Both the position numbers and the translations under genes were made by a program. Positions 1 through 64,000 of a DNA stretch of 64,000 nucleotides are shown here, one piece after another. This DNA comes from a virus, in IMG/VR virus record IMGVR_UViG_3300020172_003394, positions 22,229 through 86,228 of that record; one strand, given 5' to 3'. Position 1 is the first letter of the stretch. Every line of letters begins with the position of its first letter. The notes under the pieces were generated by a model. The model was given only the letters and a program-made list of their open reading frames with translations. It was not told the origin of the DNA and did not search any database.

Positions 1-5
1 AATCA

Positions 6-302
6 TTGGAACGTAAAACTCTTATATGTAAAGAGTGTAATATTGTCACAGTTGTTGTTTCACACGACATCGGTGCAGTAGTCTGTGCATATTGTGTTCA
101 ACAGCAAGTTGGTCCACCGGAAAACAGTAAACCAAAGAATCCCGGTGAAAAGTTTCCCCGTGGGTGGCATTTTAAACAACGATATGTACACACCGATGGT
201 CGTGTGTTTTGTAAAGGTGTAGAAACTAGTGAGACGGATACACCACCATCAACAAAGAAAAAGATTGTCGAGAAAAAGACAATCAAAAAGAAGAGGAAAT
301 AA
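6..302 (+). CDS. hypothetical Zn-ribbon protein with basic tail
   Basis: CxxC...CxxC motifs, Lys-rich C-terminus; start uncertain at window edge. Confidence 0.55.
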   Translation: MERKTLICKECNIVTVVVSHDIGAVVCAYCVQQQVGPPENSKPKNPGEKFPRGWHFKQRYVHTDGRVFCKGVETSETDTPPSTKKKIVEKKTIKKKRK

Positions 303-637
303 TGCTAAATTTACCACCGAAACCATTTCCAGTAATACAAAAGTTTTTGCATGAAAATAAGTTAACTGTTTACAAATATCTTGTAAAACAAATACGGAAA
401 GGTATTCGGGAAGATTTAGAAAAAGTAGAATTGTTTCAAATTAATACTATTCATAGTAGTCAAAAACATACTGCAATAATTAAACAAAAAGATTACGAAG
501 TGGTTCTACAAGATGCTATGCAGTACGCGGTTAACGAAGAAGATTATGAAACAGCGGCAAAAGTTAGGGATACTCTACAGTTATATAAATACAAAAATAT
601 CAATAAACTATTAAATGATATCAAATCCGAGGAGTAA
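302..637 (+). CDS. UVR (UvrB/UvrC motif) domain protein
   Basis: MQYAVNEEDYETAAKVRD matches the UVR coiled-coil motif. Confidence 0.65.
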   Translation: MLNLPPKPFPVIQKFLHENKLTVYKYLVKQIRKGIREDLEKVELFQINTIHSSQKHTAIIKQKDYEVVLQDAMQYAVNEEDYETAAKVRDTLQLYKYKNINKLLNDIKSEE

Positions 638-640
638 TTT

Positions 641-1174
641 ATGGTTATGGCGTTAGATTCGACTAAATGTGTTGTTCTGAATGCCACGTATGAGCCCATA
701 ACAGTCGTGACTTCGAAGCGAGCACTATTGTTATTTTTAGAAGGAAAAGCTATCATAGTCGAGGAACATCCAGAGCTTGTGGTACGGTCACCAAGACAGA
801 CATTCCCTGTACCGTTGATGATTGCGTTAGTACGCTATATCAAGGGCCGCCGTGTATTTAAGACACCAGCTTTACTCACACAGAAAAACCTATTTGTTCG
901 TGATGCATATACTTGCCAATATTGTAATCGGCATAAAAGTGCGTTCCGTCCTAGTGAATTTTTAACTCGTGACCACGTACATCCTGTTGCAAAGGGTGGT
1001 CAAGACAAGTGGGAAAATGTAGTCACAAGTTGTAGTACGTGTAATAATAAAAAAGCAGATAAGTTATTAGAGATGACTACAATGAAACTAGCAAAATTAC
1101 CTGTCACCCCCACTATTTTTGAGTTGTGGACAAAGCAACAGGCACGAACTAACAGAGTAATAATGGTTGCATAA
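641..1174 (+). CDS. HNH endonuclease (McrA-like)
   Basis: VVLNATYEP N-terminus; RDAYTCQYC...TRDHVHP...GG...WENVVTSCSTCNNKK. Confidence 0.9.
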   Translation: MVMALDSTKCVVLNATYEPITVVTSKRALLLFLEGKAIIVEEHPELVVRSPRQTFPVPLMIALVRYIKGRRVFKTPALLTQKNLFVRDAYTCQYCNRHKSAFRPSEFLTRDHVHPVAKGGQDKWENVVTSCSTCNNKKADKLLEMTTMKLAKLPVTPTIFELWTKQQARTNRVIMVA

Positions 1175-1176
1175 CT

Positions 1177-1872
1177 ATGCTGATAACATCTAAAATTGAT
1201 GGTAAAAAATGGTTATGGGTCAACGTTCCCAAAACTGCTTCGACCGCAGTTATGAGAACGTTTTTCCCATCTATGCAAGTAAATGACCAACAACATCAAA
1301 CATACAATCACCTTATAGAAATGTATGGTGAGTTAGATGCATTTACTACAATACGAAATCCTATAACACGATTTAAATCTGCATTAAATCATACGTTAAA
1401 TGTATGTGCGTGTGGTAAATGTAAAATAGTAGATGGTCCCGTAGATAAATTAGATGTCATACGTTTTTTAGGTGACATGCTAAAATTAAAAGGTAGTCGT
1501 AAAGACTTTTTTCGAGCAGTATATATGAACGGATTAAGTAATTACGAAATGAATGTAGCAAATAGCATGAACGAACGATTTAATAAATACTTGATACCAA
1601 ATGGTATAATGTGTCTACGAATCCCAGCTTATGTTTCACAAACTTTTATATTAGAAGGACCGCAAGAAAAACTTCGTATATTTAGGTATGAAAACCTACA
1701 AGAATTGTCGGGATTCATTAAGAACACATTAGGATACGATATGGATAATACTTTATATCGAAAATATCCTAATAAATTGGGGGTTGACTTTTATGACCCT
1801 ACCCTGTTAGATTTAGTCCACGAGCTATATTATGAAGATTTCACTAACTTTAACTACGGAAAACGGTTATGA
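1177..1872 (+). CDS. sulfotransferase family 2 protein
   Basis: VPKTASTA (5'-PSB), IRNPITRFKS (3'-PB), YEDFTNFNY. Confidence 0.8.
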   Translation: MLITSKIDGKKWLWVNVPKTASTAVMRTFFPSMQVNDQQHQTYNHLIEMYGELDAFTTIRNPITRFKSALNHTLNVCACGKCKIVDGPVDKLDVIRFLGDMLKLKGSRKDFFRAVYMNGLSNYEMNVANSMNERFNKYLIPNGIMCLRIPAYVSQTFILEGPQEKLRIFRYENLQELSGFIKNTLGYDMDNTLYRKYPNKLGVDFYDPTLLDLVHELYYEDFTNFNYGKRL

Positions 1873-2492
1873 TTGATTATGAAGAGAAGGCAAAAAAGAA
1901 CTTAGAGAAGTTCAACGCATTTCTTGCTGAAGATCCTCGTGTTGAAAAGTTGAATGAGATGTATGAGGTGTTCGGTGAGCAGTTGCTTTCCGCACCCGCA
2001 TCTGGTAAGATTCATTACCACAACGCATTTCCTGGTGGGTATCTTGACCACGTAGTACACGTTGCGGAAACCTCTATGAAGGTGGCAACCGTGTACAAGG
2101 CTATCGGTGGGCAGATTGACTTTACTAAGCAGGAGATGATTTTTACGGCTCTTCATCACGACTTGGGTAAGTTGGGTAATGAGGCTGGTGCCTACTACCT
2201 TGACCAAGACAGTGATTGGCATCGTAAACGTGGTGAGATGTACACGTATAACGACAATATTCAGTTTATGACGGTCACGGATAGAGCACTGTATCTTTTA
2301 CAAAAGTTTGATATCAAGATTACAGAGAAGGAGTGGCTAGCAATCAAGATGTCAGATGGTTTATATGACGAAGGAAACAAACCATACTACAAGCCGTATC
2401 AGAAGTATGCGATGAAAACGAATCTTCCGTATGTTATCCACTGGTCAGACCATATGGCTTGTACTGCGGAACGTGACGAAGGGATGTTCTAG
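1869..2492 (+). CDS. HD-domain phosphohydrolase
   Basis: HNAFPGGYLDH...ALHHDLGK. Confidence 0.85.
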   Translation: MIDYEEKAKKNLEKFNAFLAEDPRVEKLNEMYEVFGEQLLSAPASGKIHYHNAFPGGYLDHVVHVAETSMKVATVYKAIGGQIDFTKQEMIFTALHHDLGKLGNEAGAYYLDQDSDWHRKRGEMYTYNDNIQFMTVTDRALYLLQKFDIKITEKEWLAIKMSDGLYDEGNKPYYKPYQKYAMKTNLPYVIHWSDHMACTAERDEGMF

Positions 2493-2500
2493 TAGTTGAT

Positions 2501-2582
2501 GCACTCGTGGCGTAATTGGAAGCCGCGCAGGTCTTAGGAACCTGTGCCGTAAGGCGTGTGGGTTCGACCCCCACCGAGTGCA
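2501..2582 (+). tRNA. tRNA-Leu(TAG)
   Basis: cloverleaf, anticodon arm CAGGT-CTTAGGA-ACCTG, long variable arm. Confidence 0.95.
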
Positions 2583-2585
2583 TTT

Positions 2586-2801
2586 ATGACGATACTCAAA
2601 TGTAAAAACTGTGGAGAAACCCAAAATCTACATACCAACTACGCGTATCATTTACCCGATACGCCTGTAGAAAGTATTTTGTGTAATGAATGTGGGGAGA
2701 TTACCGAAGTAACGCATGGTGATAGAAGCTTAACTAGCATAAGCACCGGCTTGTGGCGCCGGGGACAGCGGGGGCAGCACCCGTCTATCACCCTGTGGTA
2801 A
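2586..2801 (+). CDS. small Zn-finger protein whose frame runs through tRNA-His
   Basis: CKNC...CNEC; ATG at 2586. Confidence 0.5.
   Translation: MTILKCKNCGETQNLHTNYAYHLPDTPVESILCNECGEITEVTHGDRSLTSISTGLWRRGQRGQHPSITLW
2718..2792 (+). tRNA. atypical tRNA-His(GTG)
   Basis: G-1/C73, acceptor GTGATAG/CTATCAC, anticodon arm CCGGC-TTGTGGC-GCCGG; T-loop GGCAGCA; no GG in D-loop. Confidence 0.8.
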
Positions 2802-2831
2802 ATACGCGGGTTCAAGTCCCGTCATTCACCC
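2794..2831 (+). pseudogene. 3'-half remnant of a canonical tRNA-His
   Basis: TGTGG followed by T-arm GCGGG-TTCAAGT-CCCGT and CATTCACC; no 5' half. Confidence 0.6.
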
Positions 2832-2887
2832 TAGTACGCCCCTATAGTTCAATTGAAAGCGCATGAATTTAAGAGTATTAATAAGTT

Positions 2888-2962
2888 GGATGAGTGGCAG
2901 AGAGGTCCAATGCAAGAGTCTGCAAAACTCTAAAGCCGCCGGTTCGAATCCGGCCTCGTCCT
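2888..2962 (+). tRNA. tRNA-Cys(GCA)
   Basis: anticodon arm AGAGT-CTGCAAA-ACTCT, U73. Confidence 0.95.
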
Positions 2963-3037
2963 TGCCGAATTTGATTCGGCTGTTTCAGAAATATAACACT
3001 CTGTTATATTCAACACTCGTATAGTTAGGAGTATTCT

Positions 3038-4153
3038 ATGAAAAAACTTATGTTAGCAACGCTGTTATTTAGTGTTGTTGCATGTGATACTTCAACTGAA
3101 CCTTCGCCAACACCCGTAGCAACACAGGTTGCTATTTCTCCGGCGGCAGGACAAGTTGAAGTGGGTCGCACGGCTACACTCACAGCAACAGTATCAGACC
3201 AACTGGGTCGCCCCCTTACTTCACCTGTTACTTGGAGTTCTTTGAACCCTACAGTAGCAACGGTTTCATCCGCAGGTGTCATCACGGGGGTTGCACGTGG
3301 ACAAGCATCAATTCGTGCAACATCGGGAGATGTGCAAGCAACAGTAACGGTATTCGTTATTGACCCAACGGTGGCAACAGTCACCATCACAGGTGCACCC
3401 ACATCTACGTTTTTTGTGGGACAAACCTTCCAAGCAACAGCAACAGCACGTGATGCTTCAAACAATGTTTTAACATCATTTGTGACCACTTGGACATCAG
3501 GTACGCCTGCAGTAGCAACCGTTTCACCGTCAGGATTGGTTACTGCTGTTTCCGCAGGAACATCAATCATCACTATTTCGGTGGGTGGAAGAACATCAAC
3601 AATTACTGTGACAGTTTCATTAGTCCCTGTGAATACTGTAACATTGTCATTGCCGTCACCTGCACGAGTAGGTCGAGATGTAGCGATTACGTCTGTGCTA
3701 CGTAATGCAACAGGAGCAACACTAACATCAGCACAACGAAATTTTGTGTGGGCAAGCACAGACACAACGGTTGCCACTGTTTCTTCTGCTGGTGTTGTTC
3801 GCGGTGTTTCTGTGGGCAATACCACCATCACTGCAATTGTTGAAGGAAAGGTGGGTATTCTTTCTGTATCAGTAACCGAAGTTGCAATTGACCGTATTGT
3901 TGTCACACCTGATAGTGCCAATGTTAAGGTTGGCGCAACTAGACAATACGTTGCTCAAGCGTTTGACGCAGATAGTGTTTCACTTTCTACGGCAGCACTA
4001 AATAGTCGTGTGTTCACATGGACGAGTAGCAACACAGTCAAGTTTGTTGTATCTAATTCAGGACTTGTTACTGGTGTGGCAGTTGGCTCGGAAACCGTAA
4101 CAGCAACAATTGGCAATAAATCCGGGACATCACAAGTTATTATCGTCCCATAA
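3038..4153 (+). CDS. lipoprotein with tandem bacterial Ig-like (Big_2) domains
   Basis: lipobox VVAC; four repeats of W-S-S-x-P-x-VATVS-x-x-G-x-V-T-G. Confidence 0.9.
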   Translation: MKKLMLATLLFSVVACDTSTEPSPTPVATQVAISPAAGQVEVGRTATLTATVSDQLGRPLTSPVTWSSLNPTVATVSSAGVITGVARGQASIRATSGDVQATVTVFVIDPTVATVTITGAPTSTFFVGQTFQATATARDASNNVLTSFVTTWTSGTPAVATVSPSGLVTAVSAGTSIITISVGGRTSTITVTVSLVPVNTVTLSLPSPARVGRDVAITSVLRNATGATLTSAQRNFVWASTDTTVATVSSAGVVRGVSVGNTTITAIVEGKVGILSVSVTEVAIDRIVVTPDSANVKVGATRQYVAQAFDADSVSLSTAALNSRVFTWTSSNTVKFVVSNSGLVTGVAVGSETVTATIGNKSGTSQVIIVP

Positions 4154-4165
4154 CATTTATACAAG

Positions 4166-4251
4166 TAGTTTCAGGGGGTGTGTTGGTATGAGAAAGTCTA
4201 TGAATATTGAAAAGATTTTAAAATACATCAATCAACACCCCCTGAAAGCTG
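4166..4251 (+). ncRNA. candidate structured ncRNA A (long irregular hairpin)
   Basis: TAGTTTCAGGGGGTGT pairs with ACACCCCCTGAAAGCTG; inner GTAT/ATAC and AAAGTCT/AGATTTT. Confidence 0.45.
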
Positions 4252-4298
4252 TGTGTATTTGTGAGAAAACTCAGACGGAAACCTCGGAAAGAGATACC

Positions 4299-4379
4299 GC
4301 TACCTTCGCATAGTGGGATTGCACTTTCTTGGTAAGAAAGAGCCGTAAGGCAGAGTGAGTTCGATTCTCACAGGTAGCT
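4299..4379 (+). tRNA. tRNA-Thr(GGT) with long variable arm
   Basis: acceptor GCTACCT/AGGTAGC; CTTTC-TTGGTAA-GAAAG; V-arm GCC-GTAA-GGC. Confidence 0.85.
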
Positions 4380-4386
4380 TTACACT

Positions 4387-4458
4387 GCCCTGATAGTGTA
4401 ATGGAGAGCACGATTGTCTTCGGAACAATTAGTAAAAGTTCGAATCTTTTTCGGGGCA
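4387..4458 (+). tRNA. tRNA-Arg(TCG)
   Basis: ATTGT-CTTCGGA-ACAAT; AT-rich T stem. Confidence 0.85.
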
Positions 4459-4463
4459 CTTAT

Positions 4464-4537
4464 ACCCTCGTAGCTCAGCTGGATAGAGCATCAGACTTCT
4501 AATCTGAGGGTCAGAGGTTCGAATCCTCTCGGGGGTG
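4464..4537 (+). tRNA. tRNA-Arg(TCT)
   Basis: TCAGA-CTTCTAA-TCTGA, canonical D/T loops. Confidence 0.95.
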
Positions 4538-4541
4538 TTTT

Positions 4542-4628
4542 GGTGCGGTGGTAGAGAGGTTGAATGCACGGGATTGCAAATCCTGCTAGTGGAAACACTA
4601 CACGCCGGTTCGAATCCGGCCCGCACCT
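4542..4628 (+). tRNA. tRNA-Cys(GCA) with long variable arm
   Basis: GGTGCGG/CCGCACC-U73; CGGGA-TTGCAAA-TCCTG; V-arm TAGTG-GAAA-CACTA. Confidence 0.9.
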
Positions 4629-4644
4629 CTAACAAGGAGAAAAT

Positions 4645-5250
4645 ATGTCGTTTCGGATAACAACACGAGTACATAGTGTAAAAAAAGATATACTACCATT
4701 TGCATACGTGGATGATATTTTTACTCCAGAAGAGTTGCAACGGGTCGTTGATTACTGTGATAATTTACAATTGATAGATGCTACGATTGGGCAAGGAAAA
4801 TTAGCACCACAATATAGAAAATCAAAAGTTAATCAATTTAAGGTGAATAAAGAAAACGAGTGGATATTTGAAAGGTTGCAAATAGCCACCGAATATATGA
4901 ATAATGAGTTTTTTAGATTTGATTTAATTGGGTTCGACCAAATACAGTATACTGAGTATAGAGATGACAACAACCTATATGATTTTCACGTAGACTGCTA
5001 TATGGGACACGATGTTCCATTAGATCATTCATATCCAAGAAAGCTTTCATTCAGCTTAATACTTTCTGACAATACCGAATACACGGGTGGTAAATTTGAA
5101 GTGATGTACTCCAAAGTACCGGAAGAAGTAACACAAAAAAAAGGCAGACTTCTAGCATTTCCGTCTCATATGTTGCATAGAGTTACACCTGTAATAAAAG
5201 GAACTAGAAAATCTCTTGTGTTTTGGGTGATAGGACCAAAGTTCAAATAG
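4645..5250 (+). CDS. 2OG-Fe(II) oxygenase (PKHD/prolyl-hydroxylase-like)
   Basis: HVD...RKLSFS...FPS...HRVTPV..GTRKSLVFW. Confidence 0.9.
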   Translation: MSFRITTRVHSVKKDILPFAYVDDIFTPEELQRVVDYCDNLQLIDATIGQGKLAPQYRKSKVNQFKVNKENEWIFERLQIATEYMNNEFFRFDLIGFDQIQYTEYRDDNNLYDFHVDCYMGHDVPLDHSYPRKLSFSLILSDNTEYTGGKFEVMYSKVPEEVTQKKGRLLAFPSHMLHRVTPVIKGTRKSLVFWVIGPKFK

Positions 5251-5259
5251 GAATACTAT

Positions 5260-5469
5260 ATGAAAAAAATAAATATTGAAGTTATCAAAAATATAATATC
5301 GATTATAATCGCATATGGTGCACTAATTATTGTAGCCGCGGTATTACTTTTTACTGCAATAAATAAAACAACTAACGACAGCAAAGAACATGACAGTAAA
5401 ACGCAAGTAGAAAATACGGTGTTGGAAAGTGGTAACATTGAGAATGCTATAAAAACCAATCAATACTGA
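5260..5469 (+). CDS. small membrane-anchored protein
   Basis: N-terminal hydrophobic helix. Confidence 0.55.
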   Translation: MKKINIEVIKNIISIIIAYGALIIVAAVLLFTAINKTTNDSKEHDSKTQVENTVLESGNIENAIKTNQY

Positions 5470-5750
5470 TGAAAAAAATTTTATTTACAAAACCAATTAC
5501 ACTATCCGAAACTGCAGAACACAGAGTCCATACACGTAAGTGGTGGGCAATTCTTATCTTGATTATTGGTGGTCTTTTATTGGCAGGACGAGCACCAGTT
5601 CCGATGTCGTTAAGTTATACTCTTTTGTTCTTTGGCCACGCAGGAATGTTGCATAGTTTTTGGGAAAAACGGGATTACCCTATGGTTATCGTCAATCTTG
5701 TTTGGCTTGGTGTTGATGCCTTGGGGTTCATACGATGGTGGAATATGTAG
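5469..5750 (+). CDS. small membrane protein
   Basis: three hydrophobic segments; translationally coupled. Confidence 0.65.
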   Translation: MKKILFTKPITLSETAEHRVHTRKWWAILILIIGGLLLAGRAPVPMSLSYTLLFFGHAGMLHSFWEKRDYPMVIVNLVWLGVDALGFIRWWNM

Positions 5751-5932
5751 TCAAATCTCCATGCATAAAAGTATGTAAATTACATAAAAATTCATGCATA
5801 GGGTGTCATAGGACTGTAGAAGAAATCAAAAAATGGAATAAATATTCAAACTTGACAAAAGTTTGGGTATGGGTTAAATTATATATAAGACGATATGACC
5901 AGAACTTGTGGAACCTGTACAAAATGTTGTGA
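5735..5932 (+). CDS. DUF1289-like Cys-rich protein
   Basis: SPCIKVC...CIGCHRTVEEIKKW. Confidence 0.75.
   Translation: MVEYVVKSPCIKVCKLHKNSCIGCHRTVEEIKKWNKYSNLTKVWVWVKLYIRRYDQNLWNLYKML
5852..5880 (+). promoter_or_regulatory. sigma70-type promoter
   Basis: TTGACA-N17-TAAATT. Confidence 0.55.
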
Positions 5933-6314
5933 TGGGTGGTTATCTGTTGAAGTATACGGTAATAAAGTAAATGTTGGCAATCCGTGTATCTTCAAAAAAG
6001 AAAGTTGTGGATGCTCTATATATCAAGACAGACCTATCACATGTAAAGAATTTTTGTGTGGGTGGATCAGAGATGATGGTACGCTGTTTGAAGAATGGAT
6101 GAAACCAGATGTAGTTAATTTTATTCTAGTGTACTATAAAGTAGAAGAACTTAATTGGTATAAATTAGTTCAAGCAGGTGAAGATATAAACACGTTGATG
6201 TTAAGTTACGTTATACAAAAAGCACTTCGACAAAATATTAATTTGGAATACTGGATCGGTAATACACAATTTTTAATTGGGTCGGAAGAGTTTAAAAAAT
6301 ACGTAAAGCATTAG
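5895..6314 (+). CDS. YkgJ-like Cys-cluster protein
   Basis: CGTCTKCC...C...GCSIYQDRP..CKEFLC. Confidence 0.75.
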   Translation: MTRTCGTCTKCCDGWLSVEVYGNKVNVGNPCIFKKESCGCSIYQDRPITCKEFLCGWIRDDGTLFEEWMKPDVVNFILVYYKVEELNWYKLVQAGEDINTLMLSYVIQKALRQNINLEYWIGNTQFLIGSEEFKKYVKH

Positions 6315-6316
6315 TC

Positions 6317-6390
6317 GGCAGGGTAGCTCAGTTGGTGAGAGCGCACGACTCATAATCGTGAGGTCGAGGGTTCGAATCCCTCCCCCGCTA
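6317..6390 (+). tRNA. tRNA-Met(CAT), elongator type
   Basis: CACGA-CTCATAA-TCGTG; GGC.../...GCT-A acceptor. Confidence 0.9.
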
Positions 6391-6394
6391 TCAA

Positions 6395-6476
6395 GGGAGT
6401 GTTGCAGAGCGGCCAAATGCAGTTGACTGTAAATCAACCGTCTTAGACTTCGGTGGTTCGAATCCACCCGCTCCCA
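6395..6476 (+). tRNA. tRNA-Tyr(GTA)
   Basis: GTTGA-CTGTAAA-TCAAC, long V-arm. Confidence 0.95.
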
Positions 6477-6479
6477 TAT

Positions 6480-6553
6480 AGGCGCGTAGCTCAGGTGGTT
6501 AGAGCACTGACCTGATAAGTCAGGGGTCGCTGGTTCAACTCCAGCCGTGCCTA
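6480..6553 (+). tRNA. tRNA-Ile(GAT)
   Basis: CTGAC-CTGATAA-GTCAG. Confidence 0.95.
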
Positions 6554-6558
6554 TTTTA

Positions 6559-6630
6559 GCCCCGATAGCTCAATGGTAGAGCATGTGACTCTTAATCACC
6601 AGGTTGTAGGTTCGAGTCCTACTCGGGGCA
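6559..6630 (+). tRNA. tRNA-Lys(CTT)
   Basis: loop CTCTTAA. Confidence 0.95.
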
Positions 6631-6633
6631 TAC

Positions 6634-6706
6634 GCCAAGATAGCTCAGTTGGTAGAGCAGCGGACTGAAGCTCCGCGTGTCGGGGGTTCGACTCCCTCTC
6701 TTGGCA
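6634..6706 (+). tRNA. tRNA-Phe(GAA), G37
   Basis: GCGGA-CTGAAGC-TCCGC. Confidence 0.93.
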
Positions 6707-6712
6707 CTAAGG

Positions 6713-7084
6713 TTAAAGTGGTAATTCAGTAAGATTATTCTCTCGGTCTAAATACTTCATTTCGACCTTAACAGGATTAAATTCCTGAATGGCATTTACC
6801 ACAAGTTGTGGGTCAAGTGTACCGCAGGTATATACATCAAGTTGTAATAAACCAGGTGAGACTTCATCCCACACGTGAAGTGCGATGTGACTTGTTTCGA
6901 TGATGGCAACAGCAGTAAGACCACGATTACCAGCGACATCAAGATAGTTCGCAAATGGTCCCATCATAACTTTCATACCAATGGAAGAAATAAGTGTTTC
7001 CATCCAATGTATTGTAGTTTGTTTGTCTGTTGGTGGATTGGTGACTTCGGCACGAACGATAAGATGTTTATGAACGAGTGGCAT
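6713..7084 (-). CDS. speD: S-adenosylmethionine decarboxylase proenzyme
   Basis: KHLI...GLTAVAIIETSHIALHVW...QLDVYTCG. Confidence 0.85.
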   Translation of the reverse strand: MPLVHKHLIVRAEVTNPPTDKQTTIHWMETLISSIGMKVMMGPFANYLDVAGNRGLTAVAIIETSHIALHVWDEVSPGLLQLDVYTCGTLDPQLVVNAIQEFNPVKVEMKYLDRENNLTELPL

Positions 7085-7153
7085 ATTACATATCCTTTGT
7101 TATAATGTTGTTAGTAAATATATAAGTATTAACGGTATATAAGGAAAATTATA

Positions 7154-7249
7154 ATGAAAGCAGCAGTTATTACATTTTTAATAATAGCTATTAGTATAAG
7201 CTTGACAACCGCGTGGATAGCTATTATATTAGAAAGGGACGAGTTTTAG
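7154..7249 (+). CDS. 31-aa hydrophobic peptide
   Basis: AAGGA RBS; MKAAVITFLIIAISISLTTAWIAIILERDEF. Confidence 0.4.
   Translation: MKAAVITFLIIAISISLTTAWIAIILERDEF
7202..7230 (+). promoter_or_regulatory. sigma70-type promoter upstream of tRNA-Trp
   Basis: TTGACA-N17-TATATT. Confidence 0.75.
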
Positions 7250-7319
7250 GTCCATAGTGTAATTGGCAACACAACAGTCTCCAAAACTGTTTTTCAAGGT
7301 TCGAGTCCTTGTGGGCCTG
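7248..7319 (+). tRNA. tRNA-Trp(CCA)
   Basis: ACAGT-CTCCAAA-ACTGT. Confidence 0.95.
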
Positions 7320-7325
7320 TTTCAT

Positions 7326-7399
7326 TCCCAGGTAGCTCAGTTGGTAGTAGCAGCGCACTGTTAATGCGCGGGTCGGGGGTTCAAGTCCCTCCCTGGGAG
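7326..7399 (+). tRNA. tRNA-Asn(GTT)
   Basis: GCGCA-CTGTTAA-TGCGC. Confidence 0.95.
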
Positions 7400-7433
7400 C
7401 TTGTCGTATTTATTTTTCACAAACGAGGTTATT

Positions 7434-7691
7434 ATGAATTTGACACCGAATGATAAGTTGAAGTTGGAAGCAGCACTGAAGGATATGGCTACGTCTATGA
7501 CACGGGTAGCAGCAGAACGCGACCTACAGAAGAATGTGATTGGAGACATCTGTGAAGAACTCCAACTCAATAAGAAGGTGTTCCGTAAGTTGGCACGTGT
7601 GTATTACAAGCAAAACTTTGATGACGAAGTTGCAACGCATCAAGAGTTTGAAACCCTTTACGAGACTGTAACGCAAACTACTAAGCCCTAA
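7434..7691 (+). CDS. T4 DsbA-like double-stranded DNA-binding protein
   Basis: KKVFRKLARVYYKQNFDDEV...FETLYE; GAGG RBS before ATG 7434. Confidence 0.7.
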   Translation: MNLTPNDKLKLEAALKDMATSMTRVAAERDLQKNVIGDICEELQLNKKVFRKLARVYYKQNFDDEVATHQEFETLYETVTQTTKP

Positions 7692-7701
7692 GAGGTGACG
7701 T

Positions 7702-8145
7702 ATGAATCGGTTATGGATGTTGTTGTTCGTTTTCGGATGTACGGCACCAACCGAACCGCAGGTTACAAACTATCAATTAAATTTTGTAAAAGATGTAGAT
7801 ACAATTTTTGTTGATACCACGGCAATACAAATCACAAAGCATATTGGAGCGGTCACTAATATTCACGGCAGACGAATGGTATTGATAACAGGAAATATTT
7901 ACATCCAAGCAACTCCTGGATTTGGACATGTAGATACTCTACCTACGGTTAATCCAATATCGTATACCAACAACGGGTATGTAGGCACTGTATTTGGTGC
8001 CTTTCCAAGTATGGTAGGAATGACTGCAACCATTATTGCAAAAGTTGTAGATGATATACGAACACCTGAAGAATATAGGTATCCGCAACTTCGGCAAGTA
8101 TTGGCAGTGGATACGATGAAGATGGTTATTCTCCCACGCAAATAG
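7702..8145 (+). CDS. putative lipoprotein
   Basis: lipobox-like VFGC after hydrophobic stretch. Confidence 0.6.
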   Translation: MNRLWMLLFVFGCTAPTEPQVTNYQLNFVKDVDTIFVDTTAIQITKHIGAVTNIHGRRMVLITGNIYIQATPGFGHVDTLPTVNPISYTNNGYVGTVFGAFPSMVGMTATIIAKVVDDIRTPEEYRYPQLRQVLAVDTMKMVILPRK

Positions 8146-8150
8146 TAGTT

Positions 8151-8224
8151 GGGGTGGTAGCTCAATTGGTTAGAGCACTGCACTGTCACTGCAGAGGTTG
8201 CGGGTTCGATTCCCGTCCATCCCG
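8151..8224 (+). tRNA. tRNA-Asp(GTC)
   Basis: CTGCA-CTGTCAC-TGCAG, G73. Confidence 0.95.
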
Positions 8225-8248
8225 TTTTACACCACCAAGGAGTATTTT

Positions 8249-8443
8249 ATGAAACGTGTGTATTTGAGTAATACTGAAAACAAAATTGCTGGAGTATGTG
8301 GTGGATTTGCAGAATCATTAGGAATTGACCCCACACTCATCAGATTACTTTTTGTTGCAGCGTTTTTTTCACCACTTCCTGCAGTAATTTTTTATCTGCT
8401 GTGTTGGATAGTTATTCCACGAAATCCTGGATATAAGTCATAA
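8249..8443 (+). CDS. pspC: PspC domain protein
   Basis: NKIAGVCGGFAESLGIDPTLIRLLFV...YLLCWIVIP. Confidence 0.9.
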   Translation: MKRVYLSNTENKIAGVCGGFAESLGIDPTLIRLLFVAAFFSPLPAVIFYLLCWIVIPRNPGYKS

Positions 8444-9567
8444 TGAAATTATTATTGTTATCAACGTGTGGCAGAACAAAAGAAGCAGAAGATGTAAGTT
8501 ACATTAATTTATATCTTGCGTCTCTGAAAAAGCATGTTGTTCCTCATTACAATGTTAAAGTTATTTTGTTCAACAATGCATTAAATCAAAATTCTAATGA
8601 AAGTTTGACTTGGCAAAGAGTTCAAGAGTTTGGATTAGAAAATATTGTTGAAGTAAAAAACATGTATGAAATGGGACTACCGCAAAAATCGTTAGAGTTT
8701 CTTGATAATATGCACTGGTTTTCCAAGATTGGAATAAATATGAATATGTTATTTGATTATTCAAGAAACCATAATTTCTTTGATGCAGATTGGGTTTTTC
8801 ACTTTGACACGGATTTAGAATTTTTACCAAACTTTCAATCGGTGTTTTCTAAAATTCATCCTATGGTGGAAGTAAATCCAGAAGTTATGATAACTGCGGC
8901 GGGTGACACATACCCATACAACATACGTTATCAGGACACAGAATTTATTTTTGATGAACCTGAACGGGTATACATGTACGACGAATCAACAGTTCATCAC
9001 AATTTTACTTTACGGCAATTGACAGTAAACCGTAGAGACGCCGACGCAACAGATGCAACTAGATATTCTGGTAGTGAAAAGTTATTTTTTAACTTACAAC
9101 AACAAAAAATAAGAAATGATTTTGTTGGATACTCCAGACAAGCGGCAAATCAACATACGTTCAACTGGATTTCGTGCCACTATCCAAACAATTATGAAGC
9201 AATTGGTAAATTAAAAGATAACGAAGATGCACATTTGTTGAAAAAATTGTGGGATGAAAAAACTAGTCCTAATTTTGAATTGTTTGTGAATCACGATAAA
9301 GGGTCACTACCACAATTCTTTTTACAAGGGTCGTCACATAATGTCGTAAAGGTACAACTTCGTGGTTATTTGGATATGGCAAGACATTATAGTTCTGGTT
9401 GGTATGCCGAAACACCGTTTGGGGCATACGCACAACAACGACTAAAAGAAGATTACACCGATACCCAGCATATTTGGGAAAAGGATTATTTGACAAGAGA
9501 AGAAATTGAATCTAGAATTTCTAATTTACAAAATGAAATTCAAAGATTACAAAATATGTTAAATTAG
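8443..9567 (+). CDS. hypothetical protein, possibly GT-A glycosyltransferase-like
   Basis: DWVFHFDTD (DxD) after N-terminal beta strand. Confidence 0.5.
   Translation: MKLLLLSTCGRTKEAEDVSYINLYLASLKKHVVPHYNVKVILFNNALNQNSNESLTWQRVQEFGLENIVEVKNMYEMGLPQKSLEFLDNMHWFSKIGINMNMLFDYSRNHNFFDADWVFHFDTDLEFLPNFQSVFSKIHPMVEVNPEVMITAAGDTYPYNIRYQDTEFIFDEPERVYMYDESTVHHNFTLRQLTVNRRDADATDATRYSGSEKLFFNLQQQKIRNDFVGYSRQAANQHTFNWISCHYPNNYEAIGKLKDNEDAHLLKKLWDEKTSPNFELFVNHDKGSLPQFFLQGSSHNVVKVQLRGYLDMARHYSSGWYAETPFGAYAQQRLKEDYTDTQHIWEKDYLTREEIESRISNLQNEIQRLQNMLN
9490..9518 (+). promoter_or_regulatory. sigma70-type promoter upstream of tRNA-Ser(ACT)
   Basis: TTGACA-N17-TAGAAT within the 3' end of a CDS. Confidence 0.6.
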
Positions 9568-9573
9568 TAGTTG

Positions 9574-9658
9574 GGACAGTTGGCTGAGTGGTCTAAAGCA
9601 GGAGATTACTAATCTCTCGTACTGAAAGGTACCGTGGGTTCGAATCCTACACTGTCCG
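9574..9658 (+). tRNA. tRNA-Ser(ACT)
   Basis: GGACAGT/ACTGTCC-G73, long V-arm, GGAGA-TTACTAA-TCTCT. Confidence 0.9.
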
Positions 9659-9674
9659 TTTAATGGAGATTGTT

Positions 9675-9785
9675 ATGGCAACACATAAAAGAAAAGGACA
9701 TACTAGAAAGCCAAGAAAATCTTGGCAAGCTAGTATAAAAGTAAAATCAACAACTGTTAAAAATCCGCGCAAAAAACGTAAATAA
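9675..9785 (+). CDS. 36-aa highly basic peptide
   Basis: GGAG RBS; MATHKRKGHTRKPRKSWQASIKVKSTTVKNPRKKRK. Confidence 0.6.
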   Translation: MATHKRKGHTRKPRKSWQASIKVKSTTVKNPRKKRK

Positions 9786-9808
9786 TTAGTATTTATTTAG
9801 GAGAGGGC

Positions 9809-9837
9809 TTGACAATCGGCAGTCCACTAGTTATATT
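9809..9837 (+). promoter_or_regulatory. sigma70-type promoter
   Basis: GGGC-TTGACA-N17-TATATT-ACT. Confidence 0.8.
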
Positions 9838-9854
9838 ACTGGTGTAGGGTAAAC

Positions 9855-9928
9855 GCCTCCATAACTCAATTGGTCAGAGTAGCTGGCTTTTAACCAGTAA
9901 GTTCTAGGTTCGAGTCCTAGTGGGGGCA
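9855..9928 (+). tRNA. tRNA-Lys(TTT)
   Basis: GCTGG-CTTTTAA-CCAGT. Confidence 0.95.
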
Positions 9929-9957
9929 CTGTTGATTAACAATAGAAGGTCAGTTGT

Positions 9958-10140
9958 AGAGCTTACCCGTGGTAGGAGAATCCCCACGCTACACGATTCA
10001 TCCAAGCGACCCTTACGTGAAGTATCACTACAACGATACAGGGGAAGTATCCGTAAGTAGTAGTCCTCGTGTTTAGACAAACGTTCGGTGAGGATGGCAC
10101 CAACGATAATAGGTAAGTTCTTCTCTATAAAATGAGAGGA
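9958..10140 (+). ncRNA. candidate structured ncRNA B (multibranched)
   Basis: closing AGAGCTTACC/GGTAAGTTCT with at least 5 nested helices; no ORF in the track. Confidence 0.6.
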
Positions 10141-10159
10141 TACAATAAGTCATCCATAC

Positions 10160-10242
10160 GCCCTGGTGGTGGAATGGCATACACAGAGCACTTAAAATGC
10201 TCCGGTCTTACGACCTTGCGAGTTCGAGTCTCGCCCTGGGCA
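10160..10242 (+). tRNA. tRNA-Leu(TAA)
   Basis: GAGCA-CTTAAAA-TGCTC, long V-arm. Confidence 0.95.
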
Positions 10243-10258
10243 TCAGCAGGAGAACAAT

Positions 10259-10423
10259 ATGATTAAGTATTTGGTAAAAATATATTTTGTAGGTGGGGTC
10301 ACATCGTTTATATATTACGCAGCAGAAGCAACCGAGGCTATTACACAGTTTCGTAATGACCCGGATGCACAAAAGTTGTTAGAAGGAAAAGTATTGACAC
10401 ATTATGAGGTAGGACCTGTATGA
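10259..10423 (+). CDS. small hypothetical protein (54 aa)
   Basis: AGGAG RBS; MIKYLVKIYFVGG... Confidence 0.55.
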   Translation: MIKYLVKIYFVGGVTSFIYYAAEATEAITQFRNDPDAQKLLEGKVLTHYEVGPV

Positions 10424-10518
10424 GTAATATAATTTTAGGTGGTATCTGTATATTGTTTGTATTACTCAGTATATGGTTTTCTCTTGTAGTACATCATCGT
10501 TGGGGACGTAAGAAATAA
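10420..10518 (+). CDS. 32-aa membrane peptide
   Basis: ATGA overlap; MSNIILGGICILFVLLSIWFSLVVHHRWGRKK. Confidence 0.5.
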   Translation: MSNIILGGICILFVLLSIWFSLVVHHRWGRKK

Positions 10519-10524
10519 ATTGTT

Positions 10525-10596
10525 GCGGGTGTAGCTCAGTGGTAGAGTCCGTGCTTGCCAAGCACGTTGTCGTGGGTTCGAATCCCATCGCCCGCT
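10525..10596 (+). tRNA. tRNA-Gly(GCC)
   Basis: CGTGC-TTGCCAA-GCACG, U73. Confidence 0.95.
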
Positions 10597-10608
10597 CTTG
10601 GAGAATTT

Positions 10609-11184
10609 ATGTTTGATATGTTTAATAGAGTAATCTCACAACGAGGTTACACAAGATACTTGGAAATCGGTGTTAGTAATGGTGGAACATTCTATAATAT
10701 AGAATGTCAAGTAAAGCATGGTGTGGATCCTAACAACAAGGATATACTTTACCCCATTACCTCCGATGAGTTTTTTGAAAACTGTAATCAAACATATGAT
10801 TTAGTTTTTATTGATGGTGACCACGAGTGTAATCAAGTGTTACGAGATATTAATAATAGCATCCAACACTTGTCACCAAATGGTATCATTTTTATTCACG
10901 ATACAAAACCGCACACCGAATTGATGCAACGGTCACCAATGCCACCTTCGGAAAAATTGTGTGAACGTGGGTTGTGGACTGGTGATGTGTGGAAAGCTAT
11001 CGCAAAATTTAGAAGTACAAGAACAGATTTTACAGTTAGAACATTTAATATAGAACTTGGTTTAACTATACTAGAAAGAGGTGAGGAGACGCTGATAGAA
11101 ATACCAGAAGAACTCACTTACGAGTGGTACTTGACAAACCAAGATTACGTGTTAAATTTAATTCCGTACAATACGGGCCTGTAG
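10609..11184 (+). CDS. class I SAM-dependent methyltransferase (Methyltransf_24-like)
   Basis: YLEIGV..G; DLVFIDGDH; GIIFIHD. Confidence 0.85.
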   Translation: MFDMFNRVISQRGYTRYLEIGVSNGGTFYNIECQVKHGVDPNNKDILYPITSDEFFENCNQTYDLVFIDGDHECNQVLRDINNSIQHLSPNGIIFIHDTKPHTELMQRSPMPPSEKLCERGLWTGDVWKAIAKFRSTRTDFTVRTFNIELGLTILERGEETLIEIPEELTYEWYLTNQDYVLNLIPYNTGL

Positions 11185-11247
11185 CTCAGCTGGGAGAGCG
11201 CCTGATTTGCATTCAGGAGGTCATCGGTTCGATCCCGTTCAGGTCCA
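11175..11247 (+). tRNA. tRNA-Ala(TGC)
   Basis: G3-U70; CCTGA-TTTGCAT-TCAGG. Confidence 0.95.
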
Positions 11248-11250
11248 TTT

Positions 11251-11335
11251 TAGTCGGTCATTGAGGGTGTAGTCACTCAGTCCTATGTCAGAGAAATCTG
11301 TTATGTCTGAACCTACAAGCGACCTGAGCCGACTA
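11251..11335 (+). ncRNA. candidate structured ncRNA C (rod with GAAA tetraloop)
   Basis: TAGTCGG/CCGACTA, TGTAG/CTACA, TCAG/CTGA, CAGA-GAAA-TCTG; fills the Ala-Val spacer. Confidence 0.55.
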
Positions 11336-11338
11336 TCT

Positions 11339-11412
11339 GGGTGGTTAGCTCAGCTGGTTAGAGCATCGCTTTTACACAGCGAGGGTCGGGGGTTCGAGTC
11401 CCTCACTACCCA
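11339..11412 (+). tRNA. tRNA-Val(TAC)
   Basis: TCGCT-TTTACAC-AGCGA. Confidence 0.95.
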
Positions 11413-11431
11413 TTCACCATAAGGAGGTTAT

Positions 11432-11638
11432 ATGAGACAACGTGTTATTGAAATGTTACGGTCACAAGCAGAAGCAGAACGTCAGAAGGCATTACTTTCA
11501 CTTGACCTTTTGATGGAACGTTCGGTTGGTATTGGTGACCATTCCACAGGTGATTTTTATAAGAACGCTGAAGAAGCATTACAGATGCTTGTTGACGCTG
11601 ACGATAAGATTGAAGCATTAAACAAGTATTTTAATTAA
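11432..11638 (+). CDS. small phage protein
   Basis: AAGGAGG RBS; VGIGDHS motif. Confidence 0.7.
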   Translation: MRQRVIEMLRSQAEAERQKALLSLDLLMERSVGIGDHSTGDFYKNAEEALQMLVDADDKIEALNKYFN

Positions 11639-11645
11639 GTTTGTC

Positions 11646-11717
11646 GCGGGTGTCGTATAACGGCTATTACCCCAGCCTTCCAAGCTGGTGACGAGGGTTC
11701 GACTCCCTCTACCCGCT
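11646..11717 (+). tRNA. tRNA-Gly(TCC)
   Basis: CCAGC-CTTCCAA-GCTGG. Confidence 0.95.
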
Positions 11718-11721
11718 CTTT

Positions 11722-11805
11722 GCTCTTGTGACGGAACCGGCAGACGTAGCGGACTCAAAATCCGCCGCCCTCAAAGGCGTGTGGGTTCGACTCCCACCGA
11801 GAGCA
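11722..11805 (+). tRNA. tRNA-Leu(CAA)
   Basis: GCGGA-CTCAAAA-TCCGC. Confidence 0.95.
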
Positions 11806-11808
11806 TAA

Positions 11809-11881
11809 CGGGGAGTAGCTCAGTTGGTAGAGTGCACGCTTTGGGAGCGTGATGTCGCAGGTTCGAGTCCTGTCTCCCCGA
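11809..11881 (+). tRNA. tRNA-Pro(TGG)
   Basis: C1-G72; CACGC-TTTGGGA-GCGTG. Confidence 0.95.
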
Positions 11882-11899
11882 CTCAATAGGAGAATAGTT

Positions 11900-12223
11900 A
11901 TGGAAAAAATTATAGAAGAATATTTTGATGCTTTTGTTAACAAAGATTTGCAAAAGTTATCGTCGCTGTATGATGACAATATTGTGTTGTCTGAATGGGA
12001 TGAAAACATCTTTACTGGAAAGGAAGCTGTTTTAAAAGCGAATGAAGAACTATTTAATAAGTTCAAGGATATTGGTGTTGTGGTGAAAGCACGTGCATCA
12101 CAAAATAATCGTTCGTTGAATGAAATAGTGGTACACCTAGACGATGTTGAAGTCAAGGTAGTTGATAGCATTACTGTGGTAGATGGAAAAATTATCGGTA
12201 TAATGGCATATCGTGGATTCTAA
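11900..12223 (+). CDS. SnoaL/NTF2-like protein
   Basis: YFDAFVNKDL..L..LYDDNIVL..W....GKEAV. Confidence 0.75.
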   Translation: MEKIIEEYFDAFVNKDLQKLSSLYDDNIVLSEWDENIFTGKEAVLKANEELFNKFKDIGVVVKARASQNNRSLNEIVVHLDDVEVKVVDSITVVDGKIIGIMAYRGF

Positions 12224-12233
12224 TATTAAACGA

Positions 12234-12241
12234 TATTTATA
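12234..12241 (+). promoter_or_regulatory. putative late promoter TATTTATA
   Basis: recurrent intergenic motif. Confidence 0.55.
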
Positions 12242-12281
12242 TTGTAATACGGTTCTGTAAATTTACACTAGAGAAAAATAT

Positions 12282-12968
12282 ATGAAATACGCAGTATTTT
12301 CAACTTATAGAACAGCCAGTACTTTATTGCATGATATGGTACGAAACCATTTCGACCTTACGGGTTTAGGAGAGTTAACAGGGCAATCACCGTTAGATAT
12401 ACGATTAGATGATGCGTTACGTCATCAATATATCAACGAAAAAATTGCAGAAGATAACTACGTTGTAAAATTATTTTCGTCTGATTTTACACCAAACAAT
12501 TATTGGTTTAATAAAGAAACGTTTGACTGGTCAAGATTTGAAAAAATAATAATCAGTACACGAGCAAACGTAACAAACCAATTAGCAAGTGTGTATTATA
12601 TGAAAGTTTATAATACAGGAGAACAAGAACTATTTCCGATAAATACAACTCCTGAAGCTATAGATTTTTCAAATGAACATTGGATGAAAATTATGGAGTT
12701 TATGAGAAAATCATTACTACGACTTCATAGTATCAAAGATGAGTTATTAACGCAATATCCAACAAAGGTATCGGTGGTACCATCGGAAATTTTCCGTGAT
12801 GAACCATCAGAGTTTTTACCAATAGTAAATTCATTAACTGGTATTAATTTTGTAGAAGCTAATTTAACACCAACAAATTCGTTTGTTACAGGACTAAACT
12901 ACTCCGAAAAATATACTAATTATAATGATTTAAAAGCAATAGTAGATTCGTGGGGAATTCCAAATTAG
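12282..12968 (+). CDS. sulfotransferase-like protein
   Basis: STYRTASTLL PAPS-binding-like loop; TRANVTNQLAS. Confidence 0.55.
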   Translation: MKYAVFSTYRTASTLLHDMVRNHFDLTGLGELTGQSPLDIRLDDALRHQYINEKIAEDNYVVKLFSSDFTPNNYWFNKETFDWSRFEKIIISTRANVTNQLASVYYMKVYNTGEQELFPINTTPEAIDFSNEHWMKIMEFMRKSLLRLHSIKDELLTQYPTKVSVVPSEIFRDEPSEFLPIVNSLTGINFVEANLTPTNSFVTGLNYSEKYTNYNDLKAIVDSWGIPN

Positions 12969-12971
12969 GGC

Positions 12972-13000
12972 TTGACATTTGAGTAGAAGTTAGGTATATT
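12972..13000 (+). promoter_or_regulatory. sigma70-type promoter
   Basis: GGGC-TTGACA-N17-TATATT-ACT (same flanks as 9809). Confidence 0.8.
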
Positions 13001-13004
13001 ACTT

Positions 13005-13115
13005 GTGTGGTCAGCAAGAGAGCGGTAACGACTAACAGGTTTCACAGCGATACTCGATATCGCAGACGAGTTATAAGTGCACTTAGGAACTCGTCGGCTG
13101 AGTTGGTGACCACAC
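13005..13115 (+). ncRNA. candidate structured ncRNA D, starting near the promoter +1
   Basis: GTGTGGTCA/TGACCACAC closing stem; GCGATA/TATCGC; GACGAGTT/AACTCGTC. Confidence 0.65.
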
Positions 13116-13120
13116 ATTAC

Positions 13121-13192
13121 GCCGCTTTCGTCTATCGGTTAGGACATAGCCCTTTCAAGGCTAGAAGGCGGGTTCGATTCCCGCAAGCGGTA
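13121..13192 (+). tRNA. tRNA-Glu(TTC)
   Basis: TAGCC-CTTTCAA-GGCTA. Confidence 0.93.
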
Positions 13193-13208
13193 CTACAACA
13201 AAAAATAT

Positions 13209-13282
13209 CCGCCAGTGGCCAAATGGTGAAGGCAGCGGTCTTATATACCGAAGATGTGTAGGTTCAAGTCCTACCTGGCGGA
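13209..13282 (+). tRNA. tRNA-Ile(TAT)
   Basis: CCGCCAG/CTGGCGG-A73; CGGT-CTTATAT-ACCG; canonical T arm. Confidence 0.85.
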
Positions 13283-13305
13283 CTTGGTTATTGTGGTGGG
13301 TAGTA

Positions 13306-13379
13306 GGGCCGTTAGCTCAGTCGGTTAGAGCACGCGACTCATAATCGTGCGGTCCTGGGTTCAAGTCCCAGACGGCCCA
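13306..13379 (+). tRNA. tRNA-Ile2(CAT) (lysidine type) or Met
   Basis: GGGCC/GGCCC-A acceptor typical of Ile2; loop CTCATAA. Confidence 0.85.
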
Positions 13380-13402
13380 TTTTAAATTAGGAGATACCGT
13401 AA

Positions 13403-13495
13403 ATGCCACATCCAAAAAAGTGCGGAAAGGGTCGTCGTAAGATTGGCTCGAAGAAACGCAACAATCGTTGGAAAAATAGAAAGCGTAAGCATTAA
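13403..13495 (+). CDS. 30-aa highly basic peptide (bS22/bTHX-like composition)
   Basis: AGGAG RBS; MPHPKKCGKGRRKIGSKKRNNRWKNRKRKH. Confidence 0.65.
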   Translation: MPHPKKCGKGRRKIGSKKRNNRWKNRKRKH

Positions 13496-13499
13496 TATC

Positions 13500-13718
13500 T
13501 ATCCGAGGCCTTTACCCTACCTTTCACCTCGTTAACAGCCTTCGGGCGAATGGAAAGTCTTTAAAATGATAGGGCGGGGCTGGAGTCGTTATGACCAGAC
13601 ACGTTTGACTAGTTTGGTGTATGGATAAACTAGTAGGCGGTTGGGGAAACTTGACGGAGTTGTGTGTCCGCCTAAATACTTGTAATAAGTGAGTTGATAT
13701 CTCACAACACATCCCCCA
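13500..13718 (+). ncRNA. candidate structured ncRNA E
   Basis: GCC-TTCG-GGC, ACTAGTTT/AAACTAGT, TAGGCGG/CCGCCTA, GTGAG/CTCAC; GC-rich; abuts tRNA-Gln. Confidence 0.5.
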
Positions 13719-13719
13719 T

Positions 13720-13790
13720 TGCCCCTTCGTCTAACGGCAAGACGCTAGGCTTTGGACCTAGCTATCGTGGTTCGAATCCACGGGGGGCAA
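13720..13790 (+). tRNA. tRNA-Gln(TTG)
   Basis: CTAGG-CTTTGGA-CCTAG; U1-A72. Confidence 0.93.
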
Positions 13791-13834
13791 TTGTAGTAAA
13801 TGGTTATTTAATTTTAATTTAATGGAGTATTATA

Positions 13835-14011
13835 ATGTACAAGTTCATTCTTGCAGTAGCAGTAGTTGCGTTGGCCGCATGTGGTTCGGTAAAGACCGAA
13901 GAAGCTTCAACAACGGATAGTACCGCAGTTGCTGCACCAGTATTAGACACCGTAGTAGTTGCGGATTCAACCGTAGTCACCGCACCAGTTGACGGTCCTG
14001 CTCAAAAGTAA
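13835..14011 (+). CDS. small lipoprotein (58 aa)
   Basis: GGAG RBS; lipobox LAAC; Ala/Thr/Asp-rich tail. Confidence 0.75.
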   Translation: MYKFILAVAVVALAACGSVKTEEASTTDSTAVAAPVLDTVVVADSTVVTAPVDGPAQK

Positions 14012-14023
14012 TCAATAGTATTT

Positions 14024-14094
14024 GCGGTTCTAGTGTAATAGATAGCACGGTAGGCGTCCAGTCTACAAGTCCGGTGCAACTCCGTGGAACCGCT
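14024..14094 (+). tRNA. atypical tRNA-Gly(TCC)-like RNA
   Basis: GCGGTTC/GAACCGC-U73; D-loop lacks GG; loop CGTCCAG (G33); T-loop TGCAACT with bulged stem. Confidence 0.7.
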
Positions 14095-14101
14095 CTAATT
14101 T

Positions 14102-14188
14102 GTAAGAACAATCTCATGCGAGGTGTGGCGCACTCGTTGTGGTGGCGGGAAGAGTAGTATTAACTACTTGAAAGGGATTTGTTCTTAC
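14102..14188 (+). ncRNA. candidate structured ncRNA F (three-way junction)
   Basis: GTAAGAACAA/TTGTTCTTAC closing; GCGAG/CTCGT; AGTAGT/ACTACT. Confidence 0.55.
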
Positions 14189-14199
14189 TTTTACTTTCT

Positions 14200-14284
14200 G
14201 GACAGGTGGCAGAGTGGTCTATTGCAACGGTCTTGAAAACCGTCGAGCTGAGAGGCTCCGAGAGTTCGAATCCCTCCCTGTCCG
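14200..14284 (+). tRNA. tRNA-Ser(TGA)
   Basis: ACGGT-CTTGAAA-ACCGT, long V-arm, G73. Confidence 0.95.
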
Positions 14285-14299
14285 CTTAACGAGGTTATT

Positions 14300-14500
14300 A
14301 TGATACACGAATTCAAAACACCGTTTGATGTAAAAACCCCGCATGGAGATGGCCGAGCAATCTTATTGATTGATTATGGTATTGATGTAAATACTGTTTG
14401 GGTCGTTAAACTTGACGGTGGAATCGTGAAGCATTACTATTCGGATGATATTCGTATTTACGACAACCCTATGAATGGTAAGGGTTGGAACGTAGAATAA
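14300..14500 (+). CDS. small phage protein
   Basis: GAGG RBS; TPHGDGRAILLIDYG. Confidence 0.7.
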   Translation: MIHEFKTPFDVKTPHGDGRAILLIDYGIDVNTVWVVKLDGGIVKHYYSDDIRIYDNPMNGKGWNVE

Positions 14501-14509
14501 TAAATATCT

Positions 14510-14581
14510 GCCACAATAGCTCAGCGGTAGAGCACTCGATTTGTAATCGAGCGGTCGTCGGTTCAATCCCGACTTGTGGCT
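14510..14581 (+). tRNA. tRNA-Thr(TGT)
   Basis: CTCGA-TTTGTAA-TCGAG. Confidence 0.95.
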
Positions 14582-14606
14582 CTTAAATAAAACCAAACAT
14601 ACTTGA

Positions 14607-14614
14607 TATTTATA
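14607..14614 (+). promoter_or_regulatory. putative late promoter TATTTATA
   Basis: motif upstream of hsp20. Confidence 0.55.
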
Positions 14615-14615
14615 T

Positions 14616-14647
14616 AGGACTCGCACCGCAGTGGTGGAGTCCTTTTT
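14616..14647 (+). terminator. intrinsic terminator-like hairpin at end of tRNA array
   Basis: AGGACTC..CACC/GGTG.GAGTCCT followed by TTTT. Confidence 0.55.
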
Positions 14648-14693
14648 ACCGTGACGCTCAATAGTGAGGTCACATAACATAGGAGGTCATTTT

Positions 14694-15173
14694 ATGACTC
14701 ATTTAGTATTTCGCCCATTCGGGTCAACGGTTTTGAACAATCGGGATAACTTCATCAGCACATTTGATAAGATGTTTGATGAATTTGCCAGAAAAGATTT
14801 CCCTGAGTTTTTCCAACACTTCGGGGCAGAGCCTTTTGGAAAGGCAGCATATCCAAAGGTTAATGTAATTACAAATGACGAGGCTGTAGTTATTGAAGCA
14901 GAACTCGCTGGTTACAAGAAGGATGAAATTGATATTGAGGTCAAGGAAGGGGTCTTGACCATTTCGGGTGGTACATCACAATTGAACGAGCAAACTGATA
15001 AAGTAGTTTATCTTCTACGAGAATTGAAGCGAAGCTCATTCTCTCGATCCTTTAAGCTCGGTGACCAATTGGATGCATCAGAAGTAAATGCAAAGTTTGA
15101 TAATGGGTTACTTACAATCACAATCCAAAAATTGCAAAAGGAGCCAGAGTCGAAAAAGGTTACGATTAAGTAA
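14694..15173 (+). CDS. small heat-shock protein Hsp20
   Basis: YPKVNV...ELAG.KKDEIDIEV..GVLTISG...SFSRSFKL...AKFDNGLLTITI. Confidence 0.95.
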   Translation: MTHLVFRPFGSTVLNNRDNFISTFDKMFDEFARKDFPEFFQHFGAEPFGKAAYPKVNVITNDEAVVIEAELAGYKKDEIDIEVKEGVLTISGGTSQLNEQTDKVVYLLRELKRSSFSRSFKLGDQLDASEVNAKFDNGLLTITIQKLQKEPESKKVTIK

Positions 15174-15196
15174 TAACACTCAACGCAGGAGAGTAT

Positions 15197-15277
15197 ATGT
15201 GCAGTTGTAATAGTGGTGTCTGTACGTGTGGCACCGGATGTACTTGTAGTTGTTGCTTAACCCTCATAGCCGATTAA
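15197..15277 (+). CDS. metallothionein-like Cys-rich peptide (26 aa)
   Basis: AGGAG RBS; MCSCNSGVCTCGTGCTCSCCLTLIAD. Confidence 0.65.
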   Translation: MCSCNSGVCTCGTGCTCSCCLTLIAD

Positions 15278-15339
15278 CAGGAGGTGATCTACATCGGTTA
15301 TGTCTGACTCAAAACCCTAAATATTTAGGAGACATTTAT

Positions 15340-15375
15340 AAACGGGCCGGTCCTATAAAAGCCGGCCCGTTTTTT
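15340..15375 (+). terminator. intrinsic terminator
   Basis: AAACGGGCCGG/CCGGCCCGTTT plus T-tract. Confidence 0.8.
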
Positions 15376-15387
15376 CTTGGAGTATAT

Positions 15388-16467
15388 ATGAGTAAATTTT
15401 TTAATTTCAAAACACTCGTTTCGTTGACAGCACTAACGATTGCAGCAACTGCAGCATTATTTTCAATTACAGGTATTGGAACATTATTTGCTGGTGCGGC
15501 ATTGTCTGCGATGGTAATGGCCGGCGCTTTAGAATTAGGTAAACTGGTAGGTATTTCGTTTTTATATAGATACTGGAAAGAACTTCCATTTACATTAAAA
15601 AGTTATATGTCAATAGCCAGTATCGTATTAATTATTATTACATCGGCGGGCATTTACGGATATCTATCATCCGCATATGCAAAAGTTGCAGCCGACCCGC
15701 TTCGTATGAACGCAGAAGTGCAAATCTTGAATTCGCAAGCGGCAACACTTGATGAAGAAATCAAACGAAAAACTACTCGCTTAGACCAAATTATTACATT
15801 GCGTGGGCAGCAAGAAAATCGTATTGATAGTTTAATCGTGAGAAGTACAACAGGCAATACCACAACAATCCGTAATGCACAAAATCAATTAACAGAATTA
15901 AGCAGAACGGCAACAACCCTCCAACGTGAAATCAATCAATCCTCCGCTCAACGAGACAGTTTAAAAGCTAAAAGTTTGACTACAGACGTTGCAATCACTA
16001 CTAATTCAGATATCGGAACCTTCGTATATATTTCCCGTGCAATCGGAGTGGAACTTGATACCGTAGTTAAATGGTTTATATTAGTCATTGTATTGGTGTT
16101 TGACCCACTTTCTATCTGTCTTGTATTAGCATATAATTTTTTACAGAAGCGTGGTGACGTTGTACAAGAACCTAAAAAATTATCTATTTTTAACGAAGCC
16201 CCACCAGAACCTACCCCCGAGGTGGCGGAGGAAAAGATAATCGTTCCTGAACCAATTGTGCAAGAAGAAACGATGATAAAACGTGAAGAAACGGAACTAG
16301 TTCAACCAGTTGAACCAGAAGAGCCCGTTGTGGAAGAACGTAGAGTAATACCATTTAATAATGGTGATTTTAATGAAGATGACCCATTCCCACAATATAT
16401 GACGAAGGCCGAAACAGAAGAAGTTTTAGAAAATTGGTGGGCAAAAAGAAATGGTCTTAAAAAATAA
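15388..16467 (+). CDS. membrane protein with coiled-coil and acidic tail
   Basis: N-terminal TMs (GIYGYLS), coiled coil, VLVFDPL. Confidence 0.75.
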   Translation: MSKFFNFKTLVSLTALTIAATAALFSITGIGTLFAGAALSAMVMAGALELGKLVGISFLYRYWKELPFTLKSYMSIASIVLIIITSAGIYGYLSSAYAKVAADPLRMNAEVQILNSQAATLDEEIKRKTTRLDQIITLRGQQENRIDSLIVRSTTGNTTTIRNAQNQLTELSRTATTLQREINQSSAQRDSLKAKSLTTDVAITTNSDIGTFVYISRAIGVELDTVVKWFILVIVLVFDPLSICLVLAYNFLQKRGDVVQEPKKLSIFNEAPPEPTPEVAEEKIIVPEPIVQEETMIKREETELVQPVEPEEPVVEERRVIPFNNGDFNEDDPFPQYMTKAETEEVLENWWAKRNGLKK

Positions 16468-16482
16468 TATTTAATACGGGAC

Positions 16483-16511
16483 TTGACAAATATAGAAATT
16501 AGTGTTATTAT
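16483..16511 (+). promoter_or_regulatory. sigma70-type promoter
   Basis: TTGACA-N17-TATTAT. Confidence 0.75.
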
Positions 16512-16536
16512 TATACATCTCTAACAAGGGTATAAT

Positions 16537-17433
16537 ATGCCGCATCAAGTCGGTTATTGTTGTATCAATCTTACACTACAAAAAACTCGTAAGATTACTA
16601 CTAATCGCGGTATGATACAGCGCACCTTTTTGGAGCGTGGTGTCAAATATGCGTCAGAACTGGCATTGCAGAACGCCAAAGACTTAGTGGAGATTATCAA
16701 GTGGAACGCACAGAATGGTGTCAAAGTGTTCCGACTATCCTCCGATTTATTTCCGTGGAACTCCAAATACAAACTCGTAGACCTTCCAGACTACGACAAG
16801 ATTAGTCAATATTTACTTGCCGCTGGTGCGATGGCGTATAACACTGGTCAGCGTATCACTGCACATCCTGATCACTTTGTTAAGTTGGGTTCACTCAAAC
16901 CCGAAGTTGTTGACAATGCTATTCACGACCTTGAACATCATTCCGAGGTGTTTGACTTGATGGGGTTGGCGGTGTCACATTACAACTGCCTTAATATCCA
17001 CGTTGGTATGAACTACGACACCGATACGATTGACCGATGGGTTCGTGCATTTGATAGACTTTCTGACAACTGCAAAAAGCGATTGGTGGTCGAGAACGAC
17101 GATAAGGGAAACGCATTCTCTGTTAAGCAGCTCCATCGTGAGATTACTTCTCGTACTGGAGTCCCCTTGACTTTTGACTATTTTCACCATACATTTCATC
17201 AAGATGGAATGTCCTCTACCGATGCCGCGCACCTTGCTGCATCTACGTGGGACACCAAACCACTATTTCATTATAGCGAGTCTAAGAATTTGAACGAGAG
17301 TGTTTCTGGTAATCCACGGGCACACGCTGATTATGTATTTCGTAGTATTGATGACTACGGACTTGATATTGACATTGACTTAGAAGCTAAGGCTAAAGAA
17401 CTTGCATTACTCAAATATCGGGAGTTGTTATGA
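16537..17433 (+). CDS. uvsE: UV-damage endonuclease
   Basis: GYCCIN, FRLSSDLFPW, HPDHF, LVVENDD, FDYFHH, HAD, EAKAKE. Confidence 0.95.
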   Translation: MPHQVGYCCINLTLQKTRKITTNRGMIQRTFLERGVKYASELALQNAKDLVEIIKWNAQNGVKVFRLSSDLFPWNSKYKLVDLPDYDKISQYLLAAGAMAYNTGQRITAHPDHFVKLGSLKPEVVDNAIHDLEHHSEVFDLMGLAVSHYNCLNIHVGMNYDTDTIDRWVRAFDRLSDNCKKRLVVENDDKGNAFSVKQLHREITSRTGVPLTFDYFHHTFHQDGMSSTDAAHLAASTWDTKPLFHYSESKNLNESVSGNPRAHADYVFRSIDDYGLDIDIDLEAKAKELALLKYRELL

Positions 17434-18056
17434 TAAGTTTCGCAATCACAACACACAATGAAGGACACTATATTCAGCACCTACTGGACCAGCTCGTTCC
17501 CCACTGTGAAAAGACAGGGGATGAGATTGTTGTGGTGGATGATCATTCTACAGATTCATTTACCTCACAGATATTATATGGGTATGAAGAGCAGGATAAA
17601 ATTAAATTGTATAGTCATGCACTAAACAACGATTTTGCCGCACATAAAAATTATCTCAATTCTGTGTGTGATGGAGACTATATTTTCCAAGTAGATGCGG
17701 ATGAAAAATTTCACGATAATCTCTTGACTTATTTACATGATATCGTGTATAATAATACTAACGTAGATTTGTTTTTAATTCCTCGTATTAATGTTGTTGC
17801 TGGTTTGACCGACGACGATATGCGTAGATGGGGATGGGTTATAGATGAAAAGGGTTGGGTAATGTTCCCAGACTATCAGACTCGTTTATATAGAAACGTA
17901 GAAAATATTAAGTGGGAAGGAAAGGTGCATGAACGGATTGTAGGATACCAAACACACGCACCACTTCCAGCAGAAGAAGAATGGAGTTTGTATCATATCA
18001 AGGACATCAAGAGACAGCGGGAGCAAAACGCATATTATGACACAATTACACGGTAA
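17430..18056 (+). CDS. glycosyltransferase family 2
   Basis: ISFAITTHNE...VVDDHSTD...QVDADE...VHE. Confidence 0.9.
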   Translation: MISFAITTHNEGHYIQHLLDQLVPHCEKTGDEIVVVDDHSTDSFTSQILYGYEEQDKIKLYSHALNNDFAAHKNYLNSVCDGDYIFQVDADEKFHDNLLTYLHDIVYNNTNVDLFLIPRINVVAGLTDDDMRRWGWVIDEKGWVMFPDYQTRLYRNVENIKWEGKVHERIVGYQTHAPLPAEEEWSLYHIKDIKRQREQNAYYDTITR

Positions 18057-19089
18057 GCAAGCACTCACCTACGATGATATAAATTTAATTCCATCGTTTT
18101 CGAGTATTGAATCACGTAACACAATTGACCTATCTACACAACTTACGACTAATTATAAGATCAGAATTCCATTAATTGCGTCACCAATGGATACGGTATG
18201 TGATAGTGAAATGGCAATCGCAATGGAAGAACTTGGTGGAGTTGGTATTATCCACAGATTTATGTCTATTGAAGAACAATCCAAGGAAGTTAGTAGGGTG
18301 TTTCTACATACGCATATCATTGGTAGATGGGTCTTTAACGGAATTCCACAGAGAGTTCCCGTATCTGCCGCAATCGGAGCAAACGGTGACTATCTAGAAC
18401 GAGCACAGGAGTTGACAAAGCAAGGTGCTAATGTTATACTAATAGATGTGGCTCATGGATATCATAAGTTTGTGATGGAGGCAATTCGTAATTTGAAGAA
18501 AACACTTCCGTCACACGTTGATATCATCGCAGGAAATGTGGCAACGGGAGACGCAGCATATAACTTACAGGATGCAGGAGCAGATGCAATCCGTGTTGGT
18601 ATCGGTGGTGGGTCACTTTGCACTACTCGTATTAAGACTGGTTTTGGTGTTCCAAATGTGACTTCACTCCAAGATTGTGCACAAGATGTGAGTGTTCCTA
18701 TTATCGCATGTGGTGGTATTCGGTCAAGTGGTGATATTGCAAAAGCGTTGGGAGTTGGAGCAAGTTCAGTAATCCTTGGGTCACTCATCGCAGGAACGAA
18801 AGAAGCGCCTGGAGCAATTCTTGAAAAGAACAATGGGTTGTATAAGCGGTATCGTGGAGCCGCATCGTTGGAAACGAAGAGTATTCACGGTCAAGCAAAG
18901 AGAAATGTGGAAGGAGAATCCACAGTTGTTCCGTTTAAGGGTGGTGTAAAGTTCATCGTAGAGGGTTTGTTGGATGGAGTACGGTCAGCATTGTCGTATG
19001 CAGGAGCAAACAATCTCGGTGAATATTTCCCAGAATATGTTGTCGTGACTCAAGCTGGAGTAAATGAGGCAAGACCACATATTCTCTAA
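18037..19089 (+). CDS. IMP dehydrogenase / GMP reductase family (CBS-less)
   Basis: SPMDTV, IDVAHG, GNVAT, VGIGGGSLCTTR. Confidence 0.93.
   Translation: MTQLHGKQALTYDDINLIPSFSSIESRNTIDLSTQLTTNYKIRIPLIASPMDTVCDSEMAIAMEELGGVGIIHRFMSIEEQSKEVSRVFLHTHIIGRWVFNGIPQRVPVSAAIGANGDYLERAQELTKQGANVILIDVAHGYHKFVMEAIRNLKKTLPSHVDIIAGNVATGDAAYNLQDAGADAIRVGIGGGSLCTTRIKTGFGVPNVTSLQDCAQDVSVPIIACGGIRSSGDIAKALGVGASSVILGSLIAGTKEAPGAILEKNNGLYKRYRGAASLETKSIHGQAKRNVEGESTVVPFKGGVKFIVEGLLDGVRSALSYAGANNLGEYFPEYVVVTQAGVNEARPHIL
18412..18440 (+). promoter_or_regulatory. intragenic sigma70-type promoter
   Basis: TTGACA-N17-TATACT. Confidence 0.55.
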
Positions 19090-19102
19090 ACAGGAGAATA
19101 GT

Positions 19103-19627
19103 ATGAAAAACTTAATAACCGTTTTCGCTACACTAACGATTCTTTTGATGTTAAAAGTAAACGAAGATGTCCATATACCTAACCGAATTGTTCGGTCAGA
19201 ACCAACCGAATTAGAAAAGTTTCTTACCCATATGGCACAACGGGAAAGTGATAACACTCTGCATGTGGTCAATAGATTTGGAATGCTGGGAAAATATCAA
19301 TTTCATCCCAATACTATTAAAGGTCTTGGATTTAATGTCACACAAAAAGAGTTTCTATCTAATGCAGAATTGCAAGATTCTGTGATGGTGGCGTATCTAC
19401 GAGCAAATAATGAAGAATTAAAAACACTAATCACTAAATACGAAAATAAAATTATTAAGGGTGTGAAAGTTACACGGTCAGGTGTATTGGCAGCTGCGCA
19501 TTTGGCGGGTTCTACAAATGTGAAGCTATATTTCCAAAACTCGGATTTGAATGGACGAACAGATGCAAACGGTACGAGTATTCGTGAGTATATGCAGACA
19601 TTTTCAATGTACATTCTAAATTTATAA
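19103..19627 (+). CDS. lysozyme-like/transglycosylase protein
   Basis: RES...N.FG.LGKYQF...LAAAHLAG...DANGT; N-terminal hydrophobic anchor. Confidence 0.75.
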   Translation: MKNLITVFATLTILLMLKVNEDVHIPNRIVRSEPTELEKFLTHMAQRESDNTLHVVNRFGMLGKYQFHPNTIKGLGFNVTQKEFLSNAELQDSVMVAYLRANNEELKTLITKYENKIIKGVKVTRSGVLAAAHLAGSTNVKLYFQNSDLNGRTDANGTSIREYMQTFSMYILNL

Positions 19628-19642
19628 CTTAAAAACAATACG

Positions 19643-19921
19643 ATGATATTAATATTAGTAATCAGTATTTCATTAAATTTGGCGTTCGGTTATGCAAGTT
19701 GGAATCTTTTGCGTAAGAACGAAGTTATGGAAGATGCCATTGATATCTTTTACACCCGTTTGGACAAGACACTACAAACTATGCGGGCTATCGATACACG
19801 ACAAATTTTTGAAAAGGACGACGAAGTGGGGTCAGTTTTTCAACAAATTGTTGATACAGTAAATGATTTACGCCCGCTCCTATATGGGAGTAATATAGAA
19901 AATGGGAAGAACGAAAGTTAA
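19643..19921 (+). CDS. membrane-anchored hypothetical protein
   Basis: N-terminal TM; FEKDDEVG. Confidence 0.7.
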   Translation: MILILVISISLNLAFGYASWNLLRKNEVMEDAIDIFYTRLDKTLQTMRAIDTRQIFEKDDEVGSVFQQIVDTVNDLRPLLYGSNIENGKNES

Positions 19922-20639
19922 GTTAGGTAAAGTCTACTTTACGCAAGAAACAGAAGATGCAATTATCAAATACAACCAAAGTGATGATGTGGAAGAAAGA
20001 GAATATCTATATCGTGAGTATATTTGGGCACCATTCGATAAATTGGCAGAAAATGTAATCAACAGATTTAAGTTCCCATATATGGAAGGCTCTTTTGACG
20101 ATATTAAGTCAGAAGTAGTCTCCTTTTTGGTTATCAATCTGCATAAATTTGCTAGTGGGAAAGGAAAAGCATTCTCATACTTTAGTGTGATTGCAAAAAA
20201 TTATCTTATATTACATAATAACAACGCATACAAAGAAGAAAAGAGGTCAGTGTATCTTGGTGATAAGACCGATGAGACATTTTCATTAGAAGAAATCCTT
20301 GTATCAGAACCAGAAGAGCACGAAATTAAGAGTGACATGCGAGATTTTATTCATCTCCTTGTGCAATATTGGGACTTCAATACCACTAAGATTTTTAAGA
20401 AGAAGCGAGATATAGAAATCGCTAATGCAGTGGTTGAACTTCTTCGTAGAGTTGATAATATCGACAATTTTAACAAAAAAGCTCTCTACTTAATGATTAG
20501 AGAGATGACGAATCACAAAACATCCCATATCACTAAGGTTATCAATAAGATGCGGGCACACGTTTTGGTCCAAATGAACGAATTTAGACGAACAGGACAT
20601 ATTTCCGACCCATCCGCATATTTTACGTATAAAAAATAG
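19902..20639 (+). CDS. phage late-transcription sigma factor (gp55-like)
   Basis: KF..GKGKAFSYFSVIAKNYL resembles sigma region 2. Confidence 0.65.
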   Translation: MGRTKVKLGKVYFTQETEDAIIKYNQSDDVEEREYLYREYIWAPFDKLAENVINRFKFPYMEGSFDDIKSEVVSFLVINLHKFASGKGKAFSYFSVIAKNYLILHNNNAYKEEKRSVYLGDKTDETFSLEEILVSEPEEHEIKSDMRDFIHLLVQYWDFNTTKIFKKKRDIEIANAVVELLRRVDNIDNFNKKALYLMIREMTNHKTSHITKVINKMRAHVLVQMNEFRRTGHISDPSAYFTYKK

Positions 20640-20675
20640 CCTCTAACTATTTATATTGTAGTAACTTGGAGGTTA
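20637..20675 (+). promoter_or_regulatory. late promoter inside an RBS-sequestering hairpin
   Basis: TAGCCTCTAA/TTGGAGGTTA with TATTTATA at 20648-20655. Confidence 0.6.
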
Positions 20676-20677
20676 TA

Positions 20678-21073
20678 ATGAGTTTAGACAAGGAAATATT
20701 TGACGGAAAGACCCTTTCGGACCTCTTTTCGGAAATCTACAAAAATTCAGACTCTAAAAGACAACAAATCAATCAGTATGTGTCTAGTATGGTGAAGCTT
20801 ATTCGTACACCAGAAGACGCCGCGATTATTGGTCCTGTAATCAAGGACTTTATTGAGGTGAACGTCAAAAATGACGAACACCTCATTCGCATTGCCCAAA
20901 TCGCACAACGATTGGTTGGTGCTGTAACTAAGGGTGAATCAATTGATGGATTGTTGTCCGAAGCTGAAAAACAAGCACTCTTGGGTGACTTGAAAATGGA
21001 AGTAGAAAAGATGGAAGATGAAGGTAAAGAAATAGAAGAGGACATCTTCGCAATATCCACGAGAATCAAGTAA
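20678..21073 (+). CDS. hypothetical phage protein
   Basis: GGAGG RBS; first gene of late block. Confidence 0.75.
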   Translation: MSLDKEIFDGKTLSDLFSEIYKNSDSKRQQINQYVSSMVKLIRTPEDAAIIGPVIKDFIEVNVKNDEHLIRIAQIAQRLVGAVTKGESIDGLLSEAEKQALLGDLKMEVEKMEDEGKEIEEDIFAISTRIK

Positions 21074-22593
21074 TGCCAGGCATAGGATTTAGAACATCTG
21101 TTAGTAATAAAGCAGCAACGTTGTTACCTGGAGGACCAGGTTCACAACCAATGCCAACTACAGATTTCTTTATCTATGAAGCGGCACAAGTTGAAGAAAT
21201 CGTACAAAACGAAGCTAGTAATTTGTCATCAACAACTAGCACTACAGCTAATACAGGAAGAGTAAAAATACGGTTTATTAATACGGGTAAAGGTACCAAT
21301 AGTAGTGAACTTGATTGGGCTGATCCACTACTACCGCATCAAACTATGCCACCATTGATTGGTGAATATGTTCTTGTATTTAAAATGTTGGGAACATATT
21401 TTTATGTCGGACCAATTAACACCAAACGACAAATTACAGAAAATGCACATCCACTACTTGGTTTGGCAGCTAGTCAACCAACCAATCAACTATTCAAAAA
21501 TCAAAGAAAAACAGCACTTGGTGTATTAACACAAGCAACACCAAATATTAATAAAGTTGGTACAAATTTTAAAAAACAAAAGATTAATCCATTAAAGTCA
21601 TTCGAAGGTGATATTATTTACCAAGGACGATACGGACAATCCATTCGGTTTGGTAGCAGCCAGATGGTTGGCTCTTCGTTGGGTGAACAATTTCCAAATA
21701 TTATTCTTCGTGCAGGACAAGGACCAGATACAGCAAAAACAACGGATGATAAAGGTGAATCCTCGTTAACAAACGAGTCTATCAACCAAGATGCTAGTTC
21801 AATTTATCTAGTCGCAAAACAAATTTTAGGATTGATACCCGCGACATACGGAACTAATATTCATCTCAGTTCTTTGCTAGAAAAACCATTTGCATTTGAT
21901 GGTGCGTCTATATTGTTGAATTCTGATAGAGTGATACTTAACTCCAAAGCAACATCAATTTTTATGTTTGCTAGAAAAGGTATTCATCTTAATTCCTTAG
22001 AAGATGGTGTCACGGTAGACACTGCCGGCCCGATTCTATTTAAGACACCAAACAACATATCGATTTTTGGTGAAAAAACAGTAGACGTTACAAGTAAAGA
22101 AGATGGATTATTTATTGCTAAACGAGATGTTAATATTAGTGGTGATAGAAACGTTACACTATATGGTAATGAAATTTTCTTAGGTGGTAGAAGTGCACAA
22201 GCATCACCGATTGTTATGGCAAAACCATTGAAGTTATTTCTATTGGAATTGTTGAGAACGTTAATGTCAACGTCACCTCTAGTGGTGGGACCATTTGGAT
22301 TAATAAATCCAGCATTAATTGCAAGATTGTTGATAGTATACTCAAAGTATATGGTATTTCCTGACCCATTCAATCCGTTGTGGGCATCAAATGATAATTT
22401 CGTGATGAAAACCAACGAACAAACAATGAGTGGACCAACATACCTACCAGCAAATCAATCATTTAAGCAGGTTAGTGGATTGGGCACTCGTAGTTCGGCT
22501 GATGCAGCAAGATTCGCTAGAAACGAAGTAGATAACGCGGGATTACAGCAAGCACGTAAATTATTTGATGATGAACTCGTAGCGAAGTTATAA
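21073..22593 (+). CDS. baseplate hub/spike-like (gp5-related) protein
   Basis: PLIGEYV OB-like N-terminus, GDIIYQGRYGQSIRF, beta-repeat region. Confidence 0.55.
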   Translation: MPGIGFRTSVSNKAATLLPGGPGSQPMPTTDFFIYEAAQVEEIVQNEASNLSSTTSTTANTGRVKIRFINTGKGTNSSELDWADPLLPHQTMPPLIGEYVLVFKMLGTYFYVGPINTKRQITENAHPLLGLAASQPTNQLFKNQRKTALGVLTQATPNINKVGTNFKKQKINPLKSFEGDIIYQGRYGQSIRFGSSQMVGSSLGEQFPNIILRAGQGPDTAKTTDDKGESSLTNESINQDASSIYLVAKQILGLIPATYGTNIHLSSLLEKPFAFDGASILLNSDRVILNSKATSIFMFARKGIHLNSLEDGVTVDTAGPILFKTPNNISIFGEKTVDVTSKEDGLFIAKRDVNISGDRNVTLYGNEIFLGGRSAQASPIVMAKPLKLFLLELLRTLMSTSPLVVGPFGLINPALIARLLIVYSKYMVFPDPFNPLWASNDNFVMKTNEQTMSGPTYLPANQSFKQVSGLGTRSSADAARFARNEVDNAGLQQARKLFDDELVAKL

Positions 22594-22594
22594 T

Positions 22595-24256
22595 ATGTCA
22601 TTTTTTAAAGAAGAGTATTTTCAATCGTATATAAAAAGTGCTACCAATTCTCTAAGTGGTAATATAACTTCCATTGCCCAAATTCCACGAGATGTTCCAC
22701 TAGAAACTTTAATAGCACTCACGGCATACCGACCACAAATTATACAAGGAACAGTATTACAAAAAAACACACAAACTAGCGAAGCGGTCAGCAAAGCAAC
22801 AGAACTACGACTTCAACAAACTGGTTTGTTTACAAATAATTTACAAAATTTTAGACCTTCTATTTCTCGACGAGCTATACAACGTAGACGAGGTAACGGT
22901 CAACGTGTACCATTAAATCCAAGAGAACGGATATTACGTGGATTAGACCCAAGAACTAGACAATTGGTTCGAGAGTTAGAAGATTTACGTATATTAAAAC
23001 AATTGCAAGATAGATTACAACAGCAAACAGATAGATTAGAGCAACAAATTAACAAATACACATCTATATTTAATGCTCTAGTAAATGCACCCGATGCGCT
23101 GGTATCTGCGGGACTTACATTTTTAATCAACAAAATAGATCAATTAGAACAACTGTATAATGCGGCAAAAGCTGTATTTGAGTTAGTTAAGAAAGCTGCC
23201 GAAAATACCAAAAAAGCTATTCTCAAAGCTTTGTTTAAAGACATTCCACAATTTAGAAAAAACGTGAGAAAAGCAATTGATGTATTGCGAAGAATTTTGA
23301 AATTACGAGAAATTCCCAGAATAGTAAAATTTCCAAAATTTCCAAAACTACCAACAATAAATCTAACGTTCTCTAATTTTTACGCAAAATATAAATTAGC
23401 GTTAAATAGTTTAAAAAATAAAAACAGTTTATTTTATGATAGAGCATATTCGACTGCATTACAACAATCTGGTTTTGAAATTTTTGATCCAAACAAAGAT
23501 AAAATTCAACGCGGATTAGCAAAAGCAAGAAATTCATTACGTCAAGTACGAGCAGATTTTCAAGCTAAGCAAGCGATACGAACTGCCGCCGTGGACCGCG
23601 CAAGAAATCAACTTATTGATAATGTAAGACAAACAAATAGAACTGTTGAACGTGAACGTCAAAATATATTAAAACAATATCAAAATGCAAAAACTGCAGG
23701 ACAACGTGCAGGTGATCGCGCACGATCAACAGTTGATCGCACACGTGATAACATTGCTGACTTAGCAAATAGAACTACTGCGCGAGTAACCGCAAATCTT
23801 GGTGGAATAGTATCCGCAGTGAATACAGCAAACAATTTGTTTACTTCGGCTGGGACGTTGGTTGGTGGACTTAATAACGATGTAATTAAACTTGAATTAA
23901 CAAGAAATTTGGTACAAGAAGCACAAACAGCCAATCAAATTGCACAACAAGTACAACAAACACCACCGCAAATTTCGTCACTATCCACAATACAACAAAC
24001 CGAAGTCTTCGTTAATGAACAAACTAAAACAATCACTACAGTCTCACGCAGATTACGTCCAAGTGATGCAGTAAATGAAGTAGAGTTATTAAACAGACGA
24101 CGAGCACAACAAATTGGATATGTTGGACAACTGAGTGTAGATGGTACTCAACCTATACCAAAACGTCTTAATGGACAAACCTTCTTTGAAGCAAGACTTA
24201 CAATAACCTACGAATCGCAAGTTACGGTACCAACAGGCAGTGCAGTTATTGTATAA
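22595..24256 (+). CDS. hypothetical helical virion protein
   Basis: 553-aa ORF in structural block. Confidence 0.65.
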   Translation: MSFFKEEYFQSYIKSATNSLSGNITSIAQIPRDVPLETLIALTAYRPQIIQGTVLQKNTQTSEAVSKATELRLQQTGLFTNNLQNFRPSISRRAIQRRRGNGQRVPLNPRERILRGLDPRTRQLVRELEDLRILKQLQDRLQQQTDRLEQQINKYTSIFNALVNAPDALVSAGLTFLINKIDQLEQLYNAAKAVFELVKKAAENTKKAILKALFKDIPQFRKNVRKAIDVLRRILKLREIPRIVKFPKFPKLPTINLTFSNFYAKYKLALNSLKNKNSLFYDRAYSTALQQSGFEIFDPNKDKIQRGLAKARNSLRQVRADFQAKQAIRTAAVDRARNQLIDNVRQTNRTVERERQNILKQYQNAKTAGQRAGDRARSTVDRTRDNIADLANRTTARVTANLGGIVSAVNTANNLFTSAGTLVGGLNNDVIKLELTRNLVQEAQTANQIAQQVQQTPPQISSLSTIQQTEVFVNEQTKTITTVSRRLRPSDAVNEVELLNRRRAQQIGYVGQLSVDGTQPIPKRLNGQTFFEARLTITYESQVTVPTGSAVIV

Positions 24257-24296
24257 AACTGGTTTAAATCATAGTTTTTTGATATTTAAATAGAGG

Positions 24297-24984
24297 GGCA
24301 AAAACGGTTACTTTTGAATGAAATGGTGGCACTTACGTGCAAACTATTAACCTATTAATTAAGGATTTAGTATGAAGATTATCCGATTAGAACAACTTAT
24401 TCGTGAAGTTGTCGAAGAAACCTTGCAGAACAAATCTAAAGCAGGTGAAGAAGCAAAGCGTCAAGGACTTACAAATTTAAAATTTGGTAGGTGGGGTAAA
24501 GAAATTGATGGTAAAATGACAACAACGCACGTGTCACAGAACGGAAAATTGGTTGCTGTTAAAAAATCCGCACCCACCGCAAAAGGTAAAGTATCAACTG
24601 GTGCAAATCCGACACGCCAAGCCACCAAAACCGTCGCAGCCAAAAAAATAGATTCTGTAGCCAACAAATTATATAGACAATATGACCGTGATGGTGACCA
24701 CGATGATAGATATAGTGGTGTACACGCCGCCACGACAGTTATTACACACAAAAATCCATCTAATGCAGAGGAACTATACAAATTGATTGATGCAATGGTA
24801 ACTGCTACAGAAAAAAGAGATGATAAAGACGGAACAATTACTCCGGATGAGTGGTTTCAAGGCGTATATGATTTTCGAGATAAATACCAAAAAACTCTTA
24901 ATGACCCCACATCAACGCGCATTAAAGATGGGACTAACTGATATGCGTTTTGGTCGATATGGAAAGGCAAAAACGGTTACTTTT
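24297..24984 (+). repeat. 19-bp direct repeats (24297-24315, 24966-24984) flanking a probable inserted gene
   Basis: GGCAAAAACGGTTACTTTT occurs twice exactly. Confidence 0.85.
24372..24941 (+). CDS. putative internal head protein
   Basis: N-terminal IRLEQLIREVVEE; GLTNLKFGRWGK module. Confidence 0.65.
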   Translation: MKIIRLEQLIREVVEETLQNKSKAGEEAKRQGLTNLKFGRWGKEIDGKMTTTHVSQNGKLVAVKKSAPTAKGKVSTGANPTRQATKTVAAKKIDSVANKLYRQYDRDGDHDDRYSGVHAATTVITHKNPSNAEELYKLIDAMVTATEKRDDKDGTITPDEWFQGVYDFRDKYQKTLNDPTSTRIKDGTN

Positions 24985-24998
24985 ATTCGGAGAGACAA

Positions 24999-25346
24999 AT
25001 GGACAAGACATTATTAAAAGCATACATCAGAACCATCGTAGAAGAAGAAGTTACCAGAATTCTTCCTAATCTTCTAGGTGAAGCTGTGGCACAAATCAAA
25101 GGGACACAACAAGTTAACGAAACTGTCGTTACCCCAAGTAAGCCAAAGCTTGACCGTTCAAAGTTAGCAGCGATGATGGGATTGGAACGTCACGGAGACA
25201 CCATAACCGCTACCACAAAGAATATGGTTCTCCCAGAAAATATTCCACACGGGGTTAACTTAAATGACCCATCGGTAAAACCAGCGGTGGACGCTATCAC
25301 CAAGGATTATAGTGCTTTGATGAAAAAGATGGGATTAAGTAAATAA
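24999..25346 (+). CDS. hypothetical virion protein
   Basis: LKAYIRTIVEEEV...AITKDYSALMKKM. Confidence 0.7.
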   Translation: MDKTLLKAYIRTIVEEEVTRILPNLLGEAVAQIKGTQQVNETVVTPSKPKLDRSKLAAMMGLERHGDTITATTKNMVLPENIPHGVNLNDPSVKPAVDAITKDYSALMKKMGLSK

Positions 25347-25347
25347 T

Positions 25348-25791
25348 ATGTCAACTACCATCTATTTAGGTCAAACACTTCCGTTAAATAGAGGCACTCG
25401 TGGATTTTTTCAATCCACGACAAACGCACTGGAAAATGAAAAATCAAAGTTCATTAACTTAATTTTGACTAAAAAGGGAGAACGTGTAGCAAATCCAGAT
25501 TTCGGGTGTGACTTATGGCGTTTATTGTTTGAACAAAAGGATGGTGAAATACAAGAGTTGGCACAACAATTTGTAATTGAAGCTGTACAACGTTTCATGC
25601 CATATTTATCACTTCAAAGTATAGAAATTACAAATTTTTCAACATTTCTAAATGATAACAGTATAAATCTATACGTCAAATATGGATTTACAAATAACCC
25701 ACTCGTGTCAGATGAAGTTCAATTACAATTAAATACAAATCTCGCTGGTGGATTGGTTGTTTCTGGAAGAACAACCACTAGAAATTTTTAA
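25348..25791 (+). CDS. baseplate wedge subunit gp25-like
   Basis: NLILTKKGERVANPDFGCDL..LLFE. Confidence 0.9.
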   Translation: MSTTIYLGQTLPLNRGTRGFFQSTTNALENEKSKFINLILTKKGERVANPDFGCDLWRLLFEQKDGEIQELAQQFVIEAVQRFMPYLSLQSIEITNFSTFLNDNSINLYVKYGFTNNPLVSDEVQLQLNTNLAGGLVVSGRTTTRNF

Positions 25792-25803
25792 TAGAGAACC
25801 ATA

Positions 25804-27747
25804 ATGGCTACAACCAATAACGTATTAAATAAACTAAGTGTAACACCAAAGGAAGTAAGTTATCTCAACAAATCTTTCGTAGATTTTAAAGGTGACTTAA
25901 TTACCTTTATTAAAACGTACTATCCTACAACCTGGACAGACTTCAACGAAGCAAATCCAGGAATGATTATGTTGGAATTGGCCGCTTATGTAGGTGATGT
26001 ATTATCTTTCTATGTAGATAATTCGTTTAAAGAAAATTTATTGGCATATGCAGAACAAGAAGGAAATATTATTACTATTGCGCAAGCTATGGGATATAAA
26101 CCAAAAACTATAATTCCAGCAACAGCAGAAGTATTAATTTCACAAGCGGTTCCGGCACTTGGTGCGGAGGACGGATATATTCCCGACCCAAATTATTTTC
26201 TAAAAATCGACAGAAATTCAACGATGTCTACATTAGCACCAAATGTAGTAACATTCAGAACAACAGAAATTGTAGATTTTGCAGATCCAACGGACAGAAT
26301 TGTTGCTCCACGACAATTGGATTCTGTAACGTTGTTACCCATAACTTATTTGGTTACCAAAAAAGTTAAAGTTATTGCAGGTGATATTAGACAAGAAACA
26401 TTTACCTTTGGTGACCCGGAAAAATTTTCTACAATTACAATTGGGGATATTAACATAACCACAATTAGTGAAGTAGTTGATGCGGACGGATATAAGTGGA
26501 ATGAAGTTGAATATCTAGCACAAGATACAATTATAGACGACAAAGAGGTGTCTTACACCGCGTCGGTAAGTGAATCCATAAGTCCTTCATACGCAATTAA
26601 ATTTAGAACAGTTCCGCGTAGATTTGTTACACGACTTACACCAGACAAAAGAACACAATTGATATTTGGTTCTGGTAGAGGTAATGCCTCCGAAGATATT
26701 GTCTATCTTGACTCACAACAAGTAGCAAATACAGAATATGGTACACGGCTAGCAAGTGTGTCACTAAGCAATACCGATTTGTTAAATACGGATAACTTTG
26801 GATTGGCACCAGCAAATACGACCATCACTGTTACGTATTTTACTGGTGGTGGAGTAGATAGTAACGTATCATCAGGAACTATTTTACAAACGGGACAATT
26901 AAACATCTTAAATAGAACCACGGAATTTAATCAAACAGAACTTGATTTATTTAATGATATCGTAAGCACAATAACCGTATTTAATGAAATGCCAGCGAGA
27001 GGTGGGCAAGATGGTGAAAGTGTTGAAGAAATTCGGCAACGTGCATTAGCAAGTTATAGTGCGCAAAATCGTGTTGTAACTCGTAGAGATTACGAAGCAA
27101 GAACCTTGGCAATGCCAGCACAATTTGGAGCAATTGCAAAGGTATTTGCTATCTCCGACAGTTTACAAAGTAAAATTCAAGAAGAAACAACACCACAACA
27201 GCAAGATGATACTATTCGACAATATGTTGAAAATTATCCAAAACCAAATGCAATAAATTTGTATGTGTTGGGATATAATCAAAGTAAAAAAATTACCACA
27301 CTAAATAGTTTGGTCAAGTCAAATCTGCAACAATATCTTTCACAATATAGAATGTTAACAGATCAAGTAAATATTCTTGACGCATTTGTAGTGAATATTG
27401 GTGTAAATTTTGACATTACTGTGTTCAAAAATTACAATATGTCTGACGTTATAGCTGTATGTCTTGGTACCATCAAAGATTATTTTGATATTGATAAGTG
27501 GAATATTAATCAACCACTTCGTTTAGGTGACTTATCATTATTATTAAATGCACAAGATGGTGTGCAAAGTGTTAATAGTGTCGAAATTGTTAACAAATAT
27601 TTCTTTAAGAATGGTAGAGATTATCAACTATATCGTTATGACATCGCAGAAGCAACCGTTGATGGAGTTATCTATCCATCACTTGACCCGTGTATCTTTG
27701 AAATTAGATATCCAGAAGATGATATCGTAGGAAGTGCAAGACAATGA
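25804..27747 (+). CDS. baseplate wedge subunit gp6-like
   Basis: TDFNEANPG.IMLELAAYVGDVLSFY; GG.DGES.EEIR; QNRVVT..DY. Confidence 0.9.
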   Translation: MATTNNVLNKLSVTPKEVSYLNKSFVDFKGDLITFIKTYYPTTWTDFNEANPGMIMLELAAYVGDVLSFYVDNSFKENLLAYAEQEGNIITIAQAMGYKPKTIIPATAEVLISQAVPALGAEDGYIPDPNYFLKIDRNSTMSTLAPNVVTFRTTEIVDFADPTDRIVAPRQLDSVTLLPITYLVTKKVKVIAGDIRQETFTFGDPEKFSTITIGDINITTISEVVDADGYKWNEVEYLAQDTIIDDKEVSYTASVSESISPSYAIKFRTVPRRFVTRLTPDKRTQLIFGSGRGNASEDIVYLDSQQVANTEYGTRLASVSLSNTDLLNTDNFGLAPANTTITVTYFTGGGVDSNVSSGTILQTGQLNILNRTTEFNQTELDLFNDIVSTITVFNEMPARGGQDGESVEEIRQRALASYSAQNRVVTRRDYEARTLAMPAQFGAIAKVFAISDSLQSKIQEETTPQQQDDTIRQYVENYPKPNAINLYVLGYNQSKKITTLNSLVKSNLQQYLSQYRMLTDQVNILDAFVVNIGVNFDITVFKNYNMSDVIAVCLGTIKDYFDIDKWNINQPLRLGDLSLLLNAQDGVQSVNSVEIVNKYFFKNGRDYQLYRYDIAEATVDGVIYPSLDPCIFEIRYPEDDIVGSARQ

Positions 27748-28775
27748 GATTATTCCTAACTGCCTCCGCAGATAATACGTTATATCAACGTAATCCAACA
27801 AGAAATGCTGGCTTAGATGAAATTCTTGAAGTGGGCAAAGTAGCAAATCCAGAAGATTTAGAACTGGCGTATACAGGAAGTTCTGCACGAGCACTTGTAA
27901 ACTTTAATATTACAAACAGTGGATCGTTTCCATCAACTGCGTCGTATTATTTAAATTTAAAAATTGCTAACGCAACTAAGTTGCCATTTTCACAAGAACT
28001 TATTATTAATAAAATATCAGCTTCTTGGACAGAAGGTAGTGGATATTATATCCAACAAACTGTGAATCCTGGTGACGGTTCAACCTGGAGACAATCTAAC
28101 ACATCCGTGTCTTGGAGTATTGCGGGGGGTGATTATTACACAACACCATCACAAAGTGTGTTACTAAATGAATATCCATTACAAGATTTACGAATTGATG
28201 TGTCGGCAATACTACAGCCAGTTGTATCTCAATCATTACCTTGGTACGGACTGGCAATAGCATTTCCAAGTTCCTCCGAAATAGATTCTGTAAATGAAGG
28301 TAATATTAAATTTTTCTCTAGACAAACACATACAATTCACCAACCAACGTTGGAAATCGTGTGGGATTCATCAACATTTGTCACTGGTTCACTTAAACAA
28401 ATTCCAAATACCTACGATATTCAGGTTGTTCCTAAAAACGTAAAGGAAACATATGTTCGTGGGTCAAAAGAAAAAATAAGATTGGTAGTACGTGACAAAT
28501 ATCCACAAAAGAACTTTAATACAGAATTACGATACAAAAACGTGTATTATTTACCAACATCATCGTATTTTAGTATAATTGATAGACAATCGGGAACTGT
28601 AGTATCACCGGCGGATGAATTTGCAAAGTTAAATTGCGATGCAACAGGATCACACTTTATACTTGATACATCAAATCTTTACAGAAACAGATACTACGCA
28701 GTTAATATTGATATTAATAATGGTGATTCCGACACCAATATACTTTCGGAAATATTTACATTCTTGGTGAAGTAA
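27744..28775 (+). CDS. virion structural protein
   Basis: ADNTLY...NAGLDEILE...W.EG.G...FFSRQTHTIHQP.L. Confidence 0.65.
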   Translation: MRLFLTASADNTLYQRNPTRNAGLDEILEVGKVANPEDLELAYTGSSARALVNFNITNSGSFPSTASYYLNLKIANATKLPFSQELIINKISASWTEGSGYYIQQTVNPGDGSTWRQSNTSVSWSIAGGDYYTTPSQSVLLNEYPLQDLRIDVSAILQPVVSQSLPWYGLAIAFPSSSEIDSVNEGNIKFFSRQTHTIHQPTLEIVWDSSTFVTGSLKQIPNTYDIQVVPKNVKETYVRGSKEKIRLVVRDKYPQKNFNTELRYKNVYYLPTSSYFSIIDRQSGTVVSPADEFAKLNCDATGSHFILDTSNLYRNRYYAVNIDINNGDSDTNILSEIFTFLVK

Positions 28776-29500
28776 TGACATTTGATGATTTGATTAAAAC
28801 ATTTAAGGTGCAACCAGAGTTGAATAGACAATTTTGGACATCCGATAATAAACTTAATCCAACTATTCGTAAGGCTCTTATGAAAATTGCAAAAGAGTTT
28901 TACGATAGTATTGAGTTGGAAAACAAACCCAAGGTTAAAGATATTGTTTTTACTGGAAGTTTAGCAAACTATAACTACTCAGAGTATTCTGATGTTGATT
29001 TACACTTATTATTTAATTTTGGTAAAGATAAAGAAGTATTATCACAATTGTTTTTGTTAGCAAAGTCAAAATGGAATGATAAGCACGATATTACTATCAA
29101 GGGATATGATGTAGAAGTATACGCTGAAGATGAAAGTTCACCACACGTAGCAACTGGGTTGTATAGTGTGTTAAAGGATACGTGGATTAAAGAACCAACG
29201 AAAGATACACCAGTATATGATGAACAAGACGTAATAACCAAGGTGCGATATTTTGTTGGTATGTTTGATCAATTAGTAAATCAATACAAGGCTGGTCAAT
29301 TGGATGGTCTTGATAAAAAAATAGAAAAATTTAGAGACAAGTTGGGTAAGTTTAGACAATCTGGATTAGAAAAAGGTGGAGAATTTTCCACCGAAAATCT
29401 TGCATTTAAGTTATTACGACGAGCAGGATATATGGAAAAATTGGCAAATTTACAAAATATGACGATAGATAAACAACTCTCAGTAGCGGAAACAAAGTAA
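28775..29500 (+). CDS. Pol-beta-superfamily nucleotidyltransferase
   Basis: TGSLANYNYSEYSDVDLH...VEVY. Confidence 0.8.
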   Translation: MTFDDLIKTFKVQPELNRQFWTSDNKLNPTIRKALMKIAKEFYDSIELENKPKVKDIVFTGSLANYNYSEYSDVDLHLLFNFGKDKEVLSQLFLLAKSKWNDKHDITIKGYDVEVYAEDESSPHVATGLYSVLKDTWIKEPTKDTPVYDEQDVITKVRYFVGMFDQLVNQYKAGQLDGLDKKIEKFRDKLGKFRQSGLEKGGEFSTENLAFKLLRRAGYMEKLANLQNMTIDKQLSVAETK

Positions 29501-29501
29501 T

Positions 29502-30716
29502 ATGTCACTTCTCAGTGCTATAAACACCACAATAGTTCGAGTTACAGAATTTACAACAGGTTCATCTGACCTGGTATTAACTATACCATTAACTTCTGGT
29601 GAAACCGTTCAATTTACTGCAGAAACACAATTTTTTACTCCACGACAAATTGCAACAAGTCGTTCTGATGTGTTGGGGTTACCAAGTCAAAGTGTTGTCG
29701 AATACACAGCAAATAATATTCCTGTAATTAAATTACCAATTGGTGCAGTGGATATTACAACACCACAATTCTATCCAGTTTCTATTGTAAGTGATGTATA
29801 TCAAGGAATTGACGGAGTTGCTGGATTCGGTAATATAGATAATTTTTTTCAAGAACTTACGGATGACTTGGAAGTACCTGATGACGAATTAACAAATTTG
29901 CGTGCACAACGTGATGCGGCAATGCAAGCTGCACTAGCACTTGATGACTTAGCAGCAGCATCCGATAGTGGTAACTCAGCGGCAATTGAAGAAGCAAACC
30001 AAGCTATCGATGAAGGATTGGCATCGGCAATCGTGGAAGAAGAACCAGACCCATCAACTATATTAACAGCTGAAGAAGCAGACGAATTGGGTGCACTGGA
30101 TTTGGTTGGGTTAACCGACGATTTTGGAACCACAGATGGGGCAGACGATATTATCGACCCAACACCAGAGGTATTAGAAGAAGATTTAATTGAAAAACTT
30201 CCATTATTACCTGGTAACAAAAAGCTCAGAGGCATTGATACGATTAATCAAGCTATCACACTTCTTAATAGTGGTATCCAAGCAGTAGAAGAATCTTCCC
30301 AATCGGGTACAGACGAAGATGGTAAATGTAAATTTATCAAGGTAGCAAAGGGTAAAAAAGGATTTTTGGGAGTTGGTAAAAGGAAAGAACGTAAAGTATC
30401 TCGGGAAGATACACAAAAAAAACTTGACTTAGTAAAACAAGATATAGAAGCACAGCGAGCAAGCAACGTAACTATTATTGCTACAAAAAGTGGTGTACCA
30501 ACCTACGTGTCTACAGCAAAATTAGCCACATTTGGTAGGGCAATCGAATCAACTAAAGTGGGAGCTTTGGGAGCTATAGCAGCAGTAACGCGTACCGGTG
30601 CAGGTAGAACAACGGTACCAAGAGGTTCTACACCAATGAGAAGAAATTCAGCGCTCAAACTTCTAGAATCAACAGCAAAAGAATTACAAAAAATATTAGA
30701 TAAAGAGTGTAATTAA
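29502..30716 (+). CDS. hypothetical protein (acidic core, basic C-terminus)
   Basis: 404-aa ORF in late block. Confidence 0.65.
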   Translation: MSLLSAINTTIVRVTEFTTGSSDLVLTIPLTSGETVQFTAETQFFTPRQIATSRSDVLGLPSQSVVEYTANNIPVIKLPIGAVDITTPQFYPVSIVSDVYQGIDGVAGFGNIDNFFQELTDDLEVPDDELTNLRAQRDAAMQAALALDDLAAASDSGNSAAIEEANQAIDEGLASAIVEEEPDPSTILTAEEADELGALDLVGLTDDFGTTDGADDIIDPTPEVLEEDLIEKLPLLPGNKKLRGIDTINQAITLLNSGIQAVEESSQSGTDEDGKCKFIKVAKGKKGFLGVGKRKERKVSREDTQKKLDLVKQDIEAQRASNVTIIATKSGVPTYVSTAKLATFGRAIESTKVGALGAIAAVTRTGAGRTTVPRGSTPMRRNSALKLLESTAKELQKILDKECN

Positions 30717-30718
30717 TA

Positions 30719-31609
30719 ATGGCAAATCAAGAAAATTATGTTGAAGTAATACCAAGTAATCCACAAGCATTTCCTGTTTCACGTATAGCAGAATCGGGAA
30801 ACGATATAGATATCATTCAAGGTAGAATACCAGGACAGTTTGGATTCGACGTAGACGATAATATTGAAATGCATTTCTACGATACCGCAAATCGATTGGT
30901 TGGGTCAGTAGTCGTACCCATATCCACAGGAATAATATCTGCAAGAACGATATTACTGCCTGACGGAATTACAGACGAAAAGGTAGTTATTGATATGACC
31001 CGTGTTCAAAAAGAACTTGGTTTATTAATACCACCAGGAACATACTCCGTAACATTAAACTTATTTTCTGATGAAATTGGGTCATATACAAATCCAAAAA
31101 TGATTATCGAAGAAGTTTCACCTTCAAGAACAGAATTACGATTGGGTTTTACAAATACGTTTACACAAACAGAACAAAGTGAATTATTTGAGTTTGTAGA
31201 ACCCTCGGTTCCACGTGTAGTCGCCGCTGGATTTGTAGCTGGAACCATTGGAGTAGAATCTGCGGATGTTATAGATACAAGTGAATTGGGTGTAGCAACG
31301 GGACAAATACAAATACAACAATTCATAGATGCAGTATTGAATGAATTACAAGTACGACAACCAGATTTATTCTTTAATTTATTTGATATAGAACCAGACG
31401 CACCAGAAAATCTTAGTTTAACAATAGAATATTTATCTAGTGTTATTTATGAAGAGTTCGTGTCGTTGTTAGAAGTAACAAGAAATACAAAACAGTTTGA
31501 TAGATTGCAAGAAAGTGAAGTAGCAGTATTAATTGAACGCGCGGTAGACAACGTATTAGTTAATAATAATATCAATCTGTTTACACAAAATACAATTCGA
31601 TATATTTGA
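30719..31609 (+). CDS. virion structural protein
   Basis: IEEVSPSRTELRL motif; structural context. Confidence 0.65.
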   Translation: MANQENYVEVIPSNPQAFPVSRIAESGNDIDIIQGRIPGQFGFDVDDNIEMHFYDTANRLVGSVVVPISTGIISARTILLPDGITDEKVVIDMTRVQKELGLLIPPGTYSVTLNLFSDEIGSYTNPKMIIEEVSPSRTELRLGFTNTFTQTEQSELFEFVEPSVPRVVAAGFVAGTIGVESADVIDTSELGVATGQIQIQQFIDAVLNELQVRQPDLFFNLFDIEPDAPENLSLTIEYLSSVIYEEFVSLLEVTRNTKQFDRLQESEVAVLIERAVDNVLVNNNINLFTQNTIRYI

Positions 31610-31617
31610 GGTAATGT

Positions 31618-33423
31618 ATGGCTAATGCAGCAGATTATTTACGGTTAGATACAACACAACTTCTTAACACGTATAAATTACGAACTCGTAATATTACTCC
31701 CAGTAGTTTTGTTGCAACAAATATTGCACCAAATTACAGATTGTCTGTAACGATAATACCAACACTTGATTCGGTATTAGTCACACCATCGGCATTCACA
31801 TTAGAACCAAACACATCAATTACAGTAACAGTTGCATATAATACTGCAGAACTGGAATTGTTATCTGCGGGTACGCTGATCGGTGCATTAGATATGTCGG
31901 TATCGGCAATTGCAACTATAATTCCAGAAACTCCAGCGGCACCACCACCACCACCACTACCTCCAGCACCACGACAAATTATATCACGAGTACAAATCAC
32001 ACCAACAAATTTCACATTCAACGAAGTAAACGAATCTCGGCAAATTACTGCACAATTGTTTGTAGATGATGTTGTAGTTCCTGATCCAACATTTAGATGG
32101 TCGTTGGAAAATGACACTGGGCAGGCATTTAGGATTGATGAAACTAGTGGTATAGTACGTGCATTGAAAACTGGAATAAATATTGCACAGGTAAAAGCAC
32201 GAGTTGTAACACCGGTCCAATATTCACAAACTGTTGGGATATCTAACGTTGCAACAAACATTCCAGTTGTGGGGGGTGTAACAGGAAATCTTGTTGTTAC
32301 AGTACTTGGACTTCCACCAAATATTGACGCTAGGGTGTCAATCAGTGATCTTGCCGAGGACAATTTTGTTCTCCAGGTGGGAAGAAGTCAAACATTTACT
32401 AATGTTCCTGTAGGAACATATACTATCACACCATCTGTTGTTACATCCGGTGGAGAAAATTATAATCCATCCGGCGGTGGCCGAATTGATGTTAGACCTG
32501 GTACCAACGAATTTATTATCACATATACACGACAAGAAATAAGTGAATACACCATTAACATTGTTGCATTACTTGATAGTGTAGGTAGACCGATTCCACC
32601 TAACGCAACATTGAACATAGGTGATAGATTCACCGTTCGAGCAGAAACATTGCGAAATAATAGATTATCTTTTGTGGGACCAATACAATTCAATGCCACA
32701 AATACAACGGAAGCAAGTATACGAAGTGAAGGAGCGGGGGGTGGTGCTGGCGAACCGACAATAGTTGCGGAATCCGGAGCCGTCTCGTTCCAACAAGGAG
32801 TAGCAGAGGCAACATTTACTGTATCTAATTCTGGACAAGTGGTAATTAATGCTATAAACGCAACAGCAGGATCTGCTACAAGAGTGTTACAAGTTAGACC
32901 TAGACAAAATACAATTCGTATGGTGTCATCACCAAATATTATTTCTGGGCAGTGTGTTGAATTATCCGCTACCGTATTGGTGGATGGTAGACCAACAGGA
33001 ATTCCCGTGGAACTTACTTTGTCCGGAACAGCACCTGCTACAATTAGTAATATTCCTTGTGATACGGGACCAACAGGTCCACAAAGTGGTGGTGATAAGA
33101 AATATGTATCGGTCAATCTTTCATCATTGCTATTTTCGTTCCAACTGCCAAATACCCCAGGACCATTTGGTACTCAATTTCCCGGGGAGTTTATTACACC
33201 GGCAACATTAAGCATTCAAGGAACCGACACTCAACCCGATGGAGTATTTACCAAATATGCAGTTGGGTCGTCGGTCACTGTGTCGGTCAATAACATTGAT
33301 AGTCGAGTTCAATTCAATGGATGGACTAACAATGGACAATTGGTTTCTAACCCAACAACGTATACGTTCACGGTTCCAGACCAAAACGTAATTACTTTGA
33401 CCCCCACGTTTGTTGCTCGTTAA
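31618..33423 (+). CDS. Ig-like/beta-sandwich virion protein
   Basis: tandem beta-rich domains, Pro linker, C-terminal InlB-B-like F.GW...YTFTV. Confidence 0.65.
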   Translation: MANAADYLRLDTTQLLNTYKLRTRNITPSSFVATNIAPNYRLSVTIIPTLDSVLVTPSAFTLEPNTSITVTVAYNTAELELLSAGTLIGALDMSVSAIATIIPETPAAPPPPPLPPAPRQIISRVQITPTNFTFNEVNESRQITAQLFVDDVVVPDPTFRWSLENDTGQAFRIDETSGIVRALKTGINIAQVKARVVTPVQYSQTVGISNVATNIPVVGGVTGNLVVTVLGLPPNIDARVSISDLAEDNFVLQVGRSQTFTNVPVGTYTITPSVVTSGGENYNPSGGGRIDVRPGTNEFIITYTRQEISEYTINIVALLDSVGRPIPPNATLNIGDRFTVRAETLRNNRLSFVGPIQFNATNTTEASIRSEGAGGGAGEPTIVAESGAVSFQQGVAEATFTVSNSGQVVINAINATAGSATRVLQVRPRQNTIRMVSSPNIISGQCVELSATVLVDGRPTGIPVELTLSGTAPATISNIPCDTGPTGPQSGGDKKYVSVNLSSLLFSFQLPNTPGPFGTQFPGEFITPATLSIQGTDTQPDGVFTKYAVGSSVTVSVNNIDSRVQFNGWTNNGQLVSNPTTYTFTVPDQNVITLTPTFVAR

Positions 33424-33465
33424 TATCCGTATATAACCTTCTACCACTTAAAATAGATTATAAAA

Positions 33466-33531
33466 TGGTTACCAAAAGAACAACGTAAGAAAATTCTTCT
33501 TCTCTCCAATGACATGCGGATTCATTCCGGC
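33466..33531 (+). pseudogene. fragment resembling the N-terminus of a GT-B glycosyltransferase
   Basis: reads WLPKEQRKKILLLSNDMRIHSG with no upstream start codon. Confidence 0.45.
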
Positions 33532-33540
33532 ACCAGTCGA

Positions 33541-33894
33541 AGAAGAAGATATAAATCAATTCTTCCAAAGTATTGAAATCAAACCGAAAACGAACAGCAA
33601 CAGGGATAATTTATGACAACAACACAATATATACGAAGTCAGCAAGGAACAAGCGGTACTATAGTTGTTACTGCACGCGCAGTAGATCCTGACGGAAGTA
33701 TTATCGTAGAAACGTATAACATTGCAGTTACTCCAGTACCAAGTGGAGGGCAAACATCTGGAGGCACAAACCCTCAAAGTGGAGGGCAAGGACCAGGTGA
33801 AGGAGAAGATATAAATCAAGTCTTCCAAAGTGGTGAAAATCAAAACTAAAGTGAACAGGAACAGGGATAATTTATGACAACAACACAATATATA
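33541..33894 (+). repeat. imperfect ~93-bp direct repeat (33541-33633, 33801-33894)
   Basis: GAAGATATAAATCAA.TCTTCCAAAGT...ACAGGGATAATTTATGACAACAACACAATATATA twice. Confidence 0.85.
33613..33849 (+). CDS. short ORF, probably a rearranged fragment
   Basis: starts in repeat 1 and ends in repeat 2. Confidence 0.45.
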   Translation: MTTTQYIRSQQGTSGTIVVTARAVDPDGSIIVETYNIAVTPVPSGGQTSGGTNPQSGGQGPGEGEDINQVFQSGENQN

Positions 33895-33959
33895 AAAAGT
33901 CAAAATGAAATTATTGCTTCTGGTGATAATCGTGACTTTCTTGTAAGATAGTAGAACTT

Positions 33960-36900
33960 ATGGCACTTAACTCTGGTACGAAATCACTACAGCTTGTAGT
34001 TGCTGTATTTGATGCCGATGTTGATCCTGGTGAACGTTCAGTATCACTTGGATTGCAGATTCAACCATACGAACCAGTATCGGTTGGGCTTCGGGATGCG
34101 TTGATATCTGTATTGACAAATCAAATTAATTCTAAAGTTCGGTCGTATGTAGATAAAGACAGATTCTTAAAAACATTAATTAATTTTGGTGAAGATACTC
34201 AACGCATTGTCACAAATTGGAAATTAGATCCGAACGACAATACTAAATTATTAATTAAGTTATTATCACCACTCGATTTTGATTTGGATGTAGGTAACAG
34301 AGTATTCATTAGTCGTGAAGTAGTAAATTCTGTAGTAGATACAGTCAAATTAGAACTTATCCCTCAACCAGACACATCCCTCTGGTTAAGACCAAAAAAT
34401 ACAGAAGTTAACAGCTTTAACAGTGATACAGAACTATTAAATATTCATGGGCGCAGAGTAGCCAACCAAACACTATCCAGTATAGGAATAGATGTCACTG
34501 GATCAGAAGATCAATACGGTGGGTATACATTCAAAAATGATATCTTACGTAAATGGTTTACTGATGATTATAAGTCTGTAGAATTAAACATAGACTATTC
34601 CGATTATGCCAACTTTATAACATATAGTTCTGCAAAGTTACGCTTGGATGCATTTGAACAGAAAATTATAAAAATTGCAGAGTTGGAAGGTAAATCACGG
34701 TTTTATAATACCGATGCAGGTGGTTCTATTTTTGGACAATTCGAAACACTTATCTCTACACCGACAATCGTTCAATCTGGTGTCACTCAATCACTAGCAA
34801 GCCCTGTTGTTATTAATCAATCTGGGTCATTAAGTTTATTAACAGGGTCTTTAGTCAATGTTTTCTCGGTGCAAGCCCTTCCGTCGGCAGCATTATATTT
34901 GGTTGAAGGAGCAAAGGAAGCTGCACTTGAAATTGAAAATGTTATTCGTAGTTTTGATGGATACGAACGTCATTTATTCTATAATTCTGGTAGTGCATAT
35001 AGCGCAAGTGTATATTACCAATTAAACGGTACCGAATATAATCCAGATGGTACATGGCCAAAACAAGACCAAAATGGAACTTTATACCCACCAGGAAGTC
35101 CACAGGTTACTACGTGGTATAACTTACAATCCGCTATAGCACAACGATATGATGATAATAATGTAAATTTGTTATCAAATGCAATACCACAATATTTGCA
35201 AGACGATTTAAATTCACAAGATTTTATTAAATTTACAAAACTCATTGGGCATTTATTTGACTCAATTAAGCTATATATTGACCAATTACCGTACATATAT
35301 GATAGAAGAGTCAATGCTACTGAAGGATTATCGCAAGACTTGATATGGAATGTAGCAAAATCATTCGGATTATCACTAACCAATCCAGACTCGGCAGCAT
35401 CATTATATAGTTTCACAACCGATAATACGACAGTAAAGAAACGAGAACAAGTAACTGAACTGTATAAGAGATTTTTACACAACGTACCTTATCTTAATAG
35501 AACCCGTGGAACTGCAAATTCATTAAAGGCGTTACTTGGTATTTTTGGTTTAAATGAACAAGTTGTTGGTATTCGTGAAACAGAAACAACCTCAACTGGT
35601 AGTTTTGAAATATTTGATGAAGTCACCAACGCATTAAACTTTAATACAGGATCATATCTTGTATTGCCGATGACGGGTTCTTCGCAACGTGAAACATATA
35701 CGTTACAATTTAGATTTAATAATGCAACAGATGCAATAACAACACTGGGTGTTGGTGATACCGGAGCACCATCTGGTTCGTGGGTTGTAGATTTAGTACC
35801 ACACCCATCCGCATCGATGGGATCAACTTACGGACGTATTGAAATCAAAGATACTATCGGTGAAGTATTATTAAGTAGTAGTTATGCAGATATGTTTGAT
35901 GACGAAGATTATTATGATGTAATGATTCGTTATGATGGGCCAACTGTAACATTAAATGTCGCTTACTCAGACGGCGAAGAAATATTGTATTCTTCAAGTA
36001 TGAGCACAACAGGTTCGTATCTTCGCGACGCTTGGAATGCAACACAAAACTTCTATTTGGGTGGGTCTGGTTCGCTAAGTACTAACACATTTAATGGATA
36101 CGTAGATGAAGTTCGTGTTTGGGGAGAACGCGTTACAGACCAACGATTCTATGAACAAGTATTAGATCCAGGTAGTTTTGTTGGTAATAGTTATACATCA
36201 CCTGTTGAAAATCTATGGATAAGATTATCATTCCACATTCCTAGAAACTTGGGGGTTGGAAGTATTTCAAACGAATCACCGTACAGAAACAAAGATGGTG
36301 GTTCTGATCCGGGATTGCCACTTTTACCAAATCTTACAAATGTAATCGCAGTAGGATTTACAAATAAGACTGCATACCCACTCAGTATGACTCGTGTAAG
36401 TAGAAAGATTAAACAATACACGACAAATAATGGTGCATATTCATATGGAAGTAATTCAATTATTATCGCACCACCTGCAGTATTTACAGAAGTTGGCACT
36501 GGGGGTGAATTAATACTACATAGAAATAAGAGTATTGTTAATAACGAAGCACGTAGACAGCAACAGCAAACGAAAAAATATCTTGGATTCTTTGTATCAC
36601 CAACAGACGCCGTTAATAACTTACTTATTCGTTCACTTGGTAATATTGATGTAAAGGCATTGGTGGGAATCAATAGTAGATATGAATCAAAATATTCGGA
36701 AATTGAACGTTTGCAAAATTATTATAAGCAATACTACAATGCATCGGTCAATATTCCGCAGTTCGTAAGATTCTTCGATGAATTAGCACCAACTTTATTT
36801 GAACAAGCAAGTCAGTTTGTTCCTGCAAAAACTATATTGGCAAGTGGTATAGTAATTGAACCAAATATTCTTGAACATAAGAAGTTAGTATTTGAAAAAC

Positions 36901-38597
36901 CAGTTAAATTAAGTGGTGAAAATACTCGTAGAAATAATACATTTACAAGTACAGAAAGAACATATACTCGTGATTTTGATATCACATTATCCACGGGAAC
37001 TACAATTGATATCAGAAGTCGTGAAACGCAAAGTGCGTTCTATACAGATTACAATACTAAACTTAATTTAACAGAAACTTCTACAATTCGTGGTGAATCT
37101 AATAACTATTTCACCACAACAATAGAAATGATGAGTGAGTCTGGTTCTGGTGAAAATGCAACATATAATGCACAGACATTGTTCCTCACATCATCGATGC
37201 CAGAAGGGGAAATAAATACTGGATTATCGAACGGTGTAACCATAGAACATGGTGGTGGAACACCATTTGCAGATTATCATTATTTTGAAGGAACTGGATT
37301 TAATACGATTAACGACAATGGTAGTTTACAAACAACATACGAAGTATTTGACTCCGATATTGATAAATTAAGTTATATTAAATATCTGCAAACCTATGCA
37401 GGATTATCTCCAGACGAAGCACGTGGTGCAGCAGTAGGATACAAACCAGGTAACATTATCAATATTGCTGAATTAATTGGGTTGGATGATAGACTAACAT
37501 ATACAAGTGTTATTAATGTCATTCCACCACGAGCAGACCTTGAAGATTATGGTGTAATTAATTATTTTATTAAAAATAGTGCAATTTACACGTTTGAAAC
37601 AGTTCGAAAAGAAATTATTGGTAGAAATCAACTTAATTTTCTAACGGGACCATCGGCAACCTGGTCATTTGGAACTCAATATAATAGAAATGATGTTGTG
37701 GTACAGTACGGAGCAACAGGATCGGCTAAAACATCAAACGGTAAACTATTTAGATATATCGCGCAAGATTCACCGTCTGTATCATATAATTTTCCATCGC
37801 AAGATGGAAACAGATGGGCACCTGTTTTCTACCGTGGGCAAGCGGTTCAATCACCGTTTCGTGTTATCTTCGATACAAATAAGTTACAAGGTGATGAATC
37901 GGTATTTACATTACCGATTACACGAGTTAATGTCGCTAGACCAACAGTAGCACCAAACAGATATACAACAAGATTAACATTTAGAAATTTCTCGGCAAAT
38001 TCCCGTCAAACTGGTATTATTCGTTTGCAAGCAATTGCCTCACTTCTTTCGGTTGGGATTGGTGTGGGTGATACACCGGCACCAAAAATAAGAGTTCGTT
38101 TATATGACAAGGCACAAACCCGTGACGCGGACTTAAATAGACCTTTTGGTATCGAACCAATCGGTGACCATGGGGTTCTATTAGACATGGAATTTGGAGC
38201 TGGTTCTGTTGGTAAAAATATAGGATTATACCCACCAGTTACGTTGATAAATAATGATACTGGTCAGGCATCTAGTCCAAATATTTATTATACTATAGAT
38301 GAAGTAAATGGTGTTAATTACTCGGCAGGGTTTATTGTCACCTTTAGATATTTCGCTATCGAAGCACCTATCGACTTACCAATCGGATATCTACCAAGGC
38401 ATTACAAGTTCTTCAGAGACACCTTATTAGCAACCAAGCGTAGAAATTCTATAGGATGTCTCCAAACCCAAGATACTACAACAGACGGGCGTTCACCAGT
38501 AGAGGTCACGTTGACCGCGGGAACCACTCTCACAGTATCACCAAACATTTTACAGGATGAAGAAAACTTTGGTGGAATTAACTTAAATGTGAACTAA
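33960..38597 (+). CDS. large baseplate/tail protein with LamG-like domain
   Basis: IPQYL..D; RTRGT..SLKALL..FG; FNGYVDEVRVW. Confidence 0.75.
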   Translation: MALNSGTKSLQLVVAVFDADVDPGERSVSLGLQIQPYEPVSVGLRDALISVLTNQINSKVRSYVDKDRFLKTLINFGEDTQRIVTNWKLDPNDNTKLLIKLLSPLDFDLDVGNRVFISREVVNSVVDTVKLELIPQPDTSLWLRPKNTEVNSFNSDTELLNIHGRRVANQTLSSIGIDVTGSEDQYGGYTFKNDILRKWFTDDYKSVELNIDYSDYANFITYSSAKLRLDAFEQKIIKIAELEGKSRFYNTDAGGSIFGQFETLISTPTIVQSGVTQSLASPVVINQSGSLSLLTGSLVNVFSVQALPSAALYLVEGAKEAALEIENVIRSFDGYERHLFYNSGSAYSASVYYQLNGTEYNPDGTWPKQDQNGTLYPPGSPQVTTWYNLQSAIAQRYDDNNVNLLSNAIPQYLQDDLNSQDFIKFTKLIGHLFDSIKLYIDQLPYIYDRRVNATEGLSQDLIWNVAKSFGLSLTNPDSAASLYSFTTDNTTVKKREQVTELYKRFLHNVPYLNRTRGTANSLKALLGIFGLNEQVVGIRETETTSTGSFEIFDEVTNALNFNTGSYLVLPMTGSSQRETYTLQFRFNNATDAITTLGVGDTGAPSGSWVVDLVPHPSASMGSTYGRIEIKDTIGEVLLSSSYADMFDDEDYYDVMIRYDGPTVTLNVAYSDGEEILYSSSMSTTGSYLRDAWNATQNFYLGGSGSLSTNTFNGYVDEVRVWGERVTDQRFYEQVLDPGSFVGNSYTSPVENLWIRLSFHIPRNLGVGSISNESPYRNKDGGSDPGLPLLPNLTNVIAVGFTNKTAYPLSMTRVSRKIKQYTTNNGAYSYGSNSIIIAPPAVFTEVGTGGELILHRNKSIVNNEARRQQQQTKKYLGFFVSPTDAVNNLLIRSLGNIDVKALVGINSRYESKYSEIERLQNYYKQYYNASVNIPQFVRFFDELAPTLFEQASQFVPAKTILASGIVIEPNILEHKKLVFEKPVKLSGENTRRNNTFTSTERTYTRDFDITLSTGTTIDIRSRETQSAFYTDYNTKLNLTETSTIRGESNNYFTTTIEMMSESGSGENATYNAQTLFLTSSMPEGEINTGLSNGVTIEHGGGTPFADYHYFEGTGFNTINDNGSLQTTYEVFDSDIDKLSYIKYLQTYAGLSPDEARGAAVGYKPGNIINIAELIGLDDRLTYTSVINVIPPRADLEDYGVINYFIKNSAIYTFETVRKEIIGRNQLNFLTGPSATWSFGTQYNRNDVVVQYGATGSAKTSNGKLFRYIAQDSPSVSYNFPSQDGNRWAPVFYRGQAVQSPFRVIFDTNKLQGDESVFTLPITRVNVARPTVAPNRYTTRLTFRNFSANSRQTGIIRLQAIASLLSVGIGVGDTPAPKIRVRLYDKAQTRDADLNRPFGIEPIGDHGVLLDMEFGAGSVGKNIGLYPPVTLINNDTGQASSPNIYYTIDEVNGVNYSAGFIVTFRYFAIEAPIDLPIGYLPRHYKFFRDTLLATKRRNSIGCLQTQDTTTDGRSPVEVTLTAGTTLTVSPNILQDEENFGGINLNVN

Positions 38598-38612
38598 AAC
38601 CAAAGTATAACA

Positions 38613-38620
38613 TATTTATA
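38613..38620 (+). promoter_or_regulatory. putative late promoter TATTTATA
   Basis: intergenic, upstream of AGGAGAGG RBS. Confidence 0.6.
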
Positions 38621-38652
38621 TTAGACAACTTACGTCAGGAGAGGTACAAATT

Positions 38653-39279
38653 ATGGGATATTTAAACAAGTCAACGATTACAGTTGATGCGGTGTTAACA
38701 AAGAAAGGTAGAGAACTTCTATCGAAGGGCAGAAGTGAATTCGAAATCACTCAATTTGCTGTTGCTGATGACGAAGTAGACTACACGTTGTACACCACAG
38801 CACATCCACTTGGTTCTGCATACTATGGGTCCATCATCGAAGCGATGCCAATTTTGGAAGCTTCTTCTGACGAAACCCAAGCAATGCGTTTTAAGTTAGT
38901 TTCCTTGGATAGAGGCACTAAAGAAATTCCAGTTATTTCTTTGGGTGTATCAGCATACGCACTCAACTATAACGATTCGGTTGTTGTAAGTCCAACTACG
39001 ACCGCAGAACTAGCAACCGCAGGGTATACAGCAATTCTTTATGATGGTAATGTAGCAACCTTGACAACCAGCCAACCATTGGCGGCAGGAACTACAGTAC
39101 CATTCTTTAACGTCAACCAACCAACATCTGCAAATGCAGTTGTGGTTCAAGGATTTAGTTTCAATTTGACCTCGAAAGAACTAACTGTTGACCGTACAAC
39201 ACAATTATCAATTGTAAACAATCTTACTGGCGCAACCAAAACGGTCACCGTTTCTGTGGCTGCTAAGCCAACAGTATAA
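38653..39279 (+). CDS. virion structural protein
   Basis: MGYL....TVDAVLTKKGRELL...ITQFAVADDEVDY. Confidence 0.7.
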   Translation: MGYLNKSTITVDAVLTKKGRELLSKGRSEFEITQFAVADDEVDYTLYTTAHPLGSAYYGSIIEAMPILEASSDETQAMRFKLVSLDRGTKEIPVISLGVSAYALNYNDSVVVSPTTTAELATAGYTAILYDGNVATLTTSQPLAAGTTVPFFNVNQPTSANAVVVQGFSFNLTSKELTVDRTTQLSIVNNLTGATKTVTVSVAAKPTV

Positions 39280-39293
39280 CAGGGGTTTAATAT

Positions 39294-40418
39294 ATGGCAA
39301 TTAGAACTTTCGTTCCATTTAATCTTGATGAAGATGTGGTACCAGCAAACCAAACCACAGTAACAACTGGCCTGTGGTCTGGTGATACTGGTAGTTTAAC
39401 TACACTTTTTACATCAACCACACAGATTTCTGCAAGTGGTGAATACTACTTTGATGCATTCGATAAAAATCCAGCAACCGATACTACCGCAGAAGTTCAA
39501 TTTGCTGTGGCATACGGTCACATTTCTGGTGGTGGTTCTCCAACATTGGCACAAGATGACTTGGCAACACTAGCAACCAGAGCAACATACTTACAGTATA
39601 AAAATATTTTGTTAGACCCATCCGATGATTTATTTACATTTGGCACAAATAGTACAGATCACGTTTACGTTATCAATATCCAACGTGCACGTTTAAAGGA
39701 ACAACTTGACCCAGGTAACTGGCTCTTGACTCTTTCTGGTTCCAACGGTAAGTTTACATTTATTGACGATAGTAACCAAACATTAAGTGCAAAGTCGAAA
39801 ACCAGTAAATCTGGTCGTGTATTTAACGTAGCATCGGGTTCACTAACAGGTGTAAGTGGGAGTACCGTCTTAACCAGTCAATCCGCAGCAGGTAAGGGAT
39901 TTGGACTAGTGTTTCCGGATTTGGGTATTATCGTATTAAATCCTGACGCAATCATTCCAACTGTTGGTTTTACATCGGCGTCCGGAGGATTTGGTTGTGG
40001 TTCAGAACAAGACTTTACGTATAGCACTACTAACCTCGTAGTTCCATTTGGACCATTTACTGGTTCATTAACATCAAACGGTGGTGAAGGTCGTGAACAA
40101 CGTAACCACGATGGTTTATTACGTTCAATTAAGTTGGGTGGTGATTTCCAAGCACGTTCGGCAGAAACCATTTCGTCAACACATTATTTTGTTCGTTTAA
40201 GAAATAAGGATTTTAACTACACCAATAATCCAACATTCTATAACAATACCAACGGTCAAATCTTGAATGATGACTTCGTAGAAGATCCAAGAGTATTTCC
40301 AACAAGTGTTGGGTTGTACAACAGTAGAAACGAATTGTTAGCAATAGCAAAACTCAGTCGTCCGTTAGAAAAGTCATTCGACAAGGAAGCATTAATTCGC
40401 GTTCGTCTTGACTTCTAA
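39294..40418 (+). CDS. tail/baseplate structural protein
   Basis: C-terminal VGLYN...ELLAIAKLSRP. Confidence 0.7.
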   Translation: MAIRTFVPFNLDEDVVPANQTTVTTGLWSGDTGSLTTLFTSTTQISASGEYYFDAFDKNPATDTTAEVQFAVAYGHISGGGSPTLAQDDLATLATRATYLQYKNILLDPSDDLFTFGTNSTDHVYVINIQRARLKEQLDPGNWLLTLSGSNGKFTFIDDSNQTLSAKSKTSKSGRVFNVASGSLTGVSGSTVLTSQSAAGKGFGLVFPDLGIIVLNPDAIIPTVGFTSASGGFGCGSEQDFTYSTTNLVVPFGPFTGSLTSNGGEGREQRNHDGLLRSIKLGGDFQARSAETISSTHYFVRLRNKDFNYTNNPTFYNNTNGQILNDDFVEDPRVFPTSVGLYNSRNELLAIAKLSRPLEKSFDKEALIRVRLDF

Positions 40419-40436
40419 TGAACAAAGGGAGGTTCT

Positions 40437-41402
40437 ATGAGAGCAGTAAAACCTCTCGACGCAGATGGATATACTAAAAATGAATACGTAGCGTATGTGT
40501 CCCAGAGTTATACAATTACCTCTGGGTCACTTACGAATACGGAACTGGTTACAATAGATTTCGCAAACCAACCACCTGATGACTGGAAATATCAACAAAC
40601 CAGTGATTTTGATTTGGGAGCTTTGAATTCAGGTAGTGGAATATATTCGTATCCGTTATTTAGTTTATTAAATCGTGCATTTTATTCTTCACAAGGATTG
40701 GTGGAATATGGTACGTCATCTGTAGCCGTCACACAATTTACACCAAGTCAATCGTTATATGTATTTAACATAGCAAACGCAGCAGTCGGAGAAGGAGTAG
40801 GACCGGGTAGTTTTAGCGTTAGAGTTTCAGGTTCTTCTCCAATTGTTGATGATGGGTATGGTCGTTTATATGTAAATAATACTGGTAGTGTGGTGGGTAA
40901 TATTTTTTACAAGCATGGTATCGCTATAGTAAAAAATAACATATCAGCACCATCTCAGTCTGTTTCTACAAATGGATTAAAACTATCACCGTTTTTGGAT
41001 GTAACGGTGGCATTTAGTTCATCGTTTACAATTACAGAACACACAATAGTATGTAAATTACGTCCAACCGAATTCAACGCATCGTTGTTAAATCATACGG
41101 TGGGATATTACAAAGCAGTAACAGGGTCATATGTGTCTGGTTCAGAAACAGTAACATATACAAATTATATAACAAATGTTTCTTCATCTGCAAAAGCTTT
41201 GTCTGGACAATTAATAACAGAATTGTTTGATGTTGGATTGCAATATAAAAGTGATTCTGTGTCAGGTAGTTTAACACCATATGTAACAACAATAGGTTTA
41301 TATAATAGAAATTATGAGTTACTTGCAATTGCAAAACTGGCAAACCCAGTTCCAAGAGCAAAGAACGTAGACCAAACTTTTATCGTAAAGTTCGATACCT
41401 AA
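40437..41402 (+). CDS. tail/baseplate structural protein (paralog of upstream gene)
   Basis: C-terminal TIGLYN...ELLAIAKLANP. Confidence 0.7.
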   Translation: MRAVKPLDADGYTKNEYVAYVSQSYTITSGSLTNTELVTIDFANQPPDDWKYQQTSDFDLGALNSGSGIYSYPLFSLLNRAFYSSQGLVEYGTSSVAVTQFTPSQSLYVFNIANAAVGEGVGPGSFSVRVSGSSPIVDDGYGRLYVNNTGSVVGNIFYKHGIAIVKNNISAPSQSVSTNGLKLSPFLDVTVAFSSSFTITEHTIVCKLRPTEFNASLLNHTVGYYKAVTGSYVSGSETVTYTNYITNVSSSAKALSGQLITELFDVGLQYKSDSVSGSLTPYVTTIGLYNRNYELLAIAKLANPVPRAKNVDQTFIVKFDT

Positions 41403-41417
41403 TGTGGAGATGGTAAC

Positions 41418-41843
41418 ATGTCAAAGTTAAAAGAATTATTTGAGAGTTCACAATACGCACGATTGAACTCAATTCCGGGTGGAAACAAGAATTTTAGTGT
41501 TCGTAATCAATCAAACACAGAACAAAGTATTCGACAAGGAAATGCCGTTGATTTCTTTCCAAACACATATCAAGATGGGTTTGATGTAAACAAACCAAGT
41601 CTAAGTGTTCAGGGATTTGCAAAGGCACCTGAAACGCAAACATCCGACTATACAGGTAACCCAACAGGTCAGGCAACAATTGAAAACAATGCATTTGATT
41701 CATACAATCGATTTGCATTAGATGCATTTCGTAATACATACAGTTCAAAGTTAGTTCATAAGTTTTTGGCAACAGATTCTACAAAACAATATAAGACACA
41801 ACAAGAAACATCAGCAGGAGTAGTATTAACATATAACGTCTAA
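41418..41843 (+). CDS. hypothetical virion protein
   Basis: N-terminal MSKLKELFE. Confidence 0.65.
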   Translation: MSKLKELFESSQYARLNSIPGGNKNFSVRNQSNTEQSIRQGNAVDFFPNTYQDGFDVNKPSLSVQGFAKAPETQTSDYTGNPTGQATIENNAFDSYNRFALDAFRNTYSSKLVHKFLATDSTKQYKTQQETSAGVVLTYNV

Positions 41844-41859
41844 TATAGACGAGGTTACG

Positions 41860-42210
41860 ATGAAACCCAGAAGTGCAAAGAACAAGGGTAAACGGTTACA
41901 AAATGCAATCAGAGATTTAATACTTGAACACTTTCCGCAATTGGAACCAGATGATGTAGTCTCGACCCTCATGGGAGATTCGGGCGCCGACATCAAGCTT
42001 AGTCCAGCAGCGCGGAAAGTGTTTCCGTATTCTCCTGAGTGTAAGAACCAAGAGAAGGTCAACATTTGGTCAGCCCTCCAACAAGCAGAAACTAATACCA
42101 AAGAAAATACCTATCCGGTCGTATTCTTTAAACGAAATAATACGAAAACATATGCGATTATACCCGCAGACCATTTCTTTGAGTTGACCAAACCAAAAAA
42201 TATAAATTAA
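41860..42210 (+). CDS. Holliday junction resolvase-like PD-(D/E)xK nuclease
   Basis: SAKNKGKRLQ...GADI...ECKNQE...QAE. Confidence 0.8.
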   Translation: MKPRSAKNKGKRLQNAIRDLILEHFPQLEPDDVVSTLMGDSGADIKLSPAARKVFPYSPECKNQEKVNIWSALQQAETNTKENTYPVVFFKRNNTKTYAIIPADHFFELTKPKNIN

Positions 42211-42221
42211 TAAATCAACAC

Positions 42222-42250
42222 TTGATTTTTCGATAGAGAGATGTTAGTAT
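42222..42250 (+). promoter_or_regulatory. sigma70-type promoter for primase/SbcCD
   Basis: TTGATT-N17-TAGTAT. Confidence 0.55.
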
Positions 42251-42257
42251 TCATACT

Positions 42258-43172
42258 ATGAACCTAATATCTCTTTTATCGCAAATACTCGGTGACTACA
42301 AGCAAATGGGCAAGGGGGAGCATTACTTCTCCTGTCCGTTTTGCCATCATCACAATAAGAAGTTTGCGGTGAATGTTGTTAAGAATAAATGGAAGTGTTG
42401 GGTCTGTGGAGCACGGGGTCGGCATCTGATTGGATTGTTCAAGAAGTTGGATGTTTCACCAGCACAAATCAAAGAGCTGAAGAAGTGTCTGAATGAAGAT
42501 GATGTAAAGAGTTATGTGGATATAGACCCAAATGAAGTCGTGGAACTTCATTTACCTTACGAGTTTAAACCACTCTGGAAACCCACGAACACGTTCGAAT
42601 ACAAGCACGCAATCAATTACTTAAAGAAGCGTGGTATTACTGGATACGATATTATCCGTTATCGTATGGGATATTGTGAAACAGGTACATATGGTGGTCG
42701 TATCATCGTCCCGTCATATGATGTGGATGGAAAACTTAATTACTTTATTGCCCGTGCATATCACGAATCGGGTATGAAATATAAGAACCCACCAATCTCG
42801 AAGAATGTGGTGGTATTCGAGGAACAAATCAACTGGAACGAACCTGTTGTATTGGTGGAAGGTGTGTTCGATGCACTGGCGGTTCGTCGTAATGCAATCC
42901 CGATGTTGGGTAAGTTTATACCCAAGAAGTTAGAGGTCAAACTACTTGAAAATCGTGTGAAGAAGGTGTATATTCTTCTCGACGATGATGCAAAAACGGA
43001 AGCAATACAACTGGAACGCAAGTTATCAGCATATGGAATACAAGTATCACAAGTGTCGGTGAGTGGGGGTGACGCCGCTGACCTTGGGTTCCAAAAGACC
43101 TGGGAGTTTATTAATTACTCCAAGGCAACTACCTTTAAGGACTTTATACAAAATAGGTTATCAAACGCATGA
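42258..43172 (+). CDS. DNA primase (Zn finger + TOPRIM)
   Basis: CPFC...CWVC; VEGVFDA; LDDDA. Confidence 0.9.
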   Translation: MNLISLLSQILGDYKQMGKGEHYFSCPFCHHHNKKFAVNVVKNKWKCWVCGARGRHLIGLFKKLDVSPAQIKELKKCLNEDDVKSYVDIDPNEVVELHLPYEFKPLWKPTNTFEYKHAINYLKKRGITGYDIIRYRMGYCETGTYGGRIIVPSYDVDGKLNYFIARAYHESGMKYKNPPISKNVVVFEEQINWNEPVVLVEGVFDALAVRRNAIPMLGKFIPKKLEVKLLENRVKKVYILLDDDAKTEAIQLERKLSAYGIQVSQVSVSGGDAADLGFQKTWEFINYSKATTFKDFIQNRLSNA

Positions 43173-46100
43173 ATATAAGTGTTCCATTTAATAAACTCAA
43201 AAAAATAATTCATCTCGCAGATATTCATATTCGATTATTTAAGCGACACGAAGAATATAACGAATGTTTCCAAACTTTCTATAACCAGTTGCGTCAAGAA
43301 GATTTGACCGACTCGGTTATTGTCGTTGCTGGTGATATCGTTCACGCTAAGACGGATATGAGTCCTGAGATGGTGGTGATGGCTACGGAGTTCTTGAAGA
43401 CGTTAGCGGATATGGCATCCACCATTATCATCGCAGGAAACCACGACCTCAACTTGTCCAATATGAATCGATTGGATAGTTTGACCCCAATCGTCAATAG
43501 TATCAATCATAAAGACCTCCATTACTTTAAGCACTCTGGTGTTTACACGATTGCCGACACCGACTTTGCTGTATATTCCATTCTTGATGACAAGGAGAAG
43601 TGGCCTTCCCACAGGGATTGTTCATCTCGTCGAAAGGTTGCTCTCTATCACGGACCTGTGTTCGGGGCAACGACAGATGCTAAGTATACCATTACTAATC
43701 GACATGTAGATGTGTCGGCGTTCAATGGATTTGATATGGTCTTACTTGGTGACATCCATAAGCATCAAGTATTACAAGAACGAGACGCAGAAAATAAGAA
43801 GCCCGTAGTAGTTTACGCATCATCACTCATCCAACAGAACCACGGTGAAAGTCTTGATAACCACGGGTGGTGTATGTGGGATGTCCATAACTGCACCTTC
43901 CAGTTCCGTCAACTTCCAAATAACTACGGATATTATACTGTTGAAGTCCAAGGTGGGAAAGTTCCAGTTCTAACTGATGTTCCTAACAATGTTCGTATGC
44001 GGATATTCACGGGGAACCTTGATACCTCCGCGGTCAAGAAGTTGACGGCAGTATTACGAAAGCAACATAATATCATTGAGTTGAGTATCAACAAGTCGCG
44101 ATATGATAGTAGTAATCGTGAGAAGATGAAGAGCGGTATCGAAATTATCGATGTTCAGAACATCAATAATCAGAATCAACTCATCCAAGATTGGTTGGAA
44201 CGACAATACGATAATACAATTGATAAACCATTGATGGACAAAATCTTGGATGTAAATAAGAACTTAAACGCACAAATCAATCACGACGACCATTCTCGTA
44301 ATGTGAATTGGCGTCCTCTCCAACTGAAGTTTTCGAATATGTTCTCGTATGGTGACGACAATATCATCAACTTTGGTAAGATGAAGGGGATATATGGTAT
44401 CTTTGCCAATAACGCATCGGGTAAGAGTTCTGCGATGGATGCCCTTATCTTTACCCTTTACGATAAGACTCCACGAGCATTTCGTGGTGACCATATAATG
44501 AATAATAGGAAGGACACGTTTACCTGCCAGTTAAAGTTTGAAATCAACAATGAAATCTTCTATATCCGTAGAACAGGCACCCGTAAAAAGACGGGTGATG
44601 TAAAGGTTGATGTCTCATTCTGGCGGGAGAACGAGGACGGAACCCACGAGTCATTAAATGGTGAGGACCGCCGTGATACGAATGTCAACATCAGAAACTA
44701 TGTTGGAACCTACGAAGATTTCGTCCTAACTGCACTCAGTAGTCAGAATAGTAATGCTTTATTCATTGATAAGTCTCATAGTGAACGCAAAGACCTGCTT
44801 ATCCAGTTTATGGGATTAAGTATCTTTGACAAGTTATGTGACACCGCTAATGACGAGATGAAGGAAATCTCTGGGGCACTTCGTAAGTTTAAGAAGGTCG
44901 ATTTCTCTCAGACTTTATCCGATACACAAAGTAAGTTAGACGCCACCCGTGAGGAACACGAACGGGTAGAAGGGTTGTTCTCTAAGATTAAACAGGAACA
45001 GGAAACCCTCTACGAGAAGTTAAAGGGATTACAGGAACAAAAACGACCTGTCCCTAATATCGAACTGGATATTGATACCCTCTTATCTACGAAGGATAAG
45101 GTGGTCGAGCTTGCGGCATCCTACGAAGAAGATAAGGGTGAAGCAGAAGGACGATTACAATATATTCACGATACAATCGCAGAGAAAACAAAGGAAGTAG
45201 TGGATGCAAATATTCCAGAACTTCGAAACTCTGTTGAAGAATATAATAGATTATCTGACCTCTTTAATAAGGGTAGTAATGCCTTGAAGTTAACCACATC
45301 GAAGATTGGGGAAAAGGTAAAGTTCCAAATCAAACTCGACAGTTACAAGTATAATCCAGATTGTGATGTCTGTGTTGACAACAATAAATCAATTATCTCA
45401 GATAAACAACAAGTAGCACACGAGTTATTGGAGTTAGAAGAGGTGCGAATCAAGCAGACAGCTGCCATTGAAGAAATCAAACAGCAGATGGAACCCCTGG
45501 TTGATAAGGTCAATCTCTGTGCATACTACGAGAAGATACAGAGTGAAGTCCAACAACTCCAGAAGAAGGCAAGCGGGATTGAACTTGACATCCAGAAGAT
45601 ATTGACCAACATCGAAAAGTGTGACCGCAAGCGTGAGCAAGTGGAAAACGACATCGAACTTCATCGATCAAACAAAGAAAATATTGAATACAATATTGAG
45701 ATAGACAGTCGTGTTGACCATATCCAATATGACATCAATACATCCAAAAAGAAGGCTGACCATATGGAAAAGGTGGTTCGTGACTTGCATGGTGAAATCA
45801 AGGTCTTAGAAGCCACCAAGACAGACATTATGAACCAGATTAAGGAAGCGGAAGAGTTAGAAGCAACCTACGAGGCATACAAGTATTATATGGAAGCGGT
45901 TGGTCGTGATGGCATTCCATATGACTTGATGAGTAAGGCAATCCCGAACATTGAAGCTGAAATAAATAATATTTTAAGTCAAATCGTAGACTTCACCATC
46001 TCCCTCGAAGTGGATGGAAAGAACATCGTCGGTAAGTTAAACTACGATTATGACCGCGTATGGCCGTTGGAAAACTCATCGGGCATGGAACGTTTTATTA

Positions 46101-46348
46101 GTAGTCTGGCAATCCGTGTTGCCCTGATGAACGCATCCAACCTTCCAAAGTCCAATTTCTTGATTATTGACGAAGGATTGGGGACATTAGACGCAGAAAA
46201 TATGACTTCGATGCATACCTTATTCGGTATCTTGAAAGCACAATTCGATTTCCTTATCGTTATCAGCCATTTGGATGTGGTTAGAGATATGGTCGATAAT
46301 TTAATTGAGATAAAAAGAGAAGACGGATTCTCGTATATCCAGTCGTGA
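43169..46348 (+). CDS. fused SbcD(gp47)-SbcC(gp46) nuclease-ATPase
   Basis: DIH, GD, GNHD, GDIH; Walker A NASGKSS; hook CDVC; SGME; IIDEG; ISH. Confidence 0.92.
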   Translation: MNISVPFNKLKKIIHLADIHIRLFKRHEEYNECFQTFYNQLRQEDLTDSVIVVAGDIVHAKTDMSPEMVVMATEFLKTLADMASTIIIAGNHDLNLSNMNRLDSLTPIVNSINHKDLHYFKHSGVYTIADTDFAVYSILDDKEKWPSHRDCSSRRKVALYHGPVFGATTDAKYTITNRHVDVSAFNGFDMVLLGDIHKHQVLQERDAENKKPVVVYASSLIQQNHGESLDNHGWCMWDVHNCTFQFRQLPNNYGYYTVEVQGGKVPVLTDVPNNVRMRIFTGNLDTSAVKKLTAVLRKQHNIIELSINKSRYDSSNREKMKSGIEIIDVQNINNQNQLIQDWLERQYDNTIDKPLMDKILDVNKNLNAQINHDDHSRNVNWRPLQLKFSNMFSYGDDNIINFGKMKGIYGIFANNASGKSSAMDALIFTLYDKTPRAFRGDHIMNNRKDTFTCQLKFEINNEIFYIRRTGTRKKTGDVKVDVSFWRENEDGTHESLNGEDRRDTNVNIRNYVGTYEDFVLTALSSQNSNALFIDKSHSERKDLLIQFMGLSIFDKLCDTANDEMKEISGALRKFKKVDFSQTLSDTQSKLDATREEHERVEGLFSKIKQEQETLYEKLKGLQEQKRPVPNIELDIDTLLSTKDKVVELAASYEEDKGEAEGRLQYIHDTIAEKTKEVVDANIPELRNSVEEYNRLSDLFNKGSNALKLTTSKIGEKVKFQIKLDSYKYNPDCDVCVDNNKSIISDKQQVAHELLELEEVRIKQTAAIEEIKQQMEPLVDKVNLCAYYEKIQSEVQQLQKKASGIELDIQKILTNIEKCDRKREQVENDIELHRSNKENIEYNIEIDSRVDHIQYDINTSKKKADHMEKVVRDLHGEIKVLEATKTDIMNQIKEAEELEATYEAYKYYMEAVGRDGIPYDLMSKAIPNIEAEINNILSQIVDFTISLEVDGKNIVGKLNYDYDRVWPLENSSGMERFISSLAIRVALMNASNLPKSNFLIIDEGLGTLDAENMTSMHTLFGILKAQFDFLIVISHLDVVRDMVDNLIEIKREDGFSYIQS

Positions 46349-46375
46349 TAACTATTTATATTGAGTAGTTATCAC
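46345..46375 (+). promoter_or_regulatory. late promoter within perfect 10-bp inverted repeat
   Basis: GTGATAACTA/TAGTTATCAC with TATTTATA at 46353-46360. Confidence 0.6.
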
Positions 46376-46386
46376 TATGAGACACT

Positions 46387-48810
46387 ATGCCACGAACTAG
46401 AAAACAATTATTTAGACAAAATTTAAACGCAGTTCCTGTCTTGATTGAAGATACAAGCCAGGAATCTGTCTATTTCAATATTAAACAGTTGAATAGTTAT
46501 TTTACTGGTGGACGCAATGCGTTTCTTATTACAGGAACTGCATTATTAGAACTCAATAGTGAAATTTTTATTGAAGTAATAGACGTAGATGGAAATCCAA
46601 TTTATGTCGAAGCTATCAAAAACTTTTCTGAAGGTGGGTCACGTGTTATTGTTGTGGAAGTATACGAAAATACACCCCGTGGTCCTGCAATTTTAACTAT
46701 CTTGGGAACTGCTACAAGACTAGCAAATGGAAATCCTGTTCCTAAAGATTGGGTTCGTCGTAGAAATCTACGGTGGCAGAAGAAGTTAATTATCGAACCA
46801 CGAAACGAAAATACCACACGTATTCGATTAAAAAGACAACCTGAACTATTAGTAACTGAATTACAAGCCACCGCATCATTACTTAGCCAATCATTTATTG
46901 ATAAAGGTGCGAGTTTTGTATTAACACCAAAAACTGTTATTAATAGTCAACGTGGATATGTAGTTACAAACACATCGGTTACACCGTTTGGTTCATACCA
47001 AAAATCACCAAAAATAACTGGTAGTTTCTTTTTAGAAACACGAACTTATAAAATTGCAATACCACCAACCACATCTTCCTATACAGTTGTTGCAAGTGAA
47101 ACAACGTCGATAGACTTACCACTCACACTAATAAACAGTACATCGTCGTTCACGAACACAAATATTACAAGTTCTGTAAACGGTAGAATATTAAATGTCA
47201 CACCGATATTATCAGGTACATACGAATTAACATCCAGTGCGTTCTCATCATCGGCTACAGAATATACCCAAACGGTATCGTTAATCACGAGTAGTGTTAA
47301 ATACAACTACATAAGTGAAAGTATATTCCAAACGTCCGAAAGTTTATCGTTGGCAAAATTACGTATTGTAAATTTAGATACCGTTAGTGGGCAAATTTAT
47401 AGAGTTAAAACATCTAATAAATCAGCAGCATCGAATTTAGAATTTATTTCAGTTGCAGACACACCAACACTTGTGGGGGAACTATTAGTTACAGGTTCAC
47501 AAGTGGTAAATGAACGTGAAGTTCCTATTGGTATATTCAATACAAATGATATTTTAAATTCTAATTGGTATGCATATCTTACAAGTGGTTCATCAACACC
47601 TGATCCTGCATATTCATCTTCACTAATATCTAGTTCGTTCCATTTACCTTTGGTAAGAGATGATAATAGAATTTTAGATGGTGGGTATGTATTAATCACA
47701 TCAAGTAGTTATTTTTTTGGAACAAAAAATGATTTTGGTGTGTTCCAAAATTCAGAATACACACTAAAATTTGATGCCGATGTATATACCACTTCTGGGT
47801 CTATAGTTGCATCTGGAGATTATATTGTTGATGTGTATGTTGTAGGTAGTGCAATTCCAACAACCAATCCACTCGGTCAAAAAATTGGTAGTTTAGGAAC
47901 TAAGCAACAAGTTGGATACTTTCCGAACACACAGTTGAACTTTACTGTTCCTCGAAGTGGTAGTATCGGTGTTAGATTTGTTGTGAACGGTGGATTCTGG
48001 CAATTTGCAAACGTATCATTAAAGGTAGCGGAAGAATACGCATTTAGTCCAGACGAAGTGACTATACTTTTGTTAAATGAAAATAAGTTTGATGACTTGA
48101 TAGAATATAAGACCGATTTTTATGATATCAACAACAACGCATTATCATTATCGGCAACGTCAGTTCCAACATATTTCACAGGATCTCGTCAGTATGTCTT
48201 ACGGTCTGGTGACAATATGTGGGGACGTTTAATTATCGAACGTGGTGGGATAGAAGTTACGGGTAGTAGTACATTTACAGGTTCGTTAAGTGTTATTAGT
48301 GGTTCATCGTTTAATCTTGTGAGTGGTTCTGAATTTTATCGTTGGGGAAATAAGCAGTTCAATTATGGTGCTTGGTATGATATGAGAACACAATCTGCTT
48401 CACTTGCAAATACACCATATAGTATGTCATTTAGTTCGGAATCATATAACCGTGGATTTCGTCTTATTAGTGGTTCAAGAATAACCGCAGAAAATACAGG
48501 ACTATACAATTTTCAATTTTCTACTCAACTTGAAAACACAGCAAATAACGTGGCAGTAATCGATATATGGTTTGCAAAAAATAATCAAGATATTTCGGCA
48601 TCAAATACTAAAACAGAAATCAGTAAGGTAGCATCAACAACGGGAAAGGCTGTTGCTTCTTGGAATTATCTGGAATATTTGGAATCTGGGTCATATTTAG
48701 AATTACGCTGGTTATCTAACCAAAACTCTATGATACTAAAAAGTGAACCATCGGGTGCAAATTTTCCAGCAATTCCTTCGATTATCGCAACTATTACACA
48801 AGTCGTATAA
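46387..48810 (+). CDS. virion structural protein (fibre/baseplate-associated)
   Basis: Ser/Thr-rich beta protein; C-terminal C1q/TNF-like domain (GLYNFQFS.Q). Confidence 0.65.
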   Translation: MPRTRKQLFRQNLNAVPVLIEDTSQESVYFNIKQLNSYFTGGRNAFLITGTALLELNSEIFIEVIDVDGNPIYVEAIKNFSEGGSRVIVVEVYENTPRGPAILTILGTATRLANGNPVPKDWVRRRNLRWQKKLIIEPRNENTTRIRLKRQPELLVTELQATASLLSQSFIDKGASFVLTPKTVINSQRGYVVTNTSVTPFGSYQKSPKITGSFFLETRTYKIAIPPTTSSYTVVASETTSIDLPLTLINSTSSFTNTNITSSVNGRILNVTPILSGTYELTSSAFSSSATEYTQTVSLITSSVKYNYISESIFQTSESLSLAKLRIVNLDTVSGQIYRVKTSNKSAASNLEFISVADTPTLVGELLVTGSQVVNEREVPIGIFNTNDILNSNWYAYLTSGSSTPDPAYSSSLISSSFHLPLVRDDNRILDGGYVLITSSSYFFGTKNDFGVFQNSEYTLKFDADVYTTSGSIVASGDYIVDVYVVGSAIPTTNPLGQKIGSLGTKQQVGYFPNTQLNFTVPRSGSIGVRFVVNGGFWQFANVSLKVAEEYAFSPDEVTILLLNENKFDDLIEYKTDFYDINNNALSLSATSVPTYFTGSRQYVLRSGDNMWGRLIIERGGIEVTGSSTFTGSLSVISGSSFNLVSGSEFYRWGNKQFNYGAWYDMRTQSASLANTPYSMSFSSESYNRGFRLISGSRITAENTGLYNFQFSTQLENTANNVAVIDIWFAKNNQDISASNTKTEISKVASTTGKAVASWNYLEYLESGSYLELRWLSNQNSMILKSEPSGANFPAIPSIIATITQVV

Positions 48811-48815
48811 CAGAG

Positions 48816-51620
48816 ATGTATATGGATATTAATAAACTATTTGAACAAGTGATGGCATTAGATGATTATGTAGAACAACATAATTTTTTGGTCACACAGC
48901 TTGCTCCATCATTAAAAAATGAATTGGTGATTACACACACCGATACGTTAGAAGAAGCAAAACGTAAGCGTAAGAAGGCAAAAGAAAAGATTAAACGATA
49001 CGGATTTTTCTATCCATTATATCCTCGTGTAATTAAAACTGGTGAACAGCCAAAAGACGAACCAACAACACCACCAACGGAACCAACCGATAGTGGTGAT
49101 GCTGGTGGTGTGGACGAAATTAAACCACAAAACAAAGACAACGCATTTGCATATCCCTATTCACTTGGTCCGGAGCATGATGATGAATTCATACAGAAGG
49201 AAGCATTGTCAAGTACGGAACGTATGCGGAGATACAATCGTCGTCATCCCGAAAAGGTTCGAAAGTACCTTAAAAAAACTCAAGATGACCGTGTTGCCCG
49301 TAACCGTGACCGTAAGAAAGCAGTAAAGAAATACGGCAAATCAAAGATGAAAAACCATGATGTGCATCATCCAAATGGTGCAAAGAATGGTAAATGGAAG
49401 TTGGCAAAGAAAGACCACGGACGAGACAAGAAGAACGAAAATATAGAATATGTATATCTCTCCGAATTATTAGAAGGCAATGTACCAAATGGTCCGTGGC
49501 AATTAATCAACGAAGGTGGTGCTGCGGGACATTTAGCACATCCATACGAAGATGATAGTTTGACATTTAAAGATATGAAGGAAATGGCAAAACGTGGGTT
49601 GGTAGGTGGACTGGATGCAGAAGCACCGGTAACAGAAAAACTTGACGGACAGAATATTACGTTTAGTGTTCGTGATGGGCGTGTTGTGTTTGCTCGTAAT
49701 AAAGGTCAAGTCAAGAATCGTGGTAAAAATGCCTTGGATGTTGCAGGCATCCGAGGTATGTTTAAGGGGCATCCAAGTCCAAATATAGAAAAAGCATTTA
49801 ACCAAACTGCAGAAGATATCCAATCAGCAATCGACGCTCTACCAGAAGAACAAAGACAACAAATGTTCGGAGAAGGTAGTAAGTTTATGAATGTGGAAAT
49901 TATCTTTCCAGATACAAAGAACGTCATTCCATATGGAAAACCGGTATTAGTATTTCACGGAACTATTGAATACGATGAAGAAGGTGAAGAAGTTGGTCGT
50001 AATGTAGAAGATGCAAAATTGTTAGACCAACAATTGCAAGCCGTTAGTGCACAAAAACAACGTACATTCGGTTTGTCAGGTCCACAACCGATTACGTTTA
50101 ACGATGCAGATACAGTTCGTAATAAGGAACGACTACAACAATATGGGGCAGAAATGGCTCGTATTCAAGAAGAGTTTGACCTTGATGATAACTCAACATT
50201 GGAAGAATATAAAACTGCGTGGTGGAGTAGAGAAATTGACAATATGGGTGTAGATTGGACTCCTGAAGAACGTGAAGGTTTAATTCGTCGTTGGGTAATG
50301 GGAGAAAAGAAATTCGGGGTCAAAGACATCCAAGATGCAGAAAAGAAAAAGTTTTTTCGTGAATACGAAGCAACCGAATTAAAACAAGCACAGAAGAAAG
50401 CAACTCGTCCAATTGAACGTATCTTTCTACGAATTGGTGCAGATACATTATTACGTGTTACCAATACTCTTGGAGCTAATAATCCGGAGATGGCATCTCA
50501 GTTAAAGCAAGAAGTTAAAGATGCAATACAAAAAATTAAAGAAACTGGTGATGAGAACCAATTAGCTATGTTGCAAAGAGAAATTGAACGATTGGAAGAC
50601 ATAGGTATTGATAGTGTTGTACCAAGTGAAGGGTTGGTGTTTATTTATAACGGCAAACCATATAAATTTACCGGAGCATTTGCGCCAGTTAATCAAATGT
50701 TAGGTATGATGAAATTTGCAAGAGGCAAGGCAAAGGAAGTAGAAGAACCAAAAGAAAAACCAGCAGAAAAAACTGTAGAAAAACCACAAGTGTCTCCGAC
50801 TGGTGAAAAAAGAAGAGTGGCAATTTTCCCTGGTCGTTTTCAACCATTTCACGCCGGACATTACAGTATTTATAAAAAATTAGCAAATGAATTTGGTGAA
50901 GATAATGTGTATATTGTATCAAGTGATGTGACTGACCCAACTCGGTCACCATTTGGATTTGACGAAAAGAAACAAATAATGACACAGATGTTTGGTATTC
51001 CCGAAGATAAAGTAGTACAAGTCAAGAGTCCGTATGCACCAAAAGAATTGACAGCAAATCTACCACCAGATACTACCACCGTATTTGCACTGAGTGAAAA
51101 AGACGCAGATAGATTGGGTACTGGTAAGTATTTTCAACCATATGACCAACAATCATCAAACGCAGGATTTAGTGAAAAGGGATATGTGATGATTGCCCCA
51201 GAAATGCAATTACAATTAGACGGTAGAAATATTAGTGGAACCCAAGTTCGTGCATTATTGGGTAATCCAAAAATTACTGATGAAATGAAGAAAGAAATCT
51301 TTACAAAAATATATGGTAAGTTTGACCCAGAAATATTTAAAAAGATTGTAAAAACCACTACTGATTCTGAAGAAGCATTACGATTAACACAACAACATGG
51401 TACGGATGCAGAACCAAAACCATCAGTAAAAAAGAAACAAGTAGTAAAGAAACCTGTATCAAAACAAACGGCAGCAGAAAAACCACCAACCGATCCATCG
51501 TTTTATAAACCTGGGCAATCTTGGGAAACGGATACTGGAAACTTTGGTGGTAAGAATAGAAAGAATCAAGTACGATATTTTAAAACAAAAGACCGAGCTG
51601 ATAAGTTCGCTAAATTATAA
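48816..51620 (+). CDS. multidomain protein: HNH-like module, ATP-dependent ligase-like domain, HIGH nucleotidyltransferase
   Basis: HDVHH; TEKLDGQN; FPGRFQPFHAGH; ISGTQVR. Confidence 0.75.
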   Translation: MYMDINKLFEQVMALDDYVEQHNFLVTQLAPSLKNELVITHTDTLEEAKRKRKKAKEKIKRYGFFYPLYPRVIKTGEQPKDEPTTPPTEPTDSGDAGGVDEIKPQNKDNAFAYPYSLGPEHDDEFIQKEALSSTERMRRYNRRHPEKVRKYLKKTQDDRVARNRDRKKAVKKYGKSKMKNHDVHHPNGAKNGKWKLAKKDHGRDKKNENIEYVYLSELLEGNVPNGPWQLINEGGAAGHLAHPYEDDSLTFKDMKEMAKRGLVGGLDAEAPVTEKLDGQNITFSVRDGRVVFARNKGQVKNRGKNALDVAGIRGMFKGHPSPNIEKAFNQTAEDIQSAIDALPEEQRQQMFGEGSKFMNVEIIFPDTKNVIPYGKPVLVFHGTIEYDEEGEEVGRNVEDAKLLDQQLQAVSAQKQRTFGLSGPQPITFNDADTVRNKERLQQYGAEMARIQEEFDLDDNSTLEEYKTAWWSREIDNMGVDWTPEEREGLIRRWVMGEKKFGVKDIQDAEKKKFFREYEATELKQAQKKATRPIERIFLRIGADTLLRVTNTLGANNPEMASQLKQEVKDAIQKIKETGDENQLAMLQREIERLEDIGIDSVVPSEGLVFIYNGKPYKFTGAFAPVNQMLGMMKFARGKAKEVEEPKEKPAEKTVEKPQVSPTGEKRRVAIFPGRFQPFHAGHYSIYKKLANEFGEDNVYIVSSDVTDPTRSPFGFDEKKQIMTQMFGIPEDKVVQVKSPYAPKELTANLPPDTTTVFALSEKDADRLGTGKYFQPYDQQSSNAGFSEKGYVMIAPEMQLQLDGRNISGTQVRALLGNPKITDEMKKEIFTKIYGKFDPEIFKKIVKTTTDSEEALRLTQQHGTDAEPKPSVKKKQVVKKPVSKQTAAEKPPTDPSFYKPGQSWETDTGNFGGKNRKNQVRYFKTKDRADKFAKL

Positions 51621-51629
51621 GAGGTTACT

Positions 51630-52244
51630 ATGGCAAGAATAGATGAAAAAGCGCTACAAGATGTAAGAAAAAAAATTGGTGAAGTGATGAATAAGCAAGA
51701 CCAAAAACTTACTTTTGGATGGACACCACAACAAGTTGAACGAAAAGAAGGTGATGAATGGGTGGATGTTGATGGTAAGAAATGGACAAAGAAACACGGA
51801 ATCATTCAATCAGTTACCAAACTCGACGGATTCAAAACTCCGTGGTGGTGCCCAAAATGTAATACTCCACTTAACGGAGTTCATATTAAAGCATACAAAA
51901 AAGCTGGTCATTGCCACGAATGTATGCTAAAAGAAGAAATGGAATTGAAAAAATCTGGTGAGTGGTATGATGTAATAGTTAAAAAAGGTCGTCAAAATCA
52001 TATTGCAGCAATCAAAGATAAGATACAAGAACTTCAAAATTATCACGAAAATCTTTCGCAACCAGAATTTATTCATGCGGACAATGAAAAAATCTTGATG
52101 ATTGAAAAGTGGGATATGGATATCAATACGGTCAAAAAAGATTTGATGGAAGAAATTACCAAGCTACAAACGCATTTAGAAATGGTTGAATCGGGAATGA
52201 GTGAAGAAGAAATCAAACACTATTACGAATCACAGGAACAATAA
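51630..52244 (+). CDS. Zn-finger phage protein
   Basis: RKEGDEW; CPKC...CHEC. Confidence 0.7.
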   Translation: MARIDEKALQDVRKKIGEVMNKQDQKLTFGWTPQQVERKEGDEWVDVDGKKWTKKHGIIQSVTKLDGFKTPWWCPKCNTPLNGVHIKAYKKAGHCHECMLKEEMELKKSGEWYDVIVKKGRQNHIAAIKDKIQELQNYHENLSQPEFIHADNEKILMIEKWDMDINTVKKDLMEEITKLQTHLEMVESGMSEEEIKHYYESQEQ

Positions 52245-52245
52245 T

Positions 52246-52842
52246 ATGAAACTAAAATTATTAGGACTATTGTTAGTATTCGCAGCAGCGTTATACTGGC
52301 AAGATAGTCGCAGTGACGATGCAATGGACAAGTACATCAAAGAATACAAAGAATTTCAAGCAAAGGCAGACTCGGTAACAAAATTTGCCGATAGTCTAAA
52401 AGCAGAAATCGTCATCGCAGATAACGAATCCCGTGCCGCAGAAGGTCGGGCACAAATTCTTGGAAAACAAGTAAATTCTTTGAAAAACGAAACATCAAAT
52501 ATGGTGGAACGGGCTTCGGAATTACAAGAAACCCTTACAGATACTTTGGAATTGGCACGACAACTGTTACCACTTAAAGATTCTATTATCGTACAACAAC
52601 AAGAAACTATTAATACCCAATCAGCACAAGTATCTGAATTAGAACGGGCATTGGCAAATAAAGATAATGCATTACGATTATCACTTATTCGTGGTGATAG
52701 TCTCCAAACAGTTATCAATCTGATTCCACCCGCACCAACAAATCCTAATCGTATGTTAGGATTTAAGTTACCAAGCCGGAAAGTATCATTCGCTGTCGGT
52801 GTCGCTATAGGTCTAGGAGCAGGAATTCTTGTAATCAAGTAG
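52246..52842 (+). CDS. membrane-anchored coiled-coil protein (spanin-like topology)
   Basis: N-terminal TM, coiled coil, hydrophobic C-terminus. Confidence 0.55.
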   Translation: MKLKLLGLLLVFAAALYWQDSRSDDAMDKYIKEYKEFQAKADSVTKFADSLKAEIVIADNESRAAEGRAQILGKQVNSLKNETSNMVERASELQETLTDTLELARQLLPLKDSIIVQQQETINTQSAQVSELERALANKDNALRLSLIRGDSLQTVINLIPPAPTNPNRMLGFKLPSRKVSFAVGVAIGLGAGILVIK

Positions 52843-52849
52843 AGGTTTT

Positions 52850-54436
52850 ATGAACGCATCAGCACAACAGTTAAGAGAACGAATTAAAGAAGAATATAAA
52901 AAGTGTGCGGTAGATGTATCGTACTTTCTATCTAAATATTCTTACATTCAACATCCAGTTCGAGGACGAATGTTGTTTGATTTATATCATTACCAGAAGA
53001 ATGCATTAAAAGATTTTCACCAACACGATTATAATATTGTCTTAAAAGGTCGCCAAATTGGTATTTCTACATTGGTTGCGGGATATGCTTTGTGGTTGTT
53101 ATTGTTTCACAACGATAAGAACATCTTAGTTATCGCAACGAAACAAGAAACCGCAAAGAACTTGGTGACCAAGGTTCGATTTATGCACCAAAATCTTCCA
53201 GTCTGGCTTCGTGGTGAAATTGTGACAGATAATAAACTATCATTACAGTTTACCAACGGTTCGCAAATCAAGGCAGTAGCAAGTAGTAAAGACGCTGGGC
53301 GTTCAGAAGCATTGTCTCTATTGATTTTGGACGAAGCAGCGTTTATTGATGACGCAGAAATCATCTGGACGGCAGCATCCTCCACATTATCAACAGGAGG
53401 TCAAGCAATATTACTGTCTACTCCAAATGGTGTTGGTAATTTCTTTCATAAGATGTGGCAGCAAGCGGAGAGTAAAGAAAACAGTTTCAATCCTATATTA
53501 TTAGATTGGCGAGTTCATCCCGAGCGTGACCAGTTATGGCGTGATAGACAAACGGAATTGATGGGTGAACTCCAAGCATCACAAGAACATGACGCATCGT
53601 TTATATTTTCTGGTAATACGATAGTTCCACCAGAAATAATAGAATTTTATAAAACTACGTTTGTTCAAGAACCTATTACAAAAGGTGGGTTTGATGGAAA
53701 CTTGTGGGTATGGGACTATCCGCAATCGGGCAAATCTTATATTGTATCAGCTGACGTTGCCCGTGGAGATGGTGAGGACTATTCAACCTTCCACGTAATT
53801 GACGTAGAAACGTCTACACAAGTTGCAGAATACAAAGGAAAGGTAGAAACCAAACAGTTTGGCAATATGTTGGTGTCTATCGCAACAGAATATAATGACG
53901 CACTTCTTATACCAGAAAATAGTAGTATAGGGTGGAACGCTATTCAGCAAGTCATAGATAGAGGATATAAAAATCTTTTTTATATGTCCAAAGATTTACA
54001 ATATGTGGACGTTGAGCATCAGATGACGGGCAAATATTATCGTGAAGAACGAAACATGGTACCTGGTTTCACCACTTCACAACGTACCCGTCCGTTGGTA
54101 ATTTCAAGGTTAAAAGAATATATGTTAGACAATAGTTTTACCATTCGGTCATCACGTATGTGTGCTGAATTAGAAACGTTTATTTGGAAGAACGGTAGAC
54201 CTGAAGCGTTGTCTGGTTATAATGATGACTTGACGATGGCGTTATGTATCGGTCTGTGGGTACGGGATACCGCCCTTAGATTACGTCAGGAAGGTATAGA
54301 ATTGACCAAACTAGCGATAGACAAGACAAAGTATAACGTAGTGGGGCACGTTTACACCAACAGTAATACAACACATAATCCATACGAAATGGATATTGGT
54401 GGTAAAAAGGAAAATATATCGTGGTTACTCGGATAA
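52850..54436 (+). CDS. terminase large subunit (gp17-like)
   Basis: KGRQIGIST; LILDEAAF; STPNG; ADVARG.GEDYS; NDDL. Confidence 0.95.
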   Translation: MNASAQQLRERIKEEYKKCAVDVSYFLSKYSYIQHPVRGRMLFDLYHYQKNALKDFHQHDYNIVLKGRQIGISTLVAGYALWLLLFHNDKNILVIATKQETAKNLVTKVRFMHQNLPVWLRGEIVTDNKLSLQFTNGSQIKAVASSKDAGRSEALSLLILDEAAFIDDAEIIWTAASSTLSTGGQAILLSTPNGVGNFFHKMWQQAESKENSFNPILLDWRVHPERDQLWRDRQTELMGELQASQEHDASFIFSGNTIVPPEIIEFYKTTFVQEPITKGGFDGNLWVWDYPQSGKSYIVSADVARGDGEDYSTFHVIDVETSTQVAEYKGKVETKQFGNMLVSIATEYNDALLIPENSSIGWNAIQQVIDRGYKNLFYMSKDLQYVDVEHQMTGKYYREERNMVPGFTTSQRTRPLVISRLKEYMLDNSFTIRSSRMCAELETFIWKNGRPEALSGYNDDLTMALCIGLWVRDTALRLRQEGIELTKLAIDKTKYNVVGHVYTNSNTTHNPYEMDIGGKKENISWLLG

Positions 54437-54437
54437 T

Positions 54438-54458
54438 ACACTATTTATAATGTAGTGT
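54438..54458 (+). promoter_or_regulatory. late promoter in short hairpin
   Basis: ACACTA/TAGTGT with TATTTATA at 54442-54449. Confidence 0.55.
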
Positions 54459-54475
54459 TTTTAATGGATTTAACT

Positions 54476-54634
54476 ATGATTAAATTAGTTGATATTTTAC
54501 TAAACGAAAAATGGACAAAGAAGTATAAAAAGTCCATAAATTGTAGTAATCCGAAGGGGTTCAGTCAAAAAGCACATTGCGCTGGACGTAAAAAGCGTAA
54601 ACGTGGGGTTAAAACAACGTCAAAACCGGTATAA
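54476..54634 (+). CDS. 52-aa basic putative internal head protein
   Basis: MIKLVDILLNEKWTKKYKKSINCSNPKGFSQKAHCAGRKKRKRGVKTTSKPV. Confidence 0.75.
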   Translation: MIKLVDILLNEKWTKKYKKSINCSNPKGFSQKAHCAGRKKRKRGVKTTSKPV

Positions 54635-54637
54635 AAT

Positions 54638-54937
54638 ATGACCAAAGATGAACTTTTAGAAATGATTCGTGAAGAATTAGCAGTAGTTCTTCAAGAAATG
54701 CAAAAACCAGAAGAACAAGAGCTTGACGAACGTACCGTTGCAAGTCGTGAACCTCCACGTAAAATGAATAAGAAGCAAGTAACAAAGCGTGATAAAGTTG
54801 GTAAGACATTATTGAAGAACAAGCGTTCTGTTCGTTATTTCAAGGATAAGTTTGGTGACGATTGGAAATCATACCTCTATGCTACAGCAACAAACAAAGC
54901 AATCGCTGGTAAGAAAAAGAAAGGCGAGAAGAAATAA
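54638..54937 (+). CDS. putative internal head protein
   Basis: LLEMIREEL; YATAT..A basic C-terminus. Confidence 0.7.
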   Translation: MTKDELLEMIREELAVVLQEMQKPEEQELDERTVASREPPRKMNKKQVTKRDKVGKTLLKNKRSVRYFKDKFGDDWKSYLYATATNKAIAGKKKKGEKK

Positions 54938-54939
54938 TA

Positions 54940-55236
54940 ATGGATTATAAAGAATTTTATACAACCATTTACGAAGATTGTGGATGCGGACAAACAGAAG
55001 CGTATCCTTGGGGTGGATTTAATGCTACCAAGAGTGACTTCGAAGATCCACGTTTACAAAAGGCAGAGGAAATCTCGGCACTATTAGAAAAGAGTATTCC
55101 AACCAATCCGTCAAAGTGGGCAACTGCGAAAGCAGCAGCAAAACGAAAGTTTAAAGTGTACCCATCGGCATACGCCAACTTGTGGGCAGCAAAAAAGTAC
55201 AAAAGTATGGGTGGTGGCTGGAAAAAAGGAAAGTAA
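54940..55236 (+). CDS. small basic phage protein
   Basis: KFKVYPSAYAN.W....YK..GG.W. Confidence 0.75.
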   Translation: MDYKEFYTTIYEDCGCGQTEAYPWGGFNATKSDFEDPRLQKAEEISALLEKSIPTNPSKWATAKAAAKRKFKVYPSAYANLWAAKKYKSMGGGWKKGK

Positions 55237-55258
55237 ATAAATATTTTGGAGAAGTGAT

Positions 55259-55681
55259 ATGATTAGATTAACAGGATTAGTTAACTTAAAAGCAGTTGGT
55301 TCAAAACCTATCGGTTCAACCGTTAAGGAAGAATTAACAGGCAAGCAAACGAAACTTGACGTTGATGGTGACGGAAAGTTGGAAAAGTCCGACTTTGAAA
55401 AACTTCGTGCACAAAAAGAAGAAATTGGACCAAAAGACCAAGTTGATTCTGGTGAATATGATTACGAAGGTGATATGGCAAAGAATCAATTACAAACAAT
55501 CATCAGAAATGCACAAATGTTGCATGACATGTTAGATGATCAAACTAACCTTCCTGAATGGGTACAAAGCAAGATTACTTTGGCTAAAGAATATACGCAA
55601 TCTGCAGCGCAATACCTTAGTAGTGAAAAGGACCAAACCAGTACGGCGGGTGAGATTCCAACATCGTCGGAAAAAATGTAA
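55259..55681 (+). CDS. putative internal head protein
   Basis: MIRLTGL; DVDGDGKLE EF-hand-like; LPEWVQSKIT.A. Confidence 0.7.
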   Translation: MIRLTGLVNLKAVGSKPIGSTVKEELTGKQTKLDVDGDGKLEKSDFEKLRAQKEEIGPKDQVDSGEYDYEGDMAKNQLQTIIRNAQMLHDMLDDQTNLPEWVQSKITLAKEYTQSAAQYLSSEKDQTSTAGEIPTSSEKM

Positions 55682-56043
55682 TGGAAACTGTAGCGAAATT
55701 TTTGTCTACACTATTCAATAGTCGTGACCAAGCACATATCTTCCATCTCCAAACATCATCGTATGCTGCTCACAAGGCATTAAATTCATATTATGATGAT
55801 ATAGTAGATTTAATAGATAGTTACGCAGAAACTTGCCAAGGTCGTTATGGAATTATCCGTGGTTACACTCCACAACGTCAATACTTCGAAGGTGATGAAA
55901 CTGTGAAATACTTTACTGGATTATCAACCTATATTGACAGCGTTAGAAGTTCATTACCACAAGATAGTGATCTCAATAATGTTGTGGATGAAATATCGGC
56001 ATTGGTTAATTCGACAATTTACAAGTTGAAGTTCTTAAAGTAA
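55681..56043 (+). CDS. ferritin/Dps-like four-helix protein
   Basis: QAHIFHLQT.SYAAHKAL..YYD...D...E..QGRYG. Confidence 0.7.
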   Translation: METVAKFLSTLFNSRDQAHIFHLQTSSYAAHKALNSYYDDIVDLIDSYAETCQGRYGIIRGYTPQRQYFEGDETVKYFTGLSTYIDSVRSSLPQDSDLNNVVDEISALVNSTIYKLKFLK

Positions 56044-56369
56044 TGAAATTACAAGATATTTTAGTTGAACTTACCGAAGAAATTTTGGATGAGAAGTATA
56101 AGCCAAAAGGTGAATTGGGTAAGTGGTTGAAGCAAAAATGGGTGGATATTTCTAGAAAAGATCCAAAAACTGGAAAGCATCCACCGTGTGGTGCTTCGGC
56201 AGGAAAGAAAGAACGTAAAGGTGGTTCAGCCAAATATCCAAAATGTAGACCAGCTCGCTCCGCTGCAGCAATGAGTAAAGGAGAAAAGCGGTCAGCAGTA
56301 ACTAGAAAGAGAAAAGCAGGAAATCCAGGTGGAAAACCAACAATGGTTTCTACCTTTAAAAAGAAATAA
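56043..56369 (+). CDS. putative internal head protein (basic)
   Basis: MKLQDILVE; LGKWLKQKWVDIS; YPKCRP. Confidence 0.7.
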   Translation: MKLQDILVELTEEILDEKYKPKGELGKWLKQKWVDISRKDPKTGKHPPCGASAGKKERKGGSAKYPKCRPARSAAAMSKGEKRSAVTRKRKAGNPGGKPTMVSTFKKK

Positions 56370-56392
56370 AACTCTTGACTTTGAGAGCAACA

Positions 56393-56947
56393 ATGATTAG
56401 ATTAACTGATCTTCTATGCGAAGATTGCTGGGACGGATACAAGCAAGTTGGTATGAAGGAAAAGAACGGTAAGATGGTTCCCAACTGCGTTCCAGTAGAA
56501 GAACTTTATCATCGTCCAGAAAGTGATGTTACATCGGATAGTGATTTCAAGCCAGACCAAGATAATAAGCGTGACCAATTTGGTTCTGAATCGGCTGATG
56601 AACTAACCGAAGGTGAATTCTGTAATGAATGTCTTATAGAAGTTCTTGAAGAATTACACGAAAACCAACTTGGTGAAGCAGAATATCGTGGTCGTAAAGT
56701 TTCTCTCGGTAAGATTATGAGAGGTGATGTTAAAAAATTTAAAGTGTTTGTTCGTGACCCAAAGAGTGGAAACATTAAGAAAGTAAATTTCGGTCATGGT
56801 GGAACTTCGGCAAAACGCCGCGGTGAAAAGACTATGAAAATTAAAAAAAATATCCCTTCTCGTCGTAAGTCGTTCCGTGCAAGACATAATTGTGATAACC
56901 CAGGTCCAAGAACAAAAGCTCGTTACTGGGCATGTCGTACCTGGTAA
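56393..56947 (+). CDS. putative internal head protein (two basic modules)
   Basis: MIRLTDLLCE; CWDGYKQVG...PNCVP; RKSFRARHNC. Confidence 0.75.
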   Translation: MIRLTDLLCEDCWDGYKQVGMKEKNGKMVPNCVPVEELYHRPESDVTSDSDFKPDQDNKRDQFGSESADELTEGEFCNECLIEVLEELHENQLGEAEYRGRKVSLGKIMRGDVKKFKVFVRDPKSGNIKKVNFGHGGTSAKRRGEKTMKIKKNIPSRRKSFRARHNCDNPGPRTKARYWACRTW

Positions 56948-56948
56948 T

Positions 56949-57272
56949 ATGAAAAAGAAAATTTCACGAGAACAATCTGATAAGATATTAGATAAAATGG
57001 GTTATAAGTTTAATCCAACAGAATTCTTCTTAGGAATGAATGTTGAGTTAGAACATCAAGATGTGACCAACGGAAATGTGGTTAAGACTGCAAAAATCGC
57101 AGCAGCACATCTGAATGAAAATCCAAAGTATTATTCGTTATTAATGAAGCATGTTGAGAAGCCAAAGAAAGAACAATTAGTTGGACCTGGTGGGGCAATC
57201 AACGCAGCACCAAAACCACAAGATGTTAAGAAAATGCGAACAGCATTGGATAGGGAGAAGAAACATGATTAA
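56949..57272 (+). CDS. DUF5661-like phage protein
   Basis: GMNVELEH...AKIAAAHL.E.PKYY. Confidence 0.7.
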   Translation: MKKKISREQSDKILDKMGYKFNPTEFFLGMNVELEHQDVTNGNVVKTAKIAAAHLNENPKYYSLLMKHVEKPKKEQLVGPGGAINAAPKPQDVKKMRTALDREKKHD

Positions 57273-57615
57273 GCTCACAGATTTGATTTTGGAAGCAGGT
57301 AAGGAAAATCGTATTAATTCAATGCGTTTGGTCGCATTACTTGAAAAGTTGATGCCTTCCTTAAAGGAAGCACAACAAAACCAACTTACTGAATTAACTG
57401 CACAAGTATTGGAAGGTATCACACGTGTTAATGAAATGCCATACAACTATAACACAATGTCAGAATGGCATATGACTGAATTAGCAACTGTGGTGATGCC
57501 GGTTCGTGATTTACGTAATAAGCTAACAGAATTACAAAAAAAACCAACAAAAAATATGGATGTTACAACGATTGAAATGGTCATTAAGGCAATCGATGAA
57601 TTATACATCTACTAA
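57265..57615 (+). CDS. putative internal head protein
   Basis: GGGAG RBS; MIKLTDLILE. Confidence 0.7.
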   Translation: MIKLTDLILEAGKENRINSMRLVALLEKLMPSLKEAQQNQLTELTAQVLEGITRVNEMPYNYNTMSEWHMTELATVVMPVRDLRNKLTELQKKPTKNMDVTTIEMVIKAIDELYIY

Positions 57616-57629
57616 CAAGTTGAGGGGTT

Positions 57630-59561
57630 ATGGCAGATAATAGTATATTCGGCAGACTGAAAAAACTCTTTTCCACTAACACAGTAGTTCGTAATGTTGG
57701 TGGGAAACGTTTAAAGGTAGCTGATACAGACAATATCCAATCATTTATTAACAGACGCGGTATTGATAGATACCATCGCGTCTATTCGTCTATGACTGGT
57801 GGATATGGTGCATCAGGTGGCCGATACGAAGCGGCCGCAGCATTCCAAGGATCACGATTACAATTGTTCCGTGATTATGATATGATGGATAATGACCCTA
57901 TTATCTCTTCGGTGATGGACATCTATGCCGACGAATCAACGGTAAAAGATGAATTCGGTAATATTCTTACCATTAACTCAAAAAATACACAAATTCAAGA
58001 AATTCTTCATAACTTATTCTATGATGTATTGAATATCGAATTCAATCTCTGGCCATGGGTCAGAAACATGGCAAAGTATGGGGATTTCTTTTTGTATTTG
58101 GACATCGACCCAGAATATGGTGTTGTAAATGTTCTTCCGTTGTCTGTTTATGAAACTATTCGTATCGAAGGACAAGACCCAGGCAATCCATTTTCGGTCA
58201 AGTTTAAAATTGAAAATGACTTCTTAAGTCTGGGAAAAACAGAATTTGACAATTATGAAATTGCACACTTTCGTCTATTGTCTGATACCAATTTCCTTCC
58301 ATATGGAAAGGCAATGATAGAAGGTGGTCGTCGTGTCTGGAAGCAGCTTCAATTAATGGAAGATGCGATGTTAATTCATCGTATCATGCGTGCAGCAGAT
58401 AAGCGTAAGATTCTTGTAGACATTGGTAATATCCCACCAGCAGAAATTGATACCTTTATGAATCGTATCATTGACCGTATGAAGAAGATTCCACTAGTTG
58501 ATCCAGCAACAGGTGATTATAATCTTCGTTATAATATGCAAAACATCACAGAAGATTTCTATCTTCCTGTTCGTGGTAAGGATTCTGGAACAGATATTCA
58601 AAATCTTCCTGGGTTACAATTCAACGCTATTGAAGATATCGAATACCTCCGTAACAAGTTAATGGCGGCATTCAAGGTACCAAAGGCGTTTATGGGATAC
58701 GAAGAAGACCTTAGTGGTAAGGCAACCTTGGCGGCACAAGATGTTCGTTTCGCACGTACCATAGAACGCATTCAACGTATTATGGTATCAGAATTGACAA
58801 AGATTGCAATCGTACATTTATATGTTCAAGGATTTACCGATGAAGATTTAATTGACTTTGAATTATCATTAACTAATCCGTCTATTGTTCTTGAACAAGA
58901 AAAATTGAATTTGTGGAAAGAAAAAATTGGTGTTGCAGAACAAATTACAGGAAGTAAGTTATTATCACAAGAATGGATATATCATCACATTCTTGAATTA
59001 TCCAATGATGAAATTCAAGAAGAACGTAAGAAGATACAAGAAGATGTAAAACGAATGGCAGAACTAGAACAAATGTCCCAACCACCACAACCAGGAGCAG
59101 TACCAGCAGGGGTACAACCAGGTGAAGCGCCAGTAGGTGAAGAACCAGCACCGGAAGGTGAACCGTTGAGTCAAGACCAAGAAGAGCAACAACTTGATGA
59201 TATAGACTCTATCCTAGCTTCATTAAAACCTGATGGGGAAGAAGAAAGTGAATTAGAAGGTGAACCATTACCAGATGAAGAATTGGAAGAAGGTAAAATG
59301 GGACGGCCAACAGTTGGTCAAAAGTACGGGCAAGATAGTCATCCACGAGGTCGTGACCCACTCGGACACGAAGAAAATATGGGATCGTTGACTGTAAGAA
59401 AACAACGTAATGACAAAAGAAAGTCACCACTTGCGTTAACCAAAGAAATTCAAGCGTTGATGGCAAATATAAAGAAACCAACAAAGAAAGTATTAATGGA
59501 AGAAGTAGAACCAACAGGTTCGATGTTAGACGAAAGTAATATTTTGGACATCGAAAACTAA
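57630..59561 (+). CDS. portal protein (T4 gp20-like)
   Basis: QLQLMEDAMLIHRIMRA; EDFYLPVRG...LPG; DVRFARTIERIQ. Confidence 0.95.
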   Translation: MADNSIFGRLKKLFSTNTVVRNVGGKRLKVADTDNIQSFINRRGIDRYHRVYSSMTGGYGASGGRYEAAAAFQGSRLQLFRDYDMMDNDPIISSVMDIYADESTVKDEFGNILTINSKNTQIQEILHNLFYDVLNIEFNLWPWVRNMAKYGDFFLYLDIDPEYGVVNVLPLSVYETIRIEGQDPGNPFSVKFKIENDFLSLGKTEFDNYEIAHFRLLSDTNFLPYGKAMIEGGRRVWKQLQLMEDAMLIHRIMRAADKRKILVDIGNIPPAEIDTFMNRIIDRMKKIPLVDPATGDYNLRYNMQNITEDFYLPVRGKDSGTDIQNLPGLQFNAIEDIEYLRNKLMAAFKVPKAFMGYEEDLSGKATLAAQDVRFARTIERIQRIMVSELTKIAIVHLYVQGFTDEDLIDFELSLTNPSIVLEQEKLNLWKEKIGVAEQITGSKLLSQEWIYHHILELSNDEIQEERKKIQEDVKRMAELEQMSQPPQPGAVPAGVQPGEAPVGEEPAPEGEPLSQDQEEQQLDDIDSILASLKPDGEEESELEGEPLPDEELEEGKMGRPTVGQKYGQDSHPRGRDPLGHEENMGSLTVRKQRNDKRKSPLALTKEIQALMANIKKPTKKVLMEEVEPTGSMLDESNILDIEN

Positions 59562-59618
59562 AGTCTTATTAATATTCGTTATATTTAATATATGACGGTA
59601 TATTGTCACTAAAATGGG

Positions 59619-60503
59619 ATGTTTATGAAAGCAAACGTCAAGCATAACAAAATTCGGAATACGGGCATACTATTTGAACTATTAGTCCGTAAAATAACCT
59701 CAGACACGTTGGATAACCGTAGTAATGATACTGCGGTGAAACTAATGAAAGAATATTTCAATTCGAAAACCGAACTTGGTAAAGAATTAATACTCTATCG
59801 TTCGTTTTTCAATGCACAACAACTTAGTGAAACTAAGGCATTTGAACTCCTCAACGTATTGATATCACAACGTAAGAAATTGAATGAAATAGCATTAAAT
59901 ACACAAAAATACAAGTTAATTCGTGAAATCAAAAATAACTATGATTTAAAAGAATTTTTAAATGCTCGCATTCCGTCCTACAAAGTTTATGCTTCTGTAT
60001 ATAAAGTATTTGACAGTGTAGTGAACGAAATCCAAGATTTCAATGAAATTGAAGGTATGGTTGAAGCAAAGTTTACCATCGTCGAACATTTAAGTGGCAA
60101 AATGATTAGTAAGGAAATTAAAAACGATACCGTACTATATGAAACTGTGAAGGGTCAAGAAGAAGATTTACGTTTATTGACCTACAAGATTTTGATGGAA
60201 AAATTCAACCAAAAGTATGTTGGATTAAACGATCGTCAAAAAGACCTTCTTCGTGAATATATTTATAATGTGTCGAACTCAGTAGCACTCCGTACTTATG
60301 CAACAAATATGGCAAAAGAACTCGTTAAAGAAATTAAATTAAAATTACCACGGTTAGATAATAAAATAACCAAAATTAAATTGGCAGAAGTTGTTGTGCA
60401 ATTAGAAAAAATCAAAACTGTGCAAATCGTGAAAGAAAATCATATGACTGCACTTCTCATTGCCTTGGAAATTACCAAGACATTAGACACTTTAAAGAGT
60501 TAA
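59619..60503 (+). CDS. head-module protein
   Basis: KHNKIRNTGILFELLVR; lies between portal and protease. Confidence 0.75.
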   Translation: MFMKANVKHNKIRNTGILFELLVRKITSDTLDNRSNDTAVKLMKEYFNSKTELGKELILYRSFFNAQQLSETKAFELLNVLISQRKKLNEIALNTQKYKLIREIKNNYDLKEFLNARIPSYKVYASVYKVFDSVVNEIQDFNEIEGMVEAKFTIVEHLSGKMISKEIKNDTVLYETVKGQEEDLRLLTYKILMEKFNQKYVGLNDRQKDLLREYIYNVSNSVALRTYATNMAKELVKEIKLKLPRLDNKITKIKLAEVVVQLEKIKTVQIVKENHMTALLIALEITKTLDTLKS

Positions 60504-60506
60504 TTT

Positions 60507-61004
60507 ATGGACAAGAAGGAAGCACTTCGTAAGGCAATACGTGAATTAATCAAAAAAGAACTTGATGAAATGACCACAACGGGAAATGTAGCTGGATATC
60601 TTACTCCATACGCATTTCGTGGTAACAAGTCTGGCGCAAAAGATAGAGTTAAAAATATTGCAACGACAAGCACTGGATTCGAATTAACTCCAAAAGGCAA
60701 GAAACAATTTGACGAACCCGCAGACAAAATGGAAATTGTCAAGAAAAAATTGTCCGAAAACAAATATTACGAATATAAGAATGATCCTACAAAGTCTCCA
60801 CATCAAAAAATTGCAGAAGCAATTTCGCAACTTAATAAAAATTTAGAAGAAGTTGAAAAGATGATTCGGATGAACGCACGTTTAAAGACAGAATCAGGAA
60901 TAGCAGGTGAACAATTATGGAAGCGTACCCAAAAGGGAATGTTAAAACTCGAAGCAAGACTTCTTGGTTTGGCAACACGTATCCGTGAAATTCGTGGACA
61001 ATAA
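60507..61004 (+). CDS. putative head protein
   Basis: IRELIKKELDEMTTTGNVAGY.TPYAF. Confidence 0.7.
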   Translation: MDKKEALRKAIRELIKKELDEMTTTGNVAGYLTPYAFRGNKSGAKDRVKNIATTSTGFELTPKGKKQFDEPADKMEIVKKKLSENKYYEYKNDPTKSPHQKIAEAISQLNKNLEEVEKMIRMNARLKTESGIAGEQLWKRTQKGMLKLEARLLGLATRIREIRGQ

Positions 61005-61005
61005 T

Positions 61006-61593
61006 ATGCAAACACTACTCGTAGAATATAATGTTATCTCTTATGATAACGGATTGTTGATGGAAGCAGCAGACACTTCAAAACCATTAATTTTGAAGGA
61101 CGTTGTGTTACAACGTGCTGACCACAAGAACCAAAATGGTCGTGTCTATCCAAAAGAAATTTTAGCACGTGAGGCAATGACATACAAGAATAACTTTGTG
61201 TCGCAACGTAGAGCATTGGGTGAACTTGACCACCCAGAAAGCCCAGTTGTTAATTTAAAAAACGTCTGTTGCAATGTAACTGACTTGTGGTTTGAAGGTC
61301 AAGATGTTGTTGGTAATATAGAAATTTTATCTACCCCATCAGGAAATATTGTTCGTGAACTTATCAAAAACAATATCCGATTGGGTGTTTCATCCCGTGG
61401 TATGGGTTCTGTTAGATCAATTGGAGAAAATACTGTCGAAGTTGGTGATGACTTTGCATTGATTTGCTTTGATATCGTCAGCAATCCAAGTACTCACGGT
61501 GCATTTATCAACGAAAACCAGGGTGGACAAATAATCACCCCCTATAGTCGTATTGATACCTTGATTTACGACTTTTTAGGCGAACTAAAATAA
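61006..61593 (+). CDS. prohead protease (T4 gp21-like)
   Basis: NQNGRVYP; ALGELDHP; GVSSRGMGS; FDIVSNPS. Confidence 0.95.
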   Translation: MQTLLVEYNVISYDNGLLMEAADTSKPLILKDVVLQRADHKNQNGRVYPKEILAREAMTYKNNFVSQRRALGELDHPESPVVNLKNVCCNVTDLWFEGQDVVGNIEILSTPSGNIVRELIKNNIRLGVSSRGMGSVRSIGENTVEVGDDFALICFDIVSNPSTHGAFINENQGGQIITPYSRIDTLIYDFLGELK

Positions 61594-61603
61594 GGAGTTT
61601 TTT

Positions 61604-61897
61604 ATGACAACAGTTTTGGTAGTATTGTTCGTGTTAGCAGTTGCAATCTATTTTCTTAACCTTAAAGCAATGGCAGCACCATCACCTTTGTTAAAGGCAA
61701 CCAAGAAGGTTGAAGCAACTATTGTTAAGGCAGTTGATGTTAATGGTGACGGTAAAATTGATTTGGCCGACGCGGTTGCGGTAGTCAAAGCAGTTGAAAA
61801 AACTGGTAAGGTAGCAGTCAAGGCAGTTGAAAAAACTGGTAAATCGGTTGTTAAGAAAGCAAAAAAAATAACAACCACAAAGAAAAAAACTAAGTAA
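61604..61897 (+). CDS. membrane-anchored basic protein with EF-hand-like loop
   Basis: N-terminal TM; DVNGDGKID; VKAVEKTGK repeated. Confidence 0.65.
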   Translation: MTTVLVVLFVLAVAIYFLNLKAMAAPSPLLKATKKVEATIVKAVDVNGDGKIDLADAVAVVKAVEKTGKVAVKAVEKTGKSVVKKAKKITTTKKKTK

Positions 61898-61902
61898 TTT
61901 AT

Positions 61903-62271
61903 ATGCGACTTAAAACTTTATTAAATGAAAACATCACAAATGAATTTGTAAAGTTTGTCGCTAAAGAGCTAGAACTTGAATCACTACCGACGAAAATCAA
62001 ATTCGTCGGTAGTGACTATTCAAAAGAAAATATGACCTTTGGAACATACAATGTTCAAACCGACGAAATTATTATTGTTAAAGGAAATCGTCATATTGCT
62101 GATGTATTAAGAACATTAGCACACGAAATGGTACATCATAAACAACGACAAGCAGGTAAGGACATGAATGGTGAAGATGGGTCGCCATTAGAAAATGAAG
62201 CAAACGCAAAGGCAGGAGAATTGATGCGTAAGTTTCGTTATATACGACCAGAATTGTATCAGGAGAGATAG
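61903..62271 (+). CDS. zincin-like metallopeptidase, putative head protein
   Basis: MRLKTLLNE; LAHEMVHHKQ (HExxH)...ENEANAKAG. Confidence 0.75.
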   Translation: MRLKTLLNENITNEFVKFVAKELELESLPTKIKFVGSDYSKENMTFGTYNVQTDEIIIVKGNRHIADVLRTLAHEMVHHKQRQAGKDMNGEDGSPLENEANAKAGELMRKFRYIRPELYQER

Positions 62272-62272
62272 G

Positions 62273-62755
62273 ATGCCATCAGTCAGTAAAGCACAACAAA
62301 AACTTTTTGGAATTGTACACGCAATCCAAACAGGAAAAGCAAAGGCCAGTGATTTTAGTCCCGCGGCTCGTAAATTAGCAAAAACTATGGCAAAGGGTAG
62401 TGTGACGAAATACGCATCTACTCCATCCAAACATTTACCAAATAAAAAGGATGAAGTTGCAGGAGCAATTCCTGCATCAGACATGCCCGTTGCATCGGAT
62501 GATATGACACCAACTGTATCAAATGACCCTACATATGTTTCGTTTGATGAGAATTATAGTGAAAAACAAAGTCAAATACTGAGCATTGTAAAAGATAAGA
62601 AACCAGCAGAAATTGACGGAACGTTGGTAGATATCTACACCGCAGCGTTACTAACTAAGGTATTACACAAATTAGCACCCGAAAACCGTAAGAAAATGTT
62701 AGCTCTTCCTATGGAAAAAATGGTGGCCGCCGCATATAAGTTAGTAACCCGATAA
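62273..62755 (+). CDS. DUF3008-like phage protein
   Basis: MPSVSKAQQKLFG.V.A...G. Confidence 0.65.
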   Translation: MPSVSKAQQKLFGIVHAIQTGKAKASDFSPAARKLAKTMAKGSVTKYASTPSKHLPNKKDEVAGAIPASDMPVASDDMTPTVSNDPTYVSFDENYSEKQSQILSIVKDKKPAEIDGTLVDIYTAALLTKVLHKLAPENRKKMLALPMEKMVAAAYKLVTR

Positions 62756-62756
62756 T

Positions 62757-63440
62757 ATGGGTAAAACTGCATATATTACTGATTTTGACGATACCTTGGT
62801 GCATACTGACGCTAGGGTTGCTGTTATTGATAAAGACAGAAAGCGCAGAACCATTTCTCCAGCGGAATACGCTTCATACGAAAAACAAGACGGTGATACC
62901 TTTGATTTTTCCGAATTCGAACAATTAAAAAATCCTCGTCCTATCAAAAAATATGTGGATTTGTTAAAAAAGGTAATTGACCAAAAGAAAGCAGACAAAA
63001 TTGTGGTATTAACCGCACGTGGTCACACCAAACCTATCGCAAAATTTCTGCAATCCCAAGGAATTACTTCGAGTGTAGCTATTGCGGCATTGGGGAACAG
63101 TGATCCGATGGAAAAGGCACGATACATAGAAAAACATATCAAAGACGGATATACTCGTATCGCATTTGTAGATGATGCACCCAAGAATGTTAAAGCAGTA
63201 AAATCATTAACTGACAAATATCCAGAAGTAAAGCTGGTGGTACAACAAGTCAAAGAAAAAGATATTGAAAAAACTGGTGAAACATCACCCAAACAAACCA
63301 GATTAAAAGATTTATTAACACATAAGATTAAAAATCCACAAACTGGTAGAGAAATTCTTGTTAAGAGTGCATTAGGGTATAATAAAGAATCTCCAGTACG
63401 AAGAGCAGCAATAAATTATATCTCAAAAAATGTAAAATAA
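62757..63440 (+). CDS. HAD-superfamily phosphatase
   Basis: DFDDTL; LTAR; K; FVDD. Confidence 0.8.
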   Translation: MGKTAYITDFDDTLVHTDARVAVIDKDRKRRTISPAEYASYEKQDGDTFDFSEFEQLKNPRPIKKYVDLLKKVIDQKKADKIVVLTARGHTKPIAKFLQSQGITSSVAIAALGNSDPMEKARYIEKHIKDGYTRIAFVDDAPKNVKAVKSLTDKYPEVKLVVQQVKEKDIEKTGETSPKQTRLKDLLTHKIKNPQTGREILVKSALGYNKESPVRRAAINYISKNVK

Positions 63441-63449
63441 GGAGGTTGT

Positions 63450-63668
63450 ATGTACGTTGAGGTAAGAGGAGATAGTAAGGGTGACTTGGATAGAGCACTC
63501 CGCCAGTTCTCCAAAATGGTTAAGAAGGCAGAAATAATAAACGAAGTGAAACGCCGTGAGTTTTATGTCAAACGGTCAAAGAAAAAGATACTTAAACAAC
63601 AAGAAGCTCTTCGTCGTAGAATCAGAGAGAAAAAGAAAGTAGAAAAGAAAAATAACTCTGAGTGGTAA
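63450..63668 (+). CDS. rpsU: 30S ribosomal protein bS21
   Basis: LDRALRQFSKMVKKAEIINEVKRREFYVKRS; AGGAGG RBS. Confidence 0.85.
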   Translation: MYVEVRGDSKGDLDRALRQFSKMVKKAEIINEVKRREFYVKRSKKKILKQQEALRRRIREKKKVEKKNNSEW

Positions 63669-63797
63669 AAAATAGTGTTTTTTGTAAAGTGACTAATATA
63701 TATTATATAGATTACACCTCTTTTGGGGTGTCTATGCTTTTGTATTTATAACCATATAATAGTTCGAATAACTATTGAAATTAATGAGAGGCACGAT

Positions 63798-64000
63798 ATG
63801 GCAGAAATTACGAACGAACTTTTAAAGCAAGCAATTGCAGATGCAGACGCTGTACGAGATATGGCAATTGCAAACGCAAAGCTCGCATTGGAAGAAACAT
63901 TCACACCCCAAATCAAGTCCATGCTTGCAAAGCGTTTACGCGCTGAAGCAATGGAAGCAACAGAAGGTGCAGAAAAGGCAAAGGAAGAACCATTCCAAGA
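63798..64000 (+). CDS. prohead core/scaffold-like protein (runs off window)
   Basis: LLKQAIADADAVR..AIANAKLALEETF.P; follows protease and bS21; upstream hairpin 63708-63734. Confidence 0.65.
   Translation, partial: MAEITNELLKQAIADADAVRDMAIANAKLALEETFTPQIKSMLAKRLRAEAMEATEGAEKAKEEPFQ

Follow-up and report, generated by a model that had tools for sequence, protein, structure and literature searches.

Conserved structured RNA genes interspersed with the tRNAs of an uncultured lake phage

In the usual annotation, a phage tRNA cluster consists of tRNAs and junk spacers. The array of an uncultured lake phage, a myovirus whose 86-kb source record carries a tmRNA and 30 tRNA genes, raises the question of whether some of its longer spacers are genes in their own right. 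A 64,000-nucleotide part of that record, referred to here as the window, was analysed. ARAGORN counts 29 tRNAs in the array and Rfam 30, with gaps of merely 2-7 nt between many neighbours. An earlier note, made from the sequence alone, had described six longer intervals, c1 to c6 (Table 1), as unrelated structured non-tRNA RNAs interleaved with the tRNAs, several of them filling their spacers almost exactly. All six intervals are present as described, and c2, c3 and c6 do fill their spacers almost exactly from tRNA to tRNA. Elsewhere in the array, long spacers are occupied by micro-ORFs that have ribosome-binding sites and not by RNAs.

Table 1. Features of the tRNA array and its structured spacers (window positions)
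Feature	Position	Strand	Length	Remarks
c1, long imperfect hairpin	4166..4251	+	86 nt	MFE -31.9 kcal/mol
Sigma-70-like promoter	9809..9837	+		TTGACA-17-TATATT, 11/12 consensus; upstream of tRNA-Lys(UUU) and c2
c2 RNA	9930..10159	+	~230 nt	Whole spacer between tRNA-Lys(UUU) and tRNA-Leu(UAA); alignments A4, A7, A8
c3 RNA module	11248..11337	+	~90 nt	Between tRNA-Ala and tRNA-Val
Sigma-70-like promoter	12972..13000	+		TTGACA-17-TATATT, 11/12 consensus; upstream of c4 and tRNA-Glu
c4, stem-closed four-way fold	13005..13115	+	111 nt	MFE -45 kcal/mol
Very basic peptide gene	13403..13495	+	30 aa	RBS present; always immediately 5' of c5
c5 RNA	13496..13718	+	~220 nt	Two domains; 3' end at tRNA-Gln 5' end; alignments A10, A12
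Degenerate tRNA-Gly(UCC) copy (c6a)	14024..14094 (within 14012-14101)	+		Upstream neighbour of c6, outside the six
c6 RNA	14102..14188	+	87 nt	Directly before tRNA-Ser(UGA)

The six intervals had been presented as equals, which they are not. c2, c5, c6 and c3 are conserved, base-pair-covarying RNA genes that are unrelated to one another and lie outside described families, whereas c1 and c4 are structured insertions confined to this phage and have to be treated as orphans. All four conserved RNAs share the strand of the tRNAs and have near-consensus sigma-70-type promoters upstream. No Rfam model matches any of c1 to c6 at its gathering score or even at E<=5, in keeping with the failure of the earlier note to recognise a family, and blastn with c2, c5, c6 and c4 found no match among GenBank phages. 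Two tests of structure disagree. Conservation and covariation, the latter counted on about three lineages (A, B and C) of related phages, back c2, c5, c6 and c3; comparison of minimum free energy with dinucleotide shuffles backs c1 (z -6.0), c4 (z -5.1) and c6 (z -3.75) but fails to reach significance for c3 (z -1.6), c2 (z -1.0) and c5 (z +1.3). Both tests had been proposed in the earlier note, and its energy criterion taken alone would discard c2 and c5, the best-supported RNAs. The multi-helix, stem-closed folds first proposed for these intervals also need amending in two cases, as c1 is a single long imperfect hairpin and c5 consists of two domains instead of one stem-closed unit.

The largest of these RNAs, c2, is a real element that had been placed too narrowly at 9958-10140 and in fact spans its full spacer. 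Its helices (H9, H1, H2, H3-H4-H5, H10 and H7) form a four-way junction and a long three-helix arm. The sequence CAGGGGAAG..UCCG is invariant, CAGGGGAAG being the junction strand, the loop of H10 reads AGGAUGR, and a pseudoknot between a loop and the tail is tentatively proposed. The covariance model R1 matches 18 loci, and a model trained on groups A and B recovers the group C copies at 97-107 bits. Pairing is maintained in 97.5% of alignment cells, compared with 34-49% when the partners are slid, and compensatory changes, counted on a model-fitted alignment, affect 22 of 50 pairs as against 0-5 in the slid controls. Among relatives c2 is 85-87% identical while the adjacent 374-aa protein ranges from 39 to 89%; identity is still 85% where the neighbouring protein is down to 39%. 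Every c2 copy also leaves the minus strand free of stops over 49-78 codons, so that the element might be mistaken for a protein-coding gene on that strand. The probability of such a gene is negligible: the open frame is not the same in groups A, B and C, within group A it is disrupted by indels (1 and 4 nt), and it has neither an ATG nor a ribosome-binding site. The substitutions in the helices are moreover compensatory, with G-U pairs that fit the plus strand only, and the paucity of minus-strand stops is explained by the purine-rich plus strand.

c5 differs from c2 in its pattern of conservation. Its 5' domain is invariant (CUAUC/GAUAG, CGAGG/CCUCG and GCC-UUCG-GGC), so its predicted structure is not probed by covariation, and its 3' domain is a multi-hairpin. 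Overall 99% of cells are paired and 9-11 pairs covary (11/45 at most). The model R2 matches groups A and C and not B, and c5 is near-identical across lineages in which c2 has diverged. The gene order tRNA-Glu/Ile/Met, peptide gene, c5, tRNA-Gln is kept in more than 12 contigs, and the 30-aa peptide is conserved despite synonymous changes (for instance Ser TCG to AGT). Given this genetic coupling, c5 may be the partner or the regulator of the peptide.

That c5 belongs to the peptide gene outright, as a stabilising or autoregulatory 3' UTR or as the RNA component of a small ribonucleoprotein with the peptide, is nonetheless unlikely in our estimation. c5 starts ~3 nt past the peptide stop codon in all copies, the synonymous serine codon swaps attest to coding constraint on the gene, and processing of the flanking tRNAs would free the peptide mRNA and c5 as a single molecule. 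Group B can be read in both directions: the peptide gene is retained there beside a different RNA of ~170 nt occupying the c5 slot, which also means that the peptide can do without c5. A two-domain RNA of 220 nt is, besides, large for a stabiliser, and the peptide has no detectable family in Pfam, NCBIfam, PHROG or PDB. The arrangement may recall ribosomal-protein mRNAs that mimic rRNA binding sites, in that c5 shares a transcript segment with a tiny basic peptide gene. It differs from them in that the peptide matches no ribosomal-protein family and c5 no Rfam rRNA or ribosomal-protein leader model.

The two shorter conserved RNAs are simpler. c6 folds into a four-way junction with three hairpins and a closing stem of 13 pairs, has an identity of 93-96% within group A that drops to 79% in group B, and is found by its model R3 as a single copy in each phage. 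Covariation affects five of its 29 pairs, located in three of the four helices, and is absent from slid controls. Its upstream neighbour c6a has as its homolog in relatives a tRNA-Gly(tcc) recognised by ARAGORN; in this phage neither ARAGORN nor Rfam makes the call. In c3 the ends, P1 and an internal loop (UUGAGGG / AGCGACC) are conserved, the inner hairpin is variable and swappable, and 9 of 20 pairs covary. Family members occur in the relatives L159, L160, L161, L173 and L187; L007, L162 and L008 have an empty site (TAGT), and other relatives carry unrelated inserts or a micro-ORF there.

No homologs of c1 and c4 were found in relatives, in IMG/VR or among GenBank phages, and the 18-mer at the 3' end of c4 has no further copy in IMG/VR. 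A lineage-specific Big_2 gene stops 13 nt ahead of c1, and tRNA-Thr(GGU) begins 48 nt downstream of c1; neither a terminator-like site nor a U-run that would mark an intrinsic terminator is seen at 4166-4251, and the stem is followed by GCTGTGTG. c4 is inserted between a promoter -10 box and tRNA-Glu. Relatives that lack it have the same promoter 17 nt upstream of tRNA-Glu, and a lake-RNA contig runs from 12977 straight to 13121 with c4 missing. Both are best regarded as recent, lineage-specific, stem-closed insertions of putative function at most. They could even, perhaps together with c3, be functionless selfish or accidental palindromic insertions, either MITE-like or produced by recombination between tRNA flanks, a reading that has an appreciable chance of being right though we lean against it. 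Besides the absence of c1 and c4 from all relatives, terminal inverted repeats of 9-20 bp in c1, c3 and c4 speak for it, as does the polymorphic presence or absence of c3 at one site, and such polymorphism among close relatives is shared with MITE-like elements. However, c1, c3 and c4 are each single-copy in the genome, unlike such multicopy elements, and c4 lacks a target-site duplication: the TTAC motifs on its two sides predate it, and the insertion took the place of 11 nt and duplicated none. For c3, the conserved internal loop and the covarying helices, maintained across three lineages and at two sites, argue for selection on the RNA.

Taken together, it is probable that the array contains four or more RNA genes other than tRNAs, conserved, structured and mutually unrelated, that likely form parts of polycistronic tRNA precursors and act as RNAs. 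From the anatomy of the array, c2, c5, c6 and c3 would most likely be transcribed within such precursors and released from them as stable products. Their 3' ends would be set as RNase P cuts at the start of the tRNA that follows. Their 5' ends would be left by maturation of the preceding tRNA's 3' end; for c2, transcription initiation would take over this role in some relatives. Indeed, tRNA-Lys(UUU) precedes c2 in groups A and B; in group C its place is taken by a TTGACA-17-TATATT promoter, which puts the 5' end of c2 at almost the same position. Downstream of the L173 copy of c2 come a hairpin and a protein gene instead of a tRNA, so RNase P cannot define the 3' end there. A contig from a lake RNA library joins the 3' part of c2 to tRNA-Leu at a depth of 20, compared with 7-10 for neighbouring coding contigs; this is one assembled contig that may include DNA and from which transcript ends cannot be read. 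Once released, the products would be self-contained folded RNAs, probably binding a protein or the translation apparatus.

Alternatively, the inserts could work in cis only, as self-folding punctuation of the precursor. They would insulate adjacent tRNAs against misfolding, admit nucleases, or give protection as 5' leaders or as 3' ends, and would have no role after release. Nearly all inter-tRNA inserts, including unrelated lineage-specific ones in relatives, are closed by a long terminal stem, c4 is a promoter-proximal leader, and c1 places a double-stranded hairpin of ~20 bp between mRNA and tRNAs. Most tRNA pairs get by with short spacers of 2-7 nt, which indicates that inserts are not needed for processing. 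We consider a purely cis-acting role improbable, because c2, c5 and c6 keep long invariant single-stranded or loop sequences (the c2 junction strand and AGGAUGR loop, the entire 5' domain of c5) and are conserved above neighbouring proteins, which a mere insulator would not need, and because c2 is retained with its own promoter where the upstream tRNA is absent. Arrays of tRNAs are known to help phages against defences that cleave tRNAs, and the earlier note had suggested a decoy role for the RNAs against anticodon nucleases or other defences. Their location in a tRNA array, and that of c2 after tRNA-Lys(UUU) in groups A and B, would suit such a role. The idea fares badly in the structures themselves: ARAGORN and Rfam RF00005 detect no tRNA-like arm in any of the six intervals, the Rfam tRNA, tmRNA and Y-RNA models give no match even at E<=5, and no mimic of an anticodon loop or T arm is visible in the consensus structures of c2, c5 and c6. 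Decoys are thus very unlikely.

Several RNA genes in the spacers of this lake-phage lineage surpass the adjacent proteins in conservation, and two are as large and complex as is typical of ribozymes or ribonucleoprotein scaffolds. The mosaic pattern, in which c5 is near-identical where c2 has diverged and c3 and c4 come and go, suggests that the conserved tRNA genes serve as homology arms for the exchange of RNA and micro-ORF cassettes. A bolder extension, which we offer as speculation and consider unlikely, is that c2 represents a new RNA class (a ribozyme or ribonucleoprotein scaffold engaged in host translation or tRNA processing), that c5 and the peptide make up a second phage-made ribonucleoprotein, and that arrays are general carriers of exchangeable RNA-gene cassettes, which would then be swapped through recombination between the conserved flanking tRNA genes.

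Several known systems invite comparison. Fremin and colleagues mined covariation-supported motifs, some of them tRNA-like, from intergenic regions of uncultured phages in IMG/VR; their set has a mean length of 67 nt and a maximum of 151 nt, so neither full c2 nor full c5 can be part of it (PMC10690425). GOLLD and ROOL are structured RNAs encoded by phages and prophages, often next to tRNA islands, and their function is unsolved (PMC12286853). At roughly 500-800 nt they are larger than the RNAs of the window (87-230 nt), and their Rfam models find no match there at the gathering score or at E<=5. The closest precedent in layout, already invoked in the earlier note, is that of the T4 species 1 and 2 RNAs (rnaC and rnaD), small RNAs other than tRNAs that a myovirus encodes within its tRNA cluster and on the strand of the tRNAs; their function is unsolved despite decades of study (PMC3014915, PMC9697503). 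T4 rnaD and rnaC adjoin tRNA-Arg with gaps of 1-6 nt, and c2, c3 and c6 likewise abut tRNAs. A search of the T4 tRNA region with R1, R2 and R3 gave no match, and rnaC has a tRNA-like T arm, GGGUUCGAAUCCC, of a kind that is absent from the RNAs of the window. The latter therefore extend the short list of unexplained tRNA-adjacent phage RNAs, so far T4 RNA C and D, GOLLD and ROOL, by small, well-defined molecules with consensus structures that are open to experiment.

Four of the six tRNA-array spacers that the earlier note had read as structured non-tRNA RNAs (c1 to c6) hold RNAs that are conserved and covary in related phages, namely c2, c3, c5 and c6, whereas c1 and c4 are without homologs. 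The observation is therefore largely right, its core inference of mutually unrelated structured RNAs among the tRNAs holds for these four, and covariation in relatives, the check proposed with it, is present in all of them. The window covers positions 22229-86228 of an 86-kb virus record in IMG/VR that is ~48% complete by CheckV. Its genes for a baseplate wedge protein, a large terminase, a portal and an SbcCD-like nuclease identify a large tailed phage whose baseplate is of the contractile-tail type. By ARAGORN it has 29 tRNAs, and many neighbours are separated by gaps of only 2-7 nt, which makes the long spacers conspicuous, as the earlier note had claimed. A further tRNA is detected weakly and by Rfam only (35 bits), being missed by ARAGORN; in that region, relatives carry a tRNA-His(GUG) 5 nt past a tRNA-Leu(UAG). 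The full record also contains a phage-encoded tmRNA, called by ARAGORN ~2 kb upstream of window position 1 with the tag peptide GNYNSPALALAA, so that tRNAs, tmRNA and c RNAs are all carried by one phage. Other long spacers hold micro-ORFs, one of which overlaps the promoter at 7202, and the long spacers of the array thus comprise both RNA genes and micro-protein genes.

Coordinates of features of the array and its relatives (window numbering unless a contig or record is named)
Feature	Location	Strand	Remarks
tRNA found by Rfam	2719-2792
tmRNA	G000:C1:20204-20556		full record
c1	4166-4251	+
c2	9930-10159	+
c3	11248-11337	+
c4	13005-13115	+
c5	13496-13718	+
c6	14102-14188	+
Near-consensus promoters (n=4)	7202, 9490, 9809, 12972	+	TTGACA-17-TATATT or TAGAAT; ahead of tRNA blocks
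374-aa anchor protein	8443-9567
30-aa peptide gene	13403-13495		very basic; RBS
40-aa peptide gene	9663-9785		very basic; RBS
Degenerate tRNA-Gly(UCC)	14024-14094
Micro-ORF spacers	7137-7246; L008:4018-4125; L161:3104-3233; L007:8072-8263		strong RBSs; some small hydrophobic peptides
Lineage-specific inserts between tRNAs	L163:3034-3159; L004:14514-14569
Group B sequence in the c5 slot	L181:2083-2260 (minus); L193:3045-3221; L194:10309-10490 (minus)		~170 nt
Interrupted tRNA-Leu(UAA)	L178:5300-5480	minus	downstream of c2
Weak R2 match	46036-46256		16 bits
Span of c2/tRNA-Leu RNA contig	9992-10252

Relatives were found with a 374-aa protein as anchor, which yielded 5 IMG/VR and 15 metagenome contigs (protein identity 39-89%) with the tRNA order of the window; more phage contigs were added by motif scans. 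The window-like set is referred to as group A, a second set (L171, L174, L193, L194) as group B, and a more distant set with another tRNA order (L156, L173, L176, L178, L180) as group C.

The c2 RNA occupies the entire spacer between tRNA-Lys(UUU) and tRNA-Leu(UAA). Its identity is 85-87% within group A, including a contig (L168) whose anchor protein is only 39% identical, and 76% in group B, and it is still recognizable in group C. Helices were derived by hand from compensatory changes and placed on the alignment of groups A and B, from which the covariance model R1 was built; built without group C, R1 detects the c2 copies of that group at 97-107 bits. In the 18-sequence alignment obtained with R1, 97.5% of cells pair, compared to 34-49% in controls with slid pairing partners, and 22 of 50 pairs show two-sided changes (0-5 in the slid controls); the observed covariation score is reached by none of 500 shuffles. 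The fold consists of a long-range helix H1 around three branches: the hairpin H2, a long arm H3-H4-H5 carrying the invariant strand CAGGGGAAG..UCCG, and the hairpin H10, whose 7-nt loop (AGGAUGR) is invariant. A further hairpin, H7, lies outside H1, as does a closing helix (H9) in groups A and B. Pairing between the H10 loop and the 3' tail (Y)CAUCC is possible in 96% of cells and includes one compensatory switch from G-C to A-U; we tentatively read it as a pseudoknot.

tRNA-Leu(UAA) follows c2 directly in 17 of the 18 copies; the exception is L173, where its place is taken by a hairpin and a protein gene. This hairpin was considered as a terminator and rejected, since its T-run lies upstream of the stem, so that it is no + strand terminator, and the protein gene follows. 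In L178 the tRNA-Leu(UAA) seems broken after the anticodon region by unrelated sequence, which could be an intron or an insertion. The absence of stop codons from the minus strand of every c2 copy raised the alternative of a minus-strand ORF; the open frame is not the same in all groups, and indels of 1 and 4 nt shift it. The openness is therefore a composition effect, and the minus-strand ORF was rejected. A scan of 185,579 species genomes with the c2 core motif gave four matches, taken as chance because none fits R1. Folding energies compared with dinucleotide shuffles divide the spacers differently: the expectation of better folding holds for c1 (z = -6.0) and c4 (-5.1), both far better, and for c6 (-3.75), but c2 reaches only -1.0. 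Such a weak value is expected of a pseudoknotted multi-branch RNA, and the energy test is therefore a poor filter here.

The c5 RNA forms part of a module. In every copy it begins ~3 nt past the gene for a very basic peptide of 30 aa and extends to tRNA-Gln. An RBS and synonymous serine swaps show that the peptide gene is real, and groups A, B and C all retain it. Covariation involves 11 of 45 predicted pairs in 13 sequences; in a set of eight, 99% of cells pair (41-48% when slid) and nine pairs show double changes (0-2 when slid). This covariation is confined to the 3' domain, four hairpins within a closing helix. The predicted 5' domain (CUAUC/GAUAG, CGAGG/CCUCG and a GCC-UUCG-GGC hairpin) is invariant in all copies, its sequence being strongly constrained. 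Between groups A and C, identity is 81-90% for the peptide-c5-tRNA-Gln module, compared to only ~70% for c2. Group B keeps the peptide gene with an unrelated sequence in the c5 slot; that this is a divergent c5 was rejected, as R2, the c5 covariance model, does not match it. The slot sequence contains tRNA-like fragments, for instance a T-arm-like hairpin, GGTTCTAGTCC. A weak R2 match within the SbcC-like gene of the window was taken as chance. A second very basic peptide gene, encoding 40 aa, occurs only in relatives with a long Ser(ACU)-to-Lys spacer. Neither peptide has a match in Pfam, NCBIfam, PHROGs or PDB sequences, and the ESM Atlas returns unnamed clusters only.

The c6 RNA is an 87-nt four-way junction with a 13-pair closing stem and three hairpins, conserved at 93-96% identity within group A and at 79% in group B. 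Five of its 29 pairs covary, in three of four helices (none in slid controls), and 99% of cells pair (40-60% slid). With its covariance model, R3, each phage of groups A and B yields a single copy, and the group C loci examined yield none. Immediately upstream lies a degenerate copy of tRNA-Gly(UCC), with a G at position 33 and an odd T loop, missed here by ARAGORN and Rfam; ARAGORN calls this tRNA in relatives, and one group C phage carries the variant at 96% identity. The c3 site is more variable, being empty in some relatives (TAGT, 4-5 nt) and filled in others by a c3 family member or an unrelated insert, one of them a micro-ORF. Members in the window, L159, L160, L161 and L187 each lie between tRNA-Ala and tRNA-Val, and L173 carries one at another site. 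Common to the members are an 8-bp P1, in which a G is bulged, and an internal loop (UUGAGGG opposite AGCGACC), whereas the inner hairpin varies in both sequence and length. Covariation is seen in 9 of 20 pairs, and pairing in 96% of cells (18-34% slid). A motif, GGGGAAG or GGGAAG, is found in c2, c5 and c6, and was given no weight because it is not conserved within c5 and c6.

For c1 and c4, no homologs were found in relatives or in the rest of the genome, and the 3' 18-mer of c4 has no exact match in IMG/VR. At the c4 position, relatives have a promoter 17 nt ahead of tRNA-Glu; in the window, 11 of these 17 nt are replaced by the 105-nt, stem-closed c4, which is also missing from the relative represented in a lake RNA library. 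An origin of c4 by transposition with an ATTAC duplication was rejected, since both TTAC motifs are already present in relatives. As placed, c4 would be the 5' leader of a primary transcript and would be cut off by RNase P. c1 is one ~20 bp hairpin with a small internal hairpin and no U-run after it, and it follows a Big_2 gene that relatives also lack. Terminal stems of 10 bp also close two unrelated lineage-specific inserts between tRNAs of relatives. Such stem-closed inserts suggest selection for self-folding sequences that leave neighbouring tRNAs undisturbed.

The boundaries of the RNAs would be explained most economically by release through the enzymes of tRNA maturation. Where group C has a TTGACA-17-TATATT promoter instead of tRNA-Lys upstream of c2, the RNA begins a few nucleotides from the site where the tRNA-Lys of group A ends. 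Only one public RNA run, a lake-water metatranscriptome, shares words with the array. In it, a 266-nt contig derived from a relative covers the 3' part of c2 and tRNA-Leu at a depth of 20, compared to 7-10 for neighbouring coding contigs. This is compatible with expression, although these assembled contigs show no transcript ends and may include DNA carry-over. The c5 5' domain is uncovered, and its absence from such contigs is no evidence. The decoy role that had been proposed for these RNAs finds no support; our best guess is a role in binding either a protein or the translation apparatus and, for c5, a connection with the basic peptide. Both c2 and c5 are complex enough to merit experimental work.

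In line with the earlier note, no Rfam 15 family matches any spacer, whether at gathering score or at E<=5. Among GenBank phages, megablast of the whole array returned tRNA matches only, and distant blastn searches with c2, c5, c6 and c4 found nothing. The T4 species 1 and 2 RNAs, rnaC and rnaD, whose roles are still unknown (PMC3014915, PMC9697503), are alike in layout and adjoin tRNA-Arg; R1, R2 and R3 show no homology between them and c2, c5 or c6, and rnaC has a tRNA-like T arm, unlike the window RNAs. GOLLD and ROOL also occupy a niche beside phage tRNA islands (PMC12286853), which they have in common with the window RNAs, whereas size and model match differ. Judged against Rfam 15 and, by size only, against the motifs of a published IMG/VR screen (<=151 nt; PMC10690425), c2, c3, c5 and c6 represent new RNA families within a niche already known.

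Follow-up and report, generated by a model that had tools for sequence, protein, structure and literature searches.

Can a phage tRNA bear the long variable arm of a class II tRNA and still serve as a tRNA for cysteine or threonine? Long arms in bacteria are held to be restricted to the tRNAs for Leu, Ser, Tyr and Sec (PMC7609411; also textbooks), and the 2020 review of non-canonical tRNAs, which counts Ser, Leu and Tyr as class II, deals with neither of the two families described here, nor with phages (PMC7609411). The openly searchable literature, as distinct from subscription journals, contained no description of Cys or Thr tRNAs that combine a long variable region (long-V) with a 7-bp acceptor and a 5-bp T stem (7/5), and the members in GenBank are annotated as plain tRNA-Cys or tRNA-Thr. 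An earlier note on this DNA had proposed that the two RNAs are anticodon-shifted or chimeric and either evade host defences that target tRNAs or are mischarged, for example with Ser.

Results

Two class-II-shaped tRNA genes in a phage tRNA cluster

The window, by which we mean the whole stretch of 64,000 nucleotides that was analyzed, is part of an 86-kb IMG/VR virus record that is about 48% complete and carries 30 tRNA genes on a single strand. Runs containing window sequence derive from freshwater, lake-water and sludge metagenomes of several studies. The features of interest are as follows.

2888-2962, + strand: class I tRNA-Cys(GCA), 75 nt, with a 6-nt V loop; paralogue of the long-V tRNA-Cys
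4299-4379, + strand: tRNA-Thr(GGU), 81 nt, class-II-shaped, called by ARAGORN and Rfam RF00005; D-arm UC-GCAUAGUGGGAUUGC-A with U8-C9, a 3-bp D stem and U13-U22; discriminator U73
4331-4333, + strand: anticodon of tRNA-Thr(GGU)
4341-4354, + strand: V region of tRNA-Thr(GGU), A-GCC-GUAA-GGC-AGA, with the arm GCC (4342-4344) and GGC (4349-4351), the loop GUAA (4345-4348) and the 3' spacer AGA
4387-4538, + strand: tRNA-Arg(UCG) and tRNA-Arg(UCU), a class I pair of ordinary form that the two long-V tRNAs flank
4542-4628 (ARAGORN call to 4629), + strand: long-V tRNA-Cys(GCA), 87 nt, class-II-shaped, called by ARAGORN and Rfam; U8, G9, a 3-bp D stem and U73
4576-4578, + strand: anticodon of the long-V tRNA-Cys(GCA)
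4586-4603, + strand: V region of the long-V tRNA-Cys, C-UAGUG-GAAA-CACUA-CAC, with the arm UAGUG (4587-4591) and CACUA (4596-4600), the loop GAAA (4592-4595) and the 3' spacer CAC, which ends in C48
4645-5250, + strand: 2OG-Fe(II) oxygenase gene directly 3' of the long-V tRNA-Cys (Pfam PF13640, E 3e-13), used as a synteny marker
14510-14582, + strand: class I tRNA-Thr(UGU) of 73 nt, whose D stem has the ordinary 4 bp

Both long-V genes belong to the tRNA family RF00005, with 51.0 bits for Thr(GGU) and 52.2 bits for Cys(GCA) against a gathering score of 29, and their surplus bases form an insert in the variable region of the RF00005 alignment. The MFE fold of each is the cloverleaf with one extra hairpin (Thr, -28.0 kcal/mol, z -2.9; Cys, -33.9 kcal/mol, z -2.4). 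Class II architecture, taken as a stem-loop V region of at least 10 nt, a D stem of 3 bp and a 13-22 combination that is not Watson-Crick, was found in both tRNAs: the V regions of 14 nt (Thr) and 18 nt (Cys) are hairpins, and the 13-22 combination is U13-U22 in Thr and G13-A22 in Cys. Each has in addition a 7-bp acceptor, a 5-bp T stem and U73, and the anticodon loops are ordinary (YUGCAAA in Cys, UUGGUAA in Thr). ARAGORN, Rfam and the MFE fold agree here with the earlier note, which had described class-II-shaped Thr and Cys tRNAs with GCC-GUAA-GGC and UAGUG-GAAA-CACUA hairpins, and ARAGORN likewise called the ordinary Cys(GCA) and Thr(UGU) copies that it had reported beside them.

The Thr, Arg, Arg and Cys genes form one tight cluster with spacers of 3-7 nt. 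The long-V Cys and its class I paralogue have near-identical D-arms and identical T-arms. Contigs from an independent lake metagenome of a different study (run X4) matched the window with 0 differences over 3900-4498 and 4483-4740, so the window tRNAs are no assembly artefact. In a diverged strain from a sludge metagenome (run X10), T4326G and A4338C alter the two sides of one Thr anticodon-stem pair, a compensatory double change that preserves the pairing, and A4347G changes the Thr V loop from GUAA to GUGA, which is still GNRA. Metatranscriptome runs contain only small parts of the window, and the RNA-level trace is one 121-nt contig over 4516-4606, possibly DNA carry-over. Another metatranscriptome contig (run X19, depth 13, 6 differences) lies over the non-coding stretch 4200-4275, just upstream of tRNA-Thr. 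A search of the 86-kb record, itself about 48% complete, found no synthetase gene, neither a phage-encoded CysRS nor a Ser/Thr-type enzyme.

Two other tRNAs of the window are unusual in their own way. The tRNA-Ser at 9574-9658 has the anticodon ACU (A34) where GCU is usual, and ACU is also present in 12 distinct Ser tRNAs of other phage loci. The stretch 2719-2792 is a weak tRNA (Rfam 35 bits) that ARAGORN missed, with the anticodon GUG (His) and an odd T-loop, GGCAGCA. A match to the Rfam family 'freshwater-2' at 4569-4647, which reached 24 bits where the gathering score is 49.9, consists of the tRNA's own hairpins and the downstream ribosome-binding site and was taken as chance.

A syntenic relative carries a long tRNA-Cys at the same site

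A megablast search with 20 kb found no close relatives among cultured phages. Through the 2OG oxygenase, one IMG/VR relative only was obtained, IMGVR_UViG_3300035670_000038, whose oxygenase homologue is 80% identical, occupies the same position and follows the same gene order as in the window: Thr(GGU), Arg(UCG), Arg(UCU), Cys(GCA), oxygenase. The Cys(GCA) of the relative is long as well (85 nt), with a V arm that differs in sequence and has the same shape, and it is the sole Cys tRNA in the visible 24-tRNA array; the presence of a long tRNA-Cys at the syntenic site therefore indicates that the long-V form is conserved there. The relative's Thr(GGU), on the other hand, is an ordinary class I tRNA of 73 nt, and either a class I gene gave way to the long-V Thr in the lineage of the window or the reverse took place in the relative.

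The segment between tRNA-His and tRNA-Thr (window 2793-4298) also differs between the two. It is about 1.5 kb long in the window, where it carries the class I Cys and an ORF with Big_2 repeats (3038-4153), but only about 220 nt long in the related contig (L002:8283-8502), which is without the class I Cys segment, so an insertion or deletion carried the second Cys gene.

The long-V tRNA-Cys family in phages

BLAST against cultured phages located the long-V Cys in the Pseudomonas jumbo phage RVTF4 and in 20 Caulobacter phiCbK-like phages, whose annotation lists it as a plain tRNA-Cys of 86 nt. For a wider scan we used a pattern in which the Cys D-arm, the UGCAAA loop and GTTCGA were fixed and a long gap had to separate the loop from GTTCGA. 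This pattern matched at least 56 IMG/VR contigs, many of them larger than 100 kb, and ARAGORN called all of the IMG/VR matches Cys(GCA) of 80-93 nt. The same pattern with a class I gap matched at least 120 viral contigs, so that long-V members make up a sizeable minority within a Cys scaffold that is ordinary in other respects. Bacterial and archaeal genomes yielded only 20 contigs with the long-V pattern among 185,579 species.

The family is very uniform, with U8, G9, the D-arm G-C/U-N-GAGWGG-NNN-AA-N-G-C, the loop YUGCAAA, the T-loop UUCGAAU and U73, the GCA anticodon being set by the search pattern. The V region measures 10-21 nt and is usually laid out as 1 nt, a stem of 3-5 bp, a tetraloop and 3 nt ending in C; some members of this family and of the Thr family described below have a V region of 10-12 nt without a stem. 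In an alignment of 49 long-V Cys tRNAs, 95% of the cells were paired and the covariation score was 0.81, compared with 0.19 in shuffles; double changes numbered 14-17 at each of the three pairs in the core of the V stem.

E. coli CysRS recognizes U73, the GCA anticodon and the G15:N48 Levitt pair. All of these marks are present in the window copy (U73, GCA, and G15 with C48), from which charging with Cys is predicted. U73 was found in 38 of 39 family members, as was C48, which stands opposite G15, and the acceptor pairs 2:71 and 3:70 vary freely. The body has a Ser-like D-arm (U8, G9, C11:G24, GAGUGG).

Long-V tRNA-Cys in bacteria

Some of the 20 bacterial matches are in dense tRNA arrays and others are solitary chromosomal genes. 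An example of the former is a 31-tRNA array in Piscinibacter caeni contig13 (L074) at 3082-7590, with a reported span of about 4.5-8 kb; it looks phage-type and includes, besides a long-V Cys of 84 nt, Lys(UUU) and Asn(GUU) tRNAs of 87 nt each.

A covariance model, R1, was built from the long-V Cys family and searched in two Phycisphaerae and two Bacteriovoracaceae genomes, some of them MAGs. The top match in each of the four genomes was a long-V Cys (82-97 bits), followed by Tyr and Ser tRNAs. Matches of class I length scored at most 47 bits, the best three per genome being Gly, Met, Phe, Arg, Asn, Ile or Thr tRNAs; control class I Cys tRNAs from outside the model scored 70-80 bits. The long-V Cys thus appears to be the only tRNA-Cys in these four genomes, and since no other tRNA-Cys was apparent, we infer that it is cysteinylated and used in normal translation, as this finding strongly implies. 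In a scan of 151 Phycisphaerae genomes, the strict long-V pattern was found in the seed genome alone and the strict class I pattern in no genome at all, the pattern being too narrow for a statement on Phycisphaerae-wide use; the long-V Cys in Phycisphaerae seems sporadic and not class-wide.

A different group of long tRNAs was seen in MAGs of Acidobacteria and Verrucomicrobia (L062, L063, L069, L073, L078 and L079). These are Ser-like tRNAs of 89-96 nt with a GGAGAGG acceptor, G73 and a long V-arm, and their anticodon loop is either UGCAAA (6-nt) or CUGCAAAG (8-nt), for which ARAGORN reports a 4-nt anticodon, 'gcaa'. They are distinct from the phage Cys family.

Origin of the long-V Cys form

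The nearest relatives of the window long-V Cys are all Cys tRNAs, with the class I copy of the window itself coming nearest in D-arm and T-arm. For 39 long-V Cys tRNAs the closest class was class I Cys in 30, Ser in 6 and Tyr in 3, and the median best match was highest with class I Cys (0.65), followed by Ser (0.53) and Tyr (0.46), values in which the similarity of the class I and long-V forms is partly built in because the scans fixed the D-arm and T-loop. An origin from tRNA-Tyr through U35C was ruled out for the window copy, all of whose neighbours are Cys tRNAs, in a comparison that the search pattern biases. Nor was the earlier suggestion of chimeric tRNAs, taken here as chimeras of Leu, Ser or Tyr tRNAs, supported, given that the nearest relatives of the Cys copy are Cys tRNAs and the Thr copy falls in a large Thr-only family.

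When a tree was built from 142 Cys bodies without their V regions, class I and long-V members came out intermixed. At least 22 class changes were counted, compared with about 33 when the labels were shuffled, on a tree that is weakly resolved, as short tRNA trees are, and in which the search pattern forces D-arm similarity. Because the class changes are scattered over the tree, the arm has apparently been gained or lost repeatedly within the Cys lineage.

The long-V tRNA-Thr family

The D-arm of the window Thr(GGU), with its U8-C9, is unusual and is common to long-V Thr(UGU) genes of other phage loci. A scan with the D-arm UC-GCAUAGYGG and a UNGUAA loop, in which the V length was unconstrained, matched at least 100 IMG/VR contigs. 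Among the matches listed, all 62 distinct Thr tRNAs had a V region of 11-18 nt; the anticodons were UGU in 60, AGU in one and CGU in one, and the window copy was the only GGU. We define the family by U8-C9, the D-arm GCAUAGYGG(N1-2)AUUGC, a V region of 11-18 nt and G1-C2. The window Thr has all of these features and falls, together with L140, L301, L322 and L240, in a subgroup marked by GGGAUUGC, UUCGAUU and A48. A cultured member is present in the Vibrio jumbo phage 2.275.O, where it is annotated as tRNA-Thr.

In an alignment of 44 long-V Thr tRNAs, 99% of the cells were paired, the covariation score was 0.68 as against 0.17 in shuffles, and double changes had occurred in all three V-stem pairs. 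G1:C72 and C2:G71 were invariant in the 44 sequences. ThrRS of E. coli recognizes these two pairs together with G35 and U36, and the window copy carries all four marks, so that charging with Thr is predicted from its sequence. U73, which the earlier note had taken to favour genuine Cys and Thr identity, is in agreement with the other identity marks. Its suggestion of an anticodon shift is sustained in part: the window Thr does carry GGU in a family that is nearly all UGU, but the shift is merely synonymous within the Thr codon box.

Geometry and occurrence of V-arms across phage tRNA isotypes

V regions were parsed for the tRNAs of 181 phage loci, with the following results.

tRNA-Ser: 5' unpaired 1 nt, stem 5-7 bp, 3' spacer 1 nt; G73 in 87/128, U73 in 27/128
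tRNA-Leu: 5' unpaired 0-1 nt, stem 3-4 bp, 3' spacer about 2 nt; A73
tRNA-Tyr: 5' unpaired 1 nt, stem 3 bp, 3' spacer 3 nt; A73
long-V tRNA-Cys: 5' unpaired 1 nt, stem 3(-5) bp, 3' spacer 3 nt; U73
long-V tRNA-Thr: 5' unpaired 1 nt, stem 3 bp, 3' spacer 3 nt; U73 or A73

With its short stem and 3-nt spacer, the extra arm is therefore of the Tyr/Leu type and not of the Ser kind. Neither window tRNA has the combination typical of tRNA-Ser (a V stem of 5-7 bp, a 1-nt 3' spacer and usually G73), since the stem and spacer are 5 bp and 3 nt in Cys and 3 bp and 3 nt in Thr, and both carry U73. The marks of tRNA-Tyr and tRNA-Leu (A73, and U35 for Tyr) were not found either, U73 being present in both tRNAs and position 35 being C in Cys and G in Thr.

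In the same phage loci the long arm was present in 146 of 150 Ser, 68 of 69 Tyr and 131 of 192 Leu tRNAs, and sporadically in Thr, Lys, Met, Gly, Glu, Asn, Trp, His and Val tRNAs. The arm seems to be fixed where the synthetase contacts it and labile where the synthetase does not. Long-V Met, Lys, Gly, Glu, Trp, His, Asn and Val tRNAs were seen in L003, L008, L013, L028, L039, L040, L125, L144, L189, L106 and others, and these sporadic forms mostly repeat the same layout, with 1 nt before a stem of 3-4 bp, a tetraloop and a spacer of 3 nt. Class-I-shaped phage tRNA-Leu (55 distinct; L081, L010, L032, L033, L042, L053, L055 and others) make up about one third of the Leu tRNAs in these loci; their V loop is 5-6 nt long, most of them have A73, and the D-arm is of the Leu type. 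A recurrent phage tRNA-Ile(UAU) of 90-97 nt (24 distinct; L033:334-424, L050:4109-4200, L082, L100, L101, L112, L118, L126, L139, L142, L147 and others) has A73, a V region of 20-27 nt and a conserved CAGAU in the V hairpin loop, and comprises at least three subfamilies with different D-arms; the Ile(UAU) of the window (13209-13283) is of the normal length, 75 nt.

Two further ideas were discarded. The GNRA loop is not a special signal of the Cys and Thr arms, given that phage Ser and Leu arms are equally GNRA-rich. An obligate co-occurrence of long-V Cys and long-V Thr was not found either, the association being weak (5/23 vs 2/60, p 0.016, uncorrected for relatedness); the Cys tRNAs in long-V Thr loci are class I in 23 of 25 cases.

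Discussion

What we observed directly is the structure of the two tRNAs, the conservation and covariation of their arms, their identity nucleotides, their distribution, and the apparent status of the long-V Cys as sole tRNA-Cys in some bacteria. Judging from sequence, both genes probably encode functional elongator tRNAs that host CysRS and ThrRS would charge with their nominal amino acids, Cys and Thr. The two tRNAs would read UGY and ACY codons on the ribosome as parts of a near-complete phage tRNA set. Each gene would represent an old and widespread phage tRNA lineage whose variable loop has expanded to a short hairpin, laid out as 1 nt, a stem of 3-5 bp, a tetraloop and a 3-nt spacer on a core with a 3-bp D stem. 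Selection would keep the arm as a compact hairpin, and the arm would be a structural add-on, not an identity switch, in isotypes whose synthetases presumably do not read the variable region. The earlier note would have given up its reading if the host lineage routinely had such tRNAs; they proved to be routine in large phages and apparently the sole tRNA-Cys of a few bacteria, which tells in part against that reading.

Two further isotypes have a conserved extra arm in hundreds of phage genomes, and three cultured, tractable sources are at hand in the phiCbK-like phages, RVTF4 and 2.275.O. The two families offer a natural test set for the tolerance of CysRS, ThrRS, EF-Tu and the ribosome toward an extra arm and for the disregard of such an arm by SerRS, as well as for the use of the variable region in the phage tRNA arms race, and they bear on tRNA annotation and on orthogonal tRNA design.

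One could envisage that the arm is a nearly neutral insertion, in that CysRS, ThrRS, EF-Tu and the ribosome leave that face of the tRNA untouched and the covariation merely reflects selection against a floppy loop. We regard this as possible but doubtful. The intermixing of class I and long-V members on the Cys tree, the sporadic arms in many isotypes, the absence of the arm from about one third of phage tRNA-Leu and the members with a stemless V region of 10-12 nt are all consistent with it. However, among the matches listed, the extension is retained in every one of the 62 distinct Thr tRNAs that have the diagnostic D-arm, and the D-arm has been remodelled to the 3-bp class II type, which suggests an integrated architecture.

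It is unlikely, in our estimate, that the arm is instead a purpose-built handle, through which the phage Cys and Thr tRNAs are distinguished from those of the host and so spared by a nuclease, a modification enzyme or a 3'-end-blocking toxin, act as decoys for toxins directed at class II tRNAs, or are picked by a phage factor; were this true, V-arm grafting would be a general phage counter-defence outside the anticodon loop. We consider rather improbable the form of this idea that places the handle in phage-host conflict, where the arm would protect the tRNA against a host enzyme that cleaves or modifies tRNAs or against the phage's own activity that depletes host tRNAs, or would serve as a decoy for toxins that recognize class II tRNAs by the long arm, and which is compatible with correct Cys and Thr charging. 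A conflict would account for the strict retention of the extension in the listed Thr tRNAs, even in those without a stem, for the covariation of the V hairpin in both families, and for the mostly phage distribution of the long-V Cys, several of whose few bacterial and archaeal occurrences are themselves tRNA arrays. AbiEii and MenT3-type toxins have been reported to prefer class II tRNAs (bioRxiv 10.64898/2026.01.19.700257), and changes in the anticodon loop are known to let phage tRNAs escape anticodon nucleases (van den Berg et al. 2023, PMC10264068). Yet, to our knowledge, no defence acts on the variable region of tRNA-Cys or tRNA-Thr, and published evasion concerns the anticodon loop only, variable arms going unmentioned in that study (PMC10264068). 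The long-V Cys and long-V Thr occur mostly independently, as the class I Cys tRNAs of long-V Thr loci attest, which argues against one shared pressure; moreover, some bacteria apparently use the long-V Cys as their own tRNA, and the hosts are very diverse (Caulobacter, Pseudomonas, Vibrio).

The least likely reading is that SerRS reads the long arm and charges Ser, alone or beside Cys or Thr, so that Ser would be placed at UGY and ACY codons or the Ser-tRNA would be put to some other use. For E. coli SerRS the arm's orientation is decisive, and the 3-nt 3' spacer and the short stem of 3-5 bp set the Cys and Thr arms apart from the phage Ser arm. The mischarging that the earlier note had raised is very improbable on this account, and also given that 2:71 and 3:70 vary freely in the Cys family, that the Thr family has C2:G71 and not G2:C71, and that serylation would be harmful where the long-V Cys is apparently the sole tRNA-Cys, as in the four bacteria and in the visible array of the relative. 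SerRS does recognize the long arm and not the anticodon (PMC7609411, PMC5389517), and U73 allo-tRNAs have been considered possible Ser acceptors (PMC5389517). Some serylation is conceivable because 27 of 128 phage tRNA-Ser carry U73, the Cys body has a Ser-like D-arm and the V stem of the window Cys reaches 5 bp.

Comparison with known systems

Both RNAs resemble canonical class II tRNAs, tRNA-Tyr in particular, in their 7/5 acceptor and T stems, 3-bp D stem, unpaired 13-22 and V hairpin. Phage tRNA-Tyr shares with the Cys and Thr arms the 3-bp stem and the 3-nt 3' spacer ending in C48; unlike tRNA-Tyr, however, the Cys and Thr arms mostly have GNRA loops, a feature of phage Ser and Leu arms too. 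They differ from canonical class II tRNAs in having the anticodons GCA and GGU, U73 instead of A73 or G73, and bodies of Cys and Thr lineage. In nematodes, the nev-tRNAs are V-arm versions of tRNA-Gly(CCC) and tRNA-Ile(UAU) that have Leu identity and are mischarged with Leu. These too combine a class II shape with a class I anticodon, but the phage tRNAs keep the identity marks for Cys and Thr.

The selC* tRNA-Cys, a U73 tRNA with the anticodon GCA, is cysteinylated (PMC5389517, Mukai et al. 2017), in line with the CysRS identity elements U73 and GCA (PMC5389517). Like the tRNAs described here, the selC* and allo-tRNAs are bacterial or phage RNAs that join a long V-arm to anticodons other than those of Leu, Ser and Tyr, but their acceptor/T branches are 8/4 or 9/3, their D stems are long and their anticodon stems are Sec-like (PMC5389517). 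The window Cys and Thr tRNAs, with a 7-bp acceptor, a 5-bp T stem and a 5-bp anticodon stem, fall outside that group. The tRNAs of PMC10264068 are likewise encoded by phages and structurally unlike those of the host; there the changes lie in the anticodon loop, whereas here they lie in the V region.

Follow-up and report, generated by a model that had tools for sequence, protein, structure and literature searches.

The question raised by this locus is what kind of gene lies in the 230-nt gap between tRNA-Lys(UUU) at 9855-9929 and tRNA-Leu(UAA) at 10160-10242, and what its product might do. The sequence analysed (the window, 64,000 nt) originates from an 86-kb IMG/VR virus record with an estimated completeness of 48%. 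Tailed-phage genes are present in the window (baseplate, portal and large terminase), and its first 15 kb carry 29 tRNA genes, every one of them on the + strand. Comparison with relatives confirms window 9953-10155 (+) as the predicted gene for a structured noncoding RNA (ncRNA) housed in this gap. Judged from sequence, this ncRNA belongs to a family not catalogued before, approximately 205 nt in length and residing in the tRNA arrays of an uncultured clade of freshwater tailed phages. The existence and the structure of the ncRNA are considered solid. The elements of the locus, in window coordinates, are as follows.

9809..9837, + strand: sigma-70-like promoter match TTGACA-17-TATATT, upstream of tRNA-Lys; 11 of 12 consensus positions
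9855..9929, + strand: tRNA-Lys(UUU), without encoded CCA; upstream neighbour in groups A and B
9930..9952, + strand: A+T-rich spacer, weakly conserved, outside the conserved fold
9953..10155, + strand: conserved core of the ncRNA, 203 nt; covariance models R1-R3, pair counts, no conserved ORF
9953..9959 with 10028-10034, + strand: pseudoknot PK1, 5' strand GUUGUAG with the P5 loop; helix 1, 98.5% paired, 3 covarying pairs
9961..9967 with 10112..10118, + strand: P1, closing helix; helix 2, 98.4% paired, 3 covarying pairs
9968..9988, + strand: P2 hairpin (9968-9972/9984-9988); helix 3, 100% paired
9989..9995 with 10068..10076, + strand: P3; helix 4, 91% paired, 4 covarying pairs
10008..10017, + strand: 5' strand of P4; helices 5 and 6
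10008-10010 with 10063-10065, + strand: P4a
10012-10017 with 10052-10057, + strand: P4b; 100% paired, 4-5 of 6 pairs covary
10023..10038, + strand: P5 hairpin (10023-10026/10035-10038); helix 7, 100% paired, 4 of 4 pairs covary
10039..10051, + strand: purine-rich conserved single strand CAGGGGAAGUAUC; GGGAA nearly invariant
10082..10105, + strand: P6 hairpin (10082-10090/10098-10105); helix 8, 100% paired, 4 covarying pairs
10106..10111, + strand: junction AURAUA from P6 to the 3' strand of P1; 10109-10111 invariant, G 10112 belonging to P1
10119..10140, + strand: P7 hairpin (10119-10125/10134-10140), abutting P1 directly; helix 9, 99.6% paired, 3 covarying pairs
10150..10155 with 10092-10097, + strand: proposed pseudoknot PK2, 3' strand in the tail UCAUCC; complementary hexamer in 39/39
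10160..10242, + strand: tRNA-Leu(UAA), constant downstream neighbour

Conservation and fold of the RNA

Homologues were collected by three routes, namely a search of IMG/VR with the neighbouring proteins as bait, a scan of IMG/VR and the JGI metagenomes with a pattern from the hairpin GUGAGGAUGNCAC, and a second IMG/VR pattern independent of that hairpin; all candidates were screened with covariance models. In total, 39 distinct homologues were obtained, all from uncultured phage or metagenome contigs, with identities to the window copy of 74-87% in group A, 64-69% in group B together with two intermediates, and 48-58% in group C, 48% being the lowest value. Exactly one copy is present per contig in five of five large contigs. 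The neighbouring 374-aa protein shares only 37-40% identity between groups A and B, and the ncRNA is therefore better conserved than the protein. Additionally, a covariance model rebuilt from groups A and B alone (R3) recovered every group C member, with scores of 102-127 bits. Habitat labels of DNA runs containing at least half of the sampled words were freshwater, lake, sludge, lagoon and marine, runs with small word shares being uninformative on habitat.

Beyond these contigs, a pattern scan of prokaryotic genomes gave at least 120 chance matches, with 0 of 80 confirmed by covariance model, and megablast against 50,697 phage records returned tRNA fragments only. The ncRNA is known from no cultured phage. 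Judged by the large terminase, the nearest cultured phages are Flavobacterium phage immuto and Microcystis phage Mel-JY01 (approximately 52% identity each), both of which lack the ncRNA, as do more distant phage contigs that share the neighbouring methyltransferase. A 16-bit match in LR756508 was discarded, consisting merely of the word UGAGGAUGGCA with tRNAs absent nearby, and a literature search found no description of the ncRNA.

The fold common to the 39 homologues (alignment A8) contains 54 base pairs in nine helices and is modelled as seven helices, P1-P7, about a multi-branch core, with the two pseudoknots in addition. Standard pairs occupy 97.8% of cells, whereas column shuffles give 83% and sliding the partners by 1-3 columns gives 34-44%; compensatory change on both sides is seen in 30 of the 54 pairs, the covariation score is 0.47 versus 0.20, and the observed pairing and covariation values were reached by 0 of 500 shuffles; as the alignment was fitted to the model, all of these figures lean towards the model. 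The slid controls and the cross-group search with R3 argue that the signal is nonetheless real. P4b, P5 and P6 are paired in every sequence, and nearly all of their varying pairs change by compensation. The third stem pair of P6, for example, occurs as G-C, A-U, C-G or U-A, and the middle pair of P2 as G-C, C-G or U-A, the P2 loop usually containing NGGA. G-U pairs are abundant (e.g., in 13, 15 and 21 sequences at three pairs) and the opposite strand would have A-C mismatches in their place, which identifies the + strand, also the strand of the tRNAs, as the functional one. The ncRNA is not coding: in each frame some member lacks an open stretch longer than 14-23 codons, and the homologue lengths of 200-211 nt are not spaced by multiples of three.

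The conservation of single-stranded positions is equally part of the fold, with 25 invariant unpaired bases located mostly in AGGAUGR, GGGAA, A-AAA and AUA. The 7-nt P6 loop AGGAUGR (10091-10097) is identical in 39/39 members. Four of these were retrieved without the loop as bait and carry A-U, C-G or U-A as the third P6 pair; since AGGAUGR is kept in them, its invariance does not stem from the way the members were retrieved. The purine-rich strand CAGGGGAAGUAUC opposes UGAGA (GAAG in the window copy) over an internal loop.

Both ends of the ncRNA are predicted to be tied into this fold by the two pseudoknots. PK1 ties the first seven bases to the 8-nt loop of P5, a pairing predicted from the alignment and proven by covariation: the loop heptamer is present in all members and covaries with the 5' strand, giving the four variants GUUGUAG/CUACAAC, GUUAUGG/CCAUAAC, GUUACGG/UCGUAAC and GUUGCGG/CCGUAAC. 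An alternative outer helix from RNAalifold, which paired the 5' GUUGUAG with a 3' CUACAAC, was rejected, the 3' copy being absent from groups B and C. PK2, the pairing of the 3' tail with the P6 loop, is likely. The tail measures 14-24 nt, and its hexamers matching the loop GGAUGR are CCAUCC, UCAUCC, CUAUCC, UUAUCC, CCGUCC and UCAUCU, such that pairing survives every change (a C replaced by U facing G, an A replaced by G facing U, and U facing the loop G/A); where the P6 loop ends in A, the opposing tail base is always U. PK2 is not rated as proven because the loop never varies and a true double change therefore does not occur. The initial annotation, made from the window sequence alone, had suggested that TCATCCA, which occurs twice, could pair with GGATG. 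This holds for the 3' copy, whose TCATCC (10150-10155) is compatible with GGATGG (10092-10097) in 39/39 members, whereas the first copy (9998-10004) is not conserved.

The helices proposed in that annotation could not be judged from the window copy, which by itself does not outperform shuffled sequences in folding (z = -0.97 for the + strand, -0.49 for the - strand), and the case for each of them rests on the homologues. Covariation among the 39 homologues supports CGTGG/CCACG (P2), GTATC/GATAC (P5, in its core 10023-10026/10035-10038) and the trailing hairpin (P7), as well as CTTACG/CGTAAG (P4b), where the annotated register was right and that of RNAalifold wrong. The register UUAC/GUAG around 10013-10016, which was drawn by RNAalifold and the covariance model along with a mini-hairpin GGA/UCC, is 82% paired and broken in group B; the CUUACG/CGUAAG register that replaces it is 100% paired. 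The annotated closing helix (9958-9967/10112-10121) is retained in its inner seven base pairs (P1), which covary, whereas its outer three base pairs are unsupported, being in competition with the pseudoknot at the 5' end and the hairpin at the 3' end. Two helices were abandoned: GTGA/TCAC is not conserved in homologues, and opposite an unchanged GAGGAT the homologues show ATCAAC in place of GTCCTC. With respect to extent, annotated as 9958-10140, the RNA is real, with its 3' end at approximately 10155-10159 rather than 10140.

Genomic context and related RNAs

The tRNA-Leu(UAA) gene starts 0-7 nt after the last position of the model in 38 of the 39 members, while the upstream side changes. In group A and the intermediate L074 the upstream neighbour is tRNA-Lys(UUU) at 14-29 nt, in group B it is tRNA-Lys(UUU) at 1 nt, and in group C it is tRNA-Ser(ACU) at a distance of 111-276 nt, in some loci with a small basic-peptide gene between. 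Across the relatives with tRNA-Lys upstream, the counterpart of the spacer 9930..9952 accordingly measures 1-29 nt. In group B the ncRNA occupies the entire inter-tRNA gap, leaving 1 nt after tRNA-Lys and 0 nt ahead of tRNA-Leu, which places its maximal extent at approximately 210 nt. The bases at the junction with tRNA-Leu are unconserved except for a pyrimidine at -1, which is what an ordinary RNase P site would show. The constant placement before tRNA-Leu may derive in part from shared descent.

One member departs from this arrangement. In L211 (1486-1900, +), a hairpin and a Cys-rich HNH-like ORF lie behind an intact ncRNA, and there is no tRNA-Leu(UAA) within the next 1.2 kb, an arrangement that may reflect an endonuclease-driven replacement. 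The ncRNA thus persists without its usual neighbour, which favours an independent function over a pure leader role and indicates that RNase P is not the sole route to its 3' end.

Transcription likely starts from the promoter match at 9809-9837, giving a transcript with tRNA-Lys, the ncRNA and tRNA-Leu. A consensus promoter upstream had been pointed out in the initial annotation, and TTGACA-17-TATATT is indeed found there, with tRNA-Lys intervening before the ncRNA. Metatranscriptome contigs of relatives (three river and freshwater runs) bridge tRNA-Lys and the ncRNA; these contigs, possibly DNA-derived in part, carry no information on ends, strand or level and show no more than presence in RNA libraries. 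Their starts, at 9830-9842 in three of four runs, lie close to where transcription is expected to begin, which is a weak hint, and the contigs stop inside the ncRNA at 10098-10104, a stop without meaning.

Several observations were made on the flanking genes. The tRNA-Leu(UAA) at 10160-10242 (+) contains one non-standard acceptor-stem pair, read here as U5/U68, which cmscan flags. A tRNA-Ser with the unusual anticodon ACU (A34) lies at window 9574-9658 (+); it is found upstream of the ncRNA in all three groups and is therefore not a sequencing oddity of the window. Between them, at window 9675-9785 (+), a gene with a good ribosome-binding site encodes a Lys/Arg-rich peptide of 36 aa (MATHKRKGHTRKPRK...) that is 75-97% conserved, and this gene is located 94-177 nt upstream of the ncRNA in most group A and some group C loci. 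The peptide may be an RNA-binding partner of the ncRNA or a matter of plain synteny. As an obligatory partner it was rejected, the gene being missing at this position in L002, L014, L074 and group B; none was found in four whole contigs searched, with a tool that may miss 36 residues. In group C loci, e.g., L039 upstream of 8814 (-), a conserved motif UUGACAAGUGAAGGGAAGU stands immediately before the ncRNA. Its spacing is wrong for a promoter, and in group C the ncRNA may include it as an additional 5' element.

Comparison with catalogued RNAs gave no family for the ncRNA. At the gathering threshold, none of the 4227 models of Rfam 15 matched 9930-10159, and at E values up to 10 only short fragments of 14-18 bits appeared in this gap; nothing was returned over six homologues (E up to 5) or over the ncRNA of L214 (E up to 0.01). 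ARAGORN and RF00005 found no tRNA, tmRNA or T arm between 9930 and 10159. The bacterial, archaeal and type T models of RNase P RNA did not match, and the conserved P4 strands of that RNA (GAGGAAAGUCC ... ACAGAA..CGGCUUA) are absent from the ncRNA consensus. For Y RNA, YrlA matched only on tRNAs in six homologues, and the five ncRNA-bearing contigs inspected (47-72% complete) yielded neither a TROVE gene nor the RVT_1 reverse transcriptase by which a retron or DRT would be recognized. The designation of unknown class in the initial annotation therefore stands, with no match to a known family and strong covariation.

The ncRNA is not a group I intron. In the relative L214, the tRNA-Leu(UAA) next to the ncRNA is split. 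Its 196-nt intron (L214:5250-5445, -) lies between U34 and A35, with exon 1 starting from L214:5480, and was detected by RF00028 with 60.6 bits against a threshold of 50. With the detected intron serving as an internal control, RF00028 gave nothing on the ncRNA 30 nt upstream, and the local alignment score of the ncRNA with the intron is at or below the shuffle mean. The intron and the ncRNA are thus tied to the same tRNA and occur side by side in L214, but the intron sits in the anticodon loop, whereas the ncRNA lies outside the tRNA, between two intact tRNA genes in the window rather than inside one. In cyanobacteria and plastids, U34/A35 is the classic site of the tRNA-Leu intron, and the position of the L214 intron hints at a cyanobacterial connection for the phage clade.

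For fifty years, T4 species 1 and 2 have stood as examples of extra stable RNAs carried in the tRNA arrays of phages. These are stable RNAs from the T4 tRNA operon transcript (PMC2330249). Like species 1 (rnaC) and species 2 (rnaD), the ncRNA lies within a phage tRNA cluster, flush with a tRNA and on the same strand, and for the T4 RNAs, too, the role is still unsettled. In contrast to them, the ncRNA is larger and has two pseudoknots, lacks the tRNA-like T arm in which rnaC ends, and precedes tRNA-Leu, whereas those of T4 come after a tRNA, where the operon ends. Model R2, run with filters off on the T4 tRNA region, gave nothing above approximately 0.6 bits at rnaC/rnaD (L210 909-1172). GOLLD (RF01998) and ROOL (RF03087) are reported as large, complex, conserved RNAs that in phages and prophages often lie near tRNA genes, partly from lake metagenomes (PMC12286853). 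They resemble the ncRNA in being ornate, strongly conserved, adjacent to phage tRNAs and without an assigned function, but they measure several hundred nt versus approximately 205 nt, and the RF01998 and RF03087 models do not match. By kind, T4 species 1 and 2, GOLLD and ROOL are the closest known RNAs; by family, the ncRNA belongs to none of these.

Possible roles of the RNA

Large many-helix pseudoknotted RNAs with invariant unpaired bases are usually ribozymes, ligand sensors or cores of ribonucleoproteins, and each new class of this type is a candidate for new RNA biochemistry. The present family offers a well-defined case, with exact boundaries, a fold checked on 39 sequences, the model R3 and a constant partner in tRNA-Leu(UAA). 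The nine helices, two pseudoknots and 25 invariant unpaired bases point to specific recognition or catalysis rather than to a spacer.

It is moderately likely that the ncRNA is a trans-acting stable RNA or a component of a ribonucleoprotein. According to this proposal, whose processing steps are modelled on the established pathway for bacterial tRNA operons, the promoter at 9809-9837 would drive one transcript containing the ncRNA and its flanking tRNAs. The 3' end of the ncRNA would then arise by RNase P cleavage at the 5' end of tRNA-Leu(UAA), and 3' maturation of the upstream tRNA, which has no encoded CCA, would free the 5' end by an endo- or exonucleolytic step followed by trimming. The terminal pseudoknots would halt further trimming, such that a discrete stable RNA would persist and take on a trans-acting role during infection, the most likely mode being the binding of a protein or another RNA by the invariant AGGAUGR, GGGAA, A-AAA and AUA. 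No partner protein or target was found.

Alternatively, the ncRNA could be a cis-acting 5' leader that controls the maturation, folding or level of tRNA-Leu(UAA), for instance by showing or hiding the RNase P site, and that has no role after cleavage. The position 0-7 nt upstream of this tRNA in 38 of 39 members, whatever the upstream neighbour and including the intron-split tRNA of L214, agrees with such a leader, as does the location of the PK2 3' strand just 3-13 nt from the RNase P site. Nevertheless, a leader is rather unlikely: approximately 200 nt with nine helices and 25 invariant unpaired bases exceed the needs of any known tRNA leader, the bases at the cleavage site are unconserved, and L211 retains an intact copy with tRNA-Leu absent behind it.

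The same size, pseudoknots and invariant unpaired bases are typical of catalytic RNAs, and the description of the ncRNA in the initial annotation as ribozyme-sized is fair, with catalysis being conjectural. A new-class ribozyme, either self-cleaving or acting on a neighbouring tRNA precursor, is distinctly unlikely. HDV-like ribozymes measure approximately 50-200 nt, adopt a nested double pseudoknot (P1-P2-P3-P1.1-P4) and cleave at the first base of P1. The HDV-family models did not match the ncRNA, whose topology instead is a multi-branch fold with two loop-to-terminus pseudoknots, and no other Rfam ribozyme model resembles it. Theta ribozymes are reported as small ribozymes that adjoin phage tRNAs (bioRxiv 10.1101/2023.06.13.544163), which lends the ribozyme reading some support; they share with the ncRNA the pseudoknotted fold, the place beside phage tRNA genes and the pairing of 5' terminal bases with an internal strand. 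However, the small theta ribozymes are built on the nested double pseudoknot of HDV, whereas the 5' strand of the ncRNA pairs with a hairpin loop in a multi-branch fold. Furthermore, neither end of the ncRNA carries a conserved junction sequence where cleavage would be needed, and host RNase P together with tRNA 3' processing would be enough for its release.

Dedication to tRNA-Leu(UAA) would explain the fixed position before this tRNA despite the changing upstream side. A new functional RNA class of this kind, a ribozyme or ribonucleoprotein core that would process, modify, protect or otherwise act on the tRNA or its precursor in the course of infection, is regarded as quite improbable.

The GGA motifs displayed in loops (AGGAUG in P6, NGGA in P2 and AGGAU after P7) recall CsrA/RsmA sites, being similar to the CsrB repeat CAGGAUG and the SELEX consensus of CsrA, and the ncRNA could accordingly serve as a protein sponge. 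This is very improbable. AGGAUGR is invariant in 39/39 members, including the four found without loop bait, and NGGA is present in the P2 loop of most members, but the P6 loop is predicted to be occupied by PK2, P2 of L013 and L015 lacks GGA, and the remainder of the elaborate fold would be left unexplained. In addition, the nearest cultured relatives infect Flavobacterium and Microcystis, hosts that may lack CsrA.

Control of downstream genes by a riboswitch or another 5' regulatory element is scarcely plausible. The size of the ncRNA and the closing helix beside a 3' hairpin recall an aptamer with its platform, and a U run comes after the 3' hairpin in group C; however, this run is missing in groups A and B, no Rfam riboswitch matched, and in place of a 5' UTR before a constant class of gene the ncRNA has a tRNA rather than an ORF downstream, with the genes beyond differing by group. 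Finally, a non-functional decayed tRNA, intron remnant or small protein gene, as the location in a tRNA array and the group I intron in the adjacent tRNA-Leu of a relative might suggest, is effectively refuted by compensatory change in 30 of 54 pairs, by the lack of tRNA or tmRNA signal, conserved ORF and intron similarity, and by RF00028 detecting the intron and not the ncRNA at the same locus.

Other conserved elements of the window

Two further stretches of the window were considered as RNA candidates. The stretch at 7401-7691 (+) is 81-95% conserved across groups A and C, above most neighbouring genes, and was rejected as an RNA, being really a small ORF of approximately 85 aa (MNLTPNDKLKLEAALKD...). 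The stretch at 13503-13717 (+), flush upstream of tRNA-Gln at 13719, is a second, unrelated candidate for a conserved structured RNA: it has five distinct homologues with 80-86% identity, for which RNAalifold gives 49 pairs, 8 of them compensatory, and it also ends in ...ACAUCCCCC immediately before the tRNA.

Follow-up and report, generated by a model that had tools for sequence, protein, structure and literature searches.

To our knowledge, a tRNA reserved for non-ribosomal chemistry has not been established outside staphylococci, and we know of none in a virus. The staphylococcal species, NP1-NP3 in S. aureus and tRNA-Gly Ia/Ib in S. epidermidis, are the glycyl donors of FmhB, FemA and FemB (PMC7826273). 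NP1-NP3 are UCC isoacceptors that have a TGC or TGT T-loop, U19 and weak 49:65, 50:64 and 51:63 pairs. They are charged normally and bind EF-Tu and the ribosome poorly, the T-stem pairs 49-51:63-65 being those that set the affinity for EF-Tu, and this non-proteogenic tRNA-Gly lineage is reportedly limited to staphylococci (PMC7826273). The original prediction on the locus described here had cited the loss of GG and TTC and the evasion of EF-Tu by the staphylococcal cell-wall tRNAs, in agreement with that account. In phage Mu, the GNAT enzyme Mom takes the glycine of Gly-tRNA-Gly and attaches it to N6 of adenine in double-stranded DNA, a modification that blocks restriction (Silva et al. 2026, PMC13219725). 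Mu Mom accepts all three tRNA-Gly isoacceptors of E. coli, R111, S124, D149 and R151 are its important residues, and Silva et al. remark that co-opting translation could be costly (PMC13219725). Finally, defence evasion has been described for phage tRNAs: changes in their loops let them escape anticodon nucleases, and PARIS or retron effectors are neutralised by them (PMC10264068, PMC11464382, PMC11555353).

The window analysed here is a stretch of 64,000 nt that corresponds to positions 22229-86228 of an 86-kb IMG/VR viral contig (G000), whose GC content is 36-41% and whose completeness according to CheckV is about 48%. The contig codes for T4-type baseplate wedge, portal and SbcCD proteins as well as Hsp20. 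Among cultured phages, the nearest is Microcystis phage Mel-JY01, with 55% identity of the portal, followed by the Flavobacterium phage immuto group with 51%. The DNA of the window recurs across lake and freshwater metagenomes from many studies, and the phage population is abundant in several of the lake metagenomes. The source of the window is a freshwater, T4-like phage, and its likely hosts, judged from the cultured portal relatives, are Bacteroidota or cyanobacteria.

An array of 29 tRNAs called by ARAGORN extends over positions 2500-14582 of the window. It includes, all on the + strand, a canonical tRNA-Gly(GCC) at 10525-10596 (Rfam 66.9 bits), a canonical tRNA-Gly(UCC) at 11646-11717, a tRNA-Gln(UUG) at 13719-13791 and a tRNA-Ser(UGA) at 14200-14285. 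Between the last two and on the same strand lie a 58-aa ORF (13835-14011), the product of which has a lipoprotein-like signal peptide and a lipobox (MYKFILAVAVVALAAC...), and a 71-nt tRNA-Gly(UCC)-like RNA (14024-14094) identified from its sequence, fold and covariation, hereafter the deviant tRNA. Only 12 nt separate the stop codon of the ORF from the start of the deviant tRNA. The two are probably co-transcribed, and neither a promoter nor a terminator stands out near the deviant tRNA.

The deviant tRNA has a 7-bp acceptor stem (GCGGUUC/GAACCGC, 14024-14030 and 14087-14093) followed by U73 at 14094, a D-stem GUGU/GCAC that closes a D-loop without GG (AAUAGAUA), an anticodon stem GUAGG/UCUAC that reaches 6 bp when C32:G38 is counted, and a variable region AAGU. 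In the anticodon loop (C32-G33-U34-C35-C36-A37-G38, 14055-14061), G33 takes the place of U33. The T-loop UGCAACU (14075-14081) has G55 instead of U55, and the T-stem CCGG/CCG-(U)-G consists of 4 bp with a bulged U at 14085. Reading of the sequence and folding thus recover at 14024-14094 every sequence feature that the original prediction had listed. The minimum free energy fold of the lone RNA is a cloverleaf (z = -3.1). Nevertheless, ARAGORN does not call the deviant tRNA in the window, and the Rfam tRNA model (RF00005) gives no match on a 141-nt stretch even at E<=10. If a canonical tRNA is defined by the Rfam gathering threshold of 29 bits or by an ARAGORN call, the deviant tRNA fails as a canonical elongator on this score, and it fails as well on the 5-bp T-stem, U33, GG and T54-Psi55-C56. 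The acceptor, D and anticodon stems of a canonical cloverleaf all exist in it and covary; the T-stem does not conform. The R1 covariance model built in this analysis gives it 95.7 bits. As for the normal Gly(TCC) gene claimed at 11646, there is indeed a canonical tRNA-Gly(UCC) at this place (ARAGORN; Rfam 58.8 bits), with the D-loop GG, a UUCGA T-loop, a 5-bp G+C-rich T-stem, U33 and C32/A38. All the other 29 tRNAs of the window, this one included, have GG, a GTTCRA T-loop and a 5-bp T-stem. The 3' CCA is not encoded in the deviant tRNA of the window or in its 29 companions; it is encoded in a set of homologues that we call group B and in the two copies of a remote relative, G006. The idea that an encoded CCA is a special mark was rejected for G006, in which the neighbouring tRNAs encode CCA too.

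We gathered 70 related viral loci via a neighbouring 405-aa ORF, and 19 of them harbour a homologue of the deviant tRNA at the same syntenic place, 14 of which are called tRNA-Gly by ARAGORN. When all IMG/VR contigs were scanned with a degenerate pattern, the set grew to 29 contigs and 17 distinct sequences. Homologues recur at an equivalent syntenic position in numerous related contigs, which puts the deviant tRNA far beyond chance. A model with a 4-bp T-stem, a 1-nt bulge and a 6-bp anticodon stem has 100% of its 357 cells paired (21 pairs in 17 variants). Compensatory changes are found in 10 of the 21 pairs, with 35 double changes among the 17 variants, and the covariation of 0.386 compares with 0.153 in shuffles and 0.04-0.09 in slid controls. 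The T-stem bulge is present in all 17 variants and is U, A or G, and the adjacent 50:65 pair switches from C-G to G-C. The T-stem is bulged, as the original prediction had it, and a mismatched 5-bp form fits worse, with 78.5% of that helix paired, against 100% for 4 bp plus the bulge. The prediction did not mention the covarying Watson-Crick pair 32:38.

Between the same pairs of genomes, identity is 0.63-1.00 for the deviant tRNA, 0.56-1.00 for ordinary tRNAs and about 0.42-0.58 for unrelated spacers. The sub-lineage with G33, to which the window belongs, comprises five distinct sequences whose stems are compensated. Random decay in relatives, which was to refute the original prediction, is thus not what we observed, since pairing is kept and identity equals that of ordinary tRNAs. 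Conservation at this level together with compensated pairing excludes decay, and it is near certain that the deviant RNA is a genuine, selected paralogue of tRNA-Gly, found so far only in phages. The arrays themselves are mosaic. Between the window and one related locus (L002), the canonical tRNA-Gly genes are 100% identical and the deviant ones 75%, and the reverse is seen with another (L025).

Across the 17 variants, the invariant positions are G1, C2, G3, G4, C70, G71, C72, U73, the D-stem, C35, C36 and A37, as well as T54, C56, A57 and A58. Pairs 5:68, 6:67 and 7:66 and every pair of the anticodon stem vary. The identity set of bacterial GlyRS, which we take to be G1:C72, C2:G71, G3:C70, U73, C35 and C36, is complete and invariant in all variants and in the remote members of the family, whereas neighbouring positions vary. 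Position 33 is G, U or A (G or A in 9 of the 17), position 34 is U or A, and the 32:38 pair is CG in 15 variants, GC in one and UA in one. These sets of invariant and variable positions indicate that glycine identity is fixed while the decoding positions drift. Among remote members, the two tandem copies of G006 differ from each other: one carries ACC, and the second has an anticodon loop of 6 nt and a T-loop of 13 nt. The L036 member has a D-loop of ~29 nt and an 8-nt anticodon loop. GCGG...CGC-U and N-CCA are retained in all of them. A strict covariation from G18:U55 to A18:G55 was considered and found unclean, since copy 1 of G006 combines GG with G55.

A control set of 270 distinct, ordinary tRNAs was compiled from these phages for comparison. 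Two of them lack U33 and one has C32:G38, the latter being found in 15 of the 17 deviants, and this rarity makes a non-U33 and C32:G38 truly unusual. The T-loop departs from TTCRA in 12 of the 270, five of which read TGC, and GG is missing in four; in these phages, the TGC T-loop or the loss of GG recurs among ordinary tRNAs for Ile, Met, Ser, Trp and Glu. Both features had been put forward as hallmarks of a non-proteinogenic tRNA. They are present in the deviant tRNA but not specific to it, and their recurrence in ordinary tRNAs makes them weaker hallmarks than claimed. As for the conservation of the deviations in relatives, proposed as a check, the T-stem bulge is kept, G33 varies to U or A, and the group-B homologues retain UUC in the T-loop. 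As a separate observation, made outside the tabulation of the 270 ordinary tRNAs, the bulged T-stem was seen in the deviant family alone.

Like the staphylococcal glycyl donors, the phage RNA is an extra UCC isoacceptor that exists beside a proteogenic copy and keeps the identity for GlyRS. It shares with them a UGC T-loop, the absence of a U55 to pseudouridylate and the loss of the D-loop GG. In both, a 6-bp anticodon stem with a 5-nt loop can form. The first three T-stem pairs, weak in the staphylococcal tRNAs, may be weakened in the phage RNA as well, the 49-51:63-65 region of which is irregular, with the bulge at 64 and no 49:65 pair. Unlike in the staphylococcal tRNAs, a weakening of EF-Tu binding would come from the 4-bp bulged stem and not from A-U pairs. 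The phage RNA also differs from them in that it is viral, that its positions 33 and 34 vary and that we found no Fem transferase to go with it; moreover, its hosts are probably Gram-negative or cyanobacterial and devoid of a glycine cross-bridge. We read the likeness as convergence rather than common descent, since the staphylococcal lineage is reportedly confined to staphylococci and a pattern scan of the cellular genomes of 185,579 species found no occurrence of the deviant-tRNA pattern.

In the genomes of relatives, the order tRNA-Gln(UUG), 58-aa lipoprotein-like ORF and deviant tRNA is held. The unit is followed by a hairpin in small arrays and by tRNA-Ser in large ones. In nearly all arrays, Val and Leu flank a canonical Gly(UCC), which accompanies the deviant tRNA, and even arrays reduced to about five other tRNAs retain the deviant. 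In G006, two deviants accompany six ordinary tRNAs, none of which is a canonical Gly. Two loci with near-identical flanks (L020 and L029) lack the deviant tRNA and conserve the 58-aa ORF, which indicates that the deviant tRNA is accessory and that the ORF next to it is no obligate partner. In L008-type arrays, a Gly(ACC) is present, the canonical Gly(UCC) is absent, and the anticodon loop of the deviant tRNA is an ordinary UUUCCAA. Because of these arrays, some members of the family may still decode.

When the locus was compared with 50,697 cultured phages by near and distant BLAST searches, the only matches were ordinary tRNA-Ser ones, and the papers searched contain no description of the deviant tRNA family. 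Two contigs of 421 and 389 nt assembled from RNA libraries of two studies (X16 and X18) bridge the group-B deviant tRNA and the tRNA-Ser. They are compatible with transcription, DNA carry-over also being possible, and they do not cover the G33 variant of the window, so that they are silent on its copy. Other small RNAs have been found in a similar setting, namely the stable RNAs C and D of T4 (species 1 and 2), of unknown role, which are located in the T4 tRNA cluster and are co-processed with tRNAs. Compared by description alone, they resemble the deviant tRNA as small RNAs inside the tRNA cluster of a T4-type phage; we know of no amino-acid identity set in them.

The original prediction suggested that the deviant tRNA is a glycyl donor for non-ribosomal chemistry, i.e., modification of the envelope, lipids or DNA, or else a decoy for tRNA-sensing defences. 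Searches for the transferases that would serve the first purposes gave no match for FemAB (PF02388) in 10 related records including G005, a genome 89% complete, none for the FemAB-like GNAT Acetyltransf_6 (PF13480) in the five related records searched and none for the MprF C-domain (PF09924) or L/F-transferase (PF03588) in five related records each, including G005. A candidate for DNA modification was found in relatives of the window in the form of Mom and DruA. In a phylogenetic profile of proteins that G005 and G006 encode and Mel-JY01 and immuto lack, the best-conserved one belongs to the DruA family (51% identity over 400 aa). The same profile contains a SpoU methylase, a dCMP/dCTP-deaminase-like protein, a DNA ligase, a SNF2 helicase and sugar enzymes, none of which is an evident tRNA-dependent transferase, and the deaminase-like protein is not TadA (NCBIfam).

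Of the most complete relatives (G001, G005 and G006), all three have DruA (PF14236), and G001 (160 bits) and G005 (153 bits) have Mom (PF25680). Neither is found in the complete genomes of Mel-JY01 and immuto, which also lack the deviant tRNA. The Mom protein of G005 matches PDB entry 8bv8 by sequence; it keeps the equivalents of R111, S124, D149 and Y159, but an E takes the place of the essential R151. In G006, a 241-aa ORF, a tRNA-Leu and the tandem pair of deviants follow one another on one strand, the distance from ORF to deviant tRNA being ~450 nt. The ORF scores 24.6 bits with DruA, just below the cut-off, and its product has a predicted GNAT fold, for which Mu Mom ranks third amid generic acetyltransferases. 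In L284, a member of the deviant family ends 10 nt upstream of a short DruA gene. By analogy with Mu, a phage GNAT, here represented by the family members of G001 and G005, might take glycine off charged tRNA-Gly. However, Mu uses the ordinary isoacceptors of its host and has no tRNA of its own, whereas the present lineage carries a special tRNA-Gly. Also unlike in Mu, Mom is absent from the contig of the window, and the tRNA and Mom genes of the lineage are far apart.

The link with Mom is indirect, because the contig of the window breaks off some 63 kb ahead of the Mom region. This 86-kb contig has neither a Mom nor a DruA gene. It is collinear with positions 4-75854 of G001 at about 80% nucleotide identity and stops 63 kb before the Mom/DruA block of the latter (139-147 kb). 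The last 99 nt of the contig of the window are 100% identical to part of another contig (L300), which probably continues it and adds 9.4 kb, in which Mom and DruA are absent too. In this lineage, 50-115 kb separate the deviant tRNA from Mom, and none of 36 Mom-centred loci has a deviant tRNA within 10 kb. Physical linkage between the tRNA and an enzyme gene is seen only in the remote members G006 and L284. The 22 Mom-bearing records that lack the deviant tRNA are uninformative, as all of them are fragments, and G058, for which the circular layout is visible, ends about 750 nt before the tRNA site. At the genome level, co-occurrence amounts to three positives (G001, G005 and G006) and two negatives (Mel-JY01 and immuto), which are phylogenetically non-independent, and the portal-based set for a two-by-two table of tRNA versus enzyme is made up only of contigs below 100 kb. 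As for the short-DruA subfamily, it has no general link with the deviant tRNA, which is adjacent in 1 of 79 loci. In 17 genomes with short DruA genes, a true member of the tRNA family is found only on the contig of L284 (G084), the complete genome G071 has none, and the candidate matches in G072 and G070 proved to be ordinary Gly tRNAs. Finally, a private carrier is not required, since Mu Mom works with all the ordinary host tRNA-Gly isoacceptors.

With these data in hand, we propose that the deviant RNA is a tRNA for DNA chemistry, charged by GlyRS, insulated from EF-Tu and the ribosome, and supplying glycine to adenine-hypermodifying GNATs of the Mom/DruA type. The proposal, drawn from comparisons of sequences, is tentative. 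We assign a probability of 0.35-0.4 to a private glycine carrier for such enzymes and of about 0.35 to the whole scheme. The deviant RNA would share the transcript of the tRNA array and mature as tRNAs do, and the GlyRS of the host would charge it with glycine. That it is chargeable is very probable in light of its invariant identity set. Its variable positions 33 and 34, closed 32:38 pair, bulged 4-bp T-stem and altered elbow suggest that it has been freed from the constraints of ribosomal decoding and delivery by EF-Tu, and it is probably non-decoding in the main. The Gly-tRNA would then donate its glycine to a tRNA-dependent GNAT, the best candidates for which are Mom and DruA of the closest large relatives. 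If EF-Tu binds it poorly, it might feed a Mom-type reaction late in infection without competition with translation, in the manner of staphylococcal tRNA-Gly and FmhB.

Alternatively, the deviant tRNA may be a decoding tRNA-Gly with a rebuilt body, which restocks translation while it evades either a host defence or the need for host modification of the T- and D-loops. Such a defence could cleave or modify tRNA-Gly, or it could recognise a canonical elbow or anticodon loop. We deem this somewhat unlikely. Defence evasion is an established property of phage tRNAs, as mentioned above, and alternative T-loops (TGC, ATCGWTA, GGCAGMA) as well as the loss of GG recur in tRNAs of other identities, some of which occupy the syntenic place of the sole isoacceptor, such as Ile(GAU) in L006. 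The L008-type arrays and the fact that ARAGORN takes 14 of the 19 homologues as tRNA-Gly also speak for a decoder. Yet variants that serve evasion must decode, which is hard to reconcile with G or A at position 33 in more than half of the variants and U or A at position 34, with a loop closed by the Watson-Crick 32:38 pair, with a T-stem bulge at the binding site of EF-Tu, and with the 6- or 8-nt anticodon loops, 13-nt T-loop and ~29-nt D-loop of some members. In addition, the canonical Gly(UCC) kept in most arrays would stay exposed to a nuclease of that kind. The loop variants of mycobacteriophages (PMC10264068) and the PARIS-neutralising tRNA of T5 (PMC11464382) are likewise selected phage tRNAs with non-standard anticodon loops, but they stay canonical decoders with U33, a 7-nt loop and a normal T-arm. 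In contrast, U33, the T-stem and the elbow are all altered in the deviant tRNA, which coexists with a canonical copy.

The combination of a preserved GlyRS identity and relaxed decoding would also fit with a mimic of glycine tRNA that has another target, either an unrecognised transferase acting on protein, lipid or envelope, or, for a decoy, GlyRS, a GNAT toxin or a tRNA-sensing defence. The absence of an adjacent Mom gene in this lineage and the location of the deviant tRNA directly behind a small lipoprotein gene in all tRNA-bearing relatives are in line with such a role. GNAT toxins that acetylate Gly-tRNA-Gly exist and are possible targets of a decoy. The class of toxins to which AtaT and TacT belong is shown in Fig. 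5 of PMC13219725. We nevertheless find another target unlikely, as no Fem, FemAB-like GNAT, MprF C-domain or L/F-transferase was detected in 5-10 related records, the lipoprotein ORF persists where the deviant tRNA is absent, and a substrate decoy amounts to weak inhibition of an enzyme. A T-box decoy was set aside, as the likely hosts, Bacteroidota or cyanobacteria, would not be expected to use T-boxes. It is also conceivable that the RNA has no role of its own and is a tRNA-shaped processing signal, at which RNase P and RNase Z cut free the lipoprotein mRNA and the downstream tRNAs. Tight spacing behind a small ORF within a polycistronic tRNA array, with no promoter or terminator standing out nearby, would suit such a signal, and tRNA-like punctuation is known elsewhere (PMC4810234). 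This is very unlikely here, since a handle for processing relies on its elbow and on the shape of its acceptor/T-arm, yet the elbow and the T-stem are those parts that are altered; C35, C36, A37 and U73, needless for a handle, are invariant; and L020 and L029 manage without the deviant tRNA in the same transcript context. As for a decaying duplicate of tRNA-Gly, it would account for the rejection by standard tRNA finders and the absence from some close relatives. It is extremely unlikely given that all 21 pairs are kept through the 35 double changes, that conservation equals that of functional tRNAs and that the stems of the five G33 sequences are compensated.

Standard finders miss such genes, which therefore go unannotated in viromes, and the R1 covariance model detects them. 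If the deviant tRNA is indeed used for DNA chemistry, it would be the first example of a non-proteinogenic tRNA encoded by a virus and the convergent equivalent of the cell-wall tRNAs of staphylococci. As a private carrier, it would represent a natural model of a tRNA that is insulated from EF-Tu and the ribosome and still chargeable, which would be useful for the design of orthogonal tRNAs. The 2026 finding on Mom and Gly-tRNA-Gly would gain a dedicated co-substrate, and phage tRNA genes would be seen to serve purposes beyond codon supply or defence evasion.

In group B, a subset of the relatives carrying the deviant tRNA-Gly (L002:8780-8852, L006 and L009), this tRNA is the only one within its array to encode a true U73-CCA 3' end, whereas its counterpart in the window ends in U73-CUA. 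More remote members of the family were also identified. Two deviant Gly tRNAs lie in tandem on the minus strand of the related genome record G006 (59095-59253), as read in loci L105 and L149, and both encode CCA. The second copy has a T-loop of 13 nt and an anticodon loop of 6 nt, and the contig harbours six ordinary tRNAs, with no canonical Gly tRNA among them. Another member, of 93 nt, is found in locus L036 (2124-2216); its D-loop carries an inserted hairpin of about 22 nt, its anticodon loop has 8 nt (CCCUCCAG), and its T-stem comprises 4 bp with no bulge.

As for the other tRNAs of these phages, 12 of the 270 distinct ordinary ones have T-loops that lack TTCRA. The UGC T-loop occurs in ordinary-looking tRNAs of related phages, namely tRNA-Ile(GAU) (L006:637), tRNA-Met (L081:5141), tRNA-Ser(UGA) (L056:4811), tRNA-Trp (L095:1985) and tRNA-Glu (L086:8218), several of which are also missing GG, and T-loops of the AUCGWUA type form a further set. 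A tRNA-His-like gene of the window (2719-2792), which reaches no more than 35 bits against the Rfam tRNA model and goes uncalled by ARAGORN, has GGCAGCA as its T-loop and a D-loop without GG. It is followed by the remains of a canonical tRNA-His gene. Since a Gly(UCC)-like gene in L037 (6432-6502) has a similar T-loop, GGCAGAA, a second class of variant T-loops appears to recur in these phages.

Two kinds of A34 tRNAs were found: Ser(ACU) in the array of the window (9574-9658) and, in L008-type arrays, a Gly(ACC) of canonical body that replaces Gly(GCC) (L090:4337 and L097:6075). The sole cytidine-deaminase-fold gene found in the relatives resembles a dCMP/dCTP deaminase rather than TadA.

Immediately upstream of the deviant tRNA, a 58-residue ORF (window 13835-14011) encodes a signal peptide and a lipobox (…VALAAC…). 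Its position 5' of the tRNA is conserved, and the ORF is also kept in tRNA-less relatives. The predicted product is possibly a small lipoprotein of the phage that would serve, for instance, in superinfection exclusion. In the relative G001, which has an intact Mom copy (146747-147574), a second Mom-family match (138892-139473; 123 bits) contains two in-frame TGA codons; it may either be a pseudogene or be subject to recoding. A 934-residue protein of the window (48816-51620) combines a cytidylyltransferase-like domain with a weak RNA-ligase-like stretch, and it may act on nucleic-acid or tRNA ends.

Comparison of window positions 1-14600 with L002-L030 revealed that the tRNA arrays are mosaic. 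Between the same two phages, the nearest relative differs from one tRNA gene to the next, which implies that gene-sized recombination is frequent inside these arrays.
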